A DNA stretch of 64,000 bases from assembly GCA_965205425.1 (NCBI GenBank), contig CBDBGZ010000005.1:160001-224000 (forward strand). The letters run 5' to 3'. The position numbers were made by a program, and so were the translations under genes. The notes beneath the pieces were generated by a model that was not told the DNA's origin, ran no database searches, and saw only the letters and a list, made by a program, of their open reading frames with translations. Each line of letters starts with the position of its first letter. The stretch's first letter is position 1. Of the stretch, positions 1-64,000 are shown piece by piece. This stretch comes from Nitrosopumilus sp. Its GTDB lineage: Archaea; Thermoproteota; Nitrososphaeria; Nitrososphaerales; Nitrosopumilaceae.

Positions 1-121
1 TTTCTAGATTTTGCTTTTCTAGCAGGAATGAATTTTTTTGCAATAGCTAAAGTTAAATTTTTTCTTACCATGTAGAATCTCCCAGTAAATAGCCGAATAA
101 ATCTTGTTTTTTGTTAAATGC

Positions 122-1078
122 CTAAGAAGACTTTGTGGTTGTTTTTTTAACAGGTTTTTTGGTTGTTTTATTAGCAGATTTTTTTACTGTTTTTGAAGTT
201 GATTTTTTGGTTGTTTTAGCAGATTTTTTTACTGTTTTTGTGGGCAATTTTTTCTTAGTTTCAACAGTTTTTGATTTTACAGTAGATTTCCGGATAGATC
301 TACCAAAAAATGCTTTTCGTGCAAAACAAAGATAGGTCGTATGACCAATGCCTTGGAATGAATGTCTTGTTTTTCCCTCTCTGGCTTCAATATTTCGAAT
401 GATGTGTTCAGTGGATTCTATGTCAGTAAATTCATTTTCAACCAAAGCCATGGTTAATTTTTCTAATTGATTCATAGTAGGACAAATTGCAAATATGCTG
501 CCACTGCCTTTTAGCATTTTTCTAACTTGTGGGATTACAACCCAAGGATCGCCTAAATCAATCAATGCCATATCCATATCGTCCAATGGCATTTTTTTAG
601 CAGTCTTCAAATCAAGATTATGTTGTGTTACATATTTTGAAACACCAGCTTTTTTGATATTTTTCTCAGCAATTTTCATAAATTTTTCATCCACATCAAA
701 GGTGTATACATGCCCACGGGGTTTTACAACACTTGCAACAAAAGAAGTCAATGAACCACTACCAGTTCCAATTTCCAAGATTTTTTGACCATCGCCAATT
801 CCGGCTCTTGCAATAATGTAGCCAATATCTTTTGGATAAACAATTTGAGTTCCATGTTGAATTCTCATCACATAATCATACATGGTAGGTTCAAGAAGAT
901 AGACGTACTTGTCCTTGTTTGTAATTAATTTGGAACCGTACTCTTTGCCAATTGCATCAGAGTGTTTTAAGATTCCAATATGAGTATGAAATGACTCATT
1001 TTTAGAAATTTTTGCTAACCATTTTTTTGAATTATTATAAAAGAATAATACGGGTGAATTTTGCTTGATTTTAGCCAC
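122..1078 (-). CDS. trmI: tRNA (adenine-N1)-methyltransferase (TrmI/GCD14 family) with Lys-rich C-terminal tail
   Basis: TQIVYPKDIG, LEIGTGSGSLT SAM motif, DLGDPW and GHTTYL motifs. Confidence 0.93.
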   Translation of the reverse strand: MAKIKQNSPVLFFYNNSKKWLAKISKNESFHTHIGILKHSDAIGKEYGSKLITNKDKYVYLLEPTMYDYVMRIQHGTQIVYPKDIGYIIARAGIGDGQKILEIGTGSGSLTSFVASVVKPRGHVYTFDVDEKFMKIAEKNIKKAGVSKYVTQHNLDLKTAKKMPLDDMDMALIDLGDPWVVIPQVRKMLKGSGSIFAICPTMNQLEKLTMALVENEFTDIESTEHIIRNIEAREGKTRHSFQGIGHTTYLCFARKAFFGRSIRKSTVKSKTVETKKKLPTKTVKKSAKTTKKSTSKTVKKSANKTTKKPVKKTTTKSS

Positions 1079-1122
1079 ATATTTTGCCTAGAAATTTTAG
1101 ATAAGAATCTACTGGTTATTTC

Positions 1123-1145
1123 AAACTCCAATAGGCTTAAGTTGA
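1123..1145 (+). promoter_or_regulatory. Repeated BRE/TATA-like promoter unit, copy 1 (AAACTCCAATAGGCTTAAGTTGA)
   Basis: Identical to 3135-3157; CTTAAG starts 29 nt before ATG at 1165. Confidence 0.6.
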
Positions 1146-1164
1146 TAATTATTGAGAAATATTC

Positions 1165-1272
1165 ATGAGTTTTAGAACAAGCGTATTTTCAAGAAAAGAA
1201 TTAGTGATAATTACCGGAATTTCAGTCATCGCTTCATCAATTTTGTATATTTATTATGTCACAGTCAGGTAA
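1165..1272 (+). CDS. 35-aa single-TM microprotein
   Basis: MSFRTSVFSRKELVIITGISVIASSILYIYYVTVR*, read by hand; promoter motif upstream. Confidence 0.55.
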   Translation: MSFRTSVFSRKELVIITGISVIASSILYIYYVTVR

Positions 1273-1274
1273 TT

Positions 1275-2416
1275 GAGACATGGGCATAACTAATTCTAAT
1301 TTTTGAGTCAATTCTCAAATTATTCAAATAGAAAAAGCTAAGGATCTTATCATGTTTTGTTCATTGTAATGTCAAAACAAATGAAAATCCCTAACAAGAT
1401 TCTATCGGAATCATTTCTTATTGGTATTTTGTATTTGGTGGGAATGTTGTCTTTGTATGAAGAGATACTGAAACCTGGTAGACCGTACGTATACTCTACA
1501 ATTCTAATGGTACAGCTGTCCATCATAAAATCTTGGATGAGAATTCCTAGTAACAATACATTACATTATTTCCTTTCAATCAAACCTTCCAATGACAAAC
1601 TGCTCAAGGTTTGCAAATTAACTCAAATTCCAGACAGAAGAACTATTGACAGACGATTTCAATTTCTACCCATTAGTGACATGATTAGTACCATGGGCAA
1701 CAAATTCATCTCAGAGGGATTGGTGGAAAATGTTTCAGCATCAGGGGATAGTTCAATGCTAAAAGCAGATGGTCCAGTATGGCACAAATCAGACATAAAG
1801 AACAATCGTCTACCAATCCCAGGAATTGACACTGATTGTTCAATGGGGTTTTTCAAAATCAAAGGGTTGGATATTTGGATACAAACTGCACATGAGTTGC
1901 AGTACTGGAAAACTGATAGTTCCATTGTCTGCTGATGTCTCAACTGCAAATGTTTCTGATGGTAAAATGTATGAAACGTTAGTCAAACCACTTGCAGGAC
2001 TGGTTGAAAATATTTTATGTGATCCAGCATATGATGATAAATCATTATATCAGTTTAGTGATGAGAGACATTTGAGATTGATTTGTCCTATCAAAATATA
2101 TCCATCAACACCGCCAGAGCGAATCAAACTTGCAGATTTTTATAATTCTGTACAAGGTCAAGAGTTGTACTCACAAAGAAAAGTCTCAATTGAACCTTTA
2201 TTTGAAATATTCAAAGATACGTTCAACATTAGAACTGTACATGTGAAAGGATTTGACAACGTGAAATCATTTGTATTGGTTTGTGTGTTGGTGTATCAAC
2301 TTGTAGTATATTACAACTGTATAATTGGAGCAGAAAATCCAAGAACTGTAAAGAGAATGCTTTGCTGTTAGGAAATGACTGAGAGTTATTTTTGTAAATA
2401 ATTATGCCCAAGTCTC
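1275..2416 (+). mobile_element. Insertion sequence, IS4/IS5-clan DDE (IS982/ISNCY-like)
   Basis: TIRs GAGACATGGGCATAA / TTATGCCCAAGTCTC (14/15 match); 8-bp target duplication AGGTAATT at 1267-1274 and 2417-2424. Confidence 0.9.
1357..2371 (+). pseudogene. DDE transposase, frameshifted near 1837
   Basis: ORFs 1357-1935 and 1826-2371 join (DTD|VQWGFSKSKGWIFGYKLH...DPAYD...RKVSIEPLF) if one T is removed. Confidence 0.8.
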
Positions 2417-2461
2417 AGGTAATTGACAATTCTTAAAAATAAAAAGGAAGAAGGACAGTAA

Positions 2462-2650
2462 TTGAATTTCAATTGTATCTTTCCATCTTGTAATTATAAA
2501 CAAAAGGACATTGAAGAAGAAGAATTTCTGAAACATTTGAAAGAAGAACATCAAAAGGAAATACTAGACACTGCAACAAAAGAGAATATTCCAATTAAAA
2601 CTATGGAGATGATGGCAATATCAAATTCGAAAGTATTCATTAATTCCTAG
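2462..2650 (+). CDS. small C2H2-type zinc-finger protein
   Basis: C-x4-C ... H-x4-H, 62 aa. Confidence 0.7.
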   Translation: MNFNCIFPSCNYKQKDIEEEEFLKHLKEEHQKEILDTATKENIPIKTMEMMAISNSKVFINS

Positions 2651-2655
2651 ATTCC

Positions 2656-2678
2656 AAACCCCAATAAGCTTAAGTTCA
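2656..2678 (+). promoter_or_regulatory. Repeated promoter unit, copy 2
   Basis: AAACCCCAATAAGCTTAAGTTCA, 20/23 match; CTTAAG 29 nt before ATG 2698. Confidence 0.55.
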
Positions 2679-2697
2679 TTATTTACCTAGTAGAATT

Positions 2698-2841
2698 ATG
2701 ACAAAGATTTGTAAAAAATGTGATGTCAATATGGAAATTAAAAATAAGAATGATAAAAGACGAGGAAATGATACAAAAAATCGATCAACAGAATACTATT
2801 GCCCTAAATGTAACCATTCAGAATATGAAGAAGAATTCTAA
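2698..2841 (+). CDS. 47-aa zinc-ribbon microprotein
   Basis: MTKICKKCD...YYCPKCNHSEYEEEF*, two CxxC pairs. Confidence 0.7.
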   Translation: MTKICKKCDVNMEIKNKNDKRRGNDTKNRSTEYYCPKCNHSEYEEEF

Positions 2842-2843
2842 AA

Positions 2844-2936
2844 TTACTTTCTAAATAAAAAGTAAATTCTAGTACCAATAAAAATTCCAACAGCAAGAAC
2901 GATCAATATCAGAATAATAATTTCTCCCTCATCCAT
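2844..2936 (-). CDS. 30-aa single-TM microprotein
   Basis: MDEGEIIILILIVLAVGIFIGTRIYFLFRK*. Confidence 0.5.
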   Translation of the reverse strand: MDEGEIIILILIVLAVGIFIGTRIYFLFRK

Positions 2937-2986
2937 GTTTAAATTTAAAACTCTTATGAAATTAAACAATACTCTTAAGTTCAAAC

Positions 2987-3136
2987 ATGCCCAAAAATCA
3001 ACTATTGGAAGAAGAATATCGTAAAAAAATGATCAAACAAAAAGAAGAGTATGAGAAATGGAAAGAGGCAGAAGGAGATTCAGACCTTGAATTTAATGAA
3101 AAAGACAACAAGAAAAAACCCAAAATTAAATTCTAA
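2987..3136 (+). CDS. small charged hypothetical protein (start may be TTG 3005)
   Basis: MPKNQLLEEEYRKKMIKQKEEYEKW...; CTTAAG at 2974. Confidence 0.5.
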   Translation: MPKNQLLEEEYRKKMIKQKEEYEKWKEAEGDSDLEFNEKDNKKKPKIKF

Positions 3137-3157
3137 ACTCCAATAGGCTTAAGTTGA
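3135..3157 (+). promoter_or_regulatory. Repeated promoter unit, copy 3
   Basis: Identical to 1123-1145; CTTAAG 29 nt before ATG 3177. Confidence 0.6.
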
Positions 3158-3176
3158 CAAATAATATACAAAATTT

Positions 3177-3404
3177 ATGAATGAGATTTTTGTGTATTGT
3201 AAAACATGTAAGAAAAAAGTTAAAGCCGTGATTTTAACAAAACATGAAAAAGAATATGATGAATCTACAAATAGTTACAAACGATATGGCATGGTCAGAA
3301 TTATGCAACACAACATAGGTTTTAGAAAAAACTGCGAGGACACATCTCAAATTAAAGCAATAGTTGAATCAGATTCCAAAGATAGTAACGGAGTAATGAA
3401 CTAA
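3177..3404 (+). CDS. small Cys-containing hypothetical protein
   Basis: 75-aa ORF with CxxC and upstream promoter motif. Confidence 0.75.
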   Translation: MNEIFVYCKTCKKKVKAVILTKHEKEYDESTNSYKRYGMVRIMQHNIGFRKNCEDTSQIKAIVESDSKDSNGVMN

Positions 3405-3465
3405 ATAAAAAATACTATTTCATTGGTATTCAAAGTATTATTTACCTCAAAAATTGATGTCATAT

Positions 3466-3534
3466 GCTGATGATTATTACAACGGGTTCTATCTGATTTC
3501 CTCAAATTTGATGAATATTGCCGAATTATGAAGC
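3466..3534 (+). ncRNA. candidate C/D-box sRNA
   Basis: TGATGA 3468, CTGA 3493, TGATGA 3509, ATGA (variant D box) 3528; intergenic. Confidence 0.4.
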
Positions 3535-3798
3535 TGTTTCTCATTTAGGTGTGAACAAGATTGATCGGACGTTTAGAAATTTAACCTAAAAGTAATTATT
3601 TTTGATTCTGGTTTTTTAACAAAAACATCACCTTAAGAGATTCATTGAGTCAGAGACATCTCGCGGTGTTAGCTGGAAGAGCCCATTGCTCACATAAACT
3701 AGTTAATACATTTCAGAGTCTCCATAGTAAAGGAGACTGACTTTTTTCCGTGATATGTGCAAACAGTATTTTAATACGAAATGTGAGAATTAATTAAA

Positions 3799-4122
3799 TT
3801 GACAGAAATTCAACTAGCAGGATCAGGCGGATGGATTAATGCAGATCTAACTGACGAACAAGTAACTAAATCAAAACTTGTTCCAAATATAGACAAGCAT
3901 TTTTTGGCATCACTTGAAAAATTAGATACAGCAAAAATGTCAAAGCATTTTTGTAAACAATGCAATTCTGAATTTGACGGTCCAACCCAAATACAAATTG
4001 AGGAAAAACCAAATGAGGCAGTTGCAGATGGATTAATCTTGATAGAAAGAGGGCAATATACTTGCCACAAATGTAATTCCATTATTGGAGAATACAGAGT
4101 TTTCCAGAAAAAAGAAGAATAG
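3799..4122 (+). CDS. zinc-ribbon hypothetical protein
   Basis: CKQC and CHKC pairs, 107 aa. Confidence 0.8.
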   Translation: MTEIQLAGSGGWINADLTDEQVTKSKLVPNIDKHFLASLEKLDTAKMSKHFCKQCNSEFDGPTQIQIEEKPNEAVADGLILIERGQYTCHKCNSIIGEYRVFQKKEE

Positions 4123-4164
4123 GTTAAAATCTACAATTCGTTATTTTTATCAGCCTAAATAATG

Positions 4165-5206
4165 TGTTCTTTCCAGAAATTATTTCGTGTCACTTTCATG
4201 AGTAATTCCTCCATAGAATACTTGGGTCTATGAGTATTTCGTTTGTTATCATCTTGGAGTGATACGCATCAGATGGTGTCTCCATGTTATCCAAGTCTAG
4301 TGCGCCATGAACTCTAATGTGATTGTACCAATGCATAAACTGCTCCACTGACTCAAAGTATTCTATTTTACACTCAAAGATATCCCAGAACTTTTCTAGC
4401 TTACCATTTGTTTGTGGATGTCTCACTCTTGTACGAGAGTGCTTTACGTGATGTCTCATTAGTTGCTGCTCAAAGTCTACTGGCTTGTTATGATCAAGAG
4501 TATTGACATTTGATGTGAACTGTTTTCCATTATCAGATAGTACGGATGCTGGTCTACCGTGATTCTTTATTGCATCAGATAGTACTGCAGAAGAATTCAC
4601 AGATGTTGCCTCATCATACACTCCGAAACCCGTGATAAATCGTGAGGCATCATCTTCAAATGCAATTAGTTGTTTTCCTGCCCAGCGTGAATCATGTATT
4701 GTGTGCCAGTCAGTATGCCACAGTGAATTTGAATATTCACGTTCATACCTGATCCACTTTCTTCTCATCTTTTTCCGTGGTTGCTCAACTGATAATCCTT
4801 CATCTAGCATAATCTTGTGGATGCGATTGTGGTTTATCTTGGTATTGTACAATTTTGATATGATTTTCTCAAGGTATAGTGCGTTTGTATGAAATTTTTC
4901 TTGAACTTGTTTGACTAGCTCTATCTCGTGTACAGTGACTGGCTTTTTTGGACGCCCTGGTCTTTTGAGTGTGGGAATCTTTTTGGTTTTTTTGTACTGA
5001 GAGTAGACTTGTTGTACTCTTCTAGGCGTTATCTTGAGGATTACTGAAATATCTAAATTCTTGACTTTTTCATTTTTAGATTGTATAATCCACCTGATCT
5101 TATTCTCATCTAACTTTACCATAGGTATGCCACGATACCCACGCATACGATAGTATGGGAATGATGCTCTCCTAGTTAAGGGGTGAAATAATTTCCGGAA
5201 AAGATA
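4165..5206 (-). mobile_element. IS481-family element, copy 1 (1042 bp)
   Basis: Imperfect TIRs TGTTCTTTCCAGAAATTATTTC / GAAATAATTTCCGGAAAAGATA; ends fixed by comparison with copy 2; no flanking direct repeat. Confidence 0.92.
4196..5122 (-). CDS. IS481-family transposase (rve integrase core)
   Basis: WHTD, DDASR, SDNGKQF, PQTNGKLEKF; likely start MVKLDE. Confidence 0.92.
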   Translation of the reverse strand: MVKLDENKIRWIIQSKNEKVKNLDISVILKITPRRVQQVYSQYKKTKKIPTLKRPGRPKKPVTVHEIELVKQVQEKFHTNALYLEKIISKLYNTKINHNRIHKIMLDEGLSVEQPRKKMRRKWIRYEREYSNSLWHTDWHTIHDSRWAGKQLIAFEDDASRFITGFGVYDEATSVNSSAVLSDAIKNHGRPASVLSDNGKQFTSNVNTLDHNKPVDFEQQLMRHHVKHSRTRVRHPQTNGKLEKFWDIFECKIEYFESVEQFMHWYNHIRVHGALDLDNMETPSDAYHSKMITNEILIDPSILWRNYS

Positions 5207-5251
5207 CCTCTAAATTGATTTAATAGATAGAATTGCATACTTTGAACAGTT

Positions 5252-5959
5252 TTGGTAAAAACTTCCCATGATGTAAAGACTATAGTTTTGAGAAAAAATA
5301 TTGATGAAAATGAAGCAATGGACATCGTAAACCAAAAAAAGACAACTCCTTTCAAATCTCTACTTTCTCGTCCAAAAAAAGAAGACGTTCATGTTCATTC
5401 TCTAAAATTATACTATGAATGCATTCTCATGGTTTCGGGAAAATACGTTGCAGATTATTTTAGAAAGGCAACTCATTCCATTTCTGTTGATTCTAACGTA
5501 TCTGAGGTTTCTCTGGGTGATGGATTATTCCCTGTCCGCTCAAAGTCAAGTATTAAAAAGGCTTTTGTTGGAAAAAGGGGAAAAAATAAGATTGATTTCA
5601 AACTAGATGAGCATGTCTTTGTTGAAGAAGAAGACGAATTAACCTTTGATCATCATGGAAGAGAAATAAAATTCCCATTCAAAATCAATTCAAAAACTGT
5701 AGAGAACTATCCTAAACAATTGCTAGAAAAAAACGAATCAAATGTAAAAAAACCTGAAATGACTTATGATGCAGCAATTGATAAACTCAAAACTCTATTA
5801 AAAAAACCAATGGAAACTGATGTTAAAAATCTAAATGAAGAATTTGTTTTACGCGAAATTTCTGAAATCTATATACCTATTTTTGAAGCTCGACTAATTG
5901 GTCCAAAAAAGAAAGTTGGAATAATTCGAATTGATTCTGTAAGAAACAAAGTTCTCTAA
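5252..5959 (+). CDS. hypothetical protein
   Basis: 235-aa ORF with host-like composition. Confidence 0.75.
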   Translation: MVKTSHDVKTIVLRKNIDENEAMDIVNQKKTTPFKSLLSRPKKEDVHVHSLKLYYECILMVSGKYVADYFRKATHSISVDSNVSEVSLGDGLFPVRSKSSIKKAFVGKRGKNKIDFKLDEHVFVEEEDELTFDHHGREIKFPFKINSKTVENYPKQLLEKNESNVKKPEMTYDAAIDKLKTLLKKPMETDVKNLNEEFVLREISEIYIPIFEARLIGPKKKVGIIRIDSVRNKVL

Positions 5960-6089
5960 TTTTCTTTGATGTTGTGGGGCGTAATATTGTGTCACCTCAC
6001 ATGAAACTTGAACAGTAACGACACACGTCAATTCTTTTCTTTGAGATGGAGTAGAATACTTTATGAATATCGTGCAAGCCAACTAACGT

Positions 6090-6965
6090 GTGAAGTATCA
6101 TAAAATTACTACTAGTCTTATTACAATAATCACAATATTTGGATTTGTAATACCTTTTGTTACTGTTGCACACTGTGATTCCATTCAAGTTTTTGATGAT
6201 AGTTGTTTTAGATTTGGTGGTTACTCAACAGATTTTGTCACGCTTGCAGGTGCTGGAATTTACTATGATTATCTCATTTATCATATGAATCCCCATCTAA
6301 TAGAAAACCCAAATATCGATGATGAAATTTTTAGCATATCTGGAGATTTTCCAAAAGAATTCCCCAACAGTATTACTCTAAAATACGATGATATGCTGAA
6401 TCGTTTTCAACCCGAACCAAGATCAGTACTGATCAATCTTGCACACAATTCAACTATATCTGTTTTCAATGAATCCAAATTGAGCTATAACATTATCTCA
6501 AAACATTTTGGTAATTCTCAGCTGTTTGGAACATTAGAATCCGATAATTTTTGGATTGGTAATTTCACAAATGTTGGATTGTACACCTACCAATTAGAGC
6601 CAACAAGCAAACATGATCATAGAGCAACATCATTTAGAATATTTGTAATTGATGAACCCATTGAAAATATCCCAAAATCAATTAGACATAATATTGCATG
6701 TCAGTTATTTGAAATTGACCATAAAGAATACCGATATTCTACTGGAAGAAGCTGTGGAGGATCTAACAGTGAACCAATATCCGTTGATTTTCACAAGTCT
6801 TTGAGGGGAGCCAGTCCTGAATTTAAACAAGAATTTCTTGATAAAATTTCGCAAAATGCAGGATTTTTGGAGCCTGAGATTACTTTTGACTATGATGATA
6901 ATAGGCATCATCATTGGAGCATTCCATTTCCACTATTGATGATGGAGGTTTATTTTGCAAAATGA
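6090..6965 (+). CDS. secreted or membrane-anchored hypothetical protein
   Basis: 291 aa, N-terminal hydrophobic segment. Confidence 0.7.
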   Translation: MKYHKITTSLITIITIFGFVIPFVTVAHCDSIQVFDDSCFRFGGYSTDFVTLAGAGIYYDYLIYHMNPHLIENPNIDDEIFSISGDFPKEFPNSITLKYDDMLNRFQPEPRSVLINLAHNSTISVFNESKLSYNIISKHFGNSQLFGTLESDNFWIGNFTNVGLYTYQLEPTSKHDHRATSFRIFVIDEPIENIPKSIRHNIACQLFEIDHKEYRYSTGRSCGGSNSEPISVDFHKSLRGASPEFKQEFLDKISQNAGFLEPEITFDYDDNRHHHWSIPFPLLMMEVYFAK

Positions 6966-7348
6966 TGGATGATTACTATGTCAATACCCAGATGTTTATT
7001 CTTGCAATTTACATGGTAATTTCCTCTGTTGTAATAGGAGTCATCATATCCAAATTCAAAAGAACCCAGACTGACAGGCGATTCATAATTGGAGGACTGT
7101 GTGGAATTGCAATATCTTCTTTGCTATTTTTTGTAACTGCATTTGTTTTGACATCCTTGGATGTTTGTTGTGAGATGGAAGATGTTGGCAAAACATTCTT
7201 TTCCTTATTGAGATTTTTATCTACTCCATTTGCACTTGTTTCAACATGTTTTTTCTACAGGGGTCTGTCTGAAAAATTTAATAAAAAATATATCATTGAG
7301 ACATCTGTTTTGTTGGTATTAGTATGGATGATGTTCATTTTTACGTAA
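6962..7348 (+). CDS. multi-pass membrane hypothetical protein
   Basis: About 4 hydrophobic segments; start overlaps upstream stop. Confidence 0.65.
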   Translation: MMDDYYVNTQMFILAIYMVISSVVIGVIISKFKRTQTDRRFIIGGLCGIAISSLLFFVTAFVLTSLDVCCEMEDVGKTFFSLLRFLSTPFALVSTCFFYRGLSEKFNKKYIIETSVLLVLVWMMFIFT

Positions 7349-7433
7349 ACATTGAGGTTTAATTAGAAAATAAAAACTAGATATTCACTAATAACAAAAA
7401 CCATTGCAATTTTACATTGGATTTACTGTGGTC

Positions 7434-8404
7434 GGCCTTGTAGAAACCATCTGATTTTAACCCAATTGTGATACATTTTAGCTAATTTAGATCCATTAGG
7501 ATTGTATTTGCAGATTACAGTATGGTCTCATCATACGTCAAAATGTGCAAAACACTACTCAATATAATCACCAGATGCAGAATTCCCAGGTTCTTACATC
7601 CAAAATCAAATCATATCTATTCTGTTTGGACACATCTCATACTCTTGGCAATACGACAGTACGAATCAAAGAGTTATAGAAGATTTACAGAATTTTTAGA
7701 AGAATGTGTAGGAATTCAGGAATATCTTGGTTTGTCTACCATTCCACATTACACCACACTACAAAAGGCAGCTGCAAGACTGGAAGGAAATCTGTTACAT
7801 AAAATGTTGCAGGAATTCATTTTGTACAAAAAAGTCAGACTGGTTCTAGCTGGAATTGATGGTAGCGGATTCAGTTACAGTACAGCATCATACTATTATA
7901 CAAAAAGAGTACAGTTACGCAGGAATTTCCTAAAAGTTGTTGTTTGTGCTGACATGAATACACAGCTTGTTTGCTGTGTCATGACACACCACAACATGCA
8001 ACATGATAATCCTGATTTTCTGCCATTGTTGTACAAAACCAACAATATTGTTCCAGTTGATATTGTGTTAGGTGACATGGGTTTTGATGATGAGAATAAC
8101 CATGTCGGTGCAGAACAGATCAACACAGCTGCAATAATTCCAACTCGATATGGAACAGTTCCAATTTACAGAACCAGCGGAATTCACAGAAAGGAGATGA
8201 AGAGGAACTTTCCTGTACAATTGTACCATCAGAGAAACAAATCTGAAACAATCTTTTTTGTGATCAAACAGATAATGTCAGGAGATGTCACATCAAGAAA
8301 TGCTACAACTCAGGACAATGGGATGTTGTACAGGTTAATTGCATACAATGCTTACAGGATTAGAAAATTAGATTTTGTTATTTTATCATGGTTTCTACAA
8401 GGCC
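7434..8404 (+). mobile_element. IS5-family (IS903-group-like) element, copy 1 (971 bp)
   Basis: Perfect 17-bp TIR GGCCTTGTAGAAACCAT; near-identical inverted copy at 12743-13713. Confidence 0.92.
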
Positions 8405-8421
8405 AATCAATAAACCTTTAA
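7522..8421 (+). CDS. IS5-family transposase
   Basis: IDGSGF, GDMGFD, YHQRNKSETIF; stop codon lies in flanking DNA. Confidence 0.9.
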   Translation: MVSSYVKMCKTLLNIITRCRIPRFLHPKSNHIYSVWTHLILLAIRQYESKSYRRFTEFLEECVGIQEYLGLSTIPHYTTLQKAAARLEGNLLHKMLQEFILYKKVRLVLAGIDGSGFSYSTASYYYTKRVQLRRNFLKVVVCADMNTQLVCCVMTHHNMQHDNPDFLPLLYKTNNIVPVDIVLGDMGFDDENNHVGAEQINTAAIIPTRYGTVPIYRTSGIHRKEMKRNFPVQLYHQRNKSETIFFVIKQIMSGDVTSRNATTQDNGMLYRLIAYNAYRIRKLDFVILSWFLQGQSINL

Positions 8422-8474
8422 TCGCTAGTTTCCATTAATTTCATTTAGTTAAATCTCATTTTTGTGCCTGTATT

Positions 8475-9281
8475 TTATCGTCTTTTCAGATAACTTGACA
8501 GTATTTCATCAGCCATTTCATCTACATCAATCTCTTTTTTACCAGCTAAACTGCGCAATTTCCTTGCATTTCCTTTATTCAACTGTATTGTAACTTTTTG
8601 TTGGAGTAATCCTGCCTTTGCCTTTTTTAGTAATTTTAGATGTGACGATTTTGGAGATCTACTTAAAGCCTTGAGGTATTTCTTTCGTAGTTTCTGATCT
8701 AGAGGAATAATTTTCTCTGCAATGGATACAGCCTTTGGTACATTTGATACAATTTGATATAATCTAGTACAATCATCTCTAGATAACTCCTTTGGAACAA
8801 ATTGTTTCAATTTCTCAGGAACTGCTGCAAATCCCAGATATTTTTTCAAGGTCTGAGATGAAATCCCTAATGACTTTGCAGATTTACTTTTGCCTATAGA
8901 TTCACTCAAGAACACACATGCTGCCGTCATATCTTTTGTGTTCATTTTATTTCTATGTAGATTCTCAACAACTGATGCTGCCTTTGCATCCTCTAAATCA
9001 TATTTGGTACTATTTGTTAACAGTAATACGGGTATCTTTTTTGCACCTAGTCTTTTCAAAGCTGCAAGCCTTCTCTGGCCTGACATTAACAGATAAGAGT
9101 TCTTTCCATCTTTTTGGACCATCGGAGGATTTTGTAATCCGTCATTTTTTATTGACTTTGCAAGTTCTACAATTCCATCTCTGTCTAGTTTTCGAGCCTG
9201 TGCATCACGCCAAACTTTGATGTATTTTACAGGGATTTCTCTTAATCTATATGTAATTGGTGAATTATATTTTTTAGCCAT
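8475..9281 (-). CDS. ParB/Srx N-terminal domain protein
   Basis: LAKSIKNDGLQNP, SGQRRLAA, ENLHR motifs plus HTH. Confidence 0.88.
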   Translation of the reverse strand: MAKKYNSPITYRLREIPVKYIKVWRDAQARKLDRDGIVELAKSIKNDGLQNPPMVQKDGKNSYLLMSGQRRLAALKRLGAKKIPVLLLTNSTKYDLEDAKAASVVENLHRNKMNTKDMTAACVFLSESIGKSKSAKSLGISSQTLKKYLGFAAVPEKLKQFVPKELSRDDCTRLYQIVSNVPKAVSIAEKIIPLDQKLRKKYLKALSRSPKSSHLKLLKKAKAGLLQQKVTIQLNKGNARKLRSLAGKKEIDVDEMADEILSSYLKRR

Positions 9282-9388
9282 AATGTATCATATTTTTTTA
9301 TTTTTGATAAAATGTAAAGTGATCAATAATTGACAAATGATCAAAAAATAACACATAATTTTCAAGTGTGTATACTGTGGATTGATAA

Positions 9389-9802
9389 TTAATTAGCAGG
9401 TATTTTGTTTTGTTGCTGTAGTTTTAATTTTTCAGATTCATGTTTCAAACATAATTCTGCAAATGCAACATTATCAAAATGAATGTCCTTTAATGAATTC
9501 TTTTTTGATATCTTTGGGTATTCACTATATTTTCTATGGTTGATTATTCTGCCTCCCGATTTTGGTCTAAATCCACCCCACTGTTTGAAAAATACGGCCA
9601 CCTTTTGCTTTTTACACTGTTCAATAATTTCTAGAATCCACTCTTTTTCTACTGATCGGTAATGATATCCACTCTCACCGCCAATTATTGCCCAATCAAT
9701 TCCTTTCAGATTTACTTTTCCTACATATCCAATTAATGGCTCAAAACTTATGAATCGTGTATGACATTTTACTTTGCGCAAATCATTAATTCTTGATCGC
9801 AA
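9389..9802 (-). pseudogene. DUF5131 (phage Gp37/Gp68-like) protein, C-terminal half only
   Basis: RFISFEPLIG, IDWAIIGGESG, FFKQWGG; N-terminal Cys-motif region absent. Confidence 0.8.
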
Positions 9803-9885
9803 AATCCTGATCCGATTTATAACTCTGAAAATATGTAGGTGATTGGGTAAATCTTACCCTAGATTATTATGGAATATTTTATGAC

Positions 9886-9911
9886 CAGTAGATGGGAAAG
9901 TAACTCAAGTT
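9886..9911. repeat. orphan 26-bp ISH3 terminal stub
   Basis: CAGTAGATGGGAAAGTAACTCAAGTT, identical to 41911-41936, abutting a full element. Confidence 0.85.
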
Positions 9912-11231
9912 CAGTAGATGGGAAAGTACATCAAATTACACATTCTAGAAAATAATTATTTTTGTTATTTCTAAAGTAATGAATAATTATCTTTACAAAG
10001 AAATATTTGAGAATTTCAATTGATATTATTGGTTTGTAATTTTTTACATTGGTTTCTTCTGAGATAATCAAATTAGCAATTATCCATGCATTGTACAAAA
10101 TCAACGAATAGTAAAAATACAACAATCTTATGGATTGGTTTGAACTGGTGGTTTTTGGTCTGAACCTTCCCACACATGCATAGCCTGTTTCAATCCCCCA
10201 ACGTTTCTTGTAATCAGTTGGAATGTTTTGTATGTTATATGATATTTCTTTTGGTGAAACGTTTGTTGCAAACACAACATACTGATCAATAATATCTGAT
10301 TTTTTTCTTGCATTTTTGTTTGGCAGAATAACTAGATTAAATGATTCTACATGTCCTGATGATGATTTTATTGTGTATGGCGAGATTGACTTTCTATCTC
10401 CATTAACGTATTGTACAATTGCATCTTTGATTCGAGAATTCTTTTTTGCAGGCATTAGAAATTTTAAATTCTTTTGTTTTATTTCTGAAATTGTTCCAGC
10501 TGTGAAAAACTCCCTATCCACTAGCAATAGTTTAATCTTGATTCCATTATTGATGCCATCAGAGAGTAATTTACGCACAAAACCGGCATTTGATATGTTG
10601 TCATACAAAGGATAACAACCTAATTGAGCCCTGATTCTTTTTTCAACGCACTGCATGGTGCAGTAACTCTCAAAATGAGTAGTACTGTTTTTAGATTTTG
10701 ATTTTATTAAAGAATGATTTGGCAATTTGTCATATCTTGGGATTAGATGTTTGTCAATTGCCACAGTAACTGGTTGCTCCAATACTCCCAATTCTTGTAA
10801 TTTTGATATGGTACTATCCAGTGAACGATGTAATTGAATTTGCATTGTTTTTTGTGATATTTTTGATATGATTTTTCTCAACCATGAAACCAGTTGGAGA
10901 AGCATTATCTGATTCCATTGCCAGTCTCTTTAATCCAGATTCAGAATATGAATTTCCCAAACACAATGACATGACAGAATTGTGTGCATCAGCATTATGG
11001 AACCGTGAGTTATTTTTACTAGAGCATGGAAACAATAAGATATTGTACATTATTTTAGTGATAATCTCAAATGCTTTAGATAGTATCACGCCTTGGTGTG
11101 TCATGGTATCAAATGAAGTACAATGCATATTTGATGGAGTGACATACTTTCATCAAGCTTTTTCTATCTGAATAGATTGATTGAATAATTGATAGTTTTT
11201 GATCTAAATTGAGTTACTTTCCCATCTACTG
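9912..11231 (-). mobile_element. ISH3-family element, copy 1 (1320 bp)
   Basis: TIR CAGTAGATGGGAAAGTA; no target duplication. Confidence 0.9.
9931..11128 (-). CDS. ISH3-family transposase split over two frames (11128-10814 and 10905-9931)
   Basis: VAIDKH, LLVDREF, YKKRWGIETGY motifs; frame change near 10888. Confidence 0.8.
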
Positions 11232-11480
11232 AAAATGCGATTCTGGAAAGTATTATCTGATGAGCAGAGAAAATTTGAGAATATACTTTTTCATTATTGC
11301 TTGACTATATGTTGGGGATAAATAATTGATAAGCACCTAATTTATTTTTAGCCAGTATATGCCCAATGACTTTTAGAAATCTTGAAAAAACAAAAAATAA
11401 GGAACTCATTTCACATATTTGTATAAATTCCAAGATTAGGAAAATGACAGATTTTTATAAAATAATCATTTCTAAATTAT

Positions 11481-11600
11481 ATGGAAAAGAAAAAGGAAGA
11501 AAAAGAGGCATATGCCACAAATGACCCTACAGATACATCTGCAAAAGAGCAAGAGAATATGGCAAGAGAAGCAATTAAAAAATTCAAATCTTTAGGTTAA
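11481..11600 (+). CDS. 39-aa hypothetical microprotein
   Basis: MEKKKEEKEAYATNDPTDTSAKEQENMAREAIKKFKSLG*. Confidence 0.5.
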   Translation: MEKKKEEKEAYATNDPTDTSAKEQENMAREAIKKFKSLG

Positions 11601-11637
11601 GCCAAACTTTCATTAGCAATATCATTGTTAAGAAATT

Positions 11638-12459
11638 ATGGGATTATTTGGTTCCAAAGAAAATGTGGAGGATTTACTATACAATGCAATGTCATTAATG
11701 GAAAAAAATCAGCCAAAAGGGGCCATATCACTATTTAACAAAGTTCTAAAACAAGAACCAAAAAATACATCTGCATTATACAATAAAGGCCTAGCACTAA
11801 ACCAGATAAAAAAATACAGTGATGCAATCACTTGTTTTGATATTTTATTGGAAATAAATCCAAAAGATTCCCAAGCTTGGAATAACAGTGGAATTGCAAT
11901 GGCAGAAAATGGAAACATTCAAGCTGCAGCAATAGGATATGACAAAGCAATTGAATCTGACCCAAAAAATGCTTCAGCACATTTCAACAAAGGAGTATTA
12001 CTAGACAAGTTACAAGAATATGAAGAGGCGTTAATTTCATTAGAAAAAGCAATATCCATTGATCATAGGAAACCAAATGCCATGATTTACAAAGGAATTG
12101 TTCTAGGCAAAATGAAAAAGCATGAAGAGGCGTTGAATTGTTTTCAAAATGTTTGTAAAAAATACCCAGATAATCAAGATGCATTTTTTCAAAAAGGGGT
12201 CCAGTTGGCAGAATTAGGGCAACACAAAAAAGCACTTGATGTATTTGATGAGATTCTCAGAAAATTCAAAGACAATGTAAATGTCATTTATGCTAAATCA
12301 CGAAGCAAGGCCGCATTAGAGATGTATCCAGAAGCATTGGAATTGTTAAAACAGGCAGTTGCCAAAAACCCCAAAGTAATTCAGTCATGGGCAAAAGAAG
12401 AGCCCATATTTACCAAATTACACTCCAATGATCAATTCAAAAAACTTGTGAAACTATAA
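11638..12459 (+). CDS. tetratricopeptide repeat protein
   Basis: About 7 TPR units (ALYNKGLAL, AHFNKGVLL...). Confidence 0.92.
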   Translation: MGLFGSKENVEDLLYNAMSLMEKNQPKGAISLFNKVLKQEPKNTSALYNKGLALNQIKKYSDAITCFDILLEINPKDSQAWNNSGIAMAENGNIQAAAIGYDKAIESDPKNASAHFNKGVLLDKLQEYEEALISLEKAISIDHRKPNAMIYKGIVLGKMKKHEEALNCFQNVCKKYPDNQDAFFQKGVQLAELGQHKKALDVFDEILRKFKDNVNVIYAKSRSKAALEMYPEALELLKQAVAKNPKVIQSWAKEEPIFTKLHSNDQFKKLVKL

Positions 12460-12626
12460 CATCCTAGTCAGAAAACATTGGGCAAATTTCATACGTTAAT
12501 GTTATCAAAAATCTAGTTTGCATCATTGCAATCTAAAAGAAATCGTCATGAATGTAAATAAGGCAATTGCTAAACCATATGCAATTCTCTTTTGTCGATA
12601 TATTAGATAACCAATAGCAAACCCAC

Positions 12627-13625
12627 TTACACCATTATTAGATAAAATGAAGAATTAATGCACACAGCCTCCCCATTAATTTTTGTACCAAAAAACCATG
12701 TTTCGGCATTTATCATTACTATTAAAATTGTTAGACCACAGTGGCCTTGTAGAAACCATGATAAAATAACAAAATCTAATTTTCTAATCCTGTAAGCATT
12801 GTATGCAATTAACCTGTACAACATCTCATTGTCCTGAGTTGTAACATTTCTTGATGTGACATCTCCTGACATTATCTGTTTGATCACAAAAAAGATTGTT
12901 TCAGATTTGTTTCTCTGATGGTACAATTGTACAGGAAAGTTCCTCTTCATCTCCTTTCTGTGAATTCCGCTGGTTCTGTAAATTGGAACTGTTCCATATC
13001 GAGTTGGAATTATTGCAGCTGTGTTGATCTGTTCTGCACCAACATGATTATTCTCATCATCAAAACCCATGTCACCTAACACAATATCAACTGGAACAAT
13101 ATTGTTGGTTTTGTACAACAATGGCAGAAAATCAGGATTATCATGTTGCATGTTGTGGTGTGTCATGACACAGCAAACAAGCTGTGTATTCATGTCAGCA
13201 CAAACAACAACTTTTAGGAAATTCCTGCGTAACTGTACTCTTTTTGTATAATAGTATGATGCTGTACTGTAACTGAATCCGCTACCATCAATTCCAGCTA
13301 GAACCAGTCTGACTTTTTTGTACAAAATGAATTCCTGCAACATTTTATGTAACAGATTTCCTTCCAGTCTTGCAGCTGCCTTTTGTAGTGTGGTGTAATG
13401 TGGAATGGTAGACAAACCAAGATATTCCTGAATTCCTACACATTCTTCTAAAAATTCTGTAAATCTTCTATAACTCTTTGATTCGTACTGTCGTATTGCC
13501 AAGAGTATGAGATGTGTCCAAACAGAATAGATATGATTTGATTTTGGATGTAAGAACCTGGGAATTCTGCATCTGGTGATTATATTGAGTAGTGTTTTGC
13601 ACATTTTGACGTATGATGAGACCAT
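12627..13625 (-). CDS. IS5-family transposase reading into the flank
   Basis: Nearly identical to 7522-8421 up to SWFLQG, then a different tail. Confidence 0.9.
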   Translation of the reverse strand: MVSSYVKMCKTLLNIITRCRIPRFLHPKSNHIYSVWTHLILLAIRQYESKSYRRFTEFLEECVGIQEYLGLSTIPHYTTLQKAAARLEGNLLHKMLQEFILYKKVRLVLAGIDGSGFSYSTASYYYTKRVQLRRNFLKVVVCADMNTQLVCCVMTHHNMQHDNPDFLPLLYKTNNIVPVDIVLGDMGFDDENNHVGAEQINTAAIIPTRYGTVPIYRTSGIHRKEMKRNFPVQLYHQRNKSETIFFVIKQIMSGDVTSRNVTTQDNEMLYRLIAYNAYRIRKLDFVILSWFLQGHCGLTILIVMINAETWFFGTKINGEAVCINSSFYLIMV

Positions 13626-13713
13626 ACTGTAATCTGCAAATACAATCCTAATGGATCTAAATTAGCTAAAATGTATCACAATTGGGTTAAAATCAGATGG
13701 TTTCTACAAGGCC
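12743..13713 (-). mobile_element. IS5-family (IS903-group-like) element, copy 2 (971 bp)
   Basis: Same 17-bp TIRs, inverted relative to copy 1. Confidence 0.92.
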
Positions 13714-13778
13714 ATTTGATTTACTCTCCTTGACCTCTCCAAATATATTGATTCACTCCTCAACATTGTCGATAAGAT

Positions 13779-14042
13779 ATGACTGATGATGTTTGTGATT
13801 TTTGTAAAGGTGTAGGCTCTTCATCCACAAATGTTTGTGTTTATTGTAATGGAACTGGTGAATGGAATCAAGCAGCACAAGCATATGTGAAAAACCATAT
13901 TTGTCAATGTATTGTGCTTGATAGAAAATTTTGTCCTGTATGTAACAAAGCATGCCATCATGATACCTCTCTGAATCCAAAACAAACCATTGATCCTGGA
14001 TATGGAGGCATGTCTTCTCCTGAAATTATAGTTGGCGCATAA
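13779..14042 (+). CDS. small Cys-rich zinc-finger protein (CxxCxGxG repeats)
   Basis: CDFCKGVG, CVYCNGTG, further Cys/His. Confidence 0.8.
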   Translation: MTDDVCDFCKGVGSSSTNVCVYCNGTGEWNQAAQAYVKNHICQCIVLDRKFCPVCNKACHHDTSLNPKQTIDPGYGGMSSPEIIVGA

Positions 14043-14078
14043 AATCTAAAACTATCTTGTTATTATTCCAAGAAAATA

Positions 14079-15120
14079 TGTTCTTTCCAGAAATTATTTC
14101 GTGTCACTTTCATGAGTAATTCCTCCATAGAATGCTTGGGTCTATGAGTATTTCGTTTGTTATCATCTTGGAGTGATACGCATCAGATGGTGTCTCCATG
14201 TTATCCAAGTCTAGTGCGCCATGAACTCTAATGTGATTGTACCAATGCATAAACTGCTCCACTGACTCAAAGTATTCTATTTTACACTCAAAGATATCCC
14301 AGAACTTTTCTAGCTTACCATTTGTTTGTGGATGTCTCACTCTTGTACGAGAGTGCTTTACGTGATGTCTCATTAGTTGCTGCTCAAAGTCTACTGGCTT
14401 GTTATGATCAAGAGTATTGACATTTGATGTGAACTGTTTTCCATTATCAGATAGTACAGATGCTGGTCTACCGTGATTCTTTATTGCATCAGATAGTACT
14501 TCAGAAGAATTCACAGATGTTGCCTCATCATACACTCCGAAACCCGTGATAAATCGTGAGGCATCATCTTCAAATGCAATTAGTTGTTTTCCTGCCCAGC
14601 GTGAATCATGTATTGTGTGCCAGTCAGTATGCCACAGTGAATTTGAATATTCACGTTCATACCTGATCCACTTTCTTCTCATCTTTTTCCGTGGTTGCTC
14701 AACTGATAATCCTTCATCTAGCATAATCTTGTGGATGCGATTGTGGTTTATCTTGGTATTGTACAATTTTGATATGATTTTCTCAAGGTATAGTGCGTTT
14801 GTATGAAATTTTTCTTGAACTTGTTTGACTAGCTCTATCTCGTGTACAGTGACTGGCTTTTTTGGACGCCCTGGTCTTTTGAGTGTGGGAATCTTTTTGG
14901 TTTTTTTGTACTGAGAGTAGACTTGTTGTACTCTTCTAGGCGTTATCTTGAGGATTACTGAAATATCTAAATTCTTGACTTTTTCATTTTTAGATTGTAT
15001 AATCCACCTGATCTTATTCTCATCTAACTTTACCATAGGTATGCCACGATACCCACGCATACGATAGTATGGGAATGATGCTCTCCTAGTTAAGGGGTGA
15101 AATAATTTCCGGAAAAGATA
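14079..15120 (-). mobile_element. IS481-family element, copy 2 (1042 bp) with 16-bp flanking direct repeat
   Basis: TTATTCCAAGAAAATA at 14063-14078 and 15121-15136. Confidence 0.93.
14110..15036 (-). CDS. IS481-family transposase
   Basis: One amino-acid difference from copy 1 (SSAV vs SSEV). Confidence 0.92.
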   Translation of the reverse strand: MVKLDENKIRWIIQSKNEKVKNLDISVILKITPRRVQQVYSQYKKTKKIPTLKRPGRPKKPVTVHEIELVKQVQEKFHTNALYLEKIISKLYNTKINHNRIHKIMLDEGLSVEQPRKKMRRKWIRYEREYSNSLWHTDWHTIHDSRWAGKQLIAFEDDASRFITGFGVYDEATSVNSSEVLSDAIKNHGRPASVLSDNGKQFTSNVNTLDHNKPVDFEQQLMRHHVKHSRTRVRHPQTNGKLEKFWDIFECKIEYFESVEQFMHWYNHIRVHGALDLDNMETPSDAYHSKMITNEILIDPSILWRNYS

Positions 15121-15241
15121 TTATTCCAAGAAAATACTCACCCTTCTTATAGATGAGAATTGCTTCTAAATCATGTTTAATTATATTGCTATATCTATTG
15201 TTTCAATTATGAATTTCCAAAAAATTGAGGTAAGTTTCTAA

Positions 15242-16141
15242 ATGGACACTCCAGCTTGTGCACGTTGTGGGAAAAATTCTATTCTGTCTGACGAAGTTAC
15301 AGGTGAACAATTTTGTGGAAAATGTGGATATGTGATTGATGGTAAATCTCAAGAATCTGGCCCTGAATGGAGATCATTTCAAAAAGATGGTGGTGCAGAT
15401 CCTGCAAGAACTGGTGCTCCATCATCCTTGATGATACATGACATGGGATTATCCACTGTGATTAATCCTCTTAACAAAGATGCATCTGGAAAACCTCTAT
15501 CCACATCTATGAAAAGTACCATTGAGAGATTACGAACATGGGATAGTAGAAGTCAAGTTCATGCACCTGTTGATAGAAATCTGAGACAAGCACTTAGCGA
15601 TTTAAATAAATTAAAAGATAAAGTTGCAATTCCAGCTAACGTTTTGGAGAAAGCAGCTTACATTTACAGAAAAGCATTGGAGAAAAAATTGGTTCGTGGA
15701 AGATCTATCTCTGCAATGATAGCTGCATCGTTATACGCTGCATGTAGAGATACTGAAACTCCGAGAACTCTAAAAGATGTTGCAGATGCTGCTAATGTTA
15801 AACGAAAAGATATTGCAAGATGTTATAGATTGCTACATCACGAATTGGAATTAAAAATGCCTGTGGTAGATTCAATTCAATGTATTGCAAGAATATCTAG
15901 TAAGCTTGAGATATCTGAAAAGACTAAACGGTATGCAGTTAAAGTTCTAAAAGAGGCACAAGACCGCAAAGAATCTGCTGGAAAAGATCCTATGGGACTT
16001 GCAGCAACTGCACTTTACTTATCATGTGTTAAGAATGGTGTTTCTATTACTCAAAGAGATCTTGCAGAGGCTGCAGGTGTTACAGAAGTAACCATAAGAA
16101 ATCGCTACAAGGGATTGAAAGTAGAACAATCAATAAAATAA
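15242..16141 (+). CDS. tfb: transcription initiation factor IIB
   Basis: Zn ribbon, GPEWRSF, two cyclin folds, GKDPMGLAA, VTEVTIRNRY. Confidence 0.97.
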   Translation: MDTPACARCGKNSILSDEVTGEQFCGKCGYVIDGKSQESGPEWRSFQKDGGADPARTGAPSSLMIHDMGLSTVINPLNKDASGKPLSTSMKSTIERLRTWDSRSQVHAPVDRNLRQALSDLNKLKDKVAIPANVLEKAAYIYRKALEKKLVRGRSISAMIAASLYAACRDTETPRTLKDVADAANVKRKDIARCYRLLHHELELKMPVVDSIQCIARISSKLEISEKTKRYAVKVLKEAQDRKESAGKDPMGLAATALYLSCVKNGVSITQRDLAEAAGVTEVTIRNRYKGLKVEQSIK

Positions 16142-16259
16142 TTATTTATTCTGTCTTGCAATGTACACATGTGTCTACTGCGTGATTATGTCTTAAAATC
16201 ATCTATTAATTATTGTGCAATAGAAAATCTACTTAAAGTGTAACCAAAGTATCTCAAAT

Positions 16260-18761
16260 GTGGATGTAACTCCTAAAAATTACCAATTAACTTTTGAACC
16301 TAATTTGACAAAATTTACTTTTGCAGGTACTGAAATCATTACTGTTGATTGTAAAAAATCTACTAATCTTATCACTATGGATTGTGCAGAACTAAAAATC
16401 ATATCATGTACTGTAAAATATAAAGGAAAAACTATTCAATCTTCTACAAAAACTAATGAGAAAAAAGAAGAATTACAAATTAAACTATCTGAAAAAATTA
16501 AAGGGACAATTTCGATTGATCTAGAATTTCAAGGTATCTTAAATGATAGATTACTTGGATTCTATCGGAGTCAATATGTTCAGAATGGAAAGACCAAATA
16601 TCTTGCAACTACTCAATTTGAAGCAGCTGACGCTAGACGTGCTTTTCCTTGTTGGGATGAGCCTGCGGCTAAAGCCACATTTGAAATTTCTATAATTGCT
16701 GACAATAAATTTACTGCTGTTTCAAACATGCCAGTTAAATCAAAGAAAAAAATTGGTACCAAGACTCTTTACAATTTTTCCAAAACTCCTGTTGTTTCAA
16801 CATATTTGATTTATCTTGGTGTTGGAGAATTTGAATATCTTACAGGAAAGGTAGGAAAAATACAGATTAGAGTAATAACCACAAAGGGAAACAAATCCAA
16901 AGGAAAGTTCTCTTTAGAATTGGGAAAGAAATTACTCACTTCTTATGAAAAATATTTTGGAATAAAGTATCCATTACCTAAATTAGATTTGATTGCAGTT
17001 CCTGATTTTGCTGCAGGGGCAATGGAGAATTGGGGTGCAATTACGTTTAGAGAAACTATTTTACTATATGATCCTAAAACATCTTCTACTAGAACTAAAC
17101 AATTTATTGCAGAAGTAATTTCACATGAAATTGCACATCAATGGTTTGGAAATCTTGTAACCATGAAATGGTGGAATGATTTGTGGTTAAATGAAAGCTT
17201 TGCAACTTTCATGGCCACAAAATTTGTTGATAAATTTTACCCTGAATGGGATTTGTGGAATCAGTTCGTTGAAGATGCAATGAATGTTGCGATGGGACTT
17301 GATTCACTAAAAACAACTCACCCGATAGATGTTACAGTTAATTCCCCTGCTGAAATTAGAGAAATTTTTGATGCTATTTCTTATGATAAAGGTGGATGTG
17401 TATTGAGAATGCTAGAACATTATGTTGGAGAACCAAATTTCCAAAAAGGTTTGAAAAAATATCTTTCTGACTTCAAATATCAAAACGCTAAAGGACAAGA
17501 TTTGTGGAATGCGATTGGAAGAGCATCAAAAATGCCTGTCTCTTCCATGGTTAATACTTGGTTAAAACAGCCTGGATTTCCACTAGTTGAAATCACTCAA
17601 GATGGAAGTTCATTGAAACTAAAACAAAAAAGGTATTTGCTTGAATCCGATAAAAAATTCAGTAAGGGATTGTGGTCAATTCCACTATCTTTGGGTTTGG
17701 ACTCTGAAATATCCAAAAAATTGTTTACCAAGAAATCTATGAATGTGAAATTGCCAAAAAATACTATAGGTTTTGTTGCTAATTATGGGCGCAAAGGATT
17801 CTACCGTGTAAAATATGATGAAGGAATTTTACTTGATTTGAAAATGTTGGTGGATGAAAAACGTATTCCTGCAATAGATAGGTGGGCTATACAAAATGAT
17901 TTGTTTTCACTATGTGTTTCTGGGGATGAACAAGTAAGAAATTATCTTGATTTCTCTGATGCATATTTTGAAGAAGATAGTTACCTTGCATCTGTAAATG
18001 TTGCACATAATTTGGCATCATTATATTTCCGTTCATTTGACGAACCCTTTGCAGAAGAAATTCGTGGATATGCTGTGAATTACTTTAAAAAAATTTTATT
18101 TAATTTGGGATGGGATCCACAAAAATCTGATAAACATACTGATGCATTACTGCGTGGATTTGCAATTTCTGTATTAGGTAAAATGAGTGATGAAGACGTA
18201 ACTGAAGAAGCCCTTAGAAGATATAAAAAATTCTTAAAATCTCCTAGTTCAATTTCTCCTGACTTGGTAGAGCCAATTTGTTCTATTGCTGCATGGAATG
18301 GAAATTCTAAAACACACTCTGAACTAACTAAACTATACAAAACTGCAAAAACAATGGAAGAAAAACTTCGATTTTTAGGTGCACTGTGTGGTTTCAAAGA
18401 TAAAAAATTACTTTTAAAATCACTCGATTTTTCCCAAACCTCTCAAGTTCGCTCTCAAAATATGCAATTACCGATAATGAAAGTTGCAGCAAATCCATAC
18501 GGTGAAAAAGTTTTGTGGCCTTGGCTAAAGAAAAATTGGAAAAATATCAATAAAAAAGTTGGACATGGAAATCCTCTTTTTAACAGAATTGTTGCAAGTA
18601 TTACATCTGTAGCTGACGATTCTATGGAAAAAGAAATTAAAACATTTTTCAAAAAGAATCCTACTCCTGGTACGGAGCGAACTCAATCTCAAACTTTGGA
18701 GAGAATTAGAATAAATTCAAAATTTCTTAGACGTATGAGAAAAGAATTCAAAGATGGCTAA
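16260..18761 (+). CDS. M1-family aminopeptidase (PepN / tricorn-interacting-factor type)
   Basis: GAMENWG, HEIAHQW...NESFA, ERAP1-like C-terminus. Confidence 0.96.
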   Translation: MDVTPKNYQLTFEPNLTKFTFAGTEIITVDCKKSTNLITMDCAELKIISCTVKYKGKTIQSSTKTNEKKEELQIKLSEKIKGTISIDLEFQGILNDRLLGFYRSQYVQNGKTKYLATTQFEAADARRAFPCWDEPAAKATFEISIIADNKFTAVSNMPVKSKKKIGTKTLYNFSKTPVVSTYLIYLGVGEFEYLTGKVGKIQIRVITTKGNKSKGKFSLELGKKLLTSYEKYFGIKYPLPKLDLIAVPDFAAGAMENWGAITFRETILLYDPKTSSTRTKQFIAEVISHEIAHQWFGNLVTMKWWNDLWLNESFATFMATKFVDKFYPEWDLWNQFVEDAMNVAMGLDSLKTTHPIDVTVNSPAEIREIFDAISYDKGGCVLRMLEHYVGEPNFQKGLKKYLSDFKYQNAKGQDLWNAIGRASKMPVSSMVNTWLKQPGFPLVEITQDGSSLKLKQKRYLLESDKKFSKGLWSIPLSLGLDSEISKKLFTKKSMNVKLPKNTIGFVANYGRKGFYRVKYDEGILLDLKMLVDEKRIPAIDRWAIQNDLFSLCVSGDEQVRNYLDFSDAYFEEDSYLASVNVAHNLASLYFRSFDEPFAEEIRGYAVNYFKKILFNLGWDPQKSDKHTDALLRGFAISVLGKMSDEDVTEEALRRYKKFLKSPSSISPDLVEPICSIAAWNGNSKTHSELTKLYKTAKTMEEKLRFLGALCGFKDKKLLLKSLDFSQTSQVRSQNMQLPIMKVAANPYGEKVLWPWLKKNWKNINKKVGHGNPLFNRIVASITSVADDSMEKEIKTFFKKNPTPGTERTQSQTLERIRINSKFLRRMRKEFKDG

Positions 18762-19161
18762 AAAATTAGGCCCTCCAATATTCCTTGGAGTTTTTACTGT
18801 TATTGCACTTGTATTTTTAACCGGAGGTGCATCTGATGATAAGGATGTGTATAGAGAAACATTTCAAGTAGAAGCAATTTACTATGATACTGGACATGTT
18901 GAAGTTTCATATTTTGATAAATCCGAAAAAACAACAAACGTTGTTTTAGAAATTTTAGGAATGAATGAATCTTTCCAAAAATCATTTTCAAATTCCGAAT
19001 TTATAGAAATAGTTCCATTCCCTAATGTGCCAAAATATGGGTGGGAAGTTCATCCAATAGTTTTAGAAATTGATCATAAAGATTTTGGCCATATTCAATT
19101 AAAAACTGAAATCCATTCTATCGGAGATTCCCTCCCTCCTGTAATCTATTCAATACCTTAG
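18754..19161 (+). CDS. membrane-anchored hypothetical protein
   Basis: N-terminal TM; overlaps upstream stop. Confidence 0.75.
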   Translation: MAKKLGPPIFLGVFTVIALVFLTGGASDDKDVYRETFQVEAIYYDTGHVEVSYFDKSEKTTNVVLEILGMNESFQKSFSNSEFIEIVPFPNVPKYGWEVHPIVLEIDHKDFGHIQLKTEIHSIGDSLPPVIYSIP

Positions 19162-19206
19162 ATCGAACACAAGATTTTATTGCACCTCTAATTCATTTAC
19201 ATTATC

Positions 19207-20124
19207 TTGGATTTGCTTGTAGATCTAAAAAAAGGAAAACGAGGAGCAATTGCAAAAGCAATAACTATTGTTGAAAATGATCAAAAAGAATCAAAGAAAT
19301 TATTGAAAAAAATTTTCAAAGATAGTGGTAATTCTATGATTATTGGAATTACTGGTCCAGCTGGTGCAGGAAAAAGTTCTTTGATTAACAAAACCGCAAT
19401 TGCTATGAAAAAATTAGGCTCAAAACCTGCTGTCTTGGCAGTTGATCCTACTAGTCATGTAACTGGAGGTGCCATTTTAGGTGATAGAGTTAGAATGAGT
19501 GAATCTACTGATTCAGGAACATACATTCGAAGTATTGCATCTAGAGGTGCAACTGGGGCTGTATCTCGTTCATTACGAAATAGTATTCGTGTTTTAGAGT
19601 ATGCTGGATTTAATCCAATCATAATTGAAAGTGTTGGAGCTGGACAAACAGAAGTTGAAATTTCAAATATTGCAGACATTACAGTTGTTGTTTTTAATCC
19701 AAACACTGGAGATAGTATTCAAACTATCAAGGCTGGTTTAACTGAAATCGGTGATATCTACTTGGTTAACAAAAGTGACCTTAGTGGAACTAATCAATTG
19801 TTTGATGCTGTCCGTGATTTTATTGGAGATTCTGAGAGGAACCCTGTCATTCTTAAAACATCTGTGAAAAAAAATTCTGGAATTACTGTATTTGCCAAGA
19901 CTCTAAAAGATATGATGAAATCTAAAAAGAAACTAAAGGATGAAAAAGACCATGAACGACTTGAGACTGAACTAAAAGATATTGTTTTAAATAACATTAA
20001 AGAAAAAATTGATGACATGCTGATTTATGATAAATCATTTTCAAAATATCTTAAAAAATTACAATCCAAAAGTATTGATCCATATGACGCAGGAGACAAA
20101 ATCACAAAATCTTTGTTAAAGTGA
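19207..20124 (+). CDS. meaB: methylmalonyl-CoA mutase-associated GTPase MeaB/ArgK
   Basis: GPAGAGKSS, VDPTS, LGDRVRM, ESVGAGQ, NKSD. Confidence 0.95.
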   Translation: MDLLVDLKKGKRGAIAKAITIVENDQKESKKLLKKIFKDSGNSMIIGITGPAGAGKSSLINKTAIAMKKLGSKPAVLAVDPTSHVTGGAILGDRVRMSESTDSGTYIRSIASRGATGAVSRSLRNSIRVLEYAGFNPIIIESVGAGQTEVEISNIADITVVVFNPNTGDSIQTIKAGLTEIGDIYLVNKSDLSGTNQLFDAVRDFIGDSERNPVILKTSVKKNSGITVFAKTLKDMMKSKKKLKDEKDHERLETELKDIVLNNIKEKIDDMLIYDKSFSKYLKKLQSKSIDPYDAGDKITKSLLK

Positions 20125-20130
20125 GATATT

Positions 20131-21732
20131 ATGGCCGCAAAAAAATCTACTAAATCTAAAACACCTGAGAAGAAAATTTTCACAGATTCTACATACCCTG
20201 TAAAACGCGTCTATCAAAAATCCAACAAAAAACGACCCGTTGAGGATGCTGGAAAATATCCTTTCACTAGAGGAATTCATCCAGGAATGTTCCGAGAAAG
20301 ATTTTGGACTATGCGGCAGTATTCTGGATTTGGAGATGCCAAACTTACCAATGAACGATTCAAATTCATGCTTGAAAAAGGTCAAACTGGTCTTAGTATG
20401 GCATTTGACTTGCCAACTCAAATTGGTTATGATTCAGATTCTCCTCAAGCTGAAGGTGAAGTAGGAAAAGTTGGAGTATCCATTACATCAATCAAAGATA
20501 TGCAGATTGCCTTTGATGGCATTCCATTAGGAAAAGTTAGTTCATCAATGACCATTAACTCTACAGCATCTACATTACTTGCATATTATATTGCAGTTGG
20601 AGAATCGCAAGGGTTCAAAAGTCATGAACTTCGTGGAACTACTCAAAATGATATTCTCAAAGAATACATTGCAAGAAATACCTACATCTATCCTCCGCAA
20701 CCATCAATGCGATTAATTGGTGATATGATAGAATATTGTGCAGAAAAAGTTCCTTCATGGTATCCTGTATCTATATCTGGGTACCATATGAGAGAAGCTG
20801 GTTGTACTGCAACACAAGAAGTTGCATTTACATTGGCTAATGCAATTGCATATATTCAAACTTGTATTGATAAAGGATTAAAAATTGATGACTTTGCACC
20901 TCGTTTGTCATTTTTCTTTTGTTGTACAATTGAGTTCTTTGAAGAGGTTGCAAAGTTTAGAGTTGCAAGAAAAGTTTATGCAAAAATATTAAAGGAAAAA
21001 TTCCATGCAAAGAATCCCCGTTCATTACAATTAAAATTCCATACTCAAACTAGTGGAGAATCATTAACTGCACAACAACCAAACAACAATATCGTTCGTG
21101 TTGCCATTCAGACAATGGCTGCAGTGGCCGGCGGCACTCAATCATTACATACTAACTCTCGTGATGAAGCACTTGCACTTCCTACTCAAGAGTCTGCCAA
21201 AATTGCACTTAGAACCCAGCAAATTGTAGCCCATGAAAGTGGTATTACAAAGACTGCAGATCCACTTGCTGGTTCATATTATTTGGAAGAATTATGTGAT
21301 CAAATTGAGGCTGATGTTTGGAAATATCTTAAAAAAATAGAAAAAATGGGTGGCTCTGTAAAGGCAATTGAGAAAGGATTCTTCCAATCTGAAATCCGTG
21401 CAAATGCATACAGATTGAAGAAAGAAACTGATGATGCTGAAAGAGTAATTGTTGGTGTAAACAAGTATGCCGAAGAAGAAGAACAACCTGAATTATTGAG
21501 AATTGATGGTAGAATTGAGATTCAACAAAAGAAAGCACTTAAAAAATTACGTTCTGATAGAGATTCTAAAAAATTAGAAAAGGCATTATCTGCAATGCAA
21601 AGTGCAGCTGACACTGAAGAAAACTTGATGCCCTACATCGTAACTGCTGCTAAAGCATTTGCTACAACTGGGGAAATTAGTAACACATTCAGAGAAGTCT
21701 TTGGTGAATATCGTCCAAAAGAGGTCTTTTAA
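20131..21732 (+). CDS. mcmA: methylmalonyl-CoA mutase, large subunit
   Basis: YPFTRG, WTMRQYSGF, QNDILKEY, SISGYH, QSLHTN. Confidence 0.96.
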   Translation: MAAKKSTKSKTPEKKIFTDSTYPVKRVYQKSNKKRPVEDAGKYPFTRGIHPGMFRERFWTMRQYSGFGDAKLTNERFKFMLEKGQTGLSMAFDLPTQIGYDSDSPQAEGEVGKVGVSITSIKDMQIAFDGIPLGKVSSSMTINSTASTLLAYYIAVGESQGFKSHELRGTTQNDILKEYIARNTYIYPPQPSMRLIGDMIEYCAEKVPSWYPVSISGYHMREAGCTATQEVAFTLANAIAYIQTCIDKGLKIDDFAPRLSFFFCCTIEFFEEVAKFRVARKVYAKILKEKFHAKNPRSLQLKFHTQTSGESLTAQQPNNNIVRVAIQTMAAVAGGTQSLHTNSRDEALALPTQESAKIALRTQQIVAHESGITKTADPLAGSYYLEELCDQIEADVWKYLKKIEKMGGSVKAIEKGFFQSEIRANAYRLKKETDDAERVIVGVNKYAEEEEQPELLRIDGRIEIQQKKALKKLRSDRDSKKLEKALSAMQSAADTEENLMPYIVTAAKAFATTGEISNTFREVFGEYRPKEVF

Positions 21733-21739
21733 TTATATT

Positions 21740-22558
21740 CTATTTATTGGATCTTGCAATATAAAAATCGGCATAAAAATTACCATCATCTTCATATTTT
21801 TCAGTATTAATTCCCATGTCCTGTAATAAAGAAACAGTCTGTGCTTTTTCTTTAGAATCTGAAAAATTTCTTTGACGTATTGGTTTTATGTCGCTTTTTA
21901 CAATAGAGTAATCATACATCTCAAAAACTTCTTCAATGTCTTTCATACCAAACATTCTAAGAACAGAGAATGCAAAAATTGGAGCAGTATATTCTGTTTC
22001 AGATTCATTTGAATTAGATTGTCTATTTTTAATTACTTTTAGTAGATTCAAAAATGCCTTGTATCCGATATAACCTACACAACCAGTTGCAATTACTATG
22101 TCCATCTTCGGTAATGATTCTAATAAATTTAATTTTTCAGCTTCAAGATCAATATCTATACCTCTTTCACACAAATCCATTTCTTCAGAGAATTTTAGCG
22201 CCTCTTTTGAAATATCTATTTGATAAAAATTGATGTTATCGTTACTTGTGCATTTTTCAAAGAATTGTTTAGTTTCTTTCTTTGTAGGTTCAGATCCATT
22301 TAAGAAGAAATCACTTAATTCTAACATTGTTAAATTGTATTTCAACAGTGATGAGTTGATACCATACGAACTTCCTAAATCTAAAACATTAATGGGTCTA
22401 GATAATTTATTTTCAATTTGTTCTATGATGGATGTGTACAGCGGTTTTGTTGAATCTGATATAGAATATTTCAACCGCTTCATTTCTTTTAGATATTCAT
22501 ATGGAGAATCCTGTGTGTAGATATCTGTAAAATCTTTTTTCACTTTTAATTCATTCAT
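21740..22558 (-). CDS. class I SAM-dependent methyltransferase-like protein
   Basis: VLDLGSSYGIN, DIS, TGCVGYI. Confidence 0.8.
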   Translation of the reverse strand: MNELKVKKDFTDIYTQDSPYEYLKEMKRLKYSISDSTKPLYTSIIEQIENKLSRPINVLDLGSSYGINSSLLKYNLTMLELSDFFLNGSEPTKKETKQFFEKCTSNDNINFYQIDISKEALKFSEEMDLCERGIDIDLEAEKLNLLESLPKMDIVIATGCVGYIGYKAFLNLLKVIKNRQSNSNESETEYTAPIFAFSVLRMFGMKDIEEVFEMYDYSIVKSDIKPIRQRNFSDSKEKAQTVSLLQDMGINTEKYEDDGNFYADFYIARSNK

Positions 22559-22683
22559 GTTGGAGTTATAGTATTGTTTGACCCTTAATAAAACCCAATA
22601 CTGTTACTGGGCACAAAACAAAAATTTTGTAATTTTAAAATTAAATAAATCCATTAATACTGTAAGTTAAGAAAGTCTTTTAG

Positions 22684-23082
22684 ATGAAAATAGATCATGT
22701 TGCCATTGCAGTAAATGATGTTGAAGAATCAGCCAAAGTATACCAACAAGCATTAGGTGTTGATAGTGTAGAATTTGAAACCGTTGAATCTGAAGGTGTT
22801 AAAGTTGCAATTATTCATCTAGAAAATGGTCGAGTAGAGTTAATGCAGCCAACAAATGATGAAAGTCCAATTAAGAAATTCTTAGATAAAAAAGGACAAG
22901 GACTACATCACATGGCATTGGATACTGATAACATTGAAGGTGAAGTCGAACGTATGGAAGGTTGTGGAATCCAGTTTCTAGGTAAGATACGACCTGGTTC
23001 AGCTGGCACTAAAGTTACTTTCATTCATCCAAAATCACTTCATGGTGTTTTAGCAGAATTATGTTCCCATCCTAAAGAGTGA
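22684..23082 (+). CDS. mce: methylmalonyl-CoA epimerase
   Basis: IDHVAIAV, GLHHMA, FIHPKS VOC motifs; near the mutase. Confidence 0.95.
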   Translation: MKIDHVAIAVNDVEESAKVYQQALGVDSVEFETVESEGVKVAIIHLENGRVELMQPTNDESPIKKFLDKKGQGLHHMALDTDNIEGEVERMEGCGIQFLGKIRPGSAGTKVTFIHPKSLHGVLAELCSHPKE

Positions 23083-23273
23083 ATTCATTTTTGAGTGACA
23101 CTGATACTATATCTAAAATTAAATCTCATTTAGAAAAAACAAATGAAATCATTGAAGCTTCAATTGAACAAGATTCTTTATTTCACGATTCTTCTAAAAA
23201 TAAAATTTTCAAACTGTGGCTGGAATCTAATCATTTTGCATTAAATATTTTAAAACAAAATTCTAAAGAATAA
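23079..23273 (+). CDS. hypothetical protein
   Basis: 64 aa, coupled to mce. Confidence 0.55.
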   Translation: MNSFLSDTDTISKIKSHLEKTNEIIEASIEQDSLFHDSSKNKIFKLWLESNHFALNILKQNSKE

Positions 23274-23831
23274 TTATTCCATCATTTTCAAAGTATCTGA
23301 AGCTGTAATTATGCCTATGATTTTAGACTTTTTTGAAACTAGTATACATTTGGAATATCTTATCAATGGAACTAAAACGTTTGCCGGTGTATCAAAATCT
23401 ACAATTGGTGGAACTGATTCCATTGTATCTGCTAATTTTGCTTTTTTTAATTCTGCTTCACCTAAATCTGCCAAATGCTTTACAATTCCATCTTCTGATA
23501 CTACTCCTACTACGTCTGAATTATTGAAAATTGGAATTTGGCTAATTGATGATTGATGCATTTTTTTAATTGCATCGTGTAGTGTATTTGTTGGTTTTAA
23601 TTTCACAATATCCTTACTACAAAAATCTCCGGCTGTATGTGATGATGACTCTCCCTCTAGTTTTGCGAGACTCTCAAAAATCTTTTTAGCAGTATCATAA
23701 CTTGGTTGACTTCTGCCTGATTCAATTTGATTAATCATTGAAGTACTAACTCCTGTCATAGTTGCTAATTTTTTTTGAGTAATGCCAATTTTTTGCCTGA
23801 TTTGTTTAATGGACTCTATTCTTGGAAGCAA
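23274..23831 (-). CDS. XRE-HTH plus CBS-pair transcriptional regulator
   Basis: N-terminal HTH_3 and two CBS domains. Confidence 0.92.
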   Translation of the reverse strand: MLPRIESIKQIRQKIGITQKKLATMTGVSTSMINQIESGRSQPSYDTAKKIFESLAKLEGESSSHTAGDFCSKDIVKLKPTNTLHDAIKKMHQSSISQIPIFNNSDVVGVVSEDGIVKHLADLGEAELKKAKLADTMESVPPIVDFDTPANVLVPLIRYSKCILVSKKSKIIGIITASDTLKMME

Positions 23832-23868
23832 TTAGATTTGAAATAGATGTGGTTGGTTTTAAAATGTA

Positions 23869-26541
23869 TTATTTTTTAGATTTCTTTTTTGGTTGCTCAA
23901 TTGCTGCCTGTGCTGCTGCTACTATGGCAATTGGAATTCTATGTGGGGATGCACTAACATAACTTAGACCTGCACCGTGGCAAAATTTGATAGAACTAGG
24001 ATCCCCTCCATGTTCTCCACAAATTCCAACTTCCATGTTTGGTCTGAGTGTTCTTCCTGCAGCAACTCCAATTTTGATTAAACTACCTACACCGTTGACA
24101 TCAATTGATTGGAATGGATTTCTTTCAAGTAACTCTTTTTCTATGTATTCTGGAAGGAATTTCCCTTCTACATCTTCTCTACTGAAACTAAATGTCCCTT
24201 GTGTAAGATCATTTGTACCAAAACTAAAGAATTCTGCTGTAGTTGCAAGTTCATTTGCAGTAAGTGCTGCCCTTACAACTTCAATCATGGTTCCAAAGTT
24301 AATCTTTAATTTCATTTTGTGCTTTGATTCTGTTTCTTTCTTGATAGCATCATAAATTTTCTTGATATGATTTAGTTCTGCAATACTACTAATTTGTGGA
24401 ATCATAATTTGAGGATGTGCTTTGACTTTCTTTTTTGTCAATTCCACTAATGCATCAAAGACTGCACGAATTTGCATTTCATAGATTTCGGGATATGTAA
24501 TTCCTACACGAACTCCTCTATGTCCCATCATTGGATTAATCTCTGCTAGTTCTCTTGCTCTTTTCAAAACAATTTTTGCTTGTTTAATTTCATTTGTTTT
24601 TCCACTTGATTCTAATTTCTGAATCTTTTCAACTAATTCTTCTGGATTAGGTAAGAATTCATGTAAAGGCGGATCTAATAATCTAATTGTCACTTCATAA
24701 CCTTCCATAGCTTTTAGAATTTCAATAAAGTCACTTTTTTGTAATTGACCTAATTTCTTTAATATTTTATTTCGTTCTTCAATGTTTTCAGCCATGATCA
24801 TTTCTACAAACAAGTTAATTCTATCGCTACCGTTGAACATTCTTTCTGTTCTACATAATCCAATTCCTTGACCTCCAAACTGTCTTGCAAGCTTTGCACC
24901 TTCTGGAGTATCTGCATTTGCTCTAATTCCTATCTTTTTTGCTTTTTGGGCCCAATCTAAAATCTGTTCAAAGTCTTTTGTTACTTTTGGTTCTACTGTT
25001 GGTACCCCTCCGATAAAGACAGTACCTGCACTTCCATCGATGGTAATTGTTTCACCACCATTGATTGTCACTCCATTTGCAGTACATGTGTTATTATCAT
25101 AATCAATTTTTAATTCCGGACATCCTACTATACACGGCTTTCCCATTCCTCTTGAAACAATTGCTGCATGGGATGATTTTCCTCCTAAACTAGTCAAAAT
25201 CCCTTCTGATGAAAAGAATGCAGGAACGTCCTCTGGTTTTGTTTCTTTTCTTACTAAGATGATTTTATTTCCAGCGTCTCCTAATTCTATTGCTTTTTTA
25301 ACATCAAATTCTACTATTCCACTTGCTGCTCCTGGAGAGGCTGCAATTCCTTTTGCTAATTGTTTATAATTTTCAATTTTAGACTCATCCATTGTTCTAT
25401 GTAGTAGTGCTTCTAATTGTTGTGCTGGAATTCTTGTAAGTGCTTTATCTTTACTGATTAATTTTTCTTTAACCATGTCAACTGATGTTTTTACTAATGC
25501 AGATGCACTCATCTTTGCAGTTCTTGTTTGTAATAGGTAAAATTTCCCTTGTTCAATAGTAAATTCAATATCTTGCGGTTCTCTGAAATGTTTTTCTAGT
25601 TTTGTGCATGCATTGCTTAATTCTTTATGTGATTTTGGCATGTCTTTCTTTAGTAATTCTATACTCTTTCCTGTCCTTACTCCTGCAACAACATCTTCTC
25701 CTTGGGCGTTGATTAGGTATTCTCCCTCGATCTCTTTTTTACCATTATGACCATTTCTTGTAAATACTACGCCTGTTGCACTATCATCTCCCATGTTTCC
25801 AAATACCATTGTAACTACGTTAACTGCAGTTCCATTTGCAATATCTTTAGTAATGTTATTTTTCTCTCGATAAACTATTGCTCTTTCTCCCATCCAACTT
25901 TTGAAAACAGCTTCTATCGATAATACTAATTGCTCATCAGGCGTATCTGGAAATTTTCTTTTGGTATGTTCCTCACAGATTTTTTTATATTCTGATACAA
26001 TTTTTTTTAATGATTCTACATTTAGTTTACTATCATCAGAAACTCCTTGTTTCGTTTTTGCTGAATCTAAGACATGATCAAATTTTTCATCATTTACTCC
26101 AAATACTACTTTTCCAAATAATTGAATAAATCTTCGATATGAATCCCATAAAAACCGTGGATTCTTTGTTTGTTCTGCAAATCCTTCTACTGTTTTTTCA
26201 TTTAATCCTAAATTCAAAATTGTATCCATCATTCCTGGCATTGAGATTGCTGCCCCTGAACGAACTGAAACTAATAATGGGTTCTTTGTTGAATTCCATT
26301 TTTTACCTGTCTTTTTTTCCATTTTTGCAATATTTTTCATTACTGCTGGCATGACATCTTTTGGAAGTTTTTTGTTGTTATCATAATACTTGTTACAAAC
26401 TTCAGTTGTGATCGTGAATCCTGGAGGTACTGGTAGTTTTAGTTGAGTCATCTCGCTTAATCCTGCCCCTTTTCCTCCTAGAAGCATTCTCTTTTTACTG
26501 TCTGCTTCTTCAAATGCATAAACTGGTTTGTTTTTTACCAT
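23869..26541 (-). CDS. ppdK: pyruvate, phosphate dikinase
   Basis: GGKGAGL, SVRSGA, SHAAIV, GLCRTE, FSFGTNDLTQ. Confidence 0.97.
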   Translation of the reverse strand: MVKNKPVYAFEEADSKKRMLLGGKGAGLSEMTQLKLPVPPGFTITTEVCNKYYDNNKKLPKDVMPAVMKNIAKMEKKTGKKWNSTKNPLLVSVRSGAAISMPGMMDTILNLGLNEKTVEGFAEQTKNPRFLWDSYRRFIQLFGKVVFGVNDEKFDHVLDSAKTKQGVSDDSKLNVESLKKIVSEYKKICEEHTKRKFPDTPDEQLVLSIEAVFKSWMGERAIVYREKNNITKDIANGTAVNVVTMVFGNMGDDSATGVVFTRNGHNGKKEIEGEYLINAQGEDVVAGVRTGKSIELLKKDMPKSHKELSNACTKLEKHFREPQDIEFTIEQGKFYLLQTRTAKMSASALVKTSVDMVKEKLISKDKALTRIPAQQLEALLHRTMDESKIENYKQLAKGIAASPGAASGIVEFDVKKAIELGDAGNKIILVRKETKPEDVPAFFSSEGILTSLGGKSSHAAIVSRGMGKPCIVGCPELKIDYDNNTCTANGVTINGGETITIDGSAGTVFIGGVPTVEPKVTKDFEQILDWAQKAKKIGIRANADTPEGAKLARQFGGQGIGLCRTERMFNGSDRINLFVEMIMAENIEERNKILKKLGQLQKSDFIEILKAMEGYEVTIRLLDPPLHEFLPNPEELVEKIQKLESSGKTNEIKQAKIVLKRARELAEINPMMGHRGVRVGITYPEIYEMQIRAVFDALVELTKKKVKAHPQIMIPQISSIAELNHIKKIYDAIKKETESKHKMKLKINFGTMIEVVRAALTANELATTAEFFSFGTNDLTQGTFSFSREDVEGKFLPEYIEKELLERNPFQSIDVNGVGSLIKIGVAAGRTLRPNMEVGICGEHGGDPSSIKFCHGAGLSYVSASPHRIPIAIVAAAQAAIEQPKKKSKK

Positions 26542-26568
26542 GCAAAATTTTGTAAATTATTTGGCTTT

Positions 26569-27225
26569 TTAAACTAATGCCTTAGCAAATTCAGAAATTA
26601 CTTTATCCCAGTTTTTTGCTTTAATTATTCCGCTTGCTACTAGGATCCCCTCTGATCCTAACTCTGCTGCTTTTGATACATCTTCTCCTGATACAATACC
26701 TGCACCACAAAGTAATTTTGTTTTATTTTTTGAATTATTTACTATGCTTGCAGCTTTTGCAATTAATTCTGGTTTTTCTTTAGAAACTGCCTTACCTGAT
26801 CCAATTAATTCTGGTGGCTCTATTGCAATATAATCTGGATTTAATCTTACATATTTTTTGACTTCTGCAACATCTTTTACACATAGAATTGATATCATTT
26901 TTAGTTCTTTTAATTTCAAAATCAATTTTTCAATCTCTTTACTTGCAATTCTATGTTCGCTGTGGTTAATCAATGAACCTTTTACTTTGGATTTTTTTAA
27001 TAATTCTGGAATAACAAAACCTGTTGTACTTCCAACTTTTGAATCATCAACATGTTGAGCTAAAATTGGAATTGAACTATTTGATACTAGACCGATTAAA
27101 TGTTGTGGTGGAGAAATTGCTATTTTTACTTTGTATTTTTTAGAAATTTTTTCTGCTGTTTTTACAAATTTAATTATTTTATCTCCTGCAATTTCTTCAT
27201 AATTTTTACAATTAATTACAAACAT
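26569..27225 (-). CDS. tpiA: triosephosphate isomerase (archaeal type)
   Basis: INCKNY, NHSEH, IEPPELIG, LVASG. Confidence 0.96.
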   Translation of the reverse strand: MFVINCKNYEEIAGDKIIKFVKTAEKISKKYKVKIAISPPQHLIGLVSNSSIPILAQHVDDSKVGSTTGFVIPELLKKSKVKGSLINHSEHRIASKEIEKLILKLKELKMISILCVKDVAEVKKYVRLNPDYIAIEPPELIGSGKAVSKEKPELIAKAASIVNNSKNKTKLLCGAGIVSGEDVSKAAELGSEGILVASGIIKAKNWDKVISEFAKALV

Positions 27226-27269
27226 CTTTCTTTGAAATTTTCTGCATTGTATTTATTCCTTGATTATAA

Positions 27270-27554
27270 TTATGGTGTTTTTGCTTGTCTGTCATATCTT
27301 TTTTTCATTCCTAATACGATTATCATTAAGATTAATCCTGACATGTTTGTACCTATGATAAATACATCTTCTACGATAATTCCATAAATCAGCCACAAAA
27401 TTGAACCTGCAGCAATGAAAATCATTAGGAATTTTGAAACATCTTTGAGTCTTTTTGTCTTGTACCCTTTGTAGATTTGTTCGACCCATCCCATCAAAAT
27501 CAAAATTCCTGCTGCTATTCCTAACATTGTTAGAAGTGTTCCATCAACTTCCAT
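27270..27554 (-). CDS. SemiSWEET/PQ-loop family transporter
   Basis: 3 TM; QIYKGYKTKRLKDVS, WLIYG. Confidence 0.8.
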   Translation of the reverse strand: MEVDGTLLTMLGIAAGILILMGWVEQIYKGYKTKRLKDVSKFLMIFIAAGSILWLIYGIIVEDVFIIGTNMSGLILMIIVLGMKKRYDRQAKTP

Positions 27555-27562
27555 TTTTTATT

Positions 27563-30121
27563 CTAACTCCAAAAGAATTCATCTAATCCAGTTTGTTTTG
27601 GTTTTCCTAACATTGTATCAAAATCCAAATCCATTGAAGCTGTAATTTGTTCTAGCGTTGATTCTAAAAATTCCATATATTTTTTGGAATCAATCTCTTC
27701 TTTTTTTGCCAGTTCTACTGGTTTTACGCCTGGTTTGTTTAGAATTTTGATAAACGATATTTTATCTCCTTTTTTTATTTCTCTAATTGATTCTAATTGT
27801 TTTGCAGCTCTGATGTGCTGAGGAATAGTTTTAATATATTCTGATGGTGCCTTGCTTAGCATCACATTGAATGTTAAATCCTCTAGTGGGATTTCTTTTG
27901 CTTCTACTTTTTTACCACATGTTGCAATTTTTTCTGAAATTTCTTGTTTTGCTTTTACAAAGTCTTCCATAGTTTGAACTTTGGATAGCACATCAATTAA
28001 TTCATAGAATAAATTTTTGATAAATGCTGGAGTGTGTGATTTTTTACCTGTTAATCCTTTGACATCTACTTTGCCTGATTTTGTAACCCCTAGATAGTTT
28101 TTCTTTCTATTACTTAATACACAATATCTGTATGTTTTATCAATCTCTAAATCTACTCCGTGGTCTTTCTTTGCTTGGTCTATTACAATCTGAATTTGTT
28201 CCTTTGTTGGATTTTTGATAAACAGTGAATCTGTATCTCCATAAAGAACTTCTATTCCAGCTTCTTCACATTTTTTAATTGTCTCTAAAATTGTATGTCT
28301 CCCAATAGCTGTAGTTGCCTCTGCTACTGGTAGGAAATACAATGGAAATATTTCAGCACCCATTACCCCATAGCTGGCATTTAGAATTACTTTGAGTGCT
28401 TGACTGACTACTGTATACTGCTGTCTTTGATCATCCGTAAGTGTCTCTTTTTTTGATAAACTCTTGTAATAATTTACTCTCAAATCCCTCAATGACCCAA
28501 TGATCATTGATGTTAGACCATTTTTCTTTGTACAAGCCCAATGATTCGTTCCTGGTATTGTATTTGTTTTACATTCTTCATGAGGGCATCTTACTGTTTC
28601 ATATGATAGATTTCGAACTTTGATAATACTTGGATATAGACTTGCAAAATCCATCACGACAACATCAAAATGAATTCCTTCTTTTGGCTCGACAACAAGA
28701 CCTCCTCGATATTTTTTATCTTTGATGACTGCATCTGACATAACTCCTTCTGATCTTCTTTGCAATTCTTCTCGTTTTGGAATTAAGCAGTTTCTTCGTC
28801 TATGTTCATAATACAATAAACTTCTAATCCATTGCGATACTCCCATCCTTGCAATATCATCAATTGGCATTCTGCCTATTCTTGCAATGATTACAAGCAA
28901 GTCCATCATCAAATCTTTGTTAAAACTGGTTAGTTCGTATGTTAGCAGGGCATCATTGTAACAATAATTTGCAGTTTGATACAATGATAATTCATCAAAC
29001 TCTAATCCATAGTCTATCTTTTCTTTTCCTAACAATGCCTTTGATACACTGTTTAGAGAAAAATCCGTATACTTTTGACTAAATGCATAGATTTGAAATG
29101 AACGATTTGAGAGAACTTTGTACAAATCAAGATGAACTCCTTCTTTGAGAGTGGCTGAATCTCTCATCATGTATAATGGATTTTCTATTTTTTTTATTCC
29201 TAATCTTTCTGCTCTGTTATACAGGTATGGTAAATCAAATTCATCTCCATTGTATGTGAGAACAAATGGAAATGATTTGATGATTTGAAATGCATCTTGT
29301 ATCATTTCTTTTTCTTTATCTAAATCATAAAATGTGACTTTGATGTTTTGCTCTAATTCATTTGTTCCTTGTTCAGTTCCTTCTGTTTTGAGCACAAAAA
29401 TCTGATCAAATCCATCAGAACCTTTCAATCCTATGGCTGTAACTTTCTTTTCTGCTAGTTTTGGGTCTGGAATCCTGCCAATTTCTGCCTCTACTTCTAT
29501 ATCTACACTTAATCGTTTTATTTTTGGAATTGGTTGGTTTAACAAATCTGCCCATTCAGAAATATATTTTTTAAACTCTTCTGCATCAACCATACTTTCA
29601 CTATCTACTTTATCCCAGAGTAAACTTTTCAGAGCTAGTTTGACTTCATCTGAGATTTCTAGATCATGTTGTTTTATTTTTCCATCTACAATTTCATAAT
29701 ATTTTCCAACGATTATTTTTCTATCATACAAATAATTTTCATAATATTTGATATCTGATTCCCATGTTTCTATCACATTTCTGATACTTTTATCTCCTGC
29801 AGTTCCTCCTATGGTGAGAGGATCTGCAACAGTAATCTTTGACATGTCTATTTCATTGTCTTTCATCAAATCATATCGTTGCACCGTTTTAATCTCTAAA
29901 ACATCTTCTCTCTCTTGAAGAAAATCTAACTCATCTGGTGCTAATCTTGAATAACAATATGGTTTATGACCAATTTCATCTTTCCATAAGAATAATTCTT
30001 TAGATTTAGGTTCATAGAATTTTAAAACTGCTGATCTTGAAATGTTGTCATATGTTGCAGATACTAACATTGATGCTGGCATTGAATCAATCTTTTTAGT
30101 TTCTGGCAAATTTACTTGCAT
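27563..30121 (-). CDS. polB: family B DNA polymerase (PolB1)
   Basis: DIEV exonuclease, DFASLYPS, KVILNASYG, YGDTDS; no intein. Confidence 0.97.
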   Translation of the reverse strand: MQVNLPETKKIDSMPASMLVSATYDNISRSAVLKFYEPKSKELFLWKDEIGHKPYCYSRLAPDELDFLQEREDVLEIKTVQRYDLMKDNEIDMSKITVADPLTIGGTAGDKSIRNVIETWESDIKYYENYLYDRKIIVGKYYEIVDGKIKQHDLEISDEVKLALKSLLWDKVDSESMVDAEEFKKYISEWADLLNQPIPKIKRLSVDIEVEAEIGRIPDPKLAEKKVTAIGLKGSDGFDQIFVLKTEGTEQGTNELEQNIKVTFYDLDKEKEMIQDAFQIIKSFPFVLTYNGDEFDLPYLYNRAERLGIKKIENPLYMMRDSATLKEGVHLDLYKVLSNRSFQIYAFSQKYTDFSLNSVSKALLGKEKIDYGLEFDELSLYQTANYCYNDALLTYELTSFNKDLMMDLLVIIARIGRMPIDDIARMGVSQWIRSLLYYEHRRRNCLIPKREELQRRSEGVMSDAVIKDKKYRGGLVVEPKEGIHFDVVVMDFASLYPSIIKVRNLSYETVRCPHEECKTNTIPGTNHWACTKKNGLTSMIIGSLRDLRVNYYKSLSKKETLTDDQRQQYTVVSQALKVILNASYGVMGAEIFPLYFLPVAEATTAIGRHTILETIKKCEEAGIEVLYGDTDSLFIKNPTKEQIQIVIDQAKKDHGVDLEIDKTYRYCVLSNRKKNYLGVTKSGKVDVKGLTGKKSHTPAFIKNLFYELIDVLSKVQTMEDFVKAKQEISEKIATCGKKVEAKEIPLEDLTFNVMLSKAPSEYIKTIPQHIRAAKQLESIREIKKGDKISFIKILNKPGVKPVELAKKEEIDSKKYMEFLESTLEQITASMDLDFDTMLGKPKQTGLDEFFWS

Positions 30122-30125
30122 TTTC

Positions 30126-30653
30126 TCACTCTAATTTCTCGTATTTACTTACTAGTTCTCTTGCCCATTTTGCAATTTTATTTTTATCTAAATGAATTAC
30201 TTCCACTCCTGCTTCGTTTAACAAGTCATAATCTGTTTCAGGATATGCATCAAGACAAACAAATTTTCTAATTCCTATGGTGATTGCCATTTTTGTACAT
30301 TCTAGGCATGGCACAAATGTAGTGTATAGAATTGCACCTTTTACTCCAGCTTCTATTCCTAAAATTGCACAATGCATTATTGCATTAGCTTCTGCATGAT
30401 TACATAAGCAGCGGTCTAATGATGCCCCTGATTCAATTTTCCCTTCCATTCTGAGTTGACACCTTTTACATCCCCCTTCAAAACAATTCTTGATGCTAGG
30501 TGGAGTTCCGTTGTATCCTGTTGCTAACTGTCTGTTGTTTCTAACAATTACTGCACCAACTTGTCTTGTTATGCAGTTTGAGCGAAGTTTGGCAAGTTCT
30601 GCTTGAAGCATGAAATATTCATCCCAACTTGGTCTATCAAAAGAACTACTCAC
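30126..30653 (-). CDS. dCMP deaminase family protein
   Basis: TGYNG, HAEANA, PCLEC. Confidence 0.93.
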   Translation of the reverse strand: MSSSFDRPSWDEYFMLQAELAKLRSNCITRQVGAVIVRNNRQLATGYNGTPPSIKNCFEGGCKRCQLRMEGKIESGASLDRCLCNHAEANAIMHCAILGIEAGVKGAILYTTFVPCLECTKMAITIGIRKFVCLDAYPETDYDLLNEAGVEVIHLDKNKIAKWARELVSKYEKLE

Positions 30654-30751
30654 ACAAATTCTGTCTGTCTGTTCAATATATGGATCACGCTAATTCACAT
30701 TTGATGTGCGATCAAACATAGTTATTATCAAGATGAGATTAAAATTCTGAT

Positions 30752-30910
30752 ATGGGATTCAAAAAAGGCATTCACAAATGTGTCGAATGTGAGAAAAAAA
30801 TGAAAGAGAATCCTGATGAAGCAGGTATGTGCAGTAAATGTGGTGCAGCAGAAACCCGTATTGAAAAAACTGTATACAAAGAATTAATCGACGAAGGACG
30901 ATTCCCATAA
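30752..30910 (+). CDS. 52-aa zinc-finger microprotein
   Basis: MGFKKGIHKCVECEKK...MCSKCG. Confidence 0.7.
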   Translation: MGFKKGIHKCVECEKKMKENPDEAGMCSKCGAAETRIEKTVYKELIDEGRFP

Positions 30911-30951
30911 CCTAATTTCTAACATATTATTTTCTAAAATTTATCAAAAGT

Positions 30952-31112
30952 GAGATTGAAAGAACTGAAGAGGCTCTTCCAATCCCATGAAGAATGGAGA
31001 GAATCCGTTCTTCATAATTGCGTTTCGATTACCCGATTTGGTAATCGCGATTTTTGGAATCACGCAACAGATTATCTGTATGGTGCTGTAAAAACTTAGA
31101 TGAATAGCACTC
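30952..31112. ncRNA. candidate structured non-coding RNA
   Basis: Four consecutive stem-loop units in a GC-enriched intergenic stretch. Confidence 0.4.
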
Positions 31113-31174
31113 ATTAGCTAACATTAGACTATACGAAAGCATAAAATCAACAAATTACGATCTTTGTATATCTG

Positions 31175-32683
31175 ATGACTGAATTTGTTGAAAAAAAATA
31201 TGTGAAAAAAAATTCTATTGAAAAGCGAGATTATCAAATCAATCTTGCAAATCAGGCAATAAAGGAGAATTGTATTGTGGTTTTACCTACTGGCCTTGGA
31301 AAAACCGCTGTTGCTTTACATGCGATTTCTGAATTTCTGGCAAAAGGAACTGGCGGCATTTTATTTTTAGCACCTACACGAGTTTTAGTAAATCAACATT
31401 ATGAATTCTTGAAAAATAATTTGACATTAGATGACATATCGTTAATTACTGGGGAGGATACAATACCAAAAAGAACAAAACTTTGGAATAATAGTATTGT
31501 TTGTGCAACTCCGGAAATTGCTCGAAATGATTTGAATCGAAAAATAGTTTCTTCAGATCAATTCAATTTAGTTGTGTTTGATGAAGTTCATCGAACTGTA
31601 GGTGATTATGCATATTCTGGGATTGCTGAATGGTTTGCAGATTCTCCTGCTAGATTAATTGGAATGACTGCAACTTTACCTAGTGAGAAAGAAAAAGCAA
31701 CTGAGATTTTAACAAAATTGCGAATCTCCAGTGTTGCAGAACGTACAGAAGATAGTCCTGATGTAAAACCTTACACTCAAGAAACAAACACAGAATGGAT
31801 TAACGTAGAGCTTCCACCTGAATTAAAAGAAATACAAAAATTATTGAAATTAGCGTTAGATGAACGATATGATATTCTAAGAAAGAATGGAATTCGTTTG
31901 GCTGAACAACAATCACTTTCAGCATTACTTCGAATTAGACAATTTGTTCTTAATCAAAATAGGCGTTCTGCAAAACCTTTGTTCACTGCAATCCGAATAC
32001 ACTATGCTTTGAATATGCTTGAAGCTCATGGTATCACTCCTTTTCTAAAATTTTGTGAACGTGCCAAAGCGAAAAAAGGAGTTGGTGTAAAGGACTTGTT
32101 TGAACTCGATCCTAATTTTACTAGGGCAGTTCGTTTAGCAAATGAAGCACAATCAAAAGGAATTGAGCATTCCAAGATTCCAAAACTTAAAGAAATTATT
32201 GAATCCGTTCCTGGTAAAGCCCTAATTTTTACGAGTTATAGGGATTCTGTTGATTTAATTCATTCAAAACTTACAGAGTTGGGAATTCCTGCCGGAATAT
32301 TGATTGGTAAGGCTGGAGATACTGGACTAAAACAGAAAAAACAGATAGAAACCGTTCAAAATTTTAGAGATGGACTATTTCGTGTTCTGATTGCCACACG
32401 TGTTGGTGAAGAAGGGTTGGATATTGCTGAAGTCAATCAGGTAATTTTTTATGATAATGTTCCTAGCTCTGTTAGACATATTCAAAGACGAGGACGAACT
32501 GGTCGAAAAGATACTGGAAAACTTGTTGTTTTAATTGCTAAAAATACTATTGATGAGACATATTATTGGATAGGAAAACGAAAAATGACTGCAGCAAAAT
32601 CAATGGGAGATAAAATGACCAAAGTTTTAGAAAAAAATCAAGAAATTGAATCAAAAAAATCTGGTATGGATGCTTTTCTCTAG
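31175..32683 (+). CDS. Hef/FANCM-like SF2 helicase (helicase domain only)
   Basis: LPTGLGKT, DEVH, TAT, QRRGRTGR. Confidence 0.92.
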   Translation: MTEFVEKKYVKKNSIEKRDYQINLANQAIKENCIVVLPTGLGKTAVALHAISEFLAKGTGGILFLAPTRVLVNQHYEFLKNNLTLDDISLITGEDTIPKRTKLWNNSIVCATPEIARNDLNRKIVSSDQFNLVVFDEVHRTVGDYAYSGIAEWFADSPARLIGMTATLPSEKEKATEILTKLRISSVAERTEDSPDVKPYTQETNTEWINVELPPELKEIQKLLKLALDERYDILRKNGIRLAEQQSLSALLRIRQFVLNQNRRSAKPLFTAIRIHYALNMLEAHGITPFLKFCERAKAKKGVGVKDLFELDPNFTRAVRLANEAQSKGIEHSKIPKLKEIIESVPGKALIFTSYRDSVDLIHSKLTELGIPAGILIGKAGDTGLKQKKQIETVQNFRDGLFRVLIATRVGEEGLDIAEVNQVIFYDNVPSSVRHIQRRGRTGRKDTGKLVVLIAKNTIDETYYWIGKRKMTAAKSMGDKMTKVLEKNQEIESKKSGMDAFL

Positions 32684-32952
32684 TTTTTGTATTGTTTTAA
32701 AATATTTTCAAAAATAGATTGCTTTTTTTGAATCACTTTATTTTTCATACCTGATTCTAAATGATGAATGCTACTTTTCTTTGCAATTAGCAAATTTTCT
32801 AATCTGATGTCAAATTGGCTTTGTAGGAATTCTTCAACTCCTTGAAATCCTCCCCCTAATTCTAAATTCTCAAATGCCTCTTTTGCTAAATTATTGATCG
32901 AATTATCTAAATATGATAAAATTTCATCTAATATCTTTCCAGTCAAAACCAT
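32680..32952 (-). CDS. hypothetical protein
   Basis: 90-aa ORF. Confidence 0.7.
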   Translation of the reverse strand: MVLTGKILDEILSYLDNSINNLAKEAFENLELGGGFQGVEEFLQSQFDIRLENLLIAKKSSIHHLESGMKNKVIQKKQSIFENILKQYKN

Positions 32953-33207
32953 GATTGAGATTAATTTAGAACTGAAAAAATGTTGTGTATTTTATTTTGG
33001 TTTTTTAGGTGTGTAAATTGATAATGATCTTCTAAACTGTTAATCTCTAATTCTATACATTGCCTGATATTGACAAATCAAAAGAAATGAAAGATTTAGT
33101 TGAAAAAGAAAAAAAACTCCATAAGGAAATAAAGGCAGATTTTAAGAAAATTAGTCAAAAAATAAACGATGATTTTGAAAAGGTAAAAGAATCAAAATCT
33201 CACTAAA

Positions 33208-33486
33208 TCATGCAAATCTTTTGATAATATGATAACCAAATTCTGATTTAATTGGTTCTGAGATTTCTCCTACTTGAAGTTTGAATGCAGCTTCTTCAAA
33301 TGGTTTTACCATCATTCCTTTTGTAAAATAGCCTAAACTGCCTTCCTTTTTCCCACTTCCAGTATCTGTTGATAATTCTTTAGCCAAAGTACCAAATTTT
33401 TTCCCACCTTTGATCTTTTCCAAAATCGTAAGTGCTTCACTTTGTTTTTCAACTAGGATGTGGGAGCATTTTATTTTATTACTCAT
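33208..33486 (-). CDS. parvulin-type peptidyl-prolyl isomerase
   Basis: CSHILV, GSLGYF, MVKPFEEAAF, FGYHII. Confidence 0.95.
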   Translation of the reverse strand: MSNKIKCSHILVEKQSEALTILEKIKGGKKFGTLAKELSTDTGSGKKEGSLGYFTKGMMVKPFEEAAFKLQVGEISEPIKSEFGYHIIKRFA

Positions 33487-33559
33487 TTTCATATTTGATT
33501 CATTTCTAGTCTTTATTTGTTAGGAATATGCTTAAGTTCCTAGAAAATTTGTTATTGTA

Positions 33560-33784
33560 TTGAGTTATCGACGTACAGGTTTAGCTGTGATAATTGTTTC
33601 AGCCATTATTGGGATTATTGCTATCGGTTTGGATAGTTTGCCAAAAGAAGCAATTATGCCACTTTTAGTAATTAGTGGTTTAGGTTTTGTCATCGGTGTA
33701 GTTCTGCTAAATTACAAAGCAAAACATTCTAAACGAGATAAAGGTAATTTTAAAAGAACAAACACCAAGTTTTGGGATACATAA
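33560..33784 (+). CDS. small 2-TM membrane protein
   Basis: Two hydrophobic helices; CTTAAG 29 nt upstream. Confidence 0.7.
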   Translation: MSYRRTGLAVIIVSAIIGIIAIGLDSLPKEAIMPLLVISGLGFVIGVVLLNYKAKHSKRDKGNFKRTNTKFWDT

Positions 33785-33945
33785 TTTTCCTTTTTTAGTA
33801 TAAATATACACGATTAAACTCAATTGAAATGAATTGGATGATAAAATGATAATGATAACTATTACTCATCAGAACAAACTAGTAAATTACTGTGTGTTCA
33901 AATGAGCAAACTTGTTTTTATCAATTTAAACATATTTCATATAGT

Positions 33946-34311
33946 ATGAAAATCCTTCACATTGAAGACGTACCTGAAATAAGTCAGATTTTTGCAGATA
34001 TTTTATCTACTAAAAATTATGATTTTGATAGTATCTCTGATGGACGAGCTGGACTAGAATTGGCAGTTTACAAAGACTATGATTTAATTTTACTTGACAT
34101 GTGCATGCCAAAATATAGTGGAGTGGATTTCCTATTGGATTTAAAACATAGGATGCCTACAGAAGTATCTAAAGTGGTGATTGTAAGTGCTTTGGAGATG
34201 AATCCTGCACAAGAACAAGAATTATTGAATTTAGGAATTCGTTCTGTTTTGAGAAAGCCAATATCTGTTCAGGGATTGCTTTCACAAATTGAACAACAAA
34301 TTATATCCTAG
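33946..34311 (+). CDS. single-domain response regulator (receiver)
   Basis: ILHIED, LLDMCMP, SA, KP. Confidence 0.9.
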   Translation: MKILHIEDVPEISQIFADILSTKNYDFDSISDGRAGLELAVYKDYDLILLDMCMPKYSGVDFLLDLKHRMPTEVSKVVIVSALEMNPAQEQELLNLGIRSVLRKPISVQGLLSQIEQQIIS

Positions 34312-34706
34312 TTTAATCCCCAACTCACTTTATTATTTGGAATTATTTTTAAAAACGGTGCCTCTTTTTCTGTCCAAGGGTCTTTCCTGACCCATGCAAA
34401 TTTATTGTAAAAAATATCGTAAAATTTCTTAAACTCTTCTCCATCTTCTATTATTTTTGTATCTCCTTGAACACATACTGCTTTATGATCTCCTGATTTG
34501 TAAATGTCTACTACTATTCCTGTTTTAGAATTTAATTTAATATTGTTAAATGTACGAGTATTGTAATCTGTCGCTACGACAAATGTATTATCCACAAATA
34601 CAAAAGATACTGGTTTTACATGTGGGATGTTGTCATGAGATGTTGCTAGTCTTGCCTCTTCTATTTTTATTAGAAAATCTTTTTCTTTACTAGTAAATTC
34701 TATCAA
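34308..34706 (-). CDS. pyridoxamine 5'-phosphate oxidase-like (split-barrel) protein
   Basis: ARLAT...PHVKPV...VCVQG. Confidence 0.85.
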   Translation of the reverse strand: MIEFTSKEKDFLIKIEEARLATSHDNIPHVKPVSFVFVDNTFVVATDYNTRTFNNIKLNSKTGIVVDIYKSGDHKAVCVQGDTKIIEDGEEFKKFYDIFYNKFAWVRKDPWTEKEAPFLKIIPNNKVSWGLN

Positions 34707-34981
34707 TTGAAAATTCGTTCTCTAATTTCTGGAATGTGTTTGTATACAATGTCTCTAATTTTCATTTGATCTTCTGCAGTAGGTGCTTCATTTTGAGCGC
34801 TAAGAATTGCTCCTCCCATACCCAGTGCCATACCCATTACTATTCCGTAGACGAATTCTTTTGGGTCTTCTACTTTTAACACTTCTTTATTTTCTTTAAT
34901 CTCATCTAAATATGATGGAATTGTAGAAACTGCTCCGTTAATTACTTGGATAATTAATGCCTCTAGTTGGTCTTCACTCAT
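34703..34981 (-). CDS. hypothetical protein
   Basis: 92 aa, coupled to downstream gene. Confidence 0.75.
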   Translation of the reverse strand: MSEDQLEALIIQVINGAVSTIPSYLDEIKENKEVLKVEDPKEFVYGIVMGMALGMGGAILSAQNEAPTAEDQMKIRDIVYKHIPEIRERIFN

Positions 34982-35052
34982 GTTTTCACTCTAATTGATT
35001 TCTTAATAAATTTGCACCTAAGATTTTTAATCTCTATTTCATGAGATAACTT

Positions 35053-35454
35053 ATGTTCGCATTTTTTACTACGAATGAAGCAAATTCCGCATTACCTGAT
35101 GTAATTAAAAAATTTGAATATGCTCTAGCAAAAAATACCGAAGTAAAAAAAATAGAACAAGAATTACAAATCAGCGTCTCAACTACAAACTCTTTTGAAT
35201 CTTATGTGAATTTGAAACAAAAATTGAATTCAGCCCTCACGAAATTCTATGAATCAGTAGAAATGTTGGAAAATACTGGGGTGGTTGTAAAAAGCATAGA
35301 GCAAGGATTACTTGATTTTCCTTCAAAAAGATTTGATGAGGAAGTTTGGCTGTGTTGGAAATATGGTGAAACTGAAATAAAATTCTGGCATGAAAAAGAT
35401 TCTGGTTTTATGGGACGAAAACCCATTGAAGTTAGTGATGATACATTAATTTGA
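35053..35454 (+). CDS. DUF2203 family protein
   Basis: GLLDFPS, WLCWKYGE, FWH, GFMGRKP. Confidence 0.88.
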   Translation: MFAFFTTNEANSALPDVIKKFEYALAKNTEVKKIEQELQISVSTTNSFESYVNLKQKLNSALTKFYESVEMLENTGVVVKSIEQGLLDFPSKRFDEEVWLCWKYGETEIKFWHEKDSGFMGRKPIEVSDDTLI

Positions 35455-35559
35455 TATTTTTAAATCGTGAATAGATCTAAGATCATCCCAAGTATTTGCT
35501 AAATGTGCACAAAACTCGTCTCTACATTTGGTACTATATCCACAACTACATCTACTCAT
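35446..35559 (-). CDS. 37-aa Cys/His microprotein
   Basis: MSRCSCGYSTKCRDEFCAHLANTWDDLRSIHDLKISN*. Confidence 0.45.
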   Translation of the reverse strand: MSRCSCGYSTKCRDEFCAHLANTWDDLRSIHDLKISN

Positions 35560-35860
35560 TGCATATCTACCTCAGATGAATCCGTTTTTGACCAAATATT
35601 GTTGAACAGTAATGCTTTAGAGTAAATTATGGTTTCAGAGTTTGTCCATATTGCTCGCATCTCTTTGTTGTTTCCTTCGTTTTTAATGAAAAATAATACT
35701 TCATCATCATCATCTTTGATCAAAAAGCAAAGATTTTCTTTTACAGATGGGAATAATTGTTTGATTTTTGTTTTGTCAATATCTTCAAAAATATATTTTG
35801 ATTTTTTTGAAATTGGTGTTAATAATTTGTAATCAATTTTGTGCTCCTCTAATTTGATGG
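35556..35860 (-). pseudogene. start-less C-terminal gene fragment, possibly of a TrmB-type regulator
   Basis: About 100 open codons (...AIWTNSETIIYSKALLFNNIWSK...) with no start codon at its 5' end. Confidence 0.4.
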
Positions 35861-35904
35861 GTACGATGCAACAGATGTGACTAACCTATAATTACACGAT
35901 GGTA

Positions 35905-36035
35905 TAGCGAAAAGATAAAGTTCGTGAACTAAAAATCATCAAAAAACTAGAGATTAGATGATTTTACCTAAGGTAAATACGAATAAACAATCTGAAACAC
36001 CTTGAAAATAGTTCATGAACATATGCTTCTCGCTA
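35905..36035. mobile_element. IS630-related MITE, copy 1 (131 bp)
   Basis: TAGCGAAAAG...TTCTCGCTA flanked by TA; same sequence as copy 2. Confidence 0.9.
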
Positions 36036-36139
36036 TACATTGTGGTTGGTGGAATTTTAATGGTTGGTGTTGTAGTCTTTATGTTTTTGAGAAAATCAAA
36101 AACCAATTTAGAAGAAGAATGGGAAGAAGAGGAAGAACT

Positions 36140-36349
36140 CTAATTTTTTTCTACTCTTTTTTTATCTCTACAAATTCCACAAAGGTAATTTTCCATAAAT
36201 TCTTTAATTTCAATTTTAAATTCTTTAGTTTGGTAATACTTTTCTCCTGTTTTTAACCCTCCAGTAACTTGTTTGTGACAATTGATACAATGAATTTCTG
36301 CATTAAATTTGATAATTTTCTCATTTTTTGATATTTTACCTATGATCAT
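36140..36349 (-). CDS. small zinc-binding hypothetical protein
   Basis: CINC and CGIC. Confidence 0.7.
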   Translation of the reverse strand: MIIGKISKNEKIIKFNAEIHCINCHKQVTGGLKTGEKYYQTKEFKIEIKEFMENYLCGICRDKKRVEKN

Positions 36350-36433
36350 TGAGTCTGTTTTGATTAATTTTGATATAAACAATTAGTTGTTTCCAAAACT
36401 CATGAATATTATATTGAAAAATTAACAATTTTT

Positions 36434-37321
<888 letters not shown>

Positions 37322-37350
37322 CATAAATTTGGTAACAAATTGAAAAGAAT

Positions 37351-38451
37351 ATGATTCCTGGTAATGCTACCTGTGAAGGAACTGAGAAATTTGCCAAAAA
37401 TTCAGGCGTAAATCCAGGCAATTTTAAAACTTTTGAAAATCTATTTCTTTCAAATGTTGGAATTGGAACTTATCTTGGTGATCCCGATGCTAGAACTGAT
37501 GAATTGGTAACTAGTGCTGTAAAACAATCAATTCAATCAGGTATCAATGTAATTGATACTGCAATCAATTATCGATCTCAAAAAGCAGAACGTTCTGTTG
37601 GTAAGGCTATTGCGGAGTTAATTCAAGAAGGAAAAATCACTCGTGATCAACTATTCATTAGTTCTAAAAATGGCTATGTTACAAATGATGCAGATGTTCA
37701 ATTGGGTTTTTGGGAATATGTAAAAGAAGAATATTCTCAAAAAGGTGTCATAAATGAAGGTGATGTCACATCTGGATATCATTGTATGACTACTGCATAT
37801 CTATCTGATCAACTCGATAGAAGTTTAAAAAATTTAAACATAGATTGCCTTGATTTGATGTATCTTCATAATGGTATTGAGGGACAGATTAAAGATATTT
37901 CAAAAGAAAAATTCCTAGAGAATTTAAAATCTGTTTTTGAATTATACGAACAAAAAAGAAAAGAAGGAAAAATTAAATTTTATGGAATGGCAACTTGGGA
38001 GTGTTTTCGAGTTTCATCTGATAATCCACAATATCTTTCACTAGAAGATGTAGTTACTATGGCAAAAAAAATTGGTGGTAATGATCATGGATTTCGTTTT
38101 ATTCAATTGCCTTACAACATGCATTATGATCAAGCATTACTTACAAAAAACCAATTATTTGGAACAGAAAAAATTTCTATTTTAGAAGCAGCTGTAAAAT
38201 TGGGAATTGGGGTTTTCACTAGTGTTCCATTCATGCAAGGTAGGCTGCTAACTCCTGGAACAATGCCTGAATTTAATGAATTAAAACCCTCATTACGGGC
38301 TTTACAATTCATTCGTTCTTCTCCTGGTGTTCTGGCTCCTCTTGTAGGTCAGAAATCTTCTGAGCACGTATCTGAAAATCTTGAAATTATGAACATCCCT
38401 TCATTATCTGAAGATGAGTTTCTTGCATTGGTAAAGAAATTAACTTCATAA
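37351..38451 (+). CDS. aldo/keto reductase
   Basis: GIGTY, IDTAINY, DLMYLHN, IQLPYN. Confidence 0.92.
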   Translation: MIPGNATCEGTEKFAKNSGVNPGNFKTFENLFLSNVGIGTYLGDPDARTDELVTSAVKQSIQSGINVIDTAINYRSQKAERSVGKAIAELIQEGKITRDQLFISSKNGYVTNDADVQLGFWEYVKEEYSQKGVINEGDVTSGYHCMTTAYLSDQLDRSLKNLNIDCLDLMYLHNGIEGQIKDISKEKFLENLKSVFELYEQKRKEGKIKFYGMATWECFRVSSDNPQYLSLEDVVTMAKKIGGNDHGFRFIQLPYNMHYDQALLTKNQLFGTEKISILEAAVKLGIGVFTSVPFMQGRLLTPGTMPEFNELKPSLRALQFIRSSPGVLAPLVGQKSSEHVSENLEIMNIPSLSEDEFLALVKKLTS

Positions 38452-38522
38452 TTTTTTAATTACTAGCCTCAAGAAATTGTATAAAGATAATAAATGAGTG
38501 ATTTTTAGGTTGACATAGTAAT

Positions 38523-38888
38523 TTGTCTGCAAAAATTTATGATTATACAAAAATTTGTAATTCTATTTTTGGTATTGACCCTAAAATACGATTTGCTGGA
38601 GTGATCAATGAAAGAGGACGTTTAGTTGCTGGTGGAATGAAAGAAAATGTTGAACCTTTAGAAAGTGAAAAAGATGATGAGATGATTTTCATGGAACTAG
38701 CTTTGCGTGTAAAAATGAGAAAAGAATTTGATAAACAACTAGGCCCCGTAAACTTTGCTATGGCTTCCAGAGAACGAGCTCTTGCAATCAGTGTCATAAT
38801 TAATGAAGACATTTTGTATGTTGTATCTGAGCCTGATACTGACTATGGTGCATTACCAAAGAAAATTATTGAAATAATTCATACATAA
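38523..38888 (+). CDS. roadblock/DUF6659-like protein
   Basis: IRFAGVINERGRLVAGG...FDKQLG. Confidence 0.8.
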   Translation: MSAKIYDYTKICNSIFGIDPKIRFAGVINERGRLVAGGMKENVEPLESEKDDEMIFMELALRVKMRKEFDKQLGPVNFAMASRERALAISVIINEDILYVVSEPDTDYGALPKKIIEIIHT

Positions 38889-38992
38889 TACCTAGTTTCC
38901 ATTTTTGGGACTTTATGATCTTCTTAATTAACAATAAAATTTTAGATCGCTTACATGAATACGATCACAAAACTTGATTATGATTATTTAGC

Positions 38993-39148
38993 ATGTCTGA
39001 ATTGACAAAAGAAATTGGGTCAATCGTACAAAATTCCTTCAATCAAGGACGAAATAATTTAACATCTTCTGATATTGAACATATTTTAAAAATTACTTCT
39101 GATGTTACATATAGAATAAAATCACAAATTCCGGAAATCCCAGTATGA
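38993..39148 (+). CDS. 51-aa hypothetical protein
   Basis: MSELTKEIGSIVQNSF...; stop overlaps next ATG. Confidence 0.55.
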   Translation: MSELTKEIGSIVQNSFNQGRNNLTSSDIEHILKITSDVTYRIKSQIPEIPV

Positions 39149-39399
39149 ATAATTGTCATGATCGACATGACCCAATGTACAAAATAAAATACAAACCACA
39201 ACAATTTGGTGGATTAATGAGTGAATGGTTAGTTTGTGAAAAATGTTTTGGACGACAAGAATTTTTTGGAGAATCTGAAGAGATCGAATCTATTATTTCA
39301 TTAAGAGATTTTACCGAGATTAAGCTCGAAATTGATCATCTATCCATCATGACTAGAACTGTTACTAAAAAACTTAAAAAAATTCTTTTAGTTAAATGA
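39145..39399 (+). CDS. hypothetical Cys-containing protein
   Basis: 84 aa, CxxC. Confidence 0.65.
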   Translation: MNNCHDRHDPMYKIKYKPQQFGGLMSEWLVCEKCFGRQEFFGESEEIESIISLRDFTEIKLEIDHLSIMTRTVTKKLKKILLVK

Positions 39400-39450
39400 C
39401 TCTGCATTTTTCAGCTGAAACTATAAATTGAATTTAAAAGTGAAAAATTT

Positions 39451-39597
39451 GTGCCAGTAGATCCTGTATGTGGAATTGAACTAGATGAAGATTTAGCATT
39501 ATTACATGATCATAATGGAAAAAAAGTCTATTTTTGCTGTTCGGGATGTAGAAGAATTTTTCTCAAAAAGCCTCGAAAGTATAAAAATAATAGGTGA
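39451..39597 (+). CDS. YHS/TRASH metal-binding domain protein
   Basis: DPVCG...YFCCSGC...P.KY; stop falls inside the IS1595 end. Confidence 0.85.
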   Translation: MPVDPVCGIELDEDLALLHDHNGKKVYFCCSGCRRIFLKKPRKYKNNR

Positions 39598-40502
39598 TTA
39601 TCAATTATTCACCACCAACACATAATCAAGCAATAATGAGAAAGTATCTTCCATCTCTGTTGTTGTATCTCCACTCCATCTCTTTGATGTATAACAAGAA
39701 TTTATCTGGACTTACACCATGATGCTTTGCCATGTTCTCTTTTGCAAAACTCCAAAACCCTTCAATCCCATTGATGTACACGTCGCCTTTGCCAAACATC
39801 TTGCTGTGATCAACTGAGAGATGTTTGTAACCGTTGAAAATTAGAGAATCATATCCTCTCCACTTGTCCGTATACACAATGCTTCCTTTCTTTACTTTCT
39901 TGATTGTTCCTGCAAGAAGAGTTTTAGCTTTGACATTGTTTACAATCTCAACGTGAACTTTTCCCTTTCTTTCCAGTATGCCAAATACGATGGTCTTGTT
40001 CTTGGCACCTCTGCCACGATTTCCCTTTCTTTTTCCTCCAAAATAGTCGCCTCGTCAGCCTCAATTTTACCTTTTAATTTCTTGTCTGATTCTGCCAGAT
40101 GATACAGTATGGCATATCTAATACAATCAAAAGCATTTAGTGCAAGTTGGATAACTGACATCTGCTTCTATAGCTGCACGTCTTGCACTAATCCCAATAT
40201 CAAATAGTTTGACTAGGGCCAACCATTTTGTAAAATTAATGTTGATGATATCAAACCATGTTCCAGCAAACGGTCTATAATCTGTCTTGCAATCTTTGCA
40301 TCTTAGTTTCCCTCTTGAAATAATATAGTAATTCTCAGAGTTACATGATGAACAATGAATTGTGTTTTTCTTTTTGAATTGGTTGCAGAGAAATTCCAAT
40401 GCAGTTGATTTGTTGTGAATTATTTTAGATAACTCAATTATGTTGATTGTTTTTTCCAATAATTACTCAAAAATAGTTGGTGGTAATAGGTTTACAATCA
40501 CC
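39593..40502 (-). mobile_element. IS1595-family element with fragmented transposase
   Basis: Imperfect TIR GGTGATT...TATT..CACCAAC; no target duplication seen. Confidence 0.8.
39626..40459 (-). pseudogene. IS1595 transposase, two or more frameshifts
   Basis: Zn ribbon, IEADE, YTDKWRGY, INGIEGFWS in three separate ORFs. Confidence 0.85.
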
Positions 40503-40902
40503 CCGAATTAAATAAATCATTTTTGGCATATATTTTTCATATACAATTTCAGAACGAGTGATCTTATCCATATCGGATGTTAATTCAGGATCAGATAATA
40601 ATTGATATAGCGAAAAGATAAAGTTCGTGAACTAAAAATCATCAAAAAACTAGAGATTAGATGATTTTACCTAAGGTAAATACGAATAAACAATCTGAAA
40701 CACCTTGAAAATAGTTCATGAACATATGCTTCTCGCTATACATGATGATTCCATTTGAAATCATTAATCCTGATACAAATATTACAAAAATTACGGCAGT
40801 AGGTTTCTTTTTGTTAAGTTTTGTAGTAGCATAGTAATCCAATCCAGGTATTATTGCATATAGTGTAAATCGTCTCACATTTACAGGGCCGCCATTATTC
40901 AT
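40503..40902 (-). pseudogene. membrane protein gene interrupted by MITE and truncated by IS1595
   Basis: Removing the MITE restores ...NGIIMY|QLLSDPELTSDMDKITRSEIVYEKYMPKMIYLIR up to the IS end. Confidence 0.7.
40608..40738. mobile_element. IS630-related MITE, copy 2
   Basis: Same sequence as 35905-36035, TA on both sides. Confidence 0.9.
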
Positions 40903-40932
40903 AATGTAGGATATTCTTAAGAGGTATCATAA

Positions 40933-41802
40933 TTACAAATCTCTAAATTTTACTAAATTGTAAAAATATGATGCATTAGTCTCAATTGTTCCTTTTTTAG
41001 GGATTTTTTGCAATCCAACATTATTAGATTCTAAAGCAGCCTGTGCTGCACCACCAGCAAAGCATAGAGCCCACAAAAAGTCTTTTTCTTTTAACATGGT
41101 ACAAGTAAAAGCAGAACAGAAAATATCCCCAACCCCAGTAGTATCATGAATATTTCGATTAGGTAAAGTGATAGAGTAAATCTTGTCTTTTACCAATAGA
41201 GAAACATCAGTTTTGTTTGTTAGTATTACATGTTCAATTCCTTTTTTTTGTAATGCCAACATCATTTCATCAGAAGTTCCGTTTACAAGTTGATTTGATT
41301 CTTCAGGGTTTACCTTAATTGCATTTACCTCAGATAAATCAAGATCAGTCTTCTCTAAAACAACATTATTTTGAGAATCTATCCTTCTCAAAAACCCTTG
41401 AGGATCAACAAAAAGAAAATTGGAATCATCCTTGATTTTTTTAAATGTATCATGGGAAAGTTCATGATAAATTGGACTAACAATATGTCCATCTGCATCA
41501 ACATTTGAATATTCAATAGGCTCACATTCATTTTCAAGTTTTAACGTTCTATCTGAACCAGTAATAGAAATAGAGAATTTGGTGGTATTTTTATCGGATT
41601 CAGAATTTTTAAAATTGATTTTTTGTTCAGTCAAATACTGTTTGGGAAAATCAGAACCAAACTTTGTAAATAAATCCACATCAAATTTGAATTGCCTGGC
41701 AGTTATTCCACAATAACAAGCAGCGCCTCCAATTTGTTCATAATTATTTCCATCAATTGTTATGGTATCAATTGCACAGTGAGAGAAAAGAGCTAATTTC
41801 AT
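40933..41802 (-). CDS. PfkB/ribokinase-family kinase
   Basis: GGAACY, DTTGVGDIF. Confidence 0.9.
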   Translation of the reverse strand: MKLALFSHCAIDTITIDGNNYEQIGGAACYCGITARQFKFDVDLFTKFGSDFPKQYLTEQKINFKNSESDKNTTKFSISITGSDRTLKLENECEPIEYSNVDADGHIVSPIYHELSHDTFKKIKDDSNFLFVDPQGFLRRIDSQNNVVLEKTDLDLSEVNAIKVNPEESNQLVNGTSDEMMLALQKKGIEHVILTNKTDVSLLVKDKIYSITLPNRNIHDTTGVGDIFCSAFTCTMLKEKDFLWALCFAGGAAQAALESNNVGLQKIPKKGTIETNASYFYNLVKFRDL

Positions 41803-41910
41803 TTTTCTTAATTTTATTTAGTATAGATTTAGTTTTTTGCATTGGTTTCTGCTATACAATCATGACAAATGATCTCGCCCTTAATTATCTCCACTTCTAC
41901 TCCAGATCTT

Positions 41911-43229
41911 CAGTAGATGGGAAAGTAACTCAAGTTACACATTCTAGAAAATAATTATTTTTGTTATTTCTAAAGTAATGAATAATTATCTTTACAAAGA
42001 AATATTTGAGAATTTCAATTGATATTATTGGTTTGTGATTTTGTACATTAGTTTCTTCTGAGATAATCAAATTAGCAATTATCCATGCATTGTACAAAAT
42101 CAAGGAATAGTAAAAATACAACAATCTTATGGATTGGTTTGAACTGGTGGTTTTTGGTCTGAACCTTCCCACACATGCATAACCTGTTTCAATCCCCCAA
42201 CGTTTCTTGTAATCAGTTGGAATGTCCTGTATATTTTCAGATATTTCTTTTGGTGAAACGTTTGTTGCAAACACAGCATACTGATCAATAATATCTGATT
42301 TTTTTCTTGCATTTTTGTTTGGTAGAATAACTAGATTAAATGATTCTACATGTCCTGATGATGATTTTATCGTGTATGGCGAGATTGATTTTCTATCTCC
42401 ATTAACGTATTGTAAAATGGCATCTTTGATTCGAGAATTCTTTTTTGCAGGCATTAGAAATTTTAAATTCTTTTGTTTTATTTCTGAAATTGTTCCAGCT
42501 GTGAAAAACTCCCTATCCACTAGCAATAGTTTAATCTTGATTCCATTATTGATGCCATCAGAGAGTAATTTACGCACAAAATCGGCATTTGATTTGTTGT
42601 CATACAAAGGATAACAACCTAATTGAGCCCTGATTCTTTTTTCAACGCACTGCATGGTGCAGTAACTCTCAAAATGAGTAGTACTGTTTTTTGATTTTGA
42701 TTTTATTAAAGAATGGTTTGGCAATTTGTCATATCTTGGGATTAGATGTTTGTCAATTGCCACAGTAACTGGTTGCTCCAATACTCCCAATTCTTGTAAT
42801 TTTGATATGGTACTATCCAGTGAACGATGTAATTGAATTTGCATTGTTTTTTGTGATATTTTTGATATGATTTTTCTCAACCATGAAACCAGTTGGAGAA
42901 GCATTATCTGATTCCATTGCCAGTCTCTTCAATCCAGATTCAGAATATGAATTTCCAAGACACAATGACATGATAGAATTATGTGCATCTGCATTGTGGA
43001 ACCGTGAGTTATTTTTACTAGAGCATGGAAACAATAAGATATTGTACATTATTTTAGCGACAATATCAAATGCTTTTGATAGTACTACACCTTGGTGTGT
43101 CATGGTATCAAATGAAGTACAATGCATATTTGATGGAGTGACATACTTTCATCAAGCTTTTTCTATCTGAATAATTTGAGAAAATGATCGTTATTTTTTG
43201 ATCCGAATTGAGCACTTTCCTATCTACTG
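41911..43229 (-). mobile_element. ISH3-family element, copy 2 (1319 bp)
   Basis: TIRs CAGTAGAT(G/A)GGAAAGT; 5-bp target duplication ATCTT. Confidence 0.92.
41930..43127 (-). CDS. ISH3-family transposase split over two frames
   Basis: Same two-ORF layout as copies 1 and 3. Confidence 0.8.
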
Positions 43230-43387
43230 ATCTTAGACAAGTATGGCATAAACCACGCATGATGTATCAATGAGATTTATTCGATCTAGAATTAAAACAT
43301 GAGTATTTTTTCCTAAAATCTAGGCATAAATTAACAATTTTTAGGAAAATTCTACAAGAATATAAGTAGGCAAATTTGCTCATGTTC

Positions 43388-43675
43388 ATGCCACTTAAGC
43401 GTGCAAGTAGAGGTCGTACTAAAGGAGGAAAAGGTTCCTCAGGTGTTGTACAATGTACAAACTGCGGACAAACTGTCCCAAAAGACAAGGCAAAGAAAGT
43501 TACATCAAAATTAAATTTGGTTGAACATACTTTGGCAAAAGAATTACGTGCACAAGGAGCATACATTGCATCACCAACAGTTTTGAAACATTACTGCATT
43601 TCATGTGCAATTCACTTTAAGATTCTAAAAATTAGATCAGCAGACAATAGAAGAAAACGCGGTAAACTTCGTTAG
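43388..43675 (+). CDS. rps26e: 30S ribosomal protein S26e
   Basis: MPLKRASRGR...CTNCG..VPKDKA...YCISCAIH. Confidence 0.96.
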   Translation: MPLKRASRGRTKGGKGSSGVVQCTNCGQTVPKDKAKKVTSKLNLVEHTLAKELRAQGAYIASPTVLKHYCISCAIHFKILKIRSADNRRKRGKLR

Positions 43676-43677
43676 TA

Positions 43678-44280
43678 TTATTCTTTAATATTTTTAGCAG
43701 TGTAAATCATTCTTTGAACTAGAGTTATTCCAGCAATAATTATCACAATGATTACGGCATATTCGATAAAACCCATAATTCCAATTATTGCAATTACCAA
43801 TAGTCTCTCAGCTCTTTCCCCAATACCGATTCCTTGAAGTTTAATGTTAATAATATCAGATTTTGCTCTAGCATAGCTTACCAATAATGATAGAGTGATT
43901 GCAAGTAATACAAGATATGGTTCAGCATAGCCTCCTACTAAAATTCCTAAAAATATTGCAACTTCGGATATTTTATCAAACACTGAATCAAGATATTCGC
44001 CTTTTTTGGAAGTTTTTCCAGTAACTCTTGCAACTTGCCCATCGACCATATCAAAAAATCCAGAAACAAGTATCAAAATACCACCAATAATTAATCCAAA
44101 CTCAATTCCCATTCCAAAAATTAATCCAAATTCAGCTCCCAATCCATAAACAACTGCAGAGACAAGAGCAAATCCCAATCCAACGAAAGTCCAAAAATTC
44201 GCAGACAATCCAGTAGCTACAAATCCTTTACCAATTTTTTCTAGAGTTGGACGCAAGGTTTCTCTTAGATTATTTAACAC
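43678..44280 (-). CDS. CDP-alcohol phosphatidyltransferase (archaetidylinositol-phosphate synthase-like)
   Basis: DMVDGQVAR...GEYLDSVFD. Confidence 0.92.
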   Translation of the reverse strand: MLNNLRETLRPTLEKIGKGFVATGLSANFWTFVGLGFALVSAVVYGLGAEFGLIFGMGIEFGLIIGGILILVSGFFDMVDGQVARVTGKTSKKGEYLDSVFDKISEVAIFLGILVGGYAEPYLVLLAITLSLLVSYARAKSDIINIKLQGIGIGERAERLLVIAIIGIMGFIEYAVIIVIIIAGITLVQRMIYTAKNIKE

Positions 44281-44388
44281 GAGTTACACCCAAAATACCA
44301 TCTAATAAAGTGAACAGGCGTAAAAACAAGGCAACAGAGGCTAAAAATCAATTAAATTAAAAAATTATCAAAAAACAAAGATACTGAA

Positions 44389-45264
44389 TTATTTGTTTTG
44401 CGATAAATTAATTGCAATTAAAGTAGAGATGATTTTGGCTGCCAATGAAGCAGTTGACCCATTATCATGATAAGGGTTTAATTCAACAATATCTACACCA
44501 GTAACTTTTGTTTCTTCAAAAGTATGAATCATGTCAAATAATTCTCTAGAGGTAATCCCTACAGCTTCGGGGTTGCCAACACCAGGAGCAAATGCAGGAT
44601 CTAAAACATCAAGATCAAAACTAGAATAAATGGAATCAAATGTAAATACATAGTCTTTTAGAAGTGCAGGTCCTTGTCCATCTCGGATTTGTTTATCTGA
44701 AATAGTTTTAATTTTATTTTCTGTTAAAAATTCCAATTCTTCTTTTACAAAAGCTCTAGCGCCCACATGTAAAATATTTTCAGCACCTCTCTCTTCAACT
44801 ATTCTTCGTAAATATGATGCATGACTTAATTTAATATCTGCAAATTCATCACGTAAATCATAATGAGCATCAAATACAACATATCCTGTTTCTTTTGGAA
44901 AACTAGTATAGGTACCATATGTGATAGAATGCTCACCACCTAAAATGAACAATTGTTTTTGTTTTGCAACAAGCTCAGTTGTAATTTTTTTTACCATATC
45001 AATCATTTCAGATGCAACTACAGTATGTCGAGTATTTCCTAAATCCTCAATGTTTACAGTTTCTAAATCAATTCCAAGGTCGGGGTGGAAAATTTCAATA
45101 TTATTAAAAGAATCACGAATAGAATCAGGTCCAAATCTACATCCAGATTTGTATGAATGAGTGGAATCAAAAGGAATTCCAAAGATTGTTGCAACAGGCC
45201 CAGAATCATCCTCAGAGGCAGTAATCAGAGGATTTTTGTTCATGTATAGATCAAGAAAGCTCAT
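44389..45264 (-). CDS. speB: agmatinase
   Basis: GGEHS, DAHYD, DLDVLDP. Confidence 0.93.
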   Translation of the reverse strand: MSFLDLYMNKNPLITASEDDSGPVATIFGIPFDSTHSYKSGCRFGPDSIRDSFNNIEIFHPDLGIDLETVNIEDLGNTRHTVVASEMIDMVKKITTELVAKQKQLFILGGEHSITYGTYTSFPKETGYVVFDAHYDLRDEFADIKLSHASYLRRIVEERGAENILHVGARAFVKEELEFLTENKIKTISDKQIRDGQGPALLKDYVFTFDSIYSSFDLDVLDPAFAPGVGNPEAVGITSRELFDMIHTFEETKVTGVDIVELNPYHDNGSTASLAAKIISTLIAINLSQNK

Positions 45265-45266
45265 TT

Positions 45267-47135
45267 TTACACCATCAGTTTTGGTCTCTTTGAGAGATGC
45301 TTTGGTAAATTCAAACCAGAGAAAGGTTTTCCTTTAGTCTGCTCATTAAACTCAGATATAAAATCATCAAAAGATAATTCTCTCACATCACCTGTTTGTC
45401 TATCACGAATACTAAGATTTTGTGAATTTGCTTCTTTTTCACCAATAACTAGAATATATCGAATCCATTCTTTTTCAGCTTCACGAATTCTTTTGCCAAT
45501 GCTTTCATTTTGGTCATCAATGTCAACACGAATGTTATTTGCAGAGATTTTATCACAAAGAGTCTCAGTAAAGTCATTAAATTCTTCCTTAAGAGGAATA
45601 ATTCTAACTTGTGATGGAGCTAACCAAAGAGGGAATTGAGGTTTACGCCCCTCATAGGAATCTTTTGCAGCTTTTTCCAATAATGCATAAATTATTCTCT
45701 CAATTGCACCACTAGGAGAATTATGTAAAATTATTGGATGTTGTTTTGTGTTATTTTCATCAACAAAATCAATTCCATAACGATCTCCATTTTCAACATC
45801 TATTTGATCAGTTGATAATGCTGATGCTTTTCCAAGACCATCAACAAAATTAAATTCCCATTTTAAAACAAAATAAAAGAATTTTTCCATCCACATTTCA
45901 ACTAAAACTGGACGTCCATGTTTCTTGACTAATTCTTCAACAGAGGATTTATTTTCATTGTAAAAATCTTCAGTAAATCTAATTGCCATATCATAATCAG
46001 AATCATTGATTCCAAGTTCTCTAAGAACACTTTGAGATAAATCAAAACGAATCTTAATTTCGTCAATTGCTTGTGGCATATCTTTGCAAAAAGCGTGACA
46101 ATCAGGCATGGTAAATGCCCTTAGACGTCTTAAACCGACTAATTCACCAGATTGTTCTCTTCTAAAACTATAACGGGTTAGTTCATAGAGTTTGTAGGGT
46201 AAATTCTTGTACGATAACTGATATTGATTTGCCATTAAAAATTGGCCAAAACAAGCAGCAAATCTCAAAAAGAGCTTTTTTCCTTCTGAATCAATATTGT
46301 ATTGTCTTGCAGGAAATCGATTAAAGTAACTAACCATACTAGGATGTTCAGAGTCATACATAATTGGAGTTTCAACTTCATATCCCCCATATTCTTTTAC
46401 TCTGTCAGAAACATAACGTTCAATCAAAGATTTTATCAAACGACCATTTGGATAGAATCTCATATTACCTGAATCAGATGCAGGTTCATAATCAGAGATG
46501 CCCATTTTTTTCATCAATGCAACATGAGGTGGAGGTTGGTCCACTTTACGAATTTTTGCAGATTCATATTTTGCTAAAATTTCTAATTTAGGATAATTTG
46601 AAAAATCAAAATCACCAATGTTAGTCATTGTTCCATCAGGTGAAAGAATTTTCCAATAAGAACGAATTTTAGATTCTCCTTTGAGAGCATCAGAGGTGAT
46701 CTCCTCATCAGGTTTTGAATCTGCTGAATCTTTTGTTACAACTTTAGAGCTTTCAGCAAGAGGATGTCCTTTTACTTGAATTTTATAAGATTTTGTCCAA
46801 CCAAATGGAGAATGAGATACTTCAAGTTCAGATGCACCATCTTCCAGTTCTTTGAGCAATGTCATTGCAGTTGAAGGCTTTGCAAGATTTGAGCTAAGAT
46901 GAGCATAAGGATATAGCAATAATTTTTTACATCCAATTTTTTCCATGGATGCTTTAATTTGAGAAATTGCATTTTGTGCCACTGAAGAATCATCACCATC
47001 TTCAATTGCAACAAATACAACTACAAGTTCTTCCAATAGAACCGTTTCAGGATTTTCAATATCCTCAGCAGATTTAATCTCCTTTTTGGTAGGAGTGTAT
47101 TCTATATGATCACAGTGTAGTTGCAATATACGCAT
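45267..47135 (-). CDS. thrS: threonine--tRNA ligase (archaeal type)
   Basis: MRILQLHCD editing domain, RFAACFG, RLRAFTMPD; start set at MRILQ. Confidence 0.96.
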   Translation of the reverse strand: MRILQLHCDHIEYTPTKKEIKSAEDIENPETVLLEELVVVFVAIEDGDDSSVAQNAISQIKASMEKIGCKKLLLYPYAHLSSNLAKPSTAMTLLKELEDGASELEVSHSPFGWTKSYKIQVKGHPLAESSKVVTKDSADSKPDEEITSDALKGESKIRSYWKILSPDGTMTNIGDFDFSNYPKLEILAKYESAKIRKVDQPPPHVALMKKMGISDYEPASDSGNMRFYPNGRLIKSLIERYVSDRVKEYGGYEVETPIMYDSEHPSMVSYFNRFPARQYNIDSEGKKLFLRFAACFGQFLMANQYQLSYKNLPYKLYELTRYSFRREQSGELVGLRRLRAFTMPDCHAFCKDMPQAIDEIKIRFDLSQSVLRELGINDSDYDMAIRFTEDFYNENKSSVEELVKKHGRPVLVEMWMEKFFYFVLKWEFNFVDGLGKASALSTDQIDVENGDRYGIDFVDENNTKQHPIILHNSPSGAIERIIYALLEKAAKDSYEGRKPQFPLWLAPSQVRIIPLKEEFNDFTETLCDKISANNIRVDIDDQNESIGKRIREAEKEWIRYILVIGEKEANSQNLSIRDRQTGDVRELSFDDFISEFNEQTKGKPFSGLNLPKHLSKRPKLMV

Positions 47136-47256
47136 GTTTAGAGATGTTAAATTGGGCATAAATATACGATTCTCAAAAATAGAAAAATTCCTCAAATTAT
47201 TGATAAATGAGAAGAATTTAGGTTGAAATTCAGTCTTAATCATCAAATGAAATTAT

Positions 47257-47457
47257 CCATGTGAATTGTTTTTATACATTTCCTCTCTTTCCATACATCA
47301 GGGCATGGCTTTCGCTAGAGAATGGTTTCAATCAAAAGATGGCAGACATGTATCCATACGAGACTATTCTCTCAATGCTATCTTCATCCTAGTTAGGATT
47401 ATTCGCAGTTATCAGACGAGGCCTTGTCCCTCAAGCATTTTAACGCGACTTGCAGTC
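47257..47457 (-). ncRNA. candidate bridge RNA / seekRNA region
   Basis: Two stem-closed domains with 6-7-nt matches to reconstructed target and donor. Confidence 0.5.
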
Positions 47458-48450
47458 CTAACTATAATTTTGCACAAATTCTCTCCTCTCCTTTAGCATC
47501 CAATAAATTACTCGCAGAATCTTTGATGCGCCAGCAACTGCATCTTTGGATGAACCTCTCTTCTTTTTAATGCGATTATAAAATTTGGTAATGTCGCTGT
47601 TCTTGGTATGTATTGCATGGGTGTGTATGCATTCTGTTAGAACCCATCTCAATGTCATGCTTCCTCTCTTTGTAATTCTTCCATGATGTATTGTATCTGC
47701 AGAATTTCTCACCGATGGAACAATCCCTGCATATGCACATAACTTGCGAGAATTTGAAAATCTACTAATCTCTGCAATTTCTGAGAATATGCTCAATGCA
47801 GTGTATGGTCCAACTCCAGGTATTGATGTCAAAATACACACATCAGGATTATCATTTACCATGCGACGTATCATGGAATCTATTTTTGCAACCTCCTTTT
47901 TGTGAAATTTTATGCTTTGTAGGTACGAATCTATTCTATAACTCTCCAATTTTCCAAGTGCACGTATGTGTTCTGAGGAAAATGGTGTTGCTTTGATATG
48001 GATTCCCTCCTGTAGTGTAATACCATGTATGGAATTCTTCATCTTTACAATAATGCGCACAATCTTGTGTCGATGTCTTACAAGCTGTCTGTATTGCACA
48101 ATTGTGTGATCTGGCACAAATGATTCTGCAATGTATCCTCCTCGTAGCAAATTTGCAAGATGGTACGCATCAATTTTATCAGTCTTTTTGAGTGATGATG
48201 CTATTATCTTTGTGTTGTATGGATTAGATAGTATAACATCAAGATGTAATTTGTCTGTCATGTGTCTATAAAGGCCATACCAGACAGATGATGACTCTAA
48301 AACATATTTTGCGTTCTTTGGAATTTTGGATGTAATTTTGCTAATAGCAGAAAAATCACTGGAAATCTTTTTGTTAAATAATAATTTGCCAATCTCATCT
48401 ACTGCTGCCACCTGTACAGAGTTCTTGTGAACATCCAATCCTACAAACAT
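47458..48450 (-). CDS. IS110-family DEDD recombinase
   Basis: MFVGLDVHK, VLES, KTDKID, SIPGVG, YAGIVPSVRNS. Confidence 0.95.
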   Translation of the reverse strand: MFVGLDVHKNSVQVAAVDEIGKLLFNKKISSDFSAISKITSKIPKNAKYVLESSSVWYGLYRHMTDKLHLDVILSNPYNTKIIASSLKKTDKIDAYHLANLLRGGYIAESFVPDHTIVQYRQLVRHRHKIVRIIVKMKNSIHGITLQEGIHIKATPFSSEHIRALGKLESYRIDSYLQSIKFHKKEVAKIDSMIRRMVNDNPDVCILTSIPGVGPYTALSIFSEIAEISRFSNSRKLCAYAGIVPSVRNSADTIHHGRITKRGSMTLRWVLTECIHTHAIHTKNSDITKFYNRIKKKRGSSKDAVAGASKILRVIYWMLKERREFVQNYS

Positions 48451-48752
48451 CAAATATTTTTTTTCAGGAAGGGTAGTGTGTTTGTTTGCATTTCTTACTT
48501 TCTTGATACGAATGCAAGTACCATCTAATTTCCTAGCTGATTTTGGCACATATGGTTATAGTTATTACAAAATAACAATTCATTATATTCTGATCAAGAA
48601 AAATCTCTATATCTTACAAATTCACATCCAAAGTAAAATTTTGGGCCACAGATAAAATTGGTAATCAATGTCGAATTGCGTTAGGCGATTACCAAAATCC
48701 AGCTATTCCATGGCAATATTGATGCTTTGATTATTCTTTTAAAATAAAAAAA

Positions 48753-50163
48753 GTAACTGTCTAGAGTTTTGAAGTACTTTCTTTAATATTTTTTATCTAT
48801 ATCTTTTCTGATCAGTGACAAATTACAATATACAATTGTCAGTATATGATGAGCTGGAATATTATCGTAACAGATGTCACTCGTTGGAGCAAGAAAACCG
48901 TCAGTTACGCAAAGATATTGAATCACTACACAGAGAAATTGCAGAACTAAAACAAACAGTGTCTACACTTGTTGCAAGAAATATCAAAGCAAAACCAAAC
49001 CAGACTGAAACTGCAAAAAAGAAGAAAACATCAAGACATCCTAGAAAAAGCAGAAGCAGACGGGCACACATTGATGATGCCATTACAGTTGACCAAAAAG
49101 AGTGCAACACATGTGGCAAATCACTCTCAGAACCAACTGATTCATACACCAGAATAGTAGAAGACATCATTCCTGCAAAAGCAGTTGTGACAAAATATAC
49201 GATAGTTAGACGATACTGCACAAACTGCAAAAAACAAATCTCGGGTAACATTCACACTGTACTGTCAAATGAAAGGTTTGGAATTAGGCTCATGGTGCTA
49301 ATCACATCACTAAAAACTATCGGATTATCGTATGGTAAAATATCTCATCTTTTGCAGATGCTCTTCTCACTGCACATTACAGAATCTGCAATTAATCATG
49401 CAGTATCAATAGTATCAAAAGCATTTGGGAGCAGATATGATACAATGATTGTAGAGTTAAAAGAAGATCTAAACATACATGGTGATGAGACAAGTTGGAG
49501 GATAGATGGCCAGAACCACTGGTTGTGGGCATTTGTGAGTAAATGGACTGTAATTTACGAGATTGACAAATCACGTTCAATGGATGTTCCCAAGAGAATT
49601 CTCAAGGAGTATAATGGCAACATTACAAGTGATTCGTACCCTGCATGGAACCATGTTGGAACAACTCACCAGAAATGTCACATCCATTATCTCAGAGAGG
49701 TTAATGATACCATTAATCACAAGAATCCCGGACCAGAATTTGCACCATTTGCCAAGAATCTCAAGAAAATAATTTATGACTCTCATGGTGTGGCAAAAAT
49801 AAAATCAGAATCAGAAAGAATCCATGCAAAAAAGAATCTTGAAAGGAGAATTAATCACATCATATCAAAAAAATACACAGAGAAAAACTGTATCAGGTTT
49901 GTAAAAAGATTGAAACGTGAGAGAAAAATGCTTTTTACATTCCTAATTACTGGAACTGATTCACACAATAACACAGCAGAGAGGGCAATCAGACCAAATG
50001 TGATAATTCGTAAAATTACAAACGGTCATAGAACCATTCATGGTGCCGATTCTCATAAGATACTGATGAGTATAAAGGAGACATGCAGATTACGAGGATT
50101 AAACTTTCATGATTATTCTTTAGAATATCTTGGAGATTTTACTTCAAAACTCTAGACAGTTAC
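48753..50163 (+). mobile_element. IS66-family single-ORF element (1411 bp)
   Basis: Perfect 24-bp TIR GTAACTGTCTAGAGTTTTGAAGTA; 8-bp target duplication TAAAAAAA. Confidence 0.95.
48815..50155 (+). CDS. IS66-family transposase
   Basis: Coiled coil, Zn finger, HGDETSW, HQKCHIHYLRE, NNTAERAIR. Confidence 0.95.
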   Translation: MTNYNIQLSVYDELEYYRNRCHSLEQENRQLRKDIESLHREIAELKQTVSTLVARNIKAKPNQTETAKKKKTSRHPRKSRSRRAHIDDAITVDQKECNTCGKSLSEPTDSYTRIVEDIIPAKAVVTKYTIVRRYCTNCKKQISGNIHTVLSNERFGIRLMVLITSLKTIGLSYGKISHLLQMLFSLHITESAINHAVSIVSKAFGSRYDTMIVELKEDLNIHGDETSWRIDGQNHWLWAFVSKWTVIYEIDKSRSMDVPKRILKEYNGNITSDSYPAWNHVGTTHQKCHIHYLREVNDTINHKNPGPEFAPFAKNLKKIIYDSHGVAKIKSESERIHAKKNLERRINHIISKKYTEKNCIRFVKRLKRERKMLFTFLITGTDSHNNTAERAIRPNVIIRKITNGHRTIHGADSHKILMSIKETCRLRGLNFHDYSLEYLGDFTSKL

Positions 50164-50272
50164 TAAAAAAAGTGTTTTAAAATTGATTCAAGTAATTTAA
50201 AAAAAACCCATTGAGCCTATCACTGGTAATTCAATGGAAAGTTTTAGGTAGTATCCTATTTCTGATATATCA

Positions 50273-51175
50273 TTGAAAGCAATTTTTGTATTGATAATTG
50301 TAGCTGGAATATTTGGATATGCCTGGTATGCTGATTTACTTCCATTTGGGTTTGAAAAATCTTCAACTGGTTTATCTCCTTCAATAGAAAAAATACAACA
50401 AATTTCTAACGTTGTCACTTCAGAGGAACACCAAATCATTTACTATTCATTTGAGGATGTACGCGATGTTCCAGATGAACAAATTCCTGTTAATGCATTA
50501 AAAAAAGCAATTGATTCGTGGGAAAAATCAAATCCTAATTTAGAATTTATACAATCTGAAAATTCTAACATTGAAATTAAATGGCAAAAATATGCTTCAT
50601 CTACTCATACTGGTTTAGCAAAATGTAATTCTGTTCTCTTTGGAATTCTAAGTCATTGTGTATTAGAAATTTCTATTGGTGCAGAAGATTGTAATTCTGA
50701 TTTTGTTCAAAATGATGAAAACATGGTGGCAAATATTTTGATGCATGAAATTGGTCATGCATTGGGTCTAGGTCATACTAGTGAAGAAAATCATTTAATG
50801 TATTCTACAGAGTCTCCTGAAATACAATATGATACTCATGGATATCATATTCCAGTTAGATTTGAAGAACTCTACGTTGGTCAAAATTTGTTATTGTTTA
50901 ATGAAAAAGAATTAAAATCTCAAATAGAATTACTGGATACTAAAATTTCTAGAGAAGAATCCCAATATGACGAATATTACAAACAATACGAATACTATGA
51001 AGAAAAAACTCTTTCTCCAAAAGAATATGAAAAAGCTGAAAAAGCATTTACAATATTAACTTCCCAGGGAGAAAAAATCAATGCGTTGATTACAGAACAA
51101 AATGAACTAATTGATCAAATAAATGAAATTGTAAATCAGTTAGGTTGTAATCCTAATTTTGATGTTACTTCTTAA
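50273..51175 (+). CDS. matrixin-family (M10) metalloprotease with coiled-coil tail
   Basis: N-terminal TM, HEIGHALGLGH, Met-turn LMY. Confidence 0.9.
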   Translation: MKAIFVLIIVAGIFGYAWYADLLPFGFEKSSTGLSPSIEKIQQISNVVTSEEHQIIYYSFEDVRDVPDEQIPVNALKKAIDSWEKSNPNLEFIQSENSNIEIKWQKYASSTHTGLAKCNSVLFGILSHCVLEISIGAEDCNSDFVQNDENMVANILMHEIGHALGLGHTSEENHLMYSTESPEIQYDTHGYHIPVRFEELYVGQNLLLFNEKELKSQIELLDTKISREESQYDEYYKQYEYYEEKTLSPKEYEKAEKAFTILTSQGEKINALITEQNELIDQINEIVNQLGCNPNFDVTS

Positions 51176-51249
51176 CCAAATAACAGAACTAATCCTACAA
51201 TTAATGCTGATACTGAAATTCCCATCCACACATAAAATTTTGTCATCAT
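51172..51249 (-). CDS. 25-aa hydrophobic micropeptide
   Basis: MMTKFYVWMGISVSALIVGLVLLFG*. Confidence 0.45.
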   Translation of the reverse strand: MMTKFYVWMGISVSALIVGLVLLFG

Positions 51250-51292
51250 CGTAAATTGTTGATTTTCTCTGAAATTAATAGTTTAAAATTGA

Positions 51293-51375
51293 GAAAGCAA
51301 GCAAGTTTGATATCTGTTATCATCGGCCCTTTGGGGGTTACAGTTAGATATCAAACAAGCAATCATCTTGCTTTC
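51293..51375. repeat. long imperfect hairpin
   Basis: GAAAGCAAG/CTTGCTTTC enclosing GTTTGATATCT/AGATATCAAAC. Confidence 0.75.
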
Positions 51376-51581
51376 AATATTTGTATTGATTAGTATTTTC
51401 AAAAATTCTTAAAATAAAACATGTCTTGAAATGTGATCAAAAAGGGTTGAAAAAATGATCTATTTCTGATTATTTTAAAATCTGAGCCTAGTGATGAACA
51501 AAATCACTCATCTAACAATTTTGTTCATTATGGACACACATTTTCTTTTAGACTAATCTGTTAACTCATAATAGAGTCATT

Positions 51582-51645
51582 TGTTTGACGGCGTCATACA
51601 TTTGCCTTATCTGACCATGCCTTAGAATTCGTTTGCCGTCAAACA
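51582..51645. repeat. inverted repeat (11-bp stem)
   Basis: TGTTTGACGGC/GCCGTCAAACA. Confidence 0.75.
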
Positions 51646-51723
51646 CTCTTTCTTTAAAGAAACATTGTGGTTCTATGTCTTTAAAAGAAAAATAATTTTA
51701 TTCTCATACATTTCAGTCCCTTT

Positions 51724-52260
51724 ATGGGTGAAAACATTGTTTTGCAATGGAATCCAGATTTTACTCTAAAATGGTCTGATTTTCAAGCCGAATCTAACCC
51801 TGCTGTATATGAAGACTCACACAGTGTCATAAAATATCGATTCACATGGACTGTAAATTCTGACAAAATAGATGCTGAAATTGTTTTCTTGATTGAAAAC
51901 ATATGCATATTTGTAGAATTTCATCCGTTACTTTCTTGGGTTAGATTATCTGATGCAGATATGCAGTTACTCCACCATGAACAAGGAACTTTTGATTTGG
52001 CTGAATCTGTAAAACGTGAAAATATCAAAAAATTGCAAGATATTTTTTACAACAAACATTTCTCTACACGTGGTCAAAATGAAGAGCAACGAAAACAATT
52101 TGCAAAAGAAGATTCTGGAAAAATGATAAATTTGGAAGTTGAAAAATTACAACAATTGTTTGATGAAAAATGTCTAAAATACAAAGATGATACAAATCAT
52201 GGTCAAAATTCACAGGCACAATCAAACTATGATCTAATTTTTAAACAATTAAAAATATAA
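51724..52260 (+). CDS. DUF922-like predicted Zn-protease-fold protein
   Basis: LKWSDFQ, LLHHEQGTFDLAE (HEQxHFD-like, second His substituted). Confidence 0.7.
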   Translation: MGENIVLQWNPDFTLKWSDFQAESNPAVYEDSHSVIKYRFTWTVNSDKIDAEIVFLIENICIFVEFHPLLSWVRLSDADMQLLHHEQGTFDLAESVKRENIKKLQDIFYNKHFSTRGQNEEQRKQFAKEDSGKMINLEVEKLQQLFDEKCLKYKDDTNHGQNSQAQSNYDLIFKQLKI

Positions 52261-52314
52261 TTTGTCTTGCAGTGTAATCCCATTTGTTATATCCTAATTC
52301 TAAAATATTATTTT

Positions 52315-52458
52315 ATGGAAACTGCAAAGTTGTCGAAATTTAAATGGCATGAATTATCTGAACATAACTCTGGCCATACTCCTAGTGAATGGGGGTTGCA
52401 AAAGAAAAAATCAAATCCTAAAACTTTTGTATCTTACACTGTATCGTGGGATGATTAG
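52315..52458 (+). CDS. small hypothetical protein
   Basis: METAKLSKFKWHELSEH...; 47 aa. Confidence 0.45.
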   Translation: METAKLSKFKWHELSEHNSGHTPSEWGLQKKKSNPKTFVSYTVSWDD

Positions 52459-52721
52459 GATCTATTTTCTATAATTTTATTTTCAGGAACTGAATTAATA
52501 TAATTCACAAGACTTCTATAATATTTTAAATGGAAATCTAAATCTCTGATTTCTGTTTGTTTCAATTCTTCAAGTTCTGGACCAAAATCTGTTTTATTTG
52601 TTTGAATGTGATTTAATGTAGTTTCATTTACTTCAATCATGTGAAATAAACTGTGAAGCACTTCCCCTTTTGTTAGAGTTCTATTGCATGATTTTTCTAA
52701 TATTTTTTCAACCCAATCCAT
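52455..52721 (-). CDS. hypothetical protein
   Basis: 88-aa ORF. Confidence 0.7.
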   Translation of the reverse strand: MDWVEKILEKSCNRTLTKGEVLHSLFHMIEVNETTLNHIQTNKTDFGPELEELKQTEIRDLDFHLKYYRSLVNYINSVPENKIIENRS

Positions 52722-52808
52722 ATTATTTCTTAAAATTATTCTTATATCCCCTCCAGAATTTGAATAATTCTGACTTTAGCTCTATTTTTTTAGTCTAGTT
52801 TAAAATAA

Positions 52809-52940
52809 TTATTTTTTTCCAGCTTTCTTTTTCCTATTCATGATTTCTTTGTTACGCTCATTATCTGAATGAACTTCTACATGATCATACAAATCTTCTT
52901 TTGAATCAAATAGTTGCTCACAATAGTAGCACTGATGCAT
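52809..52940 (-). CDS. 43-aa C2H2 zinc-finger microprotein
   Basis: MHQCYYCEQLFDSKEDLYDHVEVH... Confidence 0.75.
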   Translation of the reverse strand: MHQCYYCEQLFDSKEDLYDHVEVHSDNERNKEIMNRKKKAGKK

Positions 52941-53051
52941 TGCTAAATTACAGTCATCTTAGATAAATTGCTTTTCTTAAAAAACCAGTAGTTTGTTCCT
53001 AACTTGATATAATAAAAATTGAAAATAATGTGGATGATAATCTGGACTAGA

Positions 53052-53294
53052 TTATCTTCCATTTTGTTCTCTAACTTTTTGTGCTAAGTCGCCAAAAGGA
53101 TCCTCGTGCCATTTTTCCCTATTCAAATCCGCTCCCAAAGCTCCTGTTTTTGGTAAAAGTCCTTCTTCTGCTGCGTGTGATAAAACAGCATCTTCTGGAA
53201 TGTAATTTTTTTGGTTTTCAGTACCATATGCAATTACTGCACCCATTGCAATAACGCCTACGGCAATTCCAATGTAAATCATCGCGTTTGACAT
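53052..53294 (-). CDS. single-TM hypothetical protein
   Basis: 80 aa, N-terminal TM. Confidence 0.7.
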   Translation of the reverse strand: MSNAMIYIGIAVGVIAMGAVIAYGTENQKNYIPEDAVLSHAAEEGLLPKTGALGADLNREKWHEDPFGDLAQKVREQNGR

Positions 53295-53357
53295 GAAATA
53301 ATATATTGTTTTTTTCTATTAATCATGTAAGACTTCAGTGCAATGCAGTGAAATTAT

Positions 53358-53675
53358 CTAATGTGTTTCTATCTTAATTTCTCCATTACAAATAGGAATA
53401 TTCCCAGTTTGATTTTTAAAATCTTCAATTAATTGCAGTTTCATCTCTTTTGGATTATCTGAAAATACTCTCTGATAGAATGATGTTTTTTGTTTACATT
53501 CATCGCCTTCAAATTCTGTATCTACATATTTTGCGAATTTTGCTTCCAGGCTATCTGTTTCTCCAATGAATATTGCATCTCGATTTCTATTATACAAGAC
53601 ATATACTCCTGGGTTTGGTTTCACATATTGGGAGCTATCTGTCCATACTCTCATTTTATCATCTAATAATTCCAT
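53358..53675 (-). CDS. small GIY-YIG-like protein
   Basis: PGVYVLY...IFIGET...CN. Confidence 0.65.
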   Translation of the reverse strand: MELLDDKMRVWTDSSQYVKPNPGVYVLYNRNRDAIFIGETDSLEAKFAKYVDTEFEGDECKQKTSFYQRVFSDNPKEMKLQLIEDFKNQTGNIPICNGEIKIETH

Positions 53676-53774
53676 GATCTAACATAGTAATACTAGATAT
53701 TAAACTAGATTACAAAAATTATGATACTCCAATAACCCTTATGCTTTTAATACTAAGTAAAAAAAGATGTAATC

Positions 53775-55454
53775 CTGTCTTTACTAGAAAAATTCCCGGA
53801 TCATTTTACTCCTAGAGGAATTCAAAAAGAGATCATTTCTCAAATAGAAGAGAAATTTAAATCTGGATTCAAGAAAATTATTTTATGTGCACCTACGGGT
53901 GTTGGGAAATCTCTTGTAGGTGCCACTATCTCAAATTACTTTGATAGCTCATTCACAGTAACTGCATCAAAACATCTTCAAGATCAATATATCAAAGATA
54001 TCCCCTTTCTGAAACCTGTCAAAGGTAAGCAAAATTTTTCCTGTCTGAAACTTATGGAATCTGAAAAAGTTGATAATGATAGAAGGGCTATGAGATGGGG
54101 TTTAACTTGTGATAAAGGTGAATGTCAAGAAAGAGTCTCAAAAAATGGTAAAGAAGTCTTTGACGTCTGTAAATTCAAGCCTACACTAAAACAAGTAGAA
54201 GATAACACTACTGATGCCAAATCATGTCATTACTATATGCAAAAATATGATGCCCTAGTTTCCAATCACTCTCTTTGGAATTACCATGCATTTTTTACTA
54301 TTATGAAATTCAACAAAAAACTCTTTGAGGACTATCTTGATAGAAAAGTAACTGTTTTTGATGAAGCTCATAAAATTGAAGATCAAATTATTCAGTTTGT
54401 TGGTTTTGATATTTTTGCAGGTCAAGTTGATGAATGTAATCTAAATTCAGAAAAATATGATTTTACCGATTTGGATTCTATGATTCAGTTAACTGATGAT
54501 ATGGCATTTTCATATGCCAAAAAAATTAAAGATATCAAAGAAAGTGCATCTTTTCAAAATGATCCTGATTATGAATTACTTACAGGATTAGAAAGAAGAC
54601 ATGATAGATCTGCACAGGCTAAAATTGATATTATGACTGACAAGGATAATTTTATTGTAAATGATCCTGTTAAAGATTTGAATGGAAATTTTAGAACAAT
54701 TTCTGTTAAACCTATTGATGTTTCAAAGTTTGCAAATTCTTTTTTTGAAACAGAATATCAATTATTCATGTCTGCTACAATTGACAAAAATAGTTTTTGT
54801 GAAAATATGGGATTGGTAAAAGATGATGTTGCATTTGTTGATACACCAAAATCTCCTTTTCCAATTGAACATAGAAGTATAGATCTTCTAAACATTAAGA
54901 GACTTAGCTATGGCTCTACTGAAGAAGATGAACTTGAAGTCATTAAAACAATTGATAGAATAATGGATGAACATTCAAACGAGCGTGGGTTAATACTTAC
55001 CTCATCGATTCCTAGATGTCAAAAGATTATCCGCTATCTTTCTCCAAAAAATACTCAAAGAATTAGACTATGTCATAGTAAAAACAAGGATGACAAAACT
55101 CAGGATGAGGTCATTTCTGAACATGCAACTGATCCTACCGGAGTTCTATTGTCTTCTTCTTTGTGGGAAGGTGTTGATTTGAAAGATGATTTATCTAGGT
55201 TTCAAATTATTGCTAAAGTCCCATACCCTAATTATACTGAAAAGAGAACAAGAGCAAAAATGAATAAATTCCCTTTATGGTATACTTCACAAACGTTAAC
55301 AAAAATTCTACAAGGATTTGGTCGTTCGATTCGAGGTGATGATGATTGGGCAAAAACATATGTTTTGGATACAGCCGTAAACAATGTCTTCTTTAAAGGT
55401 CAACCAATGATTCCAAAAGCATACTATGATGTTTTAGGTATGGATAGTATTTGA
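53775..55454 (+). CDS. DinG/Rad3-type ATP-dependent helicase (inferred CTG start)
   Basis: In-frame APTGVGKS upstream of ATG 54054; DEAH, MSAT, WEGVD, QGFGRSIR. Confidence 0.88.
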   Translation: MSLLEKFPDHFTPRGIQKEIISQIEEKFKSGFKKIILCAPTGVGKSLVGATISNYFDSSFTVTASKHLQDQYIKDIPFLKPVKGKQNFSCLKLMESEKVDNDRRAMRWGLTCDKGECQERVSKNGKEVFDVCKFKPTLKQVEDNTTDAKSCHYYMQKYDALVSNHSLWNYHAFFTIMKFNKKLFEDYLDRKVTVFDEAHKIEDQIIQFVGFDIFAGQVDECNLNSEKYDFTDLDSMIQLTDDMAFSYAKKIKDIKESASFQNDPDYELLTGLERRHDRSAQAKIDIMTDKDNFIVNDPVKDLNGNFRTISVKPIDVSKFANSFFETEYQLFMSATIDKNSFCENMGLVKDDVAFVDTPKSPFPIEHRSIDLLNIKRLSYGSTEEDELEVIKTIDRIMDEHSNERGLILTSSIPRCQKIIRYLSPKNTQRIRLCHSKNKDDKTQDEVISEHATDPTGVLLSSSLWEGVDLKDDLSRFQIIAKVPYPNYTEKRTRAKMNKFPLWYTSQTLTKILQGFGRSIRGDDDWAKTYVLDTAVNNVFFKGQPMIPKAYYDVLGMDSI

Positions 55455-55462
55455 TTAAAAAA

Positions 55463-55663
55463 TTAAAATTTTCTTTCTGAACAATTGCATTTTACATAAA
55501 CCATTTTGAATTCTCCATCTGATTTTACGTTATGTGACATTGGTTTTCTGCATTGTTGGCATTCATTAAATCCAAAATATTCTTCAACTTTAATGATTTT
55601 GTAATCCCATGATTTTCTCTCTTCGTTCCAAAATACCGAATTTATTTCAGATGGTCCATCCAT
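55463..55663 (-). CDS. small Cys-rich hypothetical protein
   Basis: CQQC and CNC. Confidence 0.7.
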   Translation of the reverse strand: MDGPSEINSVFWNEERKSWDYKIIKVEEYFGFNECQQCRKPMSHNVKSDGEFKMVYVKCNCSERKF

Positions 55664-55697
55664 ATATTCAATAAATTTAGATTCATTAATTAATTTT

Positions 55698-55910
55698 CTA
55701 TTTATTCAGATTTTTAAAATCTAAACATTTTTGATTAAATTCGTTAAGATATTGTTTTGCGTTAATTTGGGAATCTATAATGTATAATTCACATGTTTCA
55801 GAGTCTATCATCTGATTTGAATTGTTACTGTTGGCCATTACTTGGATTGCAAGAATGGTGACTAGTGCTATGATGACAATTATTGCAAATTTCCTAGAGT
55901 AAATATCCAT
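55698..55910 (-). CDS. small membrane-anchored protein
   Basis: N-terminal TM, two Cys. Confidence 0.65.
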   Translation of the reverse strand: MDIYSRKFAIIVIIALVTILAIQVMANSNNSNQMIDSETCELYIIDSQINAKQYLNEFNQKCLDFKNLNK

Positions 55911-55955
55911 TAATTTTCCTTGATAATTTCTAACTTAAGTTTAATCCTTGGAATT

Positions 55956-56171
55956 TTATTTTCTATTTGTTAAAATATCTATGATTTCAGTATTGGTTTT
56001 AATCCAAATTTTTAGATATGGTAAAAACAAATCTTCCAATTCATCCATTGGTAAATCCTTGTATCTTGGGTCTGCACGAAGATCATCGAATTGTTCATGT
56101 AATTGTTCCAAATTCTCTTGTTGTTGTTTATTATCACTCTGTAATTTTTCAACTGCTTCCAAAATACCCAT
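55956..56171 (-). CDS. hypothetical protein
   Basis: 71-aa helical ORF. Confidence 0.6.
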   Translation of the reverse strand: MGILEAVEKLQSDNKQQQENLEQLHEQFDDLRADPRYKDLPMDELEDLFLPYLKIWIKTNTEIIDILTNRK

Positions 56172-56188
56172 ATTTTTTTAATGATATA

Positions 56189-57263
56189 TAGCGACGATCA
56201 AAAGTTCGCAAACATCTTTGCAGGATTTCTAAAGATATAATTTGCAACATCAAGCTTGAACTTTGTCACTCTGAAATATTTTGACACTGCCTTGTTCATT
56301 ATTGTAAACATTGCATAATACTCTGAAACCAACAATGCATATTTGCTTATCTTCCAGCACTGCTCTATCATGTTCTTCAAATATGGTGATCCCTTTGGCA
56401 ACCAGATTAGTTTGACATCTCTATTGTTTGCAAGGTATTCCTTTACCTTCTTTGATTTGTGAACTGATGCTCTATCTAAAATGATTGCAATCTTGCCGTA
56501 TTTCTGATGCAATTCCTTTAGGTACTCTACAAATGTCACAGCGTTGAATTTGTCATAAACTCTGAATAGTTGATTGCCATTTTCTGTAATTGTACCATAC
56601 ACTGCCAGACTCTCATGTCGTCCTGTATATGGAAGAAATATTCTCTTGGCAACTGGTGACCAGTACTTTTTTCCTGTTTTTGTATCCCTTACAAAGAATG
56701 CTTCATCTGCCATTGCAATGGTAAAACCATCTTCTTTTAGGCGTGAAATTCTCTTTTTGGTGCGTTGCTGCCAGCTTCTCACAGCAGATATACTTGCATG
56801 GTTGATGTGATATTTTTGTGCAGTTTTTGCAGACATGCCGTATTGGTGCATTATCTTTCTGATGTGGGTTATGTGAAATTTTACTCCAGTGGAATAAAAG
56901 ATACTTTGTTGCAACATTATGGGGGTAAACAAAGTTAGCATTGCTTTTGACATGATAGCATCCATTCGAGTCTGGGAGATTGTTCTTGGCCTGCCACTTC
57001 TTGGGAGATCGTAGAGGCCATCTATCTCAAAACGACTCGTCCATTTTCTCACCCAGCTTGTGCAGTGTCTTTGCAGTGTGTTCTAATTCCTTACCATCTT
57101 TTAGAATCATCAACACTGCAAGCATCATTACTGCAACCTTGGAGTTTTTTTTGTATGCTGCTTTCAAGGGATTCTAACTTGTTCATCAAATTTTACCATA
57201 CATAGTGATCAAAAAGTTTTTTGTTTTGGAATTATTTAGTTCACGAACTTTATCTTTTCGCTA
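56189..57263 (-). mobile_element. IS630-family element A (degenerate)
   Basis: TA-flanked ends TAGCGACGATCAAAAGTTCG / CGAACTTTATCTTTTCGCTA. Confidence 0.85.
56198..57199 (-). pseudogene. IS630 transposase with frameshifted N-terminus
   Basis: ADEAFF, LDRASVH, LPKGSPYL..IE; N-terminal part lies in other frames. Confidence 0.8.
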
Positions 57264-57365
57264 TACTACTCTAAATTCCTCCTTTTTTGATAAAAGCCAT
57301 GTTTTGAATTATCATAATGTCATTTTTATCGATTTTGCTTATTTTATGCGTATAATGTTGCTGAA

Positions 57366-57608
57366 TCATATTATTTTTTCAATCTCCTCGATTTTGTCAT
57401 GGTTTAACGAATATTGAAATCCATATCCTGTAGGATGCCTCAAAACCAAATTCATTTTCACTAATTTCTTCATTGATTTTTCTACATCTCCTTTGACATG
57501 AGATGGAAATCCTCTTTTCAAATCATCTAATCCAGGATGTTTTCCACCACAAACATTATGCAGTAACATTTTCTTGAGAATCTTTTTTGATACTGAATCT
57601 AATGTCAT
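57366..57608 (-). CDS. small archaeal winged-helix-like protein
   Basis: GGKH...KRGFPSH.KG...PTGYG..YSLN. Confidence 0.7.
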   Translation of the reverse strand: MTLDSVSKKILKKMLLHNVCGGKHPGLDDLKRGFPSHVKGDVEKSMKKLVKMNLVLRHPTGYGFQYSLNHDKIEEIEKII

Positions 57609-57710
57609 TATGTAATTAAATACATAACAACTATATTAGTATTATGAAACTAATTACATAATATTAAGGAACTAAGTAAATAATAAATAGATGGAAATGT
57701 TACCAGTGAC

Positions 57711-58064
57711 ATGATGTCTGAAACAGTATCTAAAACAATCGCTGAGTCTGATGGGAAAGTTCTGGAACTTGGACCATTAGAAGATACATTTCCATGTTCC
57801 AGATCAAAGATTCTGGACTTTCTAATTGTGTTTGATGATTATGACTATTCGATTTCAGATATTGCGAGACATTCTGGAATATCATTCAAAACTGCTCTGA
57901 ATGAAGTACGAACACTTGAATCAGAATCTCTCATAACAAGAACCAGGAGATCAGGTAAGGCAATAATGTACAAACTTAATTTGGATTCAAAACAGGTCCA
58001 ACTAACCAGTCAACTTGCAAAAGAGATTGCAGTTAGACGGATAAAAGAATCAAAGAAAAAATAA
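57711..58064 (+). CDS. winged-helix DNA-binding protein
   Basis: SISDIARHSGISFKT...TRRSGKAIMYKLN. Confidence 0.8.
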   Translation: MMSETVSKTIAESDGKVLELGPLEDTFPCSRSKILDFLIVFDDYDYSISDIARHSGISFKTALNEVRTLESESLITRTRRSGKAIMYKLNLDSKQVQLTSQLAKEIAVRRIKESKKK

Positions 58065-58215
58065 TCTAAGGTTTATTTTTAATTAATGCTTTGATTTGAA
58101 AAATACTAATCAGGAATTTGTACTATATGAAAATTATGTCGCTTATCCATTTGTATCCTCTTTGGCCCAATTGGGGTTATCATCTCTGATCGTTTTTGTG
58201 GCAATTCTGTATGTA

Positions 58216-59361
58216 TAGTTTAGGCATATAAATTTTGAATAAACTGTCAAGTATTTTAACCCAAAAGATCTAGATCGTAGAATCAATTCATGAAACCATG
58301 TCAAAGAGTACAAGACAATCCAAGGTTTCCTCTGGGAATCAATTCATGAAAGGTACAAGCATTAATTTTTTAAGAAAAACATGCAAGAATGAAAAAAATG
58401 CAAAAGCAAAGATAAGACTAAAGGCTGCAATACTAAGAAAACAAAATATTCCGTATTCTGTGATATGTGCAAGTCTGGATGTCATACCATCAACTCTGTC
58501 CTACTGGCTAAATCGAATGGATGAAGAGGGAATATCTGCATCACGCCGCAAGAAATATTCTGGTTCTAGATGTTTTCTAAATGAAAAACAACTAGTATCA
58601 TTAAGAAATGATCTGATTTCAGGTCCAGAAAAGTTTGGATTTAACCAATTCATGTGGAGTACAAGAATGGTAATTACACATGTGAATAAAAAATACAACA
58701 CCCTATACTCTGCAAGAGGAATGCGTGAATTGCTGCACAGAATTGGATTCTCATCAAAAAAACCACGTCCCACACATCACAAATCAGCCTCAAAAGAGGA
58801 ACAAACCCGTTTTAAAAAAACGCAAAAAGGAGTATCAAAAAATATTCCAAATTGGGATACACCACACTATGTCTGGATGAGTCAACAAACAAGATAGCAC
58901 CTAACATAAAGCGCGGATGGTATCTTGCAGGCAATAACATTACCACACCAATTAATTACACTCGAGAAAAATTTCAATCATTTGGTGCATTGGGGGATGA
59001 CGGCGTATTTTTTTGTAGGTTCTATGATAAATCAAACACAGACTCATTTCTTGATTTCTTAAAATCCTTGCAGAAACAATTTGGCAAGAAACTGTTATTA
59101 TTTGCAGACAATGCATCATACCACAAAAGTGTCAGAGTAAAAGAATTTCTCAAGGTATCAAAAAGAAATGTAATCATAAGATATTTTCCTGCATACACCC
59201 CAGAACTCAATCCAATTGAGGTACAGTGGAGAGAAGAGAAAAATGGTAATGCCAATACATTCTTTGCAAATGGAACTGAGATGAGAAAACACATGCAGAA
59301 GAGACTAGATAATGGAGACGTTCGAGTTGTGAAATTATTCAAATATTTAATGCCTTAACTA
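58216..59361 (+). mobile_element. IS630-family element B
   Basis: TIRs TAGTT(T/A)AGGCAT..., TA duplication on both sides. Confidence 0.9.
58298..59358 (+). CDS. IS630 transposase, OrfA/OrfB joined by a probable -1 frameshift
   Basis: HTH ORF 58298-58897, DDE ORF (LDES, DNASYH, PELNPIE) in -1 frame; TTTAAAAAAAC at 58811-58821. Confidence 0.88.
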
Positions 59362-59411
59362 TATCAAGCACTTTAGATGTATTTTGCCATCTCAGAAAAC
59401 ATATTCAACTC

Positions 59412-60731
59412 CAGTAGATGGGAAAGTAACTCAATTTAGATCAAAAACTATCAATTATTCAATCAATCTATTCAGATAGAAAAAGCTTGATGTAAGTATG
59501 TCACTCCATCAAATATGCATTGTACTTCATTTGATACCATGACACACCAAGGCGTGATACTATCTAAAGCATTTGATATTGTCGCTAAAATAATGTACAA
59601 TATCTTGTTGTTTCCATGCTCTAGTAAAAATAACTCACGGTTCCATAATGCTGATGCACACAATTCTGTCATGTCATTGTGTTTGGGAAATTCATATTCT
59701 GAATCTGGATTAAAGAGACTGGCAATGGAATCAGATAATGCTTCTCCAACGGGTTTCATGGTTGAGAAAAATCATATCAAAAATATCACAAAAAACAATG
59801 CAAATTCAATTACATCGTTCACTGGATAGTACCATATCAAAATTACAAGAATTGGGAGTATTGGAGCAACCAGTTACTGTAGCAATTGACAAACATCTAA
59901 TCCCAAGATATGACAAATTGCCAAACCATTCTTTAATAAAATCAAAATCAAAAAACAGTACTACTCATTTTGAGAGTTACTGCACCATGCAGTGCGTTGA
60001 AAAAAGAATCAGGGCTCAATTAGGTTGTTATCCTTTGTATGACAACAAATCAAATGCCGGTTTTGTGCGTAAATTACTCTCTGATGGCATCAATAATGGA
60101 ATCAAGATTAAACTATTGCTAGTGGATAGGGAGTTTTTCACAGCTGGAACAATTTCAGAAATAAAACAAAAGAATTTAAAATTTCTAATGCCTGCAAAAA
60201 AGAATTCTCGAATCAAAGATGCAATTGTACAATACGTTAATGGAGATAGAAAGTCAATCTCGCCATACACAATAAAATCATCATCAGGACATGTAGAATC
60301 ATTTAATCTAGTTATTCTGCCAAACAAAAATGCAAGAAAAAAATCAGATATTATTGATCAGTATGTTGTGTTTGCAACAAACGTTTCACCAAAAGAAATA
60401 TCATATAACATACAAAACATTCCAACTGATTACAAGAAACGTTGGGGGATTGAAACAGGCTATGCATGTGTGGGAAGGTTCAGACCAAAAACCACCAGTT
60501 CAAACCAATCCATAAGATTGTTGTATTTTTACTATTCCTTGATTTTGTACAATGCATGGATAATTGCTAATTTGATTATCTCAGAAGAAACCAATGTACA
60601 AAATCACAAACCAATAATATCAATTGAAATTCTCAAATATTTCTTTGTAAAGATAATTATTCATTACCTTAGAAATAACAAAAATAATTATTTCCTAGAA
60701 TGTGTAATTTGATGTACTTTCCCATCTACTG
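59412..60731 (+). mobile_element. ISH3-family element, copy 3 (1320 bp)
   Basis: TIR CAGTAGATGGGAAAGTA; flanks AACTC/AAATC are not a perfect duplication. Confidence 0.92.
59515..60712 (+). CDS. ISH3-family transposase split over two frames
   Basis: ORFs 59515-59829 and 59738-60712. Confidence 0.8.
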
Positions 60732-60757
60732 AAATCTAATATTGCATATATTAATTC

Positions 60758-60943
60758 ATGAAACAAGATTCATGTAGACGTTGTGGAAACGAATTAGAAG
60801 TAAACAAAAAATGTGATGTTTGTAATGAGGTAAATCAATTTTATTGTCATGAATGTGGATTTGTTTCTGAAGAACAAATTCATTTTCAATGTCTGATGAT
60901 TAGTATGGATCATGCATTATTATCAAATCAAGTTCAGAAATAA
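60758..60943 (+). CDS. small multi-CxxC zinc-finger protein
   Basis: CRRC, CDVC, CHEC. Confidence 0.8.
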   Translation: MKQDSCRRCGNELEVNKKCDVCNEVNQFYCHECGFVSEEQIHFQCLMISMDHALLSNQVQK

Positions 60944-60972
60944 TTTACAGAATATTTTTAGAATCAATCTTT

Positions 60973-61323
60973 TTATTCATTCCATATTGATTGAGTTTTT
61001 AGCCATGCGATAAGATCTTGGTATAATTTGCTTTTTTGCATGTTTAGTACTCCGATTTCTAAATTTGTTGATGATTTTACTGTCTTTGTATAATTTTCAT
61101 ATGTTGCAAAAATTATTTTATCTAAAAACATCTCATTTTGCATCTCTTTTTTTGCTAATTCTTCAGATTCAGCCATAGCAAAACTGGCAAACAATACTCC
61201 ATCAACCCAGTAAGCGTTCGCAGCCTCTAGAGATGACATCATACCAATAAGATCATCCAAACTAAGTTTTATCATGTCTCTGACATAGATTCTGTCATAT
61301 GGTTTATGGATAAATTCTGTCAT
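60973..61323 (-). CDS. hypothetical protein
   Basis: 116-aa ORF. Confidence 0.8.
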   Translation of the reverse strand: MTEFIHKPYDRIYVRDMIKLSLDDLIGMMSSLEAANAYWVDGVLFASFAMAESEELAKKEMQNEMFLDKIIFATYENYTKTVKSSTNLEIGVLNMQKSKLYQDLIAWLKTQSIWNE

Positions 61324-61392
61324 GAGATGTCATTTTTGTTTGGCTTAAAGAATATTTGGAAATTTTATAACTAGTTTCACTAAATTGATTTC

Positions 61393-61620
61393 ATGAACAA
61401 CACTGATGAATCATCTAAACATGAGATGTTTGTAACTGAATTCCCAAAACAAGGGTTTGGAATAGTAGATTATCTTCAAGGAAGAGTTCATTTTTCTCTA
61501 ATGGATCAGATGAAACTAATGCATAAATCTGGAATGAGTCAAGAGGAAATAAAAAAAACAATAATTGCTAGTGTAACTGAGATTGTTGAAAATTTTGAAC
61601 CTGAATCAAAAAGTCCTTGA
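61393..61620 (+). CDS. hypothetical protein
   Basis: 75-aa ORF. Confidence 0.65.
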   Translation: MNNTDESSKHEMFVTEFPKQGFGIVDYLQGRVHFSLMDQMKLMHKSGMSQEEIKKTIIASVTEIVENFEPESKSP

Positions 61621-61871
61621 TTCCATTTTTGAAGATTCTGCCATGATTATTTTATGACATTGGCAATAACAATTAGTATGTGGCATGTCGTTATCCATTC
61701 TATACTTGCATTCTTTGGTATAGCGAAAAGACAAAGTTCGTGAACTAAATAATTTCAAAAAACTAGGAATCAGTTGATCTTGCCTATAGGTAAATACGAA
61801 TAAACAAATTGAAACACCTAAAAAATAACTCACGAACTTATGCTTCTCGCTATATGTTCTATCATTGCCAT
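61606..61871 (-). pseudogene. 43-aa Cys/His microprotein gene interrupted by MITE
   Basis: Removing the MITE gives MAMIEHTKECKYRMDNDMPHTNCYCQCHKIIMAESSKMESRTF*. Confidence 0.6.
61721..61852. mobile_element. IS630-related MITE, copy 3 (diverged, 132 bp)
   Basis: TAGCGAAAAGACAAAGTTCGTGAACTA...TTCTCGCTA, TA-flanked. Confidence 0.88.
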
Positions 61872-61932
61872 TTAGATGATAATCCATTTGTTGTTTCAAA
61901 TTTATAATCTTCTTAAAATATTGATTTTTGTT

Positions 61933-62325
61933 TTATTGTTTAGTAGGATCCTTGCTCAAAATATTCAACACATGTTCAATAATCTGTTTTTGACCTCCTT
62001 CATGTACATCTGTTCTTACTACATCTGAACCCATACTAACAAAAATTAAATTTTTATCACCTAGTGGAAATGTCATTCTTGTAATTTTTTCAAATGTTGC
62101 AACTGCATACAATCCATGACCTATTTTTGGAGCCAATTCATTCCTACCTTTCCATGCTACTGATGCTCTCTTCAATGATGCAGCTGTTTCTTCTGTCGAT
62201 AGATAATTTGTAATCCCTTCTCTGTGACTTGTGGCTAAAATATTGCCCTCACTATCTGTAACTAGACTATGTCTAATATTTACATCCGAATTCATTATTC
62301 TTTTCAAGAGATTTTCAAAATTCAT
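61933..62325 (-). CDS. roadblock/DUF6659-like protein
   Basis: IRHSLVTDSEGNILA...FEKITRMTFPL. Confidence 0.75.
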   Translation of the reverse strand: MNFENLLKRIMNSDVNIRHSLVTDSEGNILATSHREGITNYLSTEETAASLKRASVAWKGRNELAPKIGHGLYAVATFEKITRMTFPLGDKNLIFVSMGSDVVRTDVHEGGQKQIIEHVLNILSKDPTKQ

Positions 62326-62384
62326 CTCAATTTGTTACGTCAAAATAATACTTAAGATCTACCTCTAAAACCATACGTAGGTTC

Positions 62385-62543
62385 TTATTCTGATGATAAT
62401 TTACATTCAAAATATTCTGTTATCGTATTGTTGAAATCTTCTAGTTGTTGTTGATCTGCAAATCCTGATTTTTCAAGCAATTTCCACGATTTTTCTATTT
62501 CTTCTTTTAACACATACAAAGTTCGCTTATCATCACAGTGCAT
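62385..62543 (-). CDS. 52-aa hypothetical protein
   Basis: MHCDDKRTLYVLKEEIEKSWKLLE... Confidence 0.55.
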   Translation of the reverse strand: MHCDDKRTLYVLKEEIEKSWKLLEKSGFADQQQLEDFNNTITEYFECKLSSE

Positions 62544-62581
62544 ATTGTTATTATTTCAAAATAGAATTTAATCTTTGTAGT

Positions 62582-63640
62582 CTATAATGTAGATTCAACA
62601 GGGACTGATATTTTCTTTTTAGCTAATTTTACAGCTAGTATTCCCATTATGGCCCCAGGTATGCTCATCCATCCTAAAATCATTAGCAGTGTTTCTGAAA
62701 ATTCTGGTAATAGAGAATACCCTGACACTCCACTGAATACATAAAATTGAATGTATGCCATTCCCACTAATGGCATGCTATACACTAAGAATACAGCTCC
62801 AACTATGGCCCCAGATGCTATCTCGCCAAATTTACCAATTTTAATTTTATTTGTTAAAATCCCGTCTGCAATTATTGCAACAATCATTGGTAAAACATAC
62901 CATGGTAAATAATTCCACAAGGCCTCTGCAGGAATCACATTTGCTGTAATGTTAAAAAATATCAGTAATGCTGTCACCGAACTTGCCCAACCAAATTTTC
63001 TCATTGACTTTGATGCTCCCCAGAAAATTAATGCGCTGAAAAATGGCATAGTTACTGCTAAAATAACTCCTGCAACATATGGATCTGGATTAAGATTTAT
63101 CGTTTCTCCTTTAGATATTGGCAAAGTGAATTGGAAAATAAACGCAATAACGATAAACCATAATGCTGAAAATGAAACTACTGTTGCAGGTTTTACAATT
63201 TTGAAATTATGTGGAATCAATCTTGTTAATCCCACCATAATTCCTACTGATTGTATCAATATACCTGTGATTAAAGTAAGATGAGTTGGACTAAGTAATC
63301 CATCCGTTCCAAACAATTCGTGCCATGTATAGTCACTTGGCCCTGCAAAGATCTGAATTACACTTCCAACTATGATTAGCTTCATTCCTAATGATAGTGA
63401 CGAATTACGTAATTCTCGATTTTTAAATAATGTCACACTTGCAAGAATTGCTGCAATTACTCCAATTCCAACTCCTGAATACAATACTGTGTGTGGTGGT
63501 GAAAAAAATGTCTCAGGTGCTCCAAGTAAATGAGTTGTTATGTCCCAACTTCCGCCCCAAATTTCTAAAACACTTCCTACTAATGATAAAATGAAAATAA
63601 ATACAATAATTTTTGATGGTTTGTTCATACACACAAACAA
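62582..63640 (-). CDS. multi-pass membrane protein with two D-x3-H-x12-H motifs
   Basis: DITTHLLGAPETFFSPPH and DYTWHELFGTDGLLSPTH; about 10 hydrophobic segments. Confidence 0.85.
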   Translation of the reverse strand: MFVCMNKPSKIIVFIFILSLVGSVLEIWGGSWDITTHLLGAPETFFSPPHTVLYSGVGIGVIAAILASVTLFKNRELRNSSLSLGMKLIIVGSVIQIFAGPSDYTWHELFGTDGLLSPTHLTLITGILIQSVGIMVGLTRLIPHNFKIVKPATVVSFSALWFIVIAFIFQFTLPISKGETINLNPDPYVAGVILAVTMPFFSALIFWGASKSMRKFGWASSVTALLIFFNITANVIPAEALWNYLPWYVLPMIVAIIADGILTNKIKIGKFGEIASGAIVGAVFLVYSMPLVGMAYIQFYVFSGVSGYSLLPEFSETLLMILGWMSIPGAIMGILAVKLAKKKISVPVESTL

Positions 63641-64000
63641 AAATATGAGTTTATGAATATTGTTAATTAAAAAAAATTAATGCCTTAGATATTTCTAAAG
63701 CTGGTCGTCGGTGTTACCTGATTTGTTCATTTTACACCAACAATTTGGGCTACAAATTGAATTAAAACTTGACATTTTAATCATCAGATACTAGCCAAGA
63801 AAGGCCAATTGCTTCTTCCCAATTTGATTGATAATTGTTATCTTGCATATTTCACTCTGGTAAAATTTCTATTTAATATCGATGAACGATTTGTTAGTAT
63901 GATTTCTCAGTATCAATTAGTAGTGATTCTTTATATTAAATTTGAAGTGTACATAGTACCAGACCATACCTGGTGACGATTCAAATCCTAGATTCATTTT

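What the first reader, a model, noticed from the sequence alone, without database searches (positions are those of the whole stretch)
47253..48559. Archaeal IS110 recombinase with a bridge-RNA-like 3' non-coding end that matches its own target and donor
Seen: an intact DEDD recombinase (D in GLDVH, E in VLES, KTDKID, and the C-terminal Ser in VRNS). TTAT occurs on both sides and there is a ~200-nt non-coding stretch after the stop. On the gene strand the reconstructed empty target is AATAACT-ATAA-TTTCAT and the circle junction is CACATGG-ATAA-CCATATG. The non-coding strand has one domain closed by AATGCT/AGCATT (47374-47439). It contains ATAACT (47407-12, equal to the left target flank), an inner hairpin ATCCTA/TAGGAT, then ATGAAG (47382-87, antisense to the right flank with one G-T wobble). 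A second domain closed by AGAGAAT/ATTCTCT (47317-47372) contains ATGGATA (47351-57, equal to left donor plus core). Established: IS110/IS1111 elements use a non-coding bridge/seek RNA with target- and donor-binding loops, located 3' of the gene in the IS1111 group. Inference: this is an RNA-guided recombinase from an ammonia-oxidising archaeon. Caveats: matches are only 6-7 nt in AT-rich DNA, I see no clear right-donor guide, and the ends come from one copy.
Basis: partly seen in the sequence, partly recalled or inferred. Interest (0 to 1): 0.8.

Follow-up and report, generated by a model that had tools for sequence, protein, structure and literature searches.

The report
Archaeal IS1111-type hybrid with guide RNA
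This jumping gene in an ammonia-oxidising archaeon carries a two-loop guide RNA of a kind known since 2024, and this copy is a hybrid, most likely left behind after a sister element whose own guide spells out its relatives' left ends inserted into one of them and recombined with it.

Summary
The general inference holds; most details do not. The element (47254-48564, minus strand) is an intact IS110-family recombinase with a conserved two-loop 3' RNA. Across 49 distinct guide pairs in relatives, and 19 further pairs tested out of sample, two variable loop segments track each element's own flanks (0 of 20,000 permutations). The core is TA. The right-target guide is TTAAAATGCT (47434-43), before the first hairpin. 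ATAACT is the element's own outer left end, not target. New twist: this copy is a recombinant. Its 5' part comes from a sister element P, whose guides spell TAACYA|TA|TGTGAA, the left end of sibling IS110s; all 13 P copies seen sit there. Its last 66 codons, RNA and right end come from the host C. The scan noted the guide RNA before on other copies in this genome; its excerpts do not mention sibling targeting or the hybrid. No expression or activity data.

The parts
47254..48564 (-). Whole element A (hybrid IS110/IS1111-type), core TA at both ends
   Evidence: Ends from 12 left and 11 right ends in the genome and empty sites
48559..48564 (-). Outer left-end unit TAACTA: outer core TA plus remnant of the host (C-type) left end
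   Evidence: Native C-type elements begin TAACTATATGTGAA; empty sites lack this unit
48547..48558 (-). Inner left end from element P: core TA, right donor ACCAT, subterminal repeat ATGTG
   Evidence: Same sequence as P copies; 7-nt spacing from core to repeat
47458..48549 (-). DEDD recombinase, 363 aa from GTG 48549 (conserved domain starts at ATG 48450); D39, E85, D124, D127, S283
47657..47667 (-). Crossover between P-derived 5' part and C-derived 3' part (within KRGS, residues 294-297)
   Evidence: 351 of 354 informative sites follow P before, 111 of 129 follow C after; the same branch point appears as a loose end in three public runs
47300..47462 (-). Predicted bridge/seek RNA (exact 5' and 3' ends unknown)
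   Evidence: RNAalifold consensus of 27 sequences; pair counts
47392..47462 (-). Target-binding domain: stems 47456-62/47392-98 and 47445-48/47403-06, hairpin 47418-32
47434..47443 (-). Right-target guide TTAAAATGCT (pairs with top strand)
   Evidence: Covaries with right flanks; fits this copy's flank at 5 of 6 with a 2-nt slip
47410..47416 (-). Left-target guide plus core TCTGA-TA (pairs with bottom strand)
   Evidence: Covaries with left flanks; matches TCTGA in the true thrS target with a 1-nt offset
47378..47381 (-). Right-donor guide ATAG, antisense to CTAT of the outer left end
   Evidence: ATAGC goes with TAACTAT, ATGGT with TAACCAT, ACGAC with TAGTCGT
47360..47373 (-). Second hairpin, capping the donor-binding loop
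47351..47357 (-). Left-donor guide plus core ATGGA-TA
   Evidence: Identical to the element's own right end in 47 of 49 and 18 of 19 guide pairs
47382..47389 (-).
47269..47276 (-). TATA-like box 21 nt before the right core; candidate circle-junction promoter
   Evidence: 47 of 49 elements against 1-3 of 49 in shifted controls; function inferred
47254..47263 (-). Right end: subterminal repeat CACAT, 3 nt GGA, core TA

Best explanation
An IS1111-type, RNA-guided IS110-family insertion sequence, and this copy is a P/C recombinant. Shown from sequence: a conserved two-loop RNA fold downstream of the recombinase; in each loop a top-strand guide precedes a hairpin and a bottom-strand guide plus the TA core follows it; loop 1 tracks insertion sites, loop 2 tracks the element's ends; the copy switches ancestry at 47667-47657 and carries a doubled left end. 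Inferred from bacterial IS110/IS1111 systems: the RNA is transcribed and bound by the recombinase, the element forms a circle joining CACATGGA-TA-ACTAT, the right-end TATA box then drives expression across the junction, and the circle recombines into matching targets at TA. Inferred history: sister element P (guides GTTTTCACAT and AAACTA-TA) inserted at TAACYA|TA|TGTGAA inside the left end of a C-type element, giving P-C tandems; homologous recombination between the two recombinase genes removed the middle and left TAACTA + P 5' part + C 3' part, RNA and right end. The C-type RNA still fits the outer end, so the hybrid can plausibly move as a unit. Later recombination between copies swapped flanks.
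For: Fold: 95% of cells paired, 17 of 27 pairs with double changes, 0 of 500 shuffles as high; RNAalifold finds the same stems. Guides: right guide vs right flank 4.62 of 6 against 2.85 permuted (n=49), left guide vs left flank 3.41 of 5 against 1.47 (n=35), both 0 of 20,000; with one family per scaffold cluster 4.41 vs 2.60 (n=22) and 3.79 vs 1.51 (n=18); within this element's own scaffold 4.70 vs 3.65 (n=22, 0 of 20,000); out of sample 3.94 vs 2.74 (n=19) and 4.0 vs 1.26 (n=14), both 0 of 20,000. Right-donor guide 4.27 vs 3.27 (n=36). P: 13 of 13 copies in three genomes are followed by TATGTGAATAA and 12 of 12 with a visible left end are preceded by TAAC[CT]A. Mosaic; five own-genome A copies show three different crossovers, and a hybrid in another genome (L046) has a later one. 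Guide order and 7+3 geometry match IS1111 as described in PMC11187229.
Against: No RNA, circle or activity was observed. This copy's own guides fit its present flanks only moderately (5 of 6 with a 2-nt slip; 3 of 5 on the left by eye), and one own-genome copy fits at 3 of 6. The left-guide test within this scaffold is weak (2.73 vs 2.18, 265 of 20,000, n=12). The right guide needs a free register of 0-2 nt (30, 17 and 14 of 83 copies; 22 fit at none). The left-donor test is partly circular because both strings were required to fit AT[AG]G[AG]. Related elements are not independent. No public contig spans the whole copy, so an assembly join across the repeat cannot be excluded for the flank swap. 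P was seen in only three genomes.
Confidence: 0.85

Rival explanations
1. One reading: core ATAA, target AATAACT-ATAA-TTTCAT, guides ATAACT and ATGAAG inside a domain closed by AATGCT/AGCATT.
For: All strings are present; 10 of 12 left ends are preceded by TAAC[CT]; small excess for the segment.
Against: Empty sites place TAACYA inside the element; helices fail; AATGCT occurs in 1 of 22 families of this scaffold and ATGAAG in 21 of 22; flanks come from different sites.
Confidence: 0.03
2. The RNA-guided part is right, but the doubled left end and P-C tandems arise from donor-side half-match or tandem-duplication reactions, not from a target loop programmed against sibling ends.
For: Half-match recombination (10.64898/2026.08.31.748434, abstract) and tandem duplication of IS110 modules (10.64898/2026.08.14.744561, passages) are described; the site used resembles donor sequence.
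Against: P's target loop itself spells both halves of the site (AAACTA-TA; GTTTTCACAT, 7 of 7 then mismatch; 9 of 10 in L059), the insertion point is 6 nt inside the end and not at the host's core, partners are heterologous (57% identical proteins), and no non-P element was found at such a junction.
Confidence: 0.08
3. The hybrids are assembly artefacts from collapsing P and C repeats.
For: Nine contigs, 5% contamination estimate, several contigs end inside these elements; no contig spans the copy.
Against: Hybrids are intact in frame with different crossovers, occur in a second genome (L046), and both branches at 47658 are seen in runs of two studies, with contigs bridging each junction of the window copy.
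Confidence: 0.05
4. The hybrid is real but immobile: each copy formed in place by collapse of a P-C tandem, and near-identical copies reflect gene conversion.
For: Different crossovers at different loci; P's 5' end has only a 5-bp repeat match to the C right end and 13 nt instead of 7 before it.
Against: The window copy, C5:229376 and C4:23660 are 99.7-100% identical over their aligned parts and account for two original sites; the C-type right-donor guide fits the outer unit.
Confidence: 0.35

Closest known systems
IS1111-group elements with a downstream seekRNA (ISEc11, ISKpn4, ISPa11, ISPst6; PMC11187229, parts 1-3 of 9 and passages read)
   Same: DEDD recombinase, non-coding region 3' of the gene, top-strand guide 5' of bottom-strand guide, 7 nt left and 3 nt right of a subterminal repeat, natural reprogramming between relatives.
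   Different: Archaeal host; repeat only 5-8 bp against the usual 11-13; SA instead of SG at the serine loop; TATA-like box in the right end; this copy has a doubled left end and is a hybrid; no experimental data.
IS621 / ISCro4 bridge recombinases (PMC11208160 section 12 and passages; PMC13626964 passages; PDB 8wt6, 9t56)
   Same: Two internal loops, one for target and one for donor, each including a 2-nt core; the serine of VRNS aligns with the serine of YESG in both chains.
   Different: RNA lies 3' of the gene, guide order is reversed, core TA instead of CT; weak protein similarity (E about 3e-8).
IS4321 / IS5075, which target Tn21-family terminal repeats (title seen in reference lists only)
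   Same: An IS1111-type element aimed at the end of another mobile element; family B in this genome does this to an IS66-like element.
   Different: P aims at the left end of its own family, so insertion yields heterologous tandems that can recombine into hybrids.
ISPpu9 with MITEPpu9/ssr9 (PMC12288879, passages) and tandem or expanded IS110 loci (10.64898/2026.08.14.744561, passages)
   Same: Adjacent IS110 modules with nested ends.
   Different: There the partner is a non-autonomous module or a duplicate; the passages seen do not describe a guide programmed against a sibling's end or gene-level hybrids.

Membership tests
IS110 family (DEDD RNA-guided recombinases) | PF01548 plus PF02371, NF033542 above cut-off | tested here: met
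IS110 family (DEDD RNA-guided recombinases) | DEDD tetrad and C-terminal catalytic serine | tested here: met
   D39, E85, D124, D127, S283; serine aligned to IS621/ISCro4 chains
IS110 family (DEDD RNA-guided recombinases) | Insertion at a short core without target duplication | tested here: met
   Empty sites; two of four comparisons are one A short of the related empty site
Bridge/seek RNA | Conserved structured RNA with internal loops | tested here: met
Bridge/seek RNA | Target guides covary with insertion sites | tested here: met
Bridge/seek RNA | Donor guides covary with element ends | tested here: met
   (left-donor test partly circular)
Bridge/seek RNA | RNA expressed, bound by the recombinase and needed for movement | not testable with these tools
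   No RNA run was listed; needs experiment
IS1111 group | Long non-coding region downstream of the gene | tested here: met
   About 200 nt 3'
IS1111 group | Top-strand guide 5' of bottom-strand guide | tested here: met
   order as in PMC11187229
IS1111 group | 7 bp left and 3 bp right beyond the subterminal repeats | tested here: met
   Met in native relatives; this hybrid has 13 on the left because of the extra unit
IS1111 group | Subterminal inverted repeats of 7-17 bp (usually 11-13) | tested here: inconclusive
   5 bp in this hybrid; 7 bp in B and 8 bp in C by eye
IS1111 group | GL-P----S(t)G motif | tested here: inconclusive
   GIVPSVRNSA: serine kept, G replaced by A
IS1111 group | Recombinase falls in the IS1111 clade of ISfinder proteins | not tested
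   No ISfinder set was on hand
IS1111 group | Circular intermediate with junction promoter | not testable with these tools
   Only a conserved TATA-like box before the right core was seen

The most novel reading that the evidence does not exclude
An RNA-guided insertion sequence (P) has been naturally programmed to insert into the donor end of its own relatives. The resulting tandems place P's outward TATA box in front of the host gene and recombine inside the recombinase gene, producing mobile hybrids that pair one element's catalytic core with another's C-terminal RNA-binding helices, guide RNA and ends. This would be a natural route for swapping enzymes and guides in the IS110 family and a form of parasitism within one IS family.
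Probability: 0.6. Interest if true: 0.62.

Novelty: new variant of a known kind. Interest (0 to 1): 0.45.

Why it matters
The guide-RNA mechanism is known, and archaeal members are expected. What this set adds is a large natural reprogramming series in ammonia-oxidising archaea (68 distinct guide pairs with their flanks), which fixes guide positions, the TA core and a 0-2 nt register slip without experiment. It also offers a candidate insertion tool for a group that is hard to manipulate genetically (recalled, not checked). The sibling-targeting element and its hybrids show, if confirmed, which part of the recombinase must travel with a given RNA scaffold, and how IS110 elements exchange modules.

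Tried and rejected
Rfam: no relevant family, one chance U6 hit at E 0.28. Single-sequence folding: not informative. Sequencing runs: no RNA holder listed; four contig sets laid showed no circle or empty-site joint, which is no evidence either way. The idea that each loop matches an integrated junction over its whole length was dropped; what remains is a weak 2-nt post-core match (loop 2 vs right flank 1.02 vs 0.63, 3 of 20,000 in 49 pairs, 161 of 20,000 in 22 clusters; loop 1 vs left end 147 of 20,000), possibly handshake-like. A C/D-box reading of GAUGAAG and UGAG was considered after part 1 of 5 of 10.1101/2024.06.21.599552 and not tested. One parser found only 6 records and was discarded. 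The covariance model hit 3 of 150 other genomes in a phylum sample, all in the same family; it was built from long-form RNAs only and misses the short form seen in L013-L021. The tandem-junction pattern hit 11 of 401 family genomes; 8 single hits have no IS110 nearby. Three viral hits to the doubled left end have no IS110 nearby. Closest plasmid-borne proteins are haloarchaeal IS110s at 32-37%; their RNAs were not examined.

Full report
Observation. The minus strand carries a 363-aa frame, 48549-47458, matching Pfam DEDD_Tnp_IS110 and Transposase_20 and NCBIfam NF033542 above its cut-off. Related elements come from records titled Nitrosopumilus, Cenarchaeum and Nitrososphaera, so an ammonia-oxidising host is a fair inference.

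Ends. The genome holds 12 left and 11 right ends of this sequence and three related element types, here called B, C and P. Ten of 12 left ends are preceded by TAAC[CT], which first looked like a target consensus. Empty sites show otherwise. Copy C9:1144893 reads caacaataa-TA-ACTA-TAACCATATGTG where three empty paralogues read caacaataa-TA-ATTTCAAAG. The window's right flank and the left flank of copy C4:23660 are the two halves of a TTYTGAATAAATTTCA site that is intact upstream of thrS in 10 of 11 relatives examined. The window's left flank belongs with the right flank of copy C5:226927 in all 7 relatives examined. So TAACTA is part of the element, the core is TA (one copy continues GGA-TA-C), and the window's flanks come from two different original sites. 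Native relatives begin TA-NNNNN-ATGTG and end CACAT-NNN-TA, the 7+3 geometry given for IS1111 elements in PMC11187229.

RNA fold. An alignment of 27 long-form 3' regions folds by RNAalifold into two domains, each an internal loop of about 12+12 nt capped by a GAGR/YCUC hairpin. My 27-pair version is paired in 95% of cells, with double changes at 17 pairs, and 0 of 500 shuffles reach this. The tool warns that related sequences can beat shuffles; slid controls fell to 36-40% paired.

Guides. From 118 loci plus the own genome, 96 records parsed, 83 were distinct, and they form 49 distinct guide pairs; truncated or divergent loci did not parse and were left out. The 10 nt before hairpin 1 are antisense to the right flank: 4.62 of 6 matches against 2.85 when flanks are permuted, with the same three registers allowed. 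The 5-6 nt after hairpin 1 equal the left flank: 3.41 of 5 against 1.47 (35 pairs with a left end). Both reach 0 of 20,000, and both hold with one family per scaffold cluster. For hybrid copies the outer TAACYA units were stripped before scoring, a rule set after seeing the data. Within this element's scaffold the right guide still tracks flanks (4.70 vs 3.65, n=22), the left guide weakly (2.73 vs 2.18, 265 of 20,000, n=12). Out of sample, 73 further loci gave 45 parsed records and 19 new guide pairs: 3.94 vs 2.74 and 4.0 vs 1.26 (n=14), 0 of 20,000 each; some of these genomes also supplied the first set. In loop 2 the segment after the hairpin equals the element's right end in 47 of 49 and 18 of 19 pairs, and the segment before it is antisense to the left end (4.27 vs 3.27 of 5, n=36). 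ATGAAG is constant in 37 of 49 pairs and 21 of 22 in this scaffold; an earlier test of that region gave a small excess (3.56 vs 3.35) with inconsistent segment choice. The order top-strand guide, then bottom-strand guide, is the IS1111 order. This copy's guides fit its flanks only moderately (5 of 6 with a 2-nt slip); guides and flanks appear shuffled among copies, or insertion used an RNA in trans (inference).

The hybrid. Against P and C from the same genome, the window copy follows P at 351 of 354 informative sites down to 47667 and C at 111 of 129 from 47657 on. Five A copies show three crossovers and L046 from another genome a later one. P's guides are GTTTTCACAT and AAACTA-TA, which spell TAACYA|TA|TGTGAA, the left end of C- and B-type elements. 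All 13 P RNA copies found (3 in this genome, 10 in loci from two other assemblies) are followed by TATGTGAATAA, and all 12 with a visible left end are preceded by TAAC[CT]A. P-C tandems stand at C9:245989-248658 and C8:46854-49520. Collapse of such a tandem through the shared stretch of the two genes gives exactly the window's structure, including the extra 6 nt. In this genome P and hybrid frames are intact and both full C frames are broken; in one other genome all 8 P frames checked are broken and 2 of 6 C frames are full within the stretch scanned. Both branches at 47658 appear in public runs of two studies, and contigs bridge each junction of the window copy, though none spans it. The tandem junction was found next to IS110 sequence in only 3 of 401 family genomes searched.

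Mechanism. By analogy with IS621 and IS1111 systems, the recombinase binds the RNA, joins the ends at TA into a circle and inserts it where loop 1 pairs. A TATA-like hexamer lies 17-26 nt before the right core in 47 of 49 elements against 1-3 in shifted windows (motif list chosen after viewing the alignment). It would face across the circle junction, and across the P-host junction in tandems. None of this is shown by experiment. Whether the hybrid itself still moves is open.

Known and new. It works like, and by most testable features is, an IS1111-type seek/bridge element; repeat length and the SG motif are atypical and tree placement was not tested. Targeting of other transposons' ends is known (IS4321/IS5075, title only). 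A guide aimed at the family's own left end, with hybrids as the result, was not found in seven paper searches, in passages of the 2026 preprint on expanded IS110 loci, or in the scan's notes. The library lacks most subscription papers, ISfinder was not available, and bioRxiv supplements are closed. Supplements of PMC11208160 hold one Thaumarchaeota-labelled row in a file that was cut when stored, and no 'Nitroso'; those of PMC11187229 hold none; one scanned file of each was not searched. PMC13343696 mentions IS110 once in the passages seen.

Verdict. The sibling-targeting element and the hybrid raise it from a routine new member to a modest new variant. Interest 0.45.

Noticed in passing
G000:C2:53259-54607, C5:1391-2739, C4:944 (family B; L119): Family B (guides TTAAACACAT, TTTTG-TA) inserts at G|TA|YGTGTTTAGG, the terminus of an IS66-like element; 13 uninterrupted termini remain in the genome. 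Left ends C2:53259 and C4:944 flank an 8-bp duplication in another repeat.
   Followed up: partly
window 48753-50162: Intact IS66-family element (446 aa) with GTAACTGTCTAGA inverted repeats, 186 nt from the IS110 left end; another A copy (G000:C9:39378-40689) sits in a related IS66 copy.
   Followed up: partly
window 48567-64000 to G000:C5:226926: The 18-kb segment between the window copy and copy C5:229376-226927 has ends that are adjacent in relatives, as if circularly permuted by recombination between copies.
   Followed up: partly
G000:C5:227051-228197: The second C5 copy is interrupted inside its RNA, just after GATGAAGATA, by about 1.1 kb of other sequence.
   Followed up: no
window 47235-47255 and G000:C4:23660: The reconstituted thrS-upstream target is one A shorter than the site in 10 relatives; a family of 14 copies has right junctions differing by one T. 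Possible small deletions at the right junction or register slip.
   Followed up: partly
G000:C9:86708, C9:484938; L052, L094: Left ends with three units (TAACTA TAACCA TAACCA TATGTG), consistent with a second round of P insertion and collapse.
   Followed up: partly
L013-L018, L021: A shorter form of the RNA (about 165 nt to the right end) with the same two loops and different donor ends; L017 uses TG as core in both loops and both ends. L013 holds two elements tail to tail.
   Followed up: partly
window 41930-42904: ISH3-like DDE transposase frame (NF033541 below cut-off); the genome is rich in many IS types.
   Followed up: no
G000:C4:115730-115933: Divergent RNA and right-end remnant (E 2e-5) with no recombinase match nearby.
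   Followed up: no
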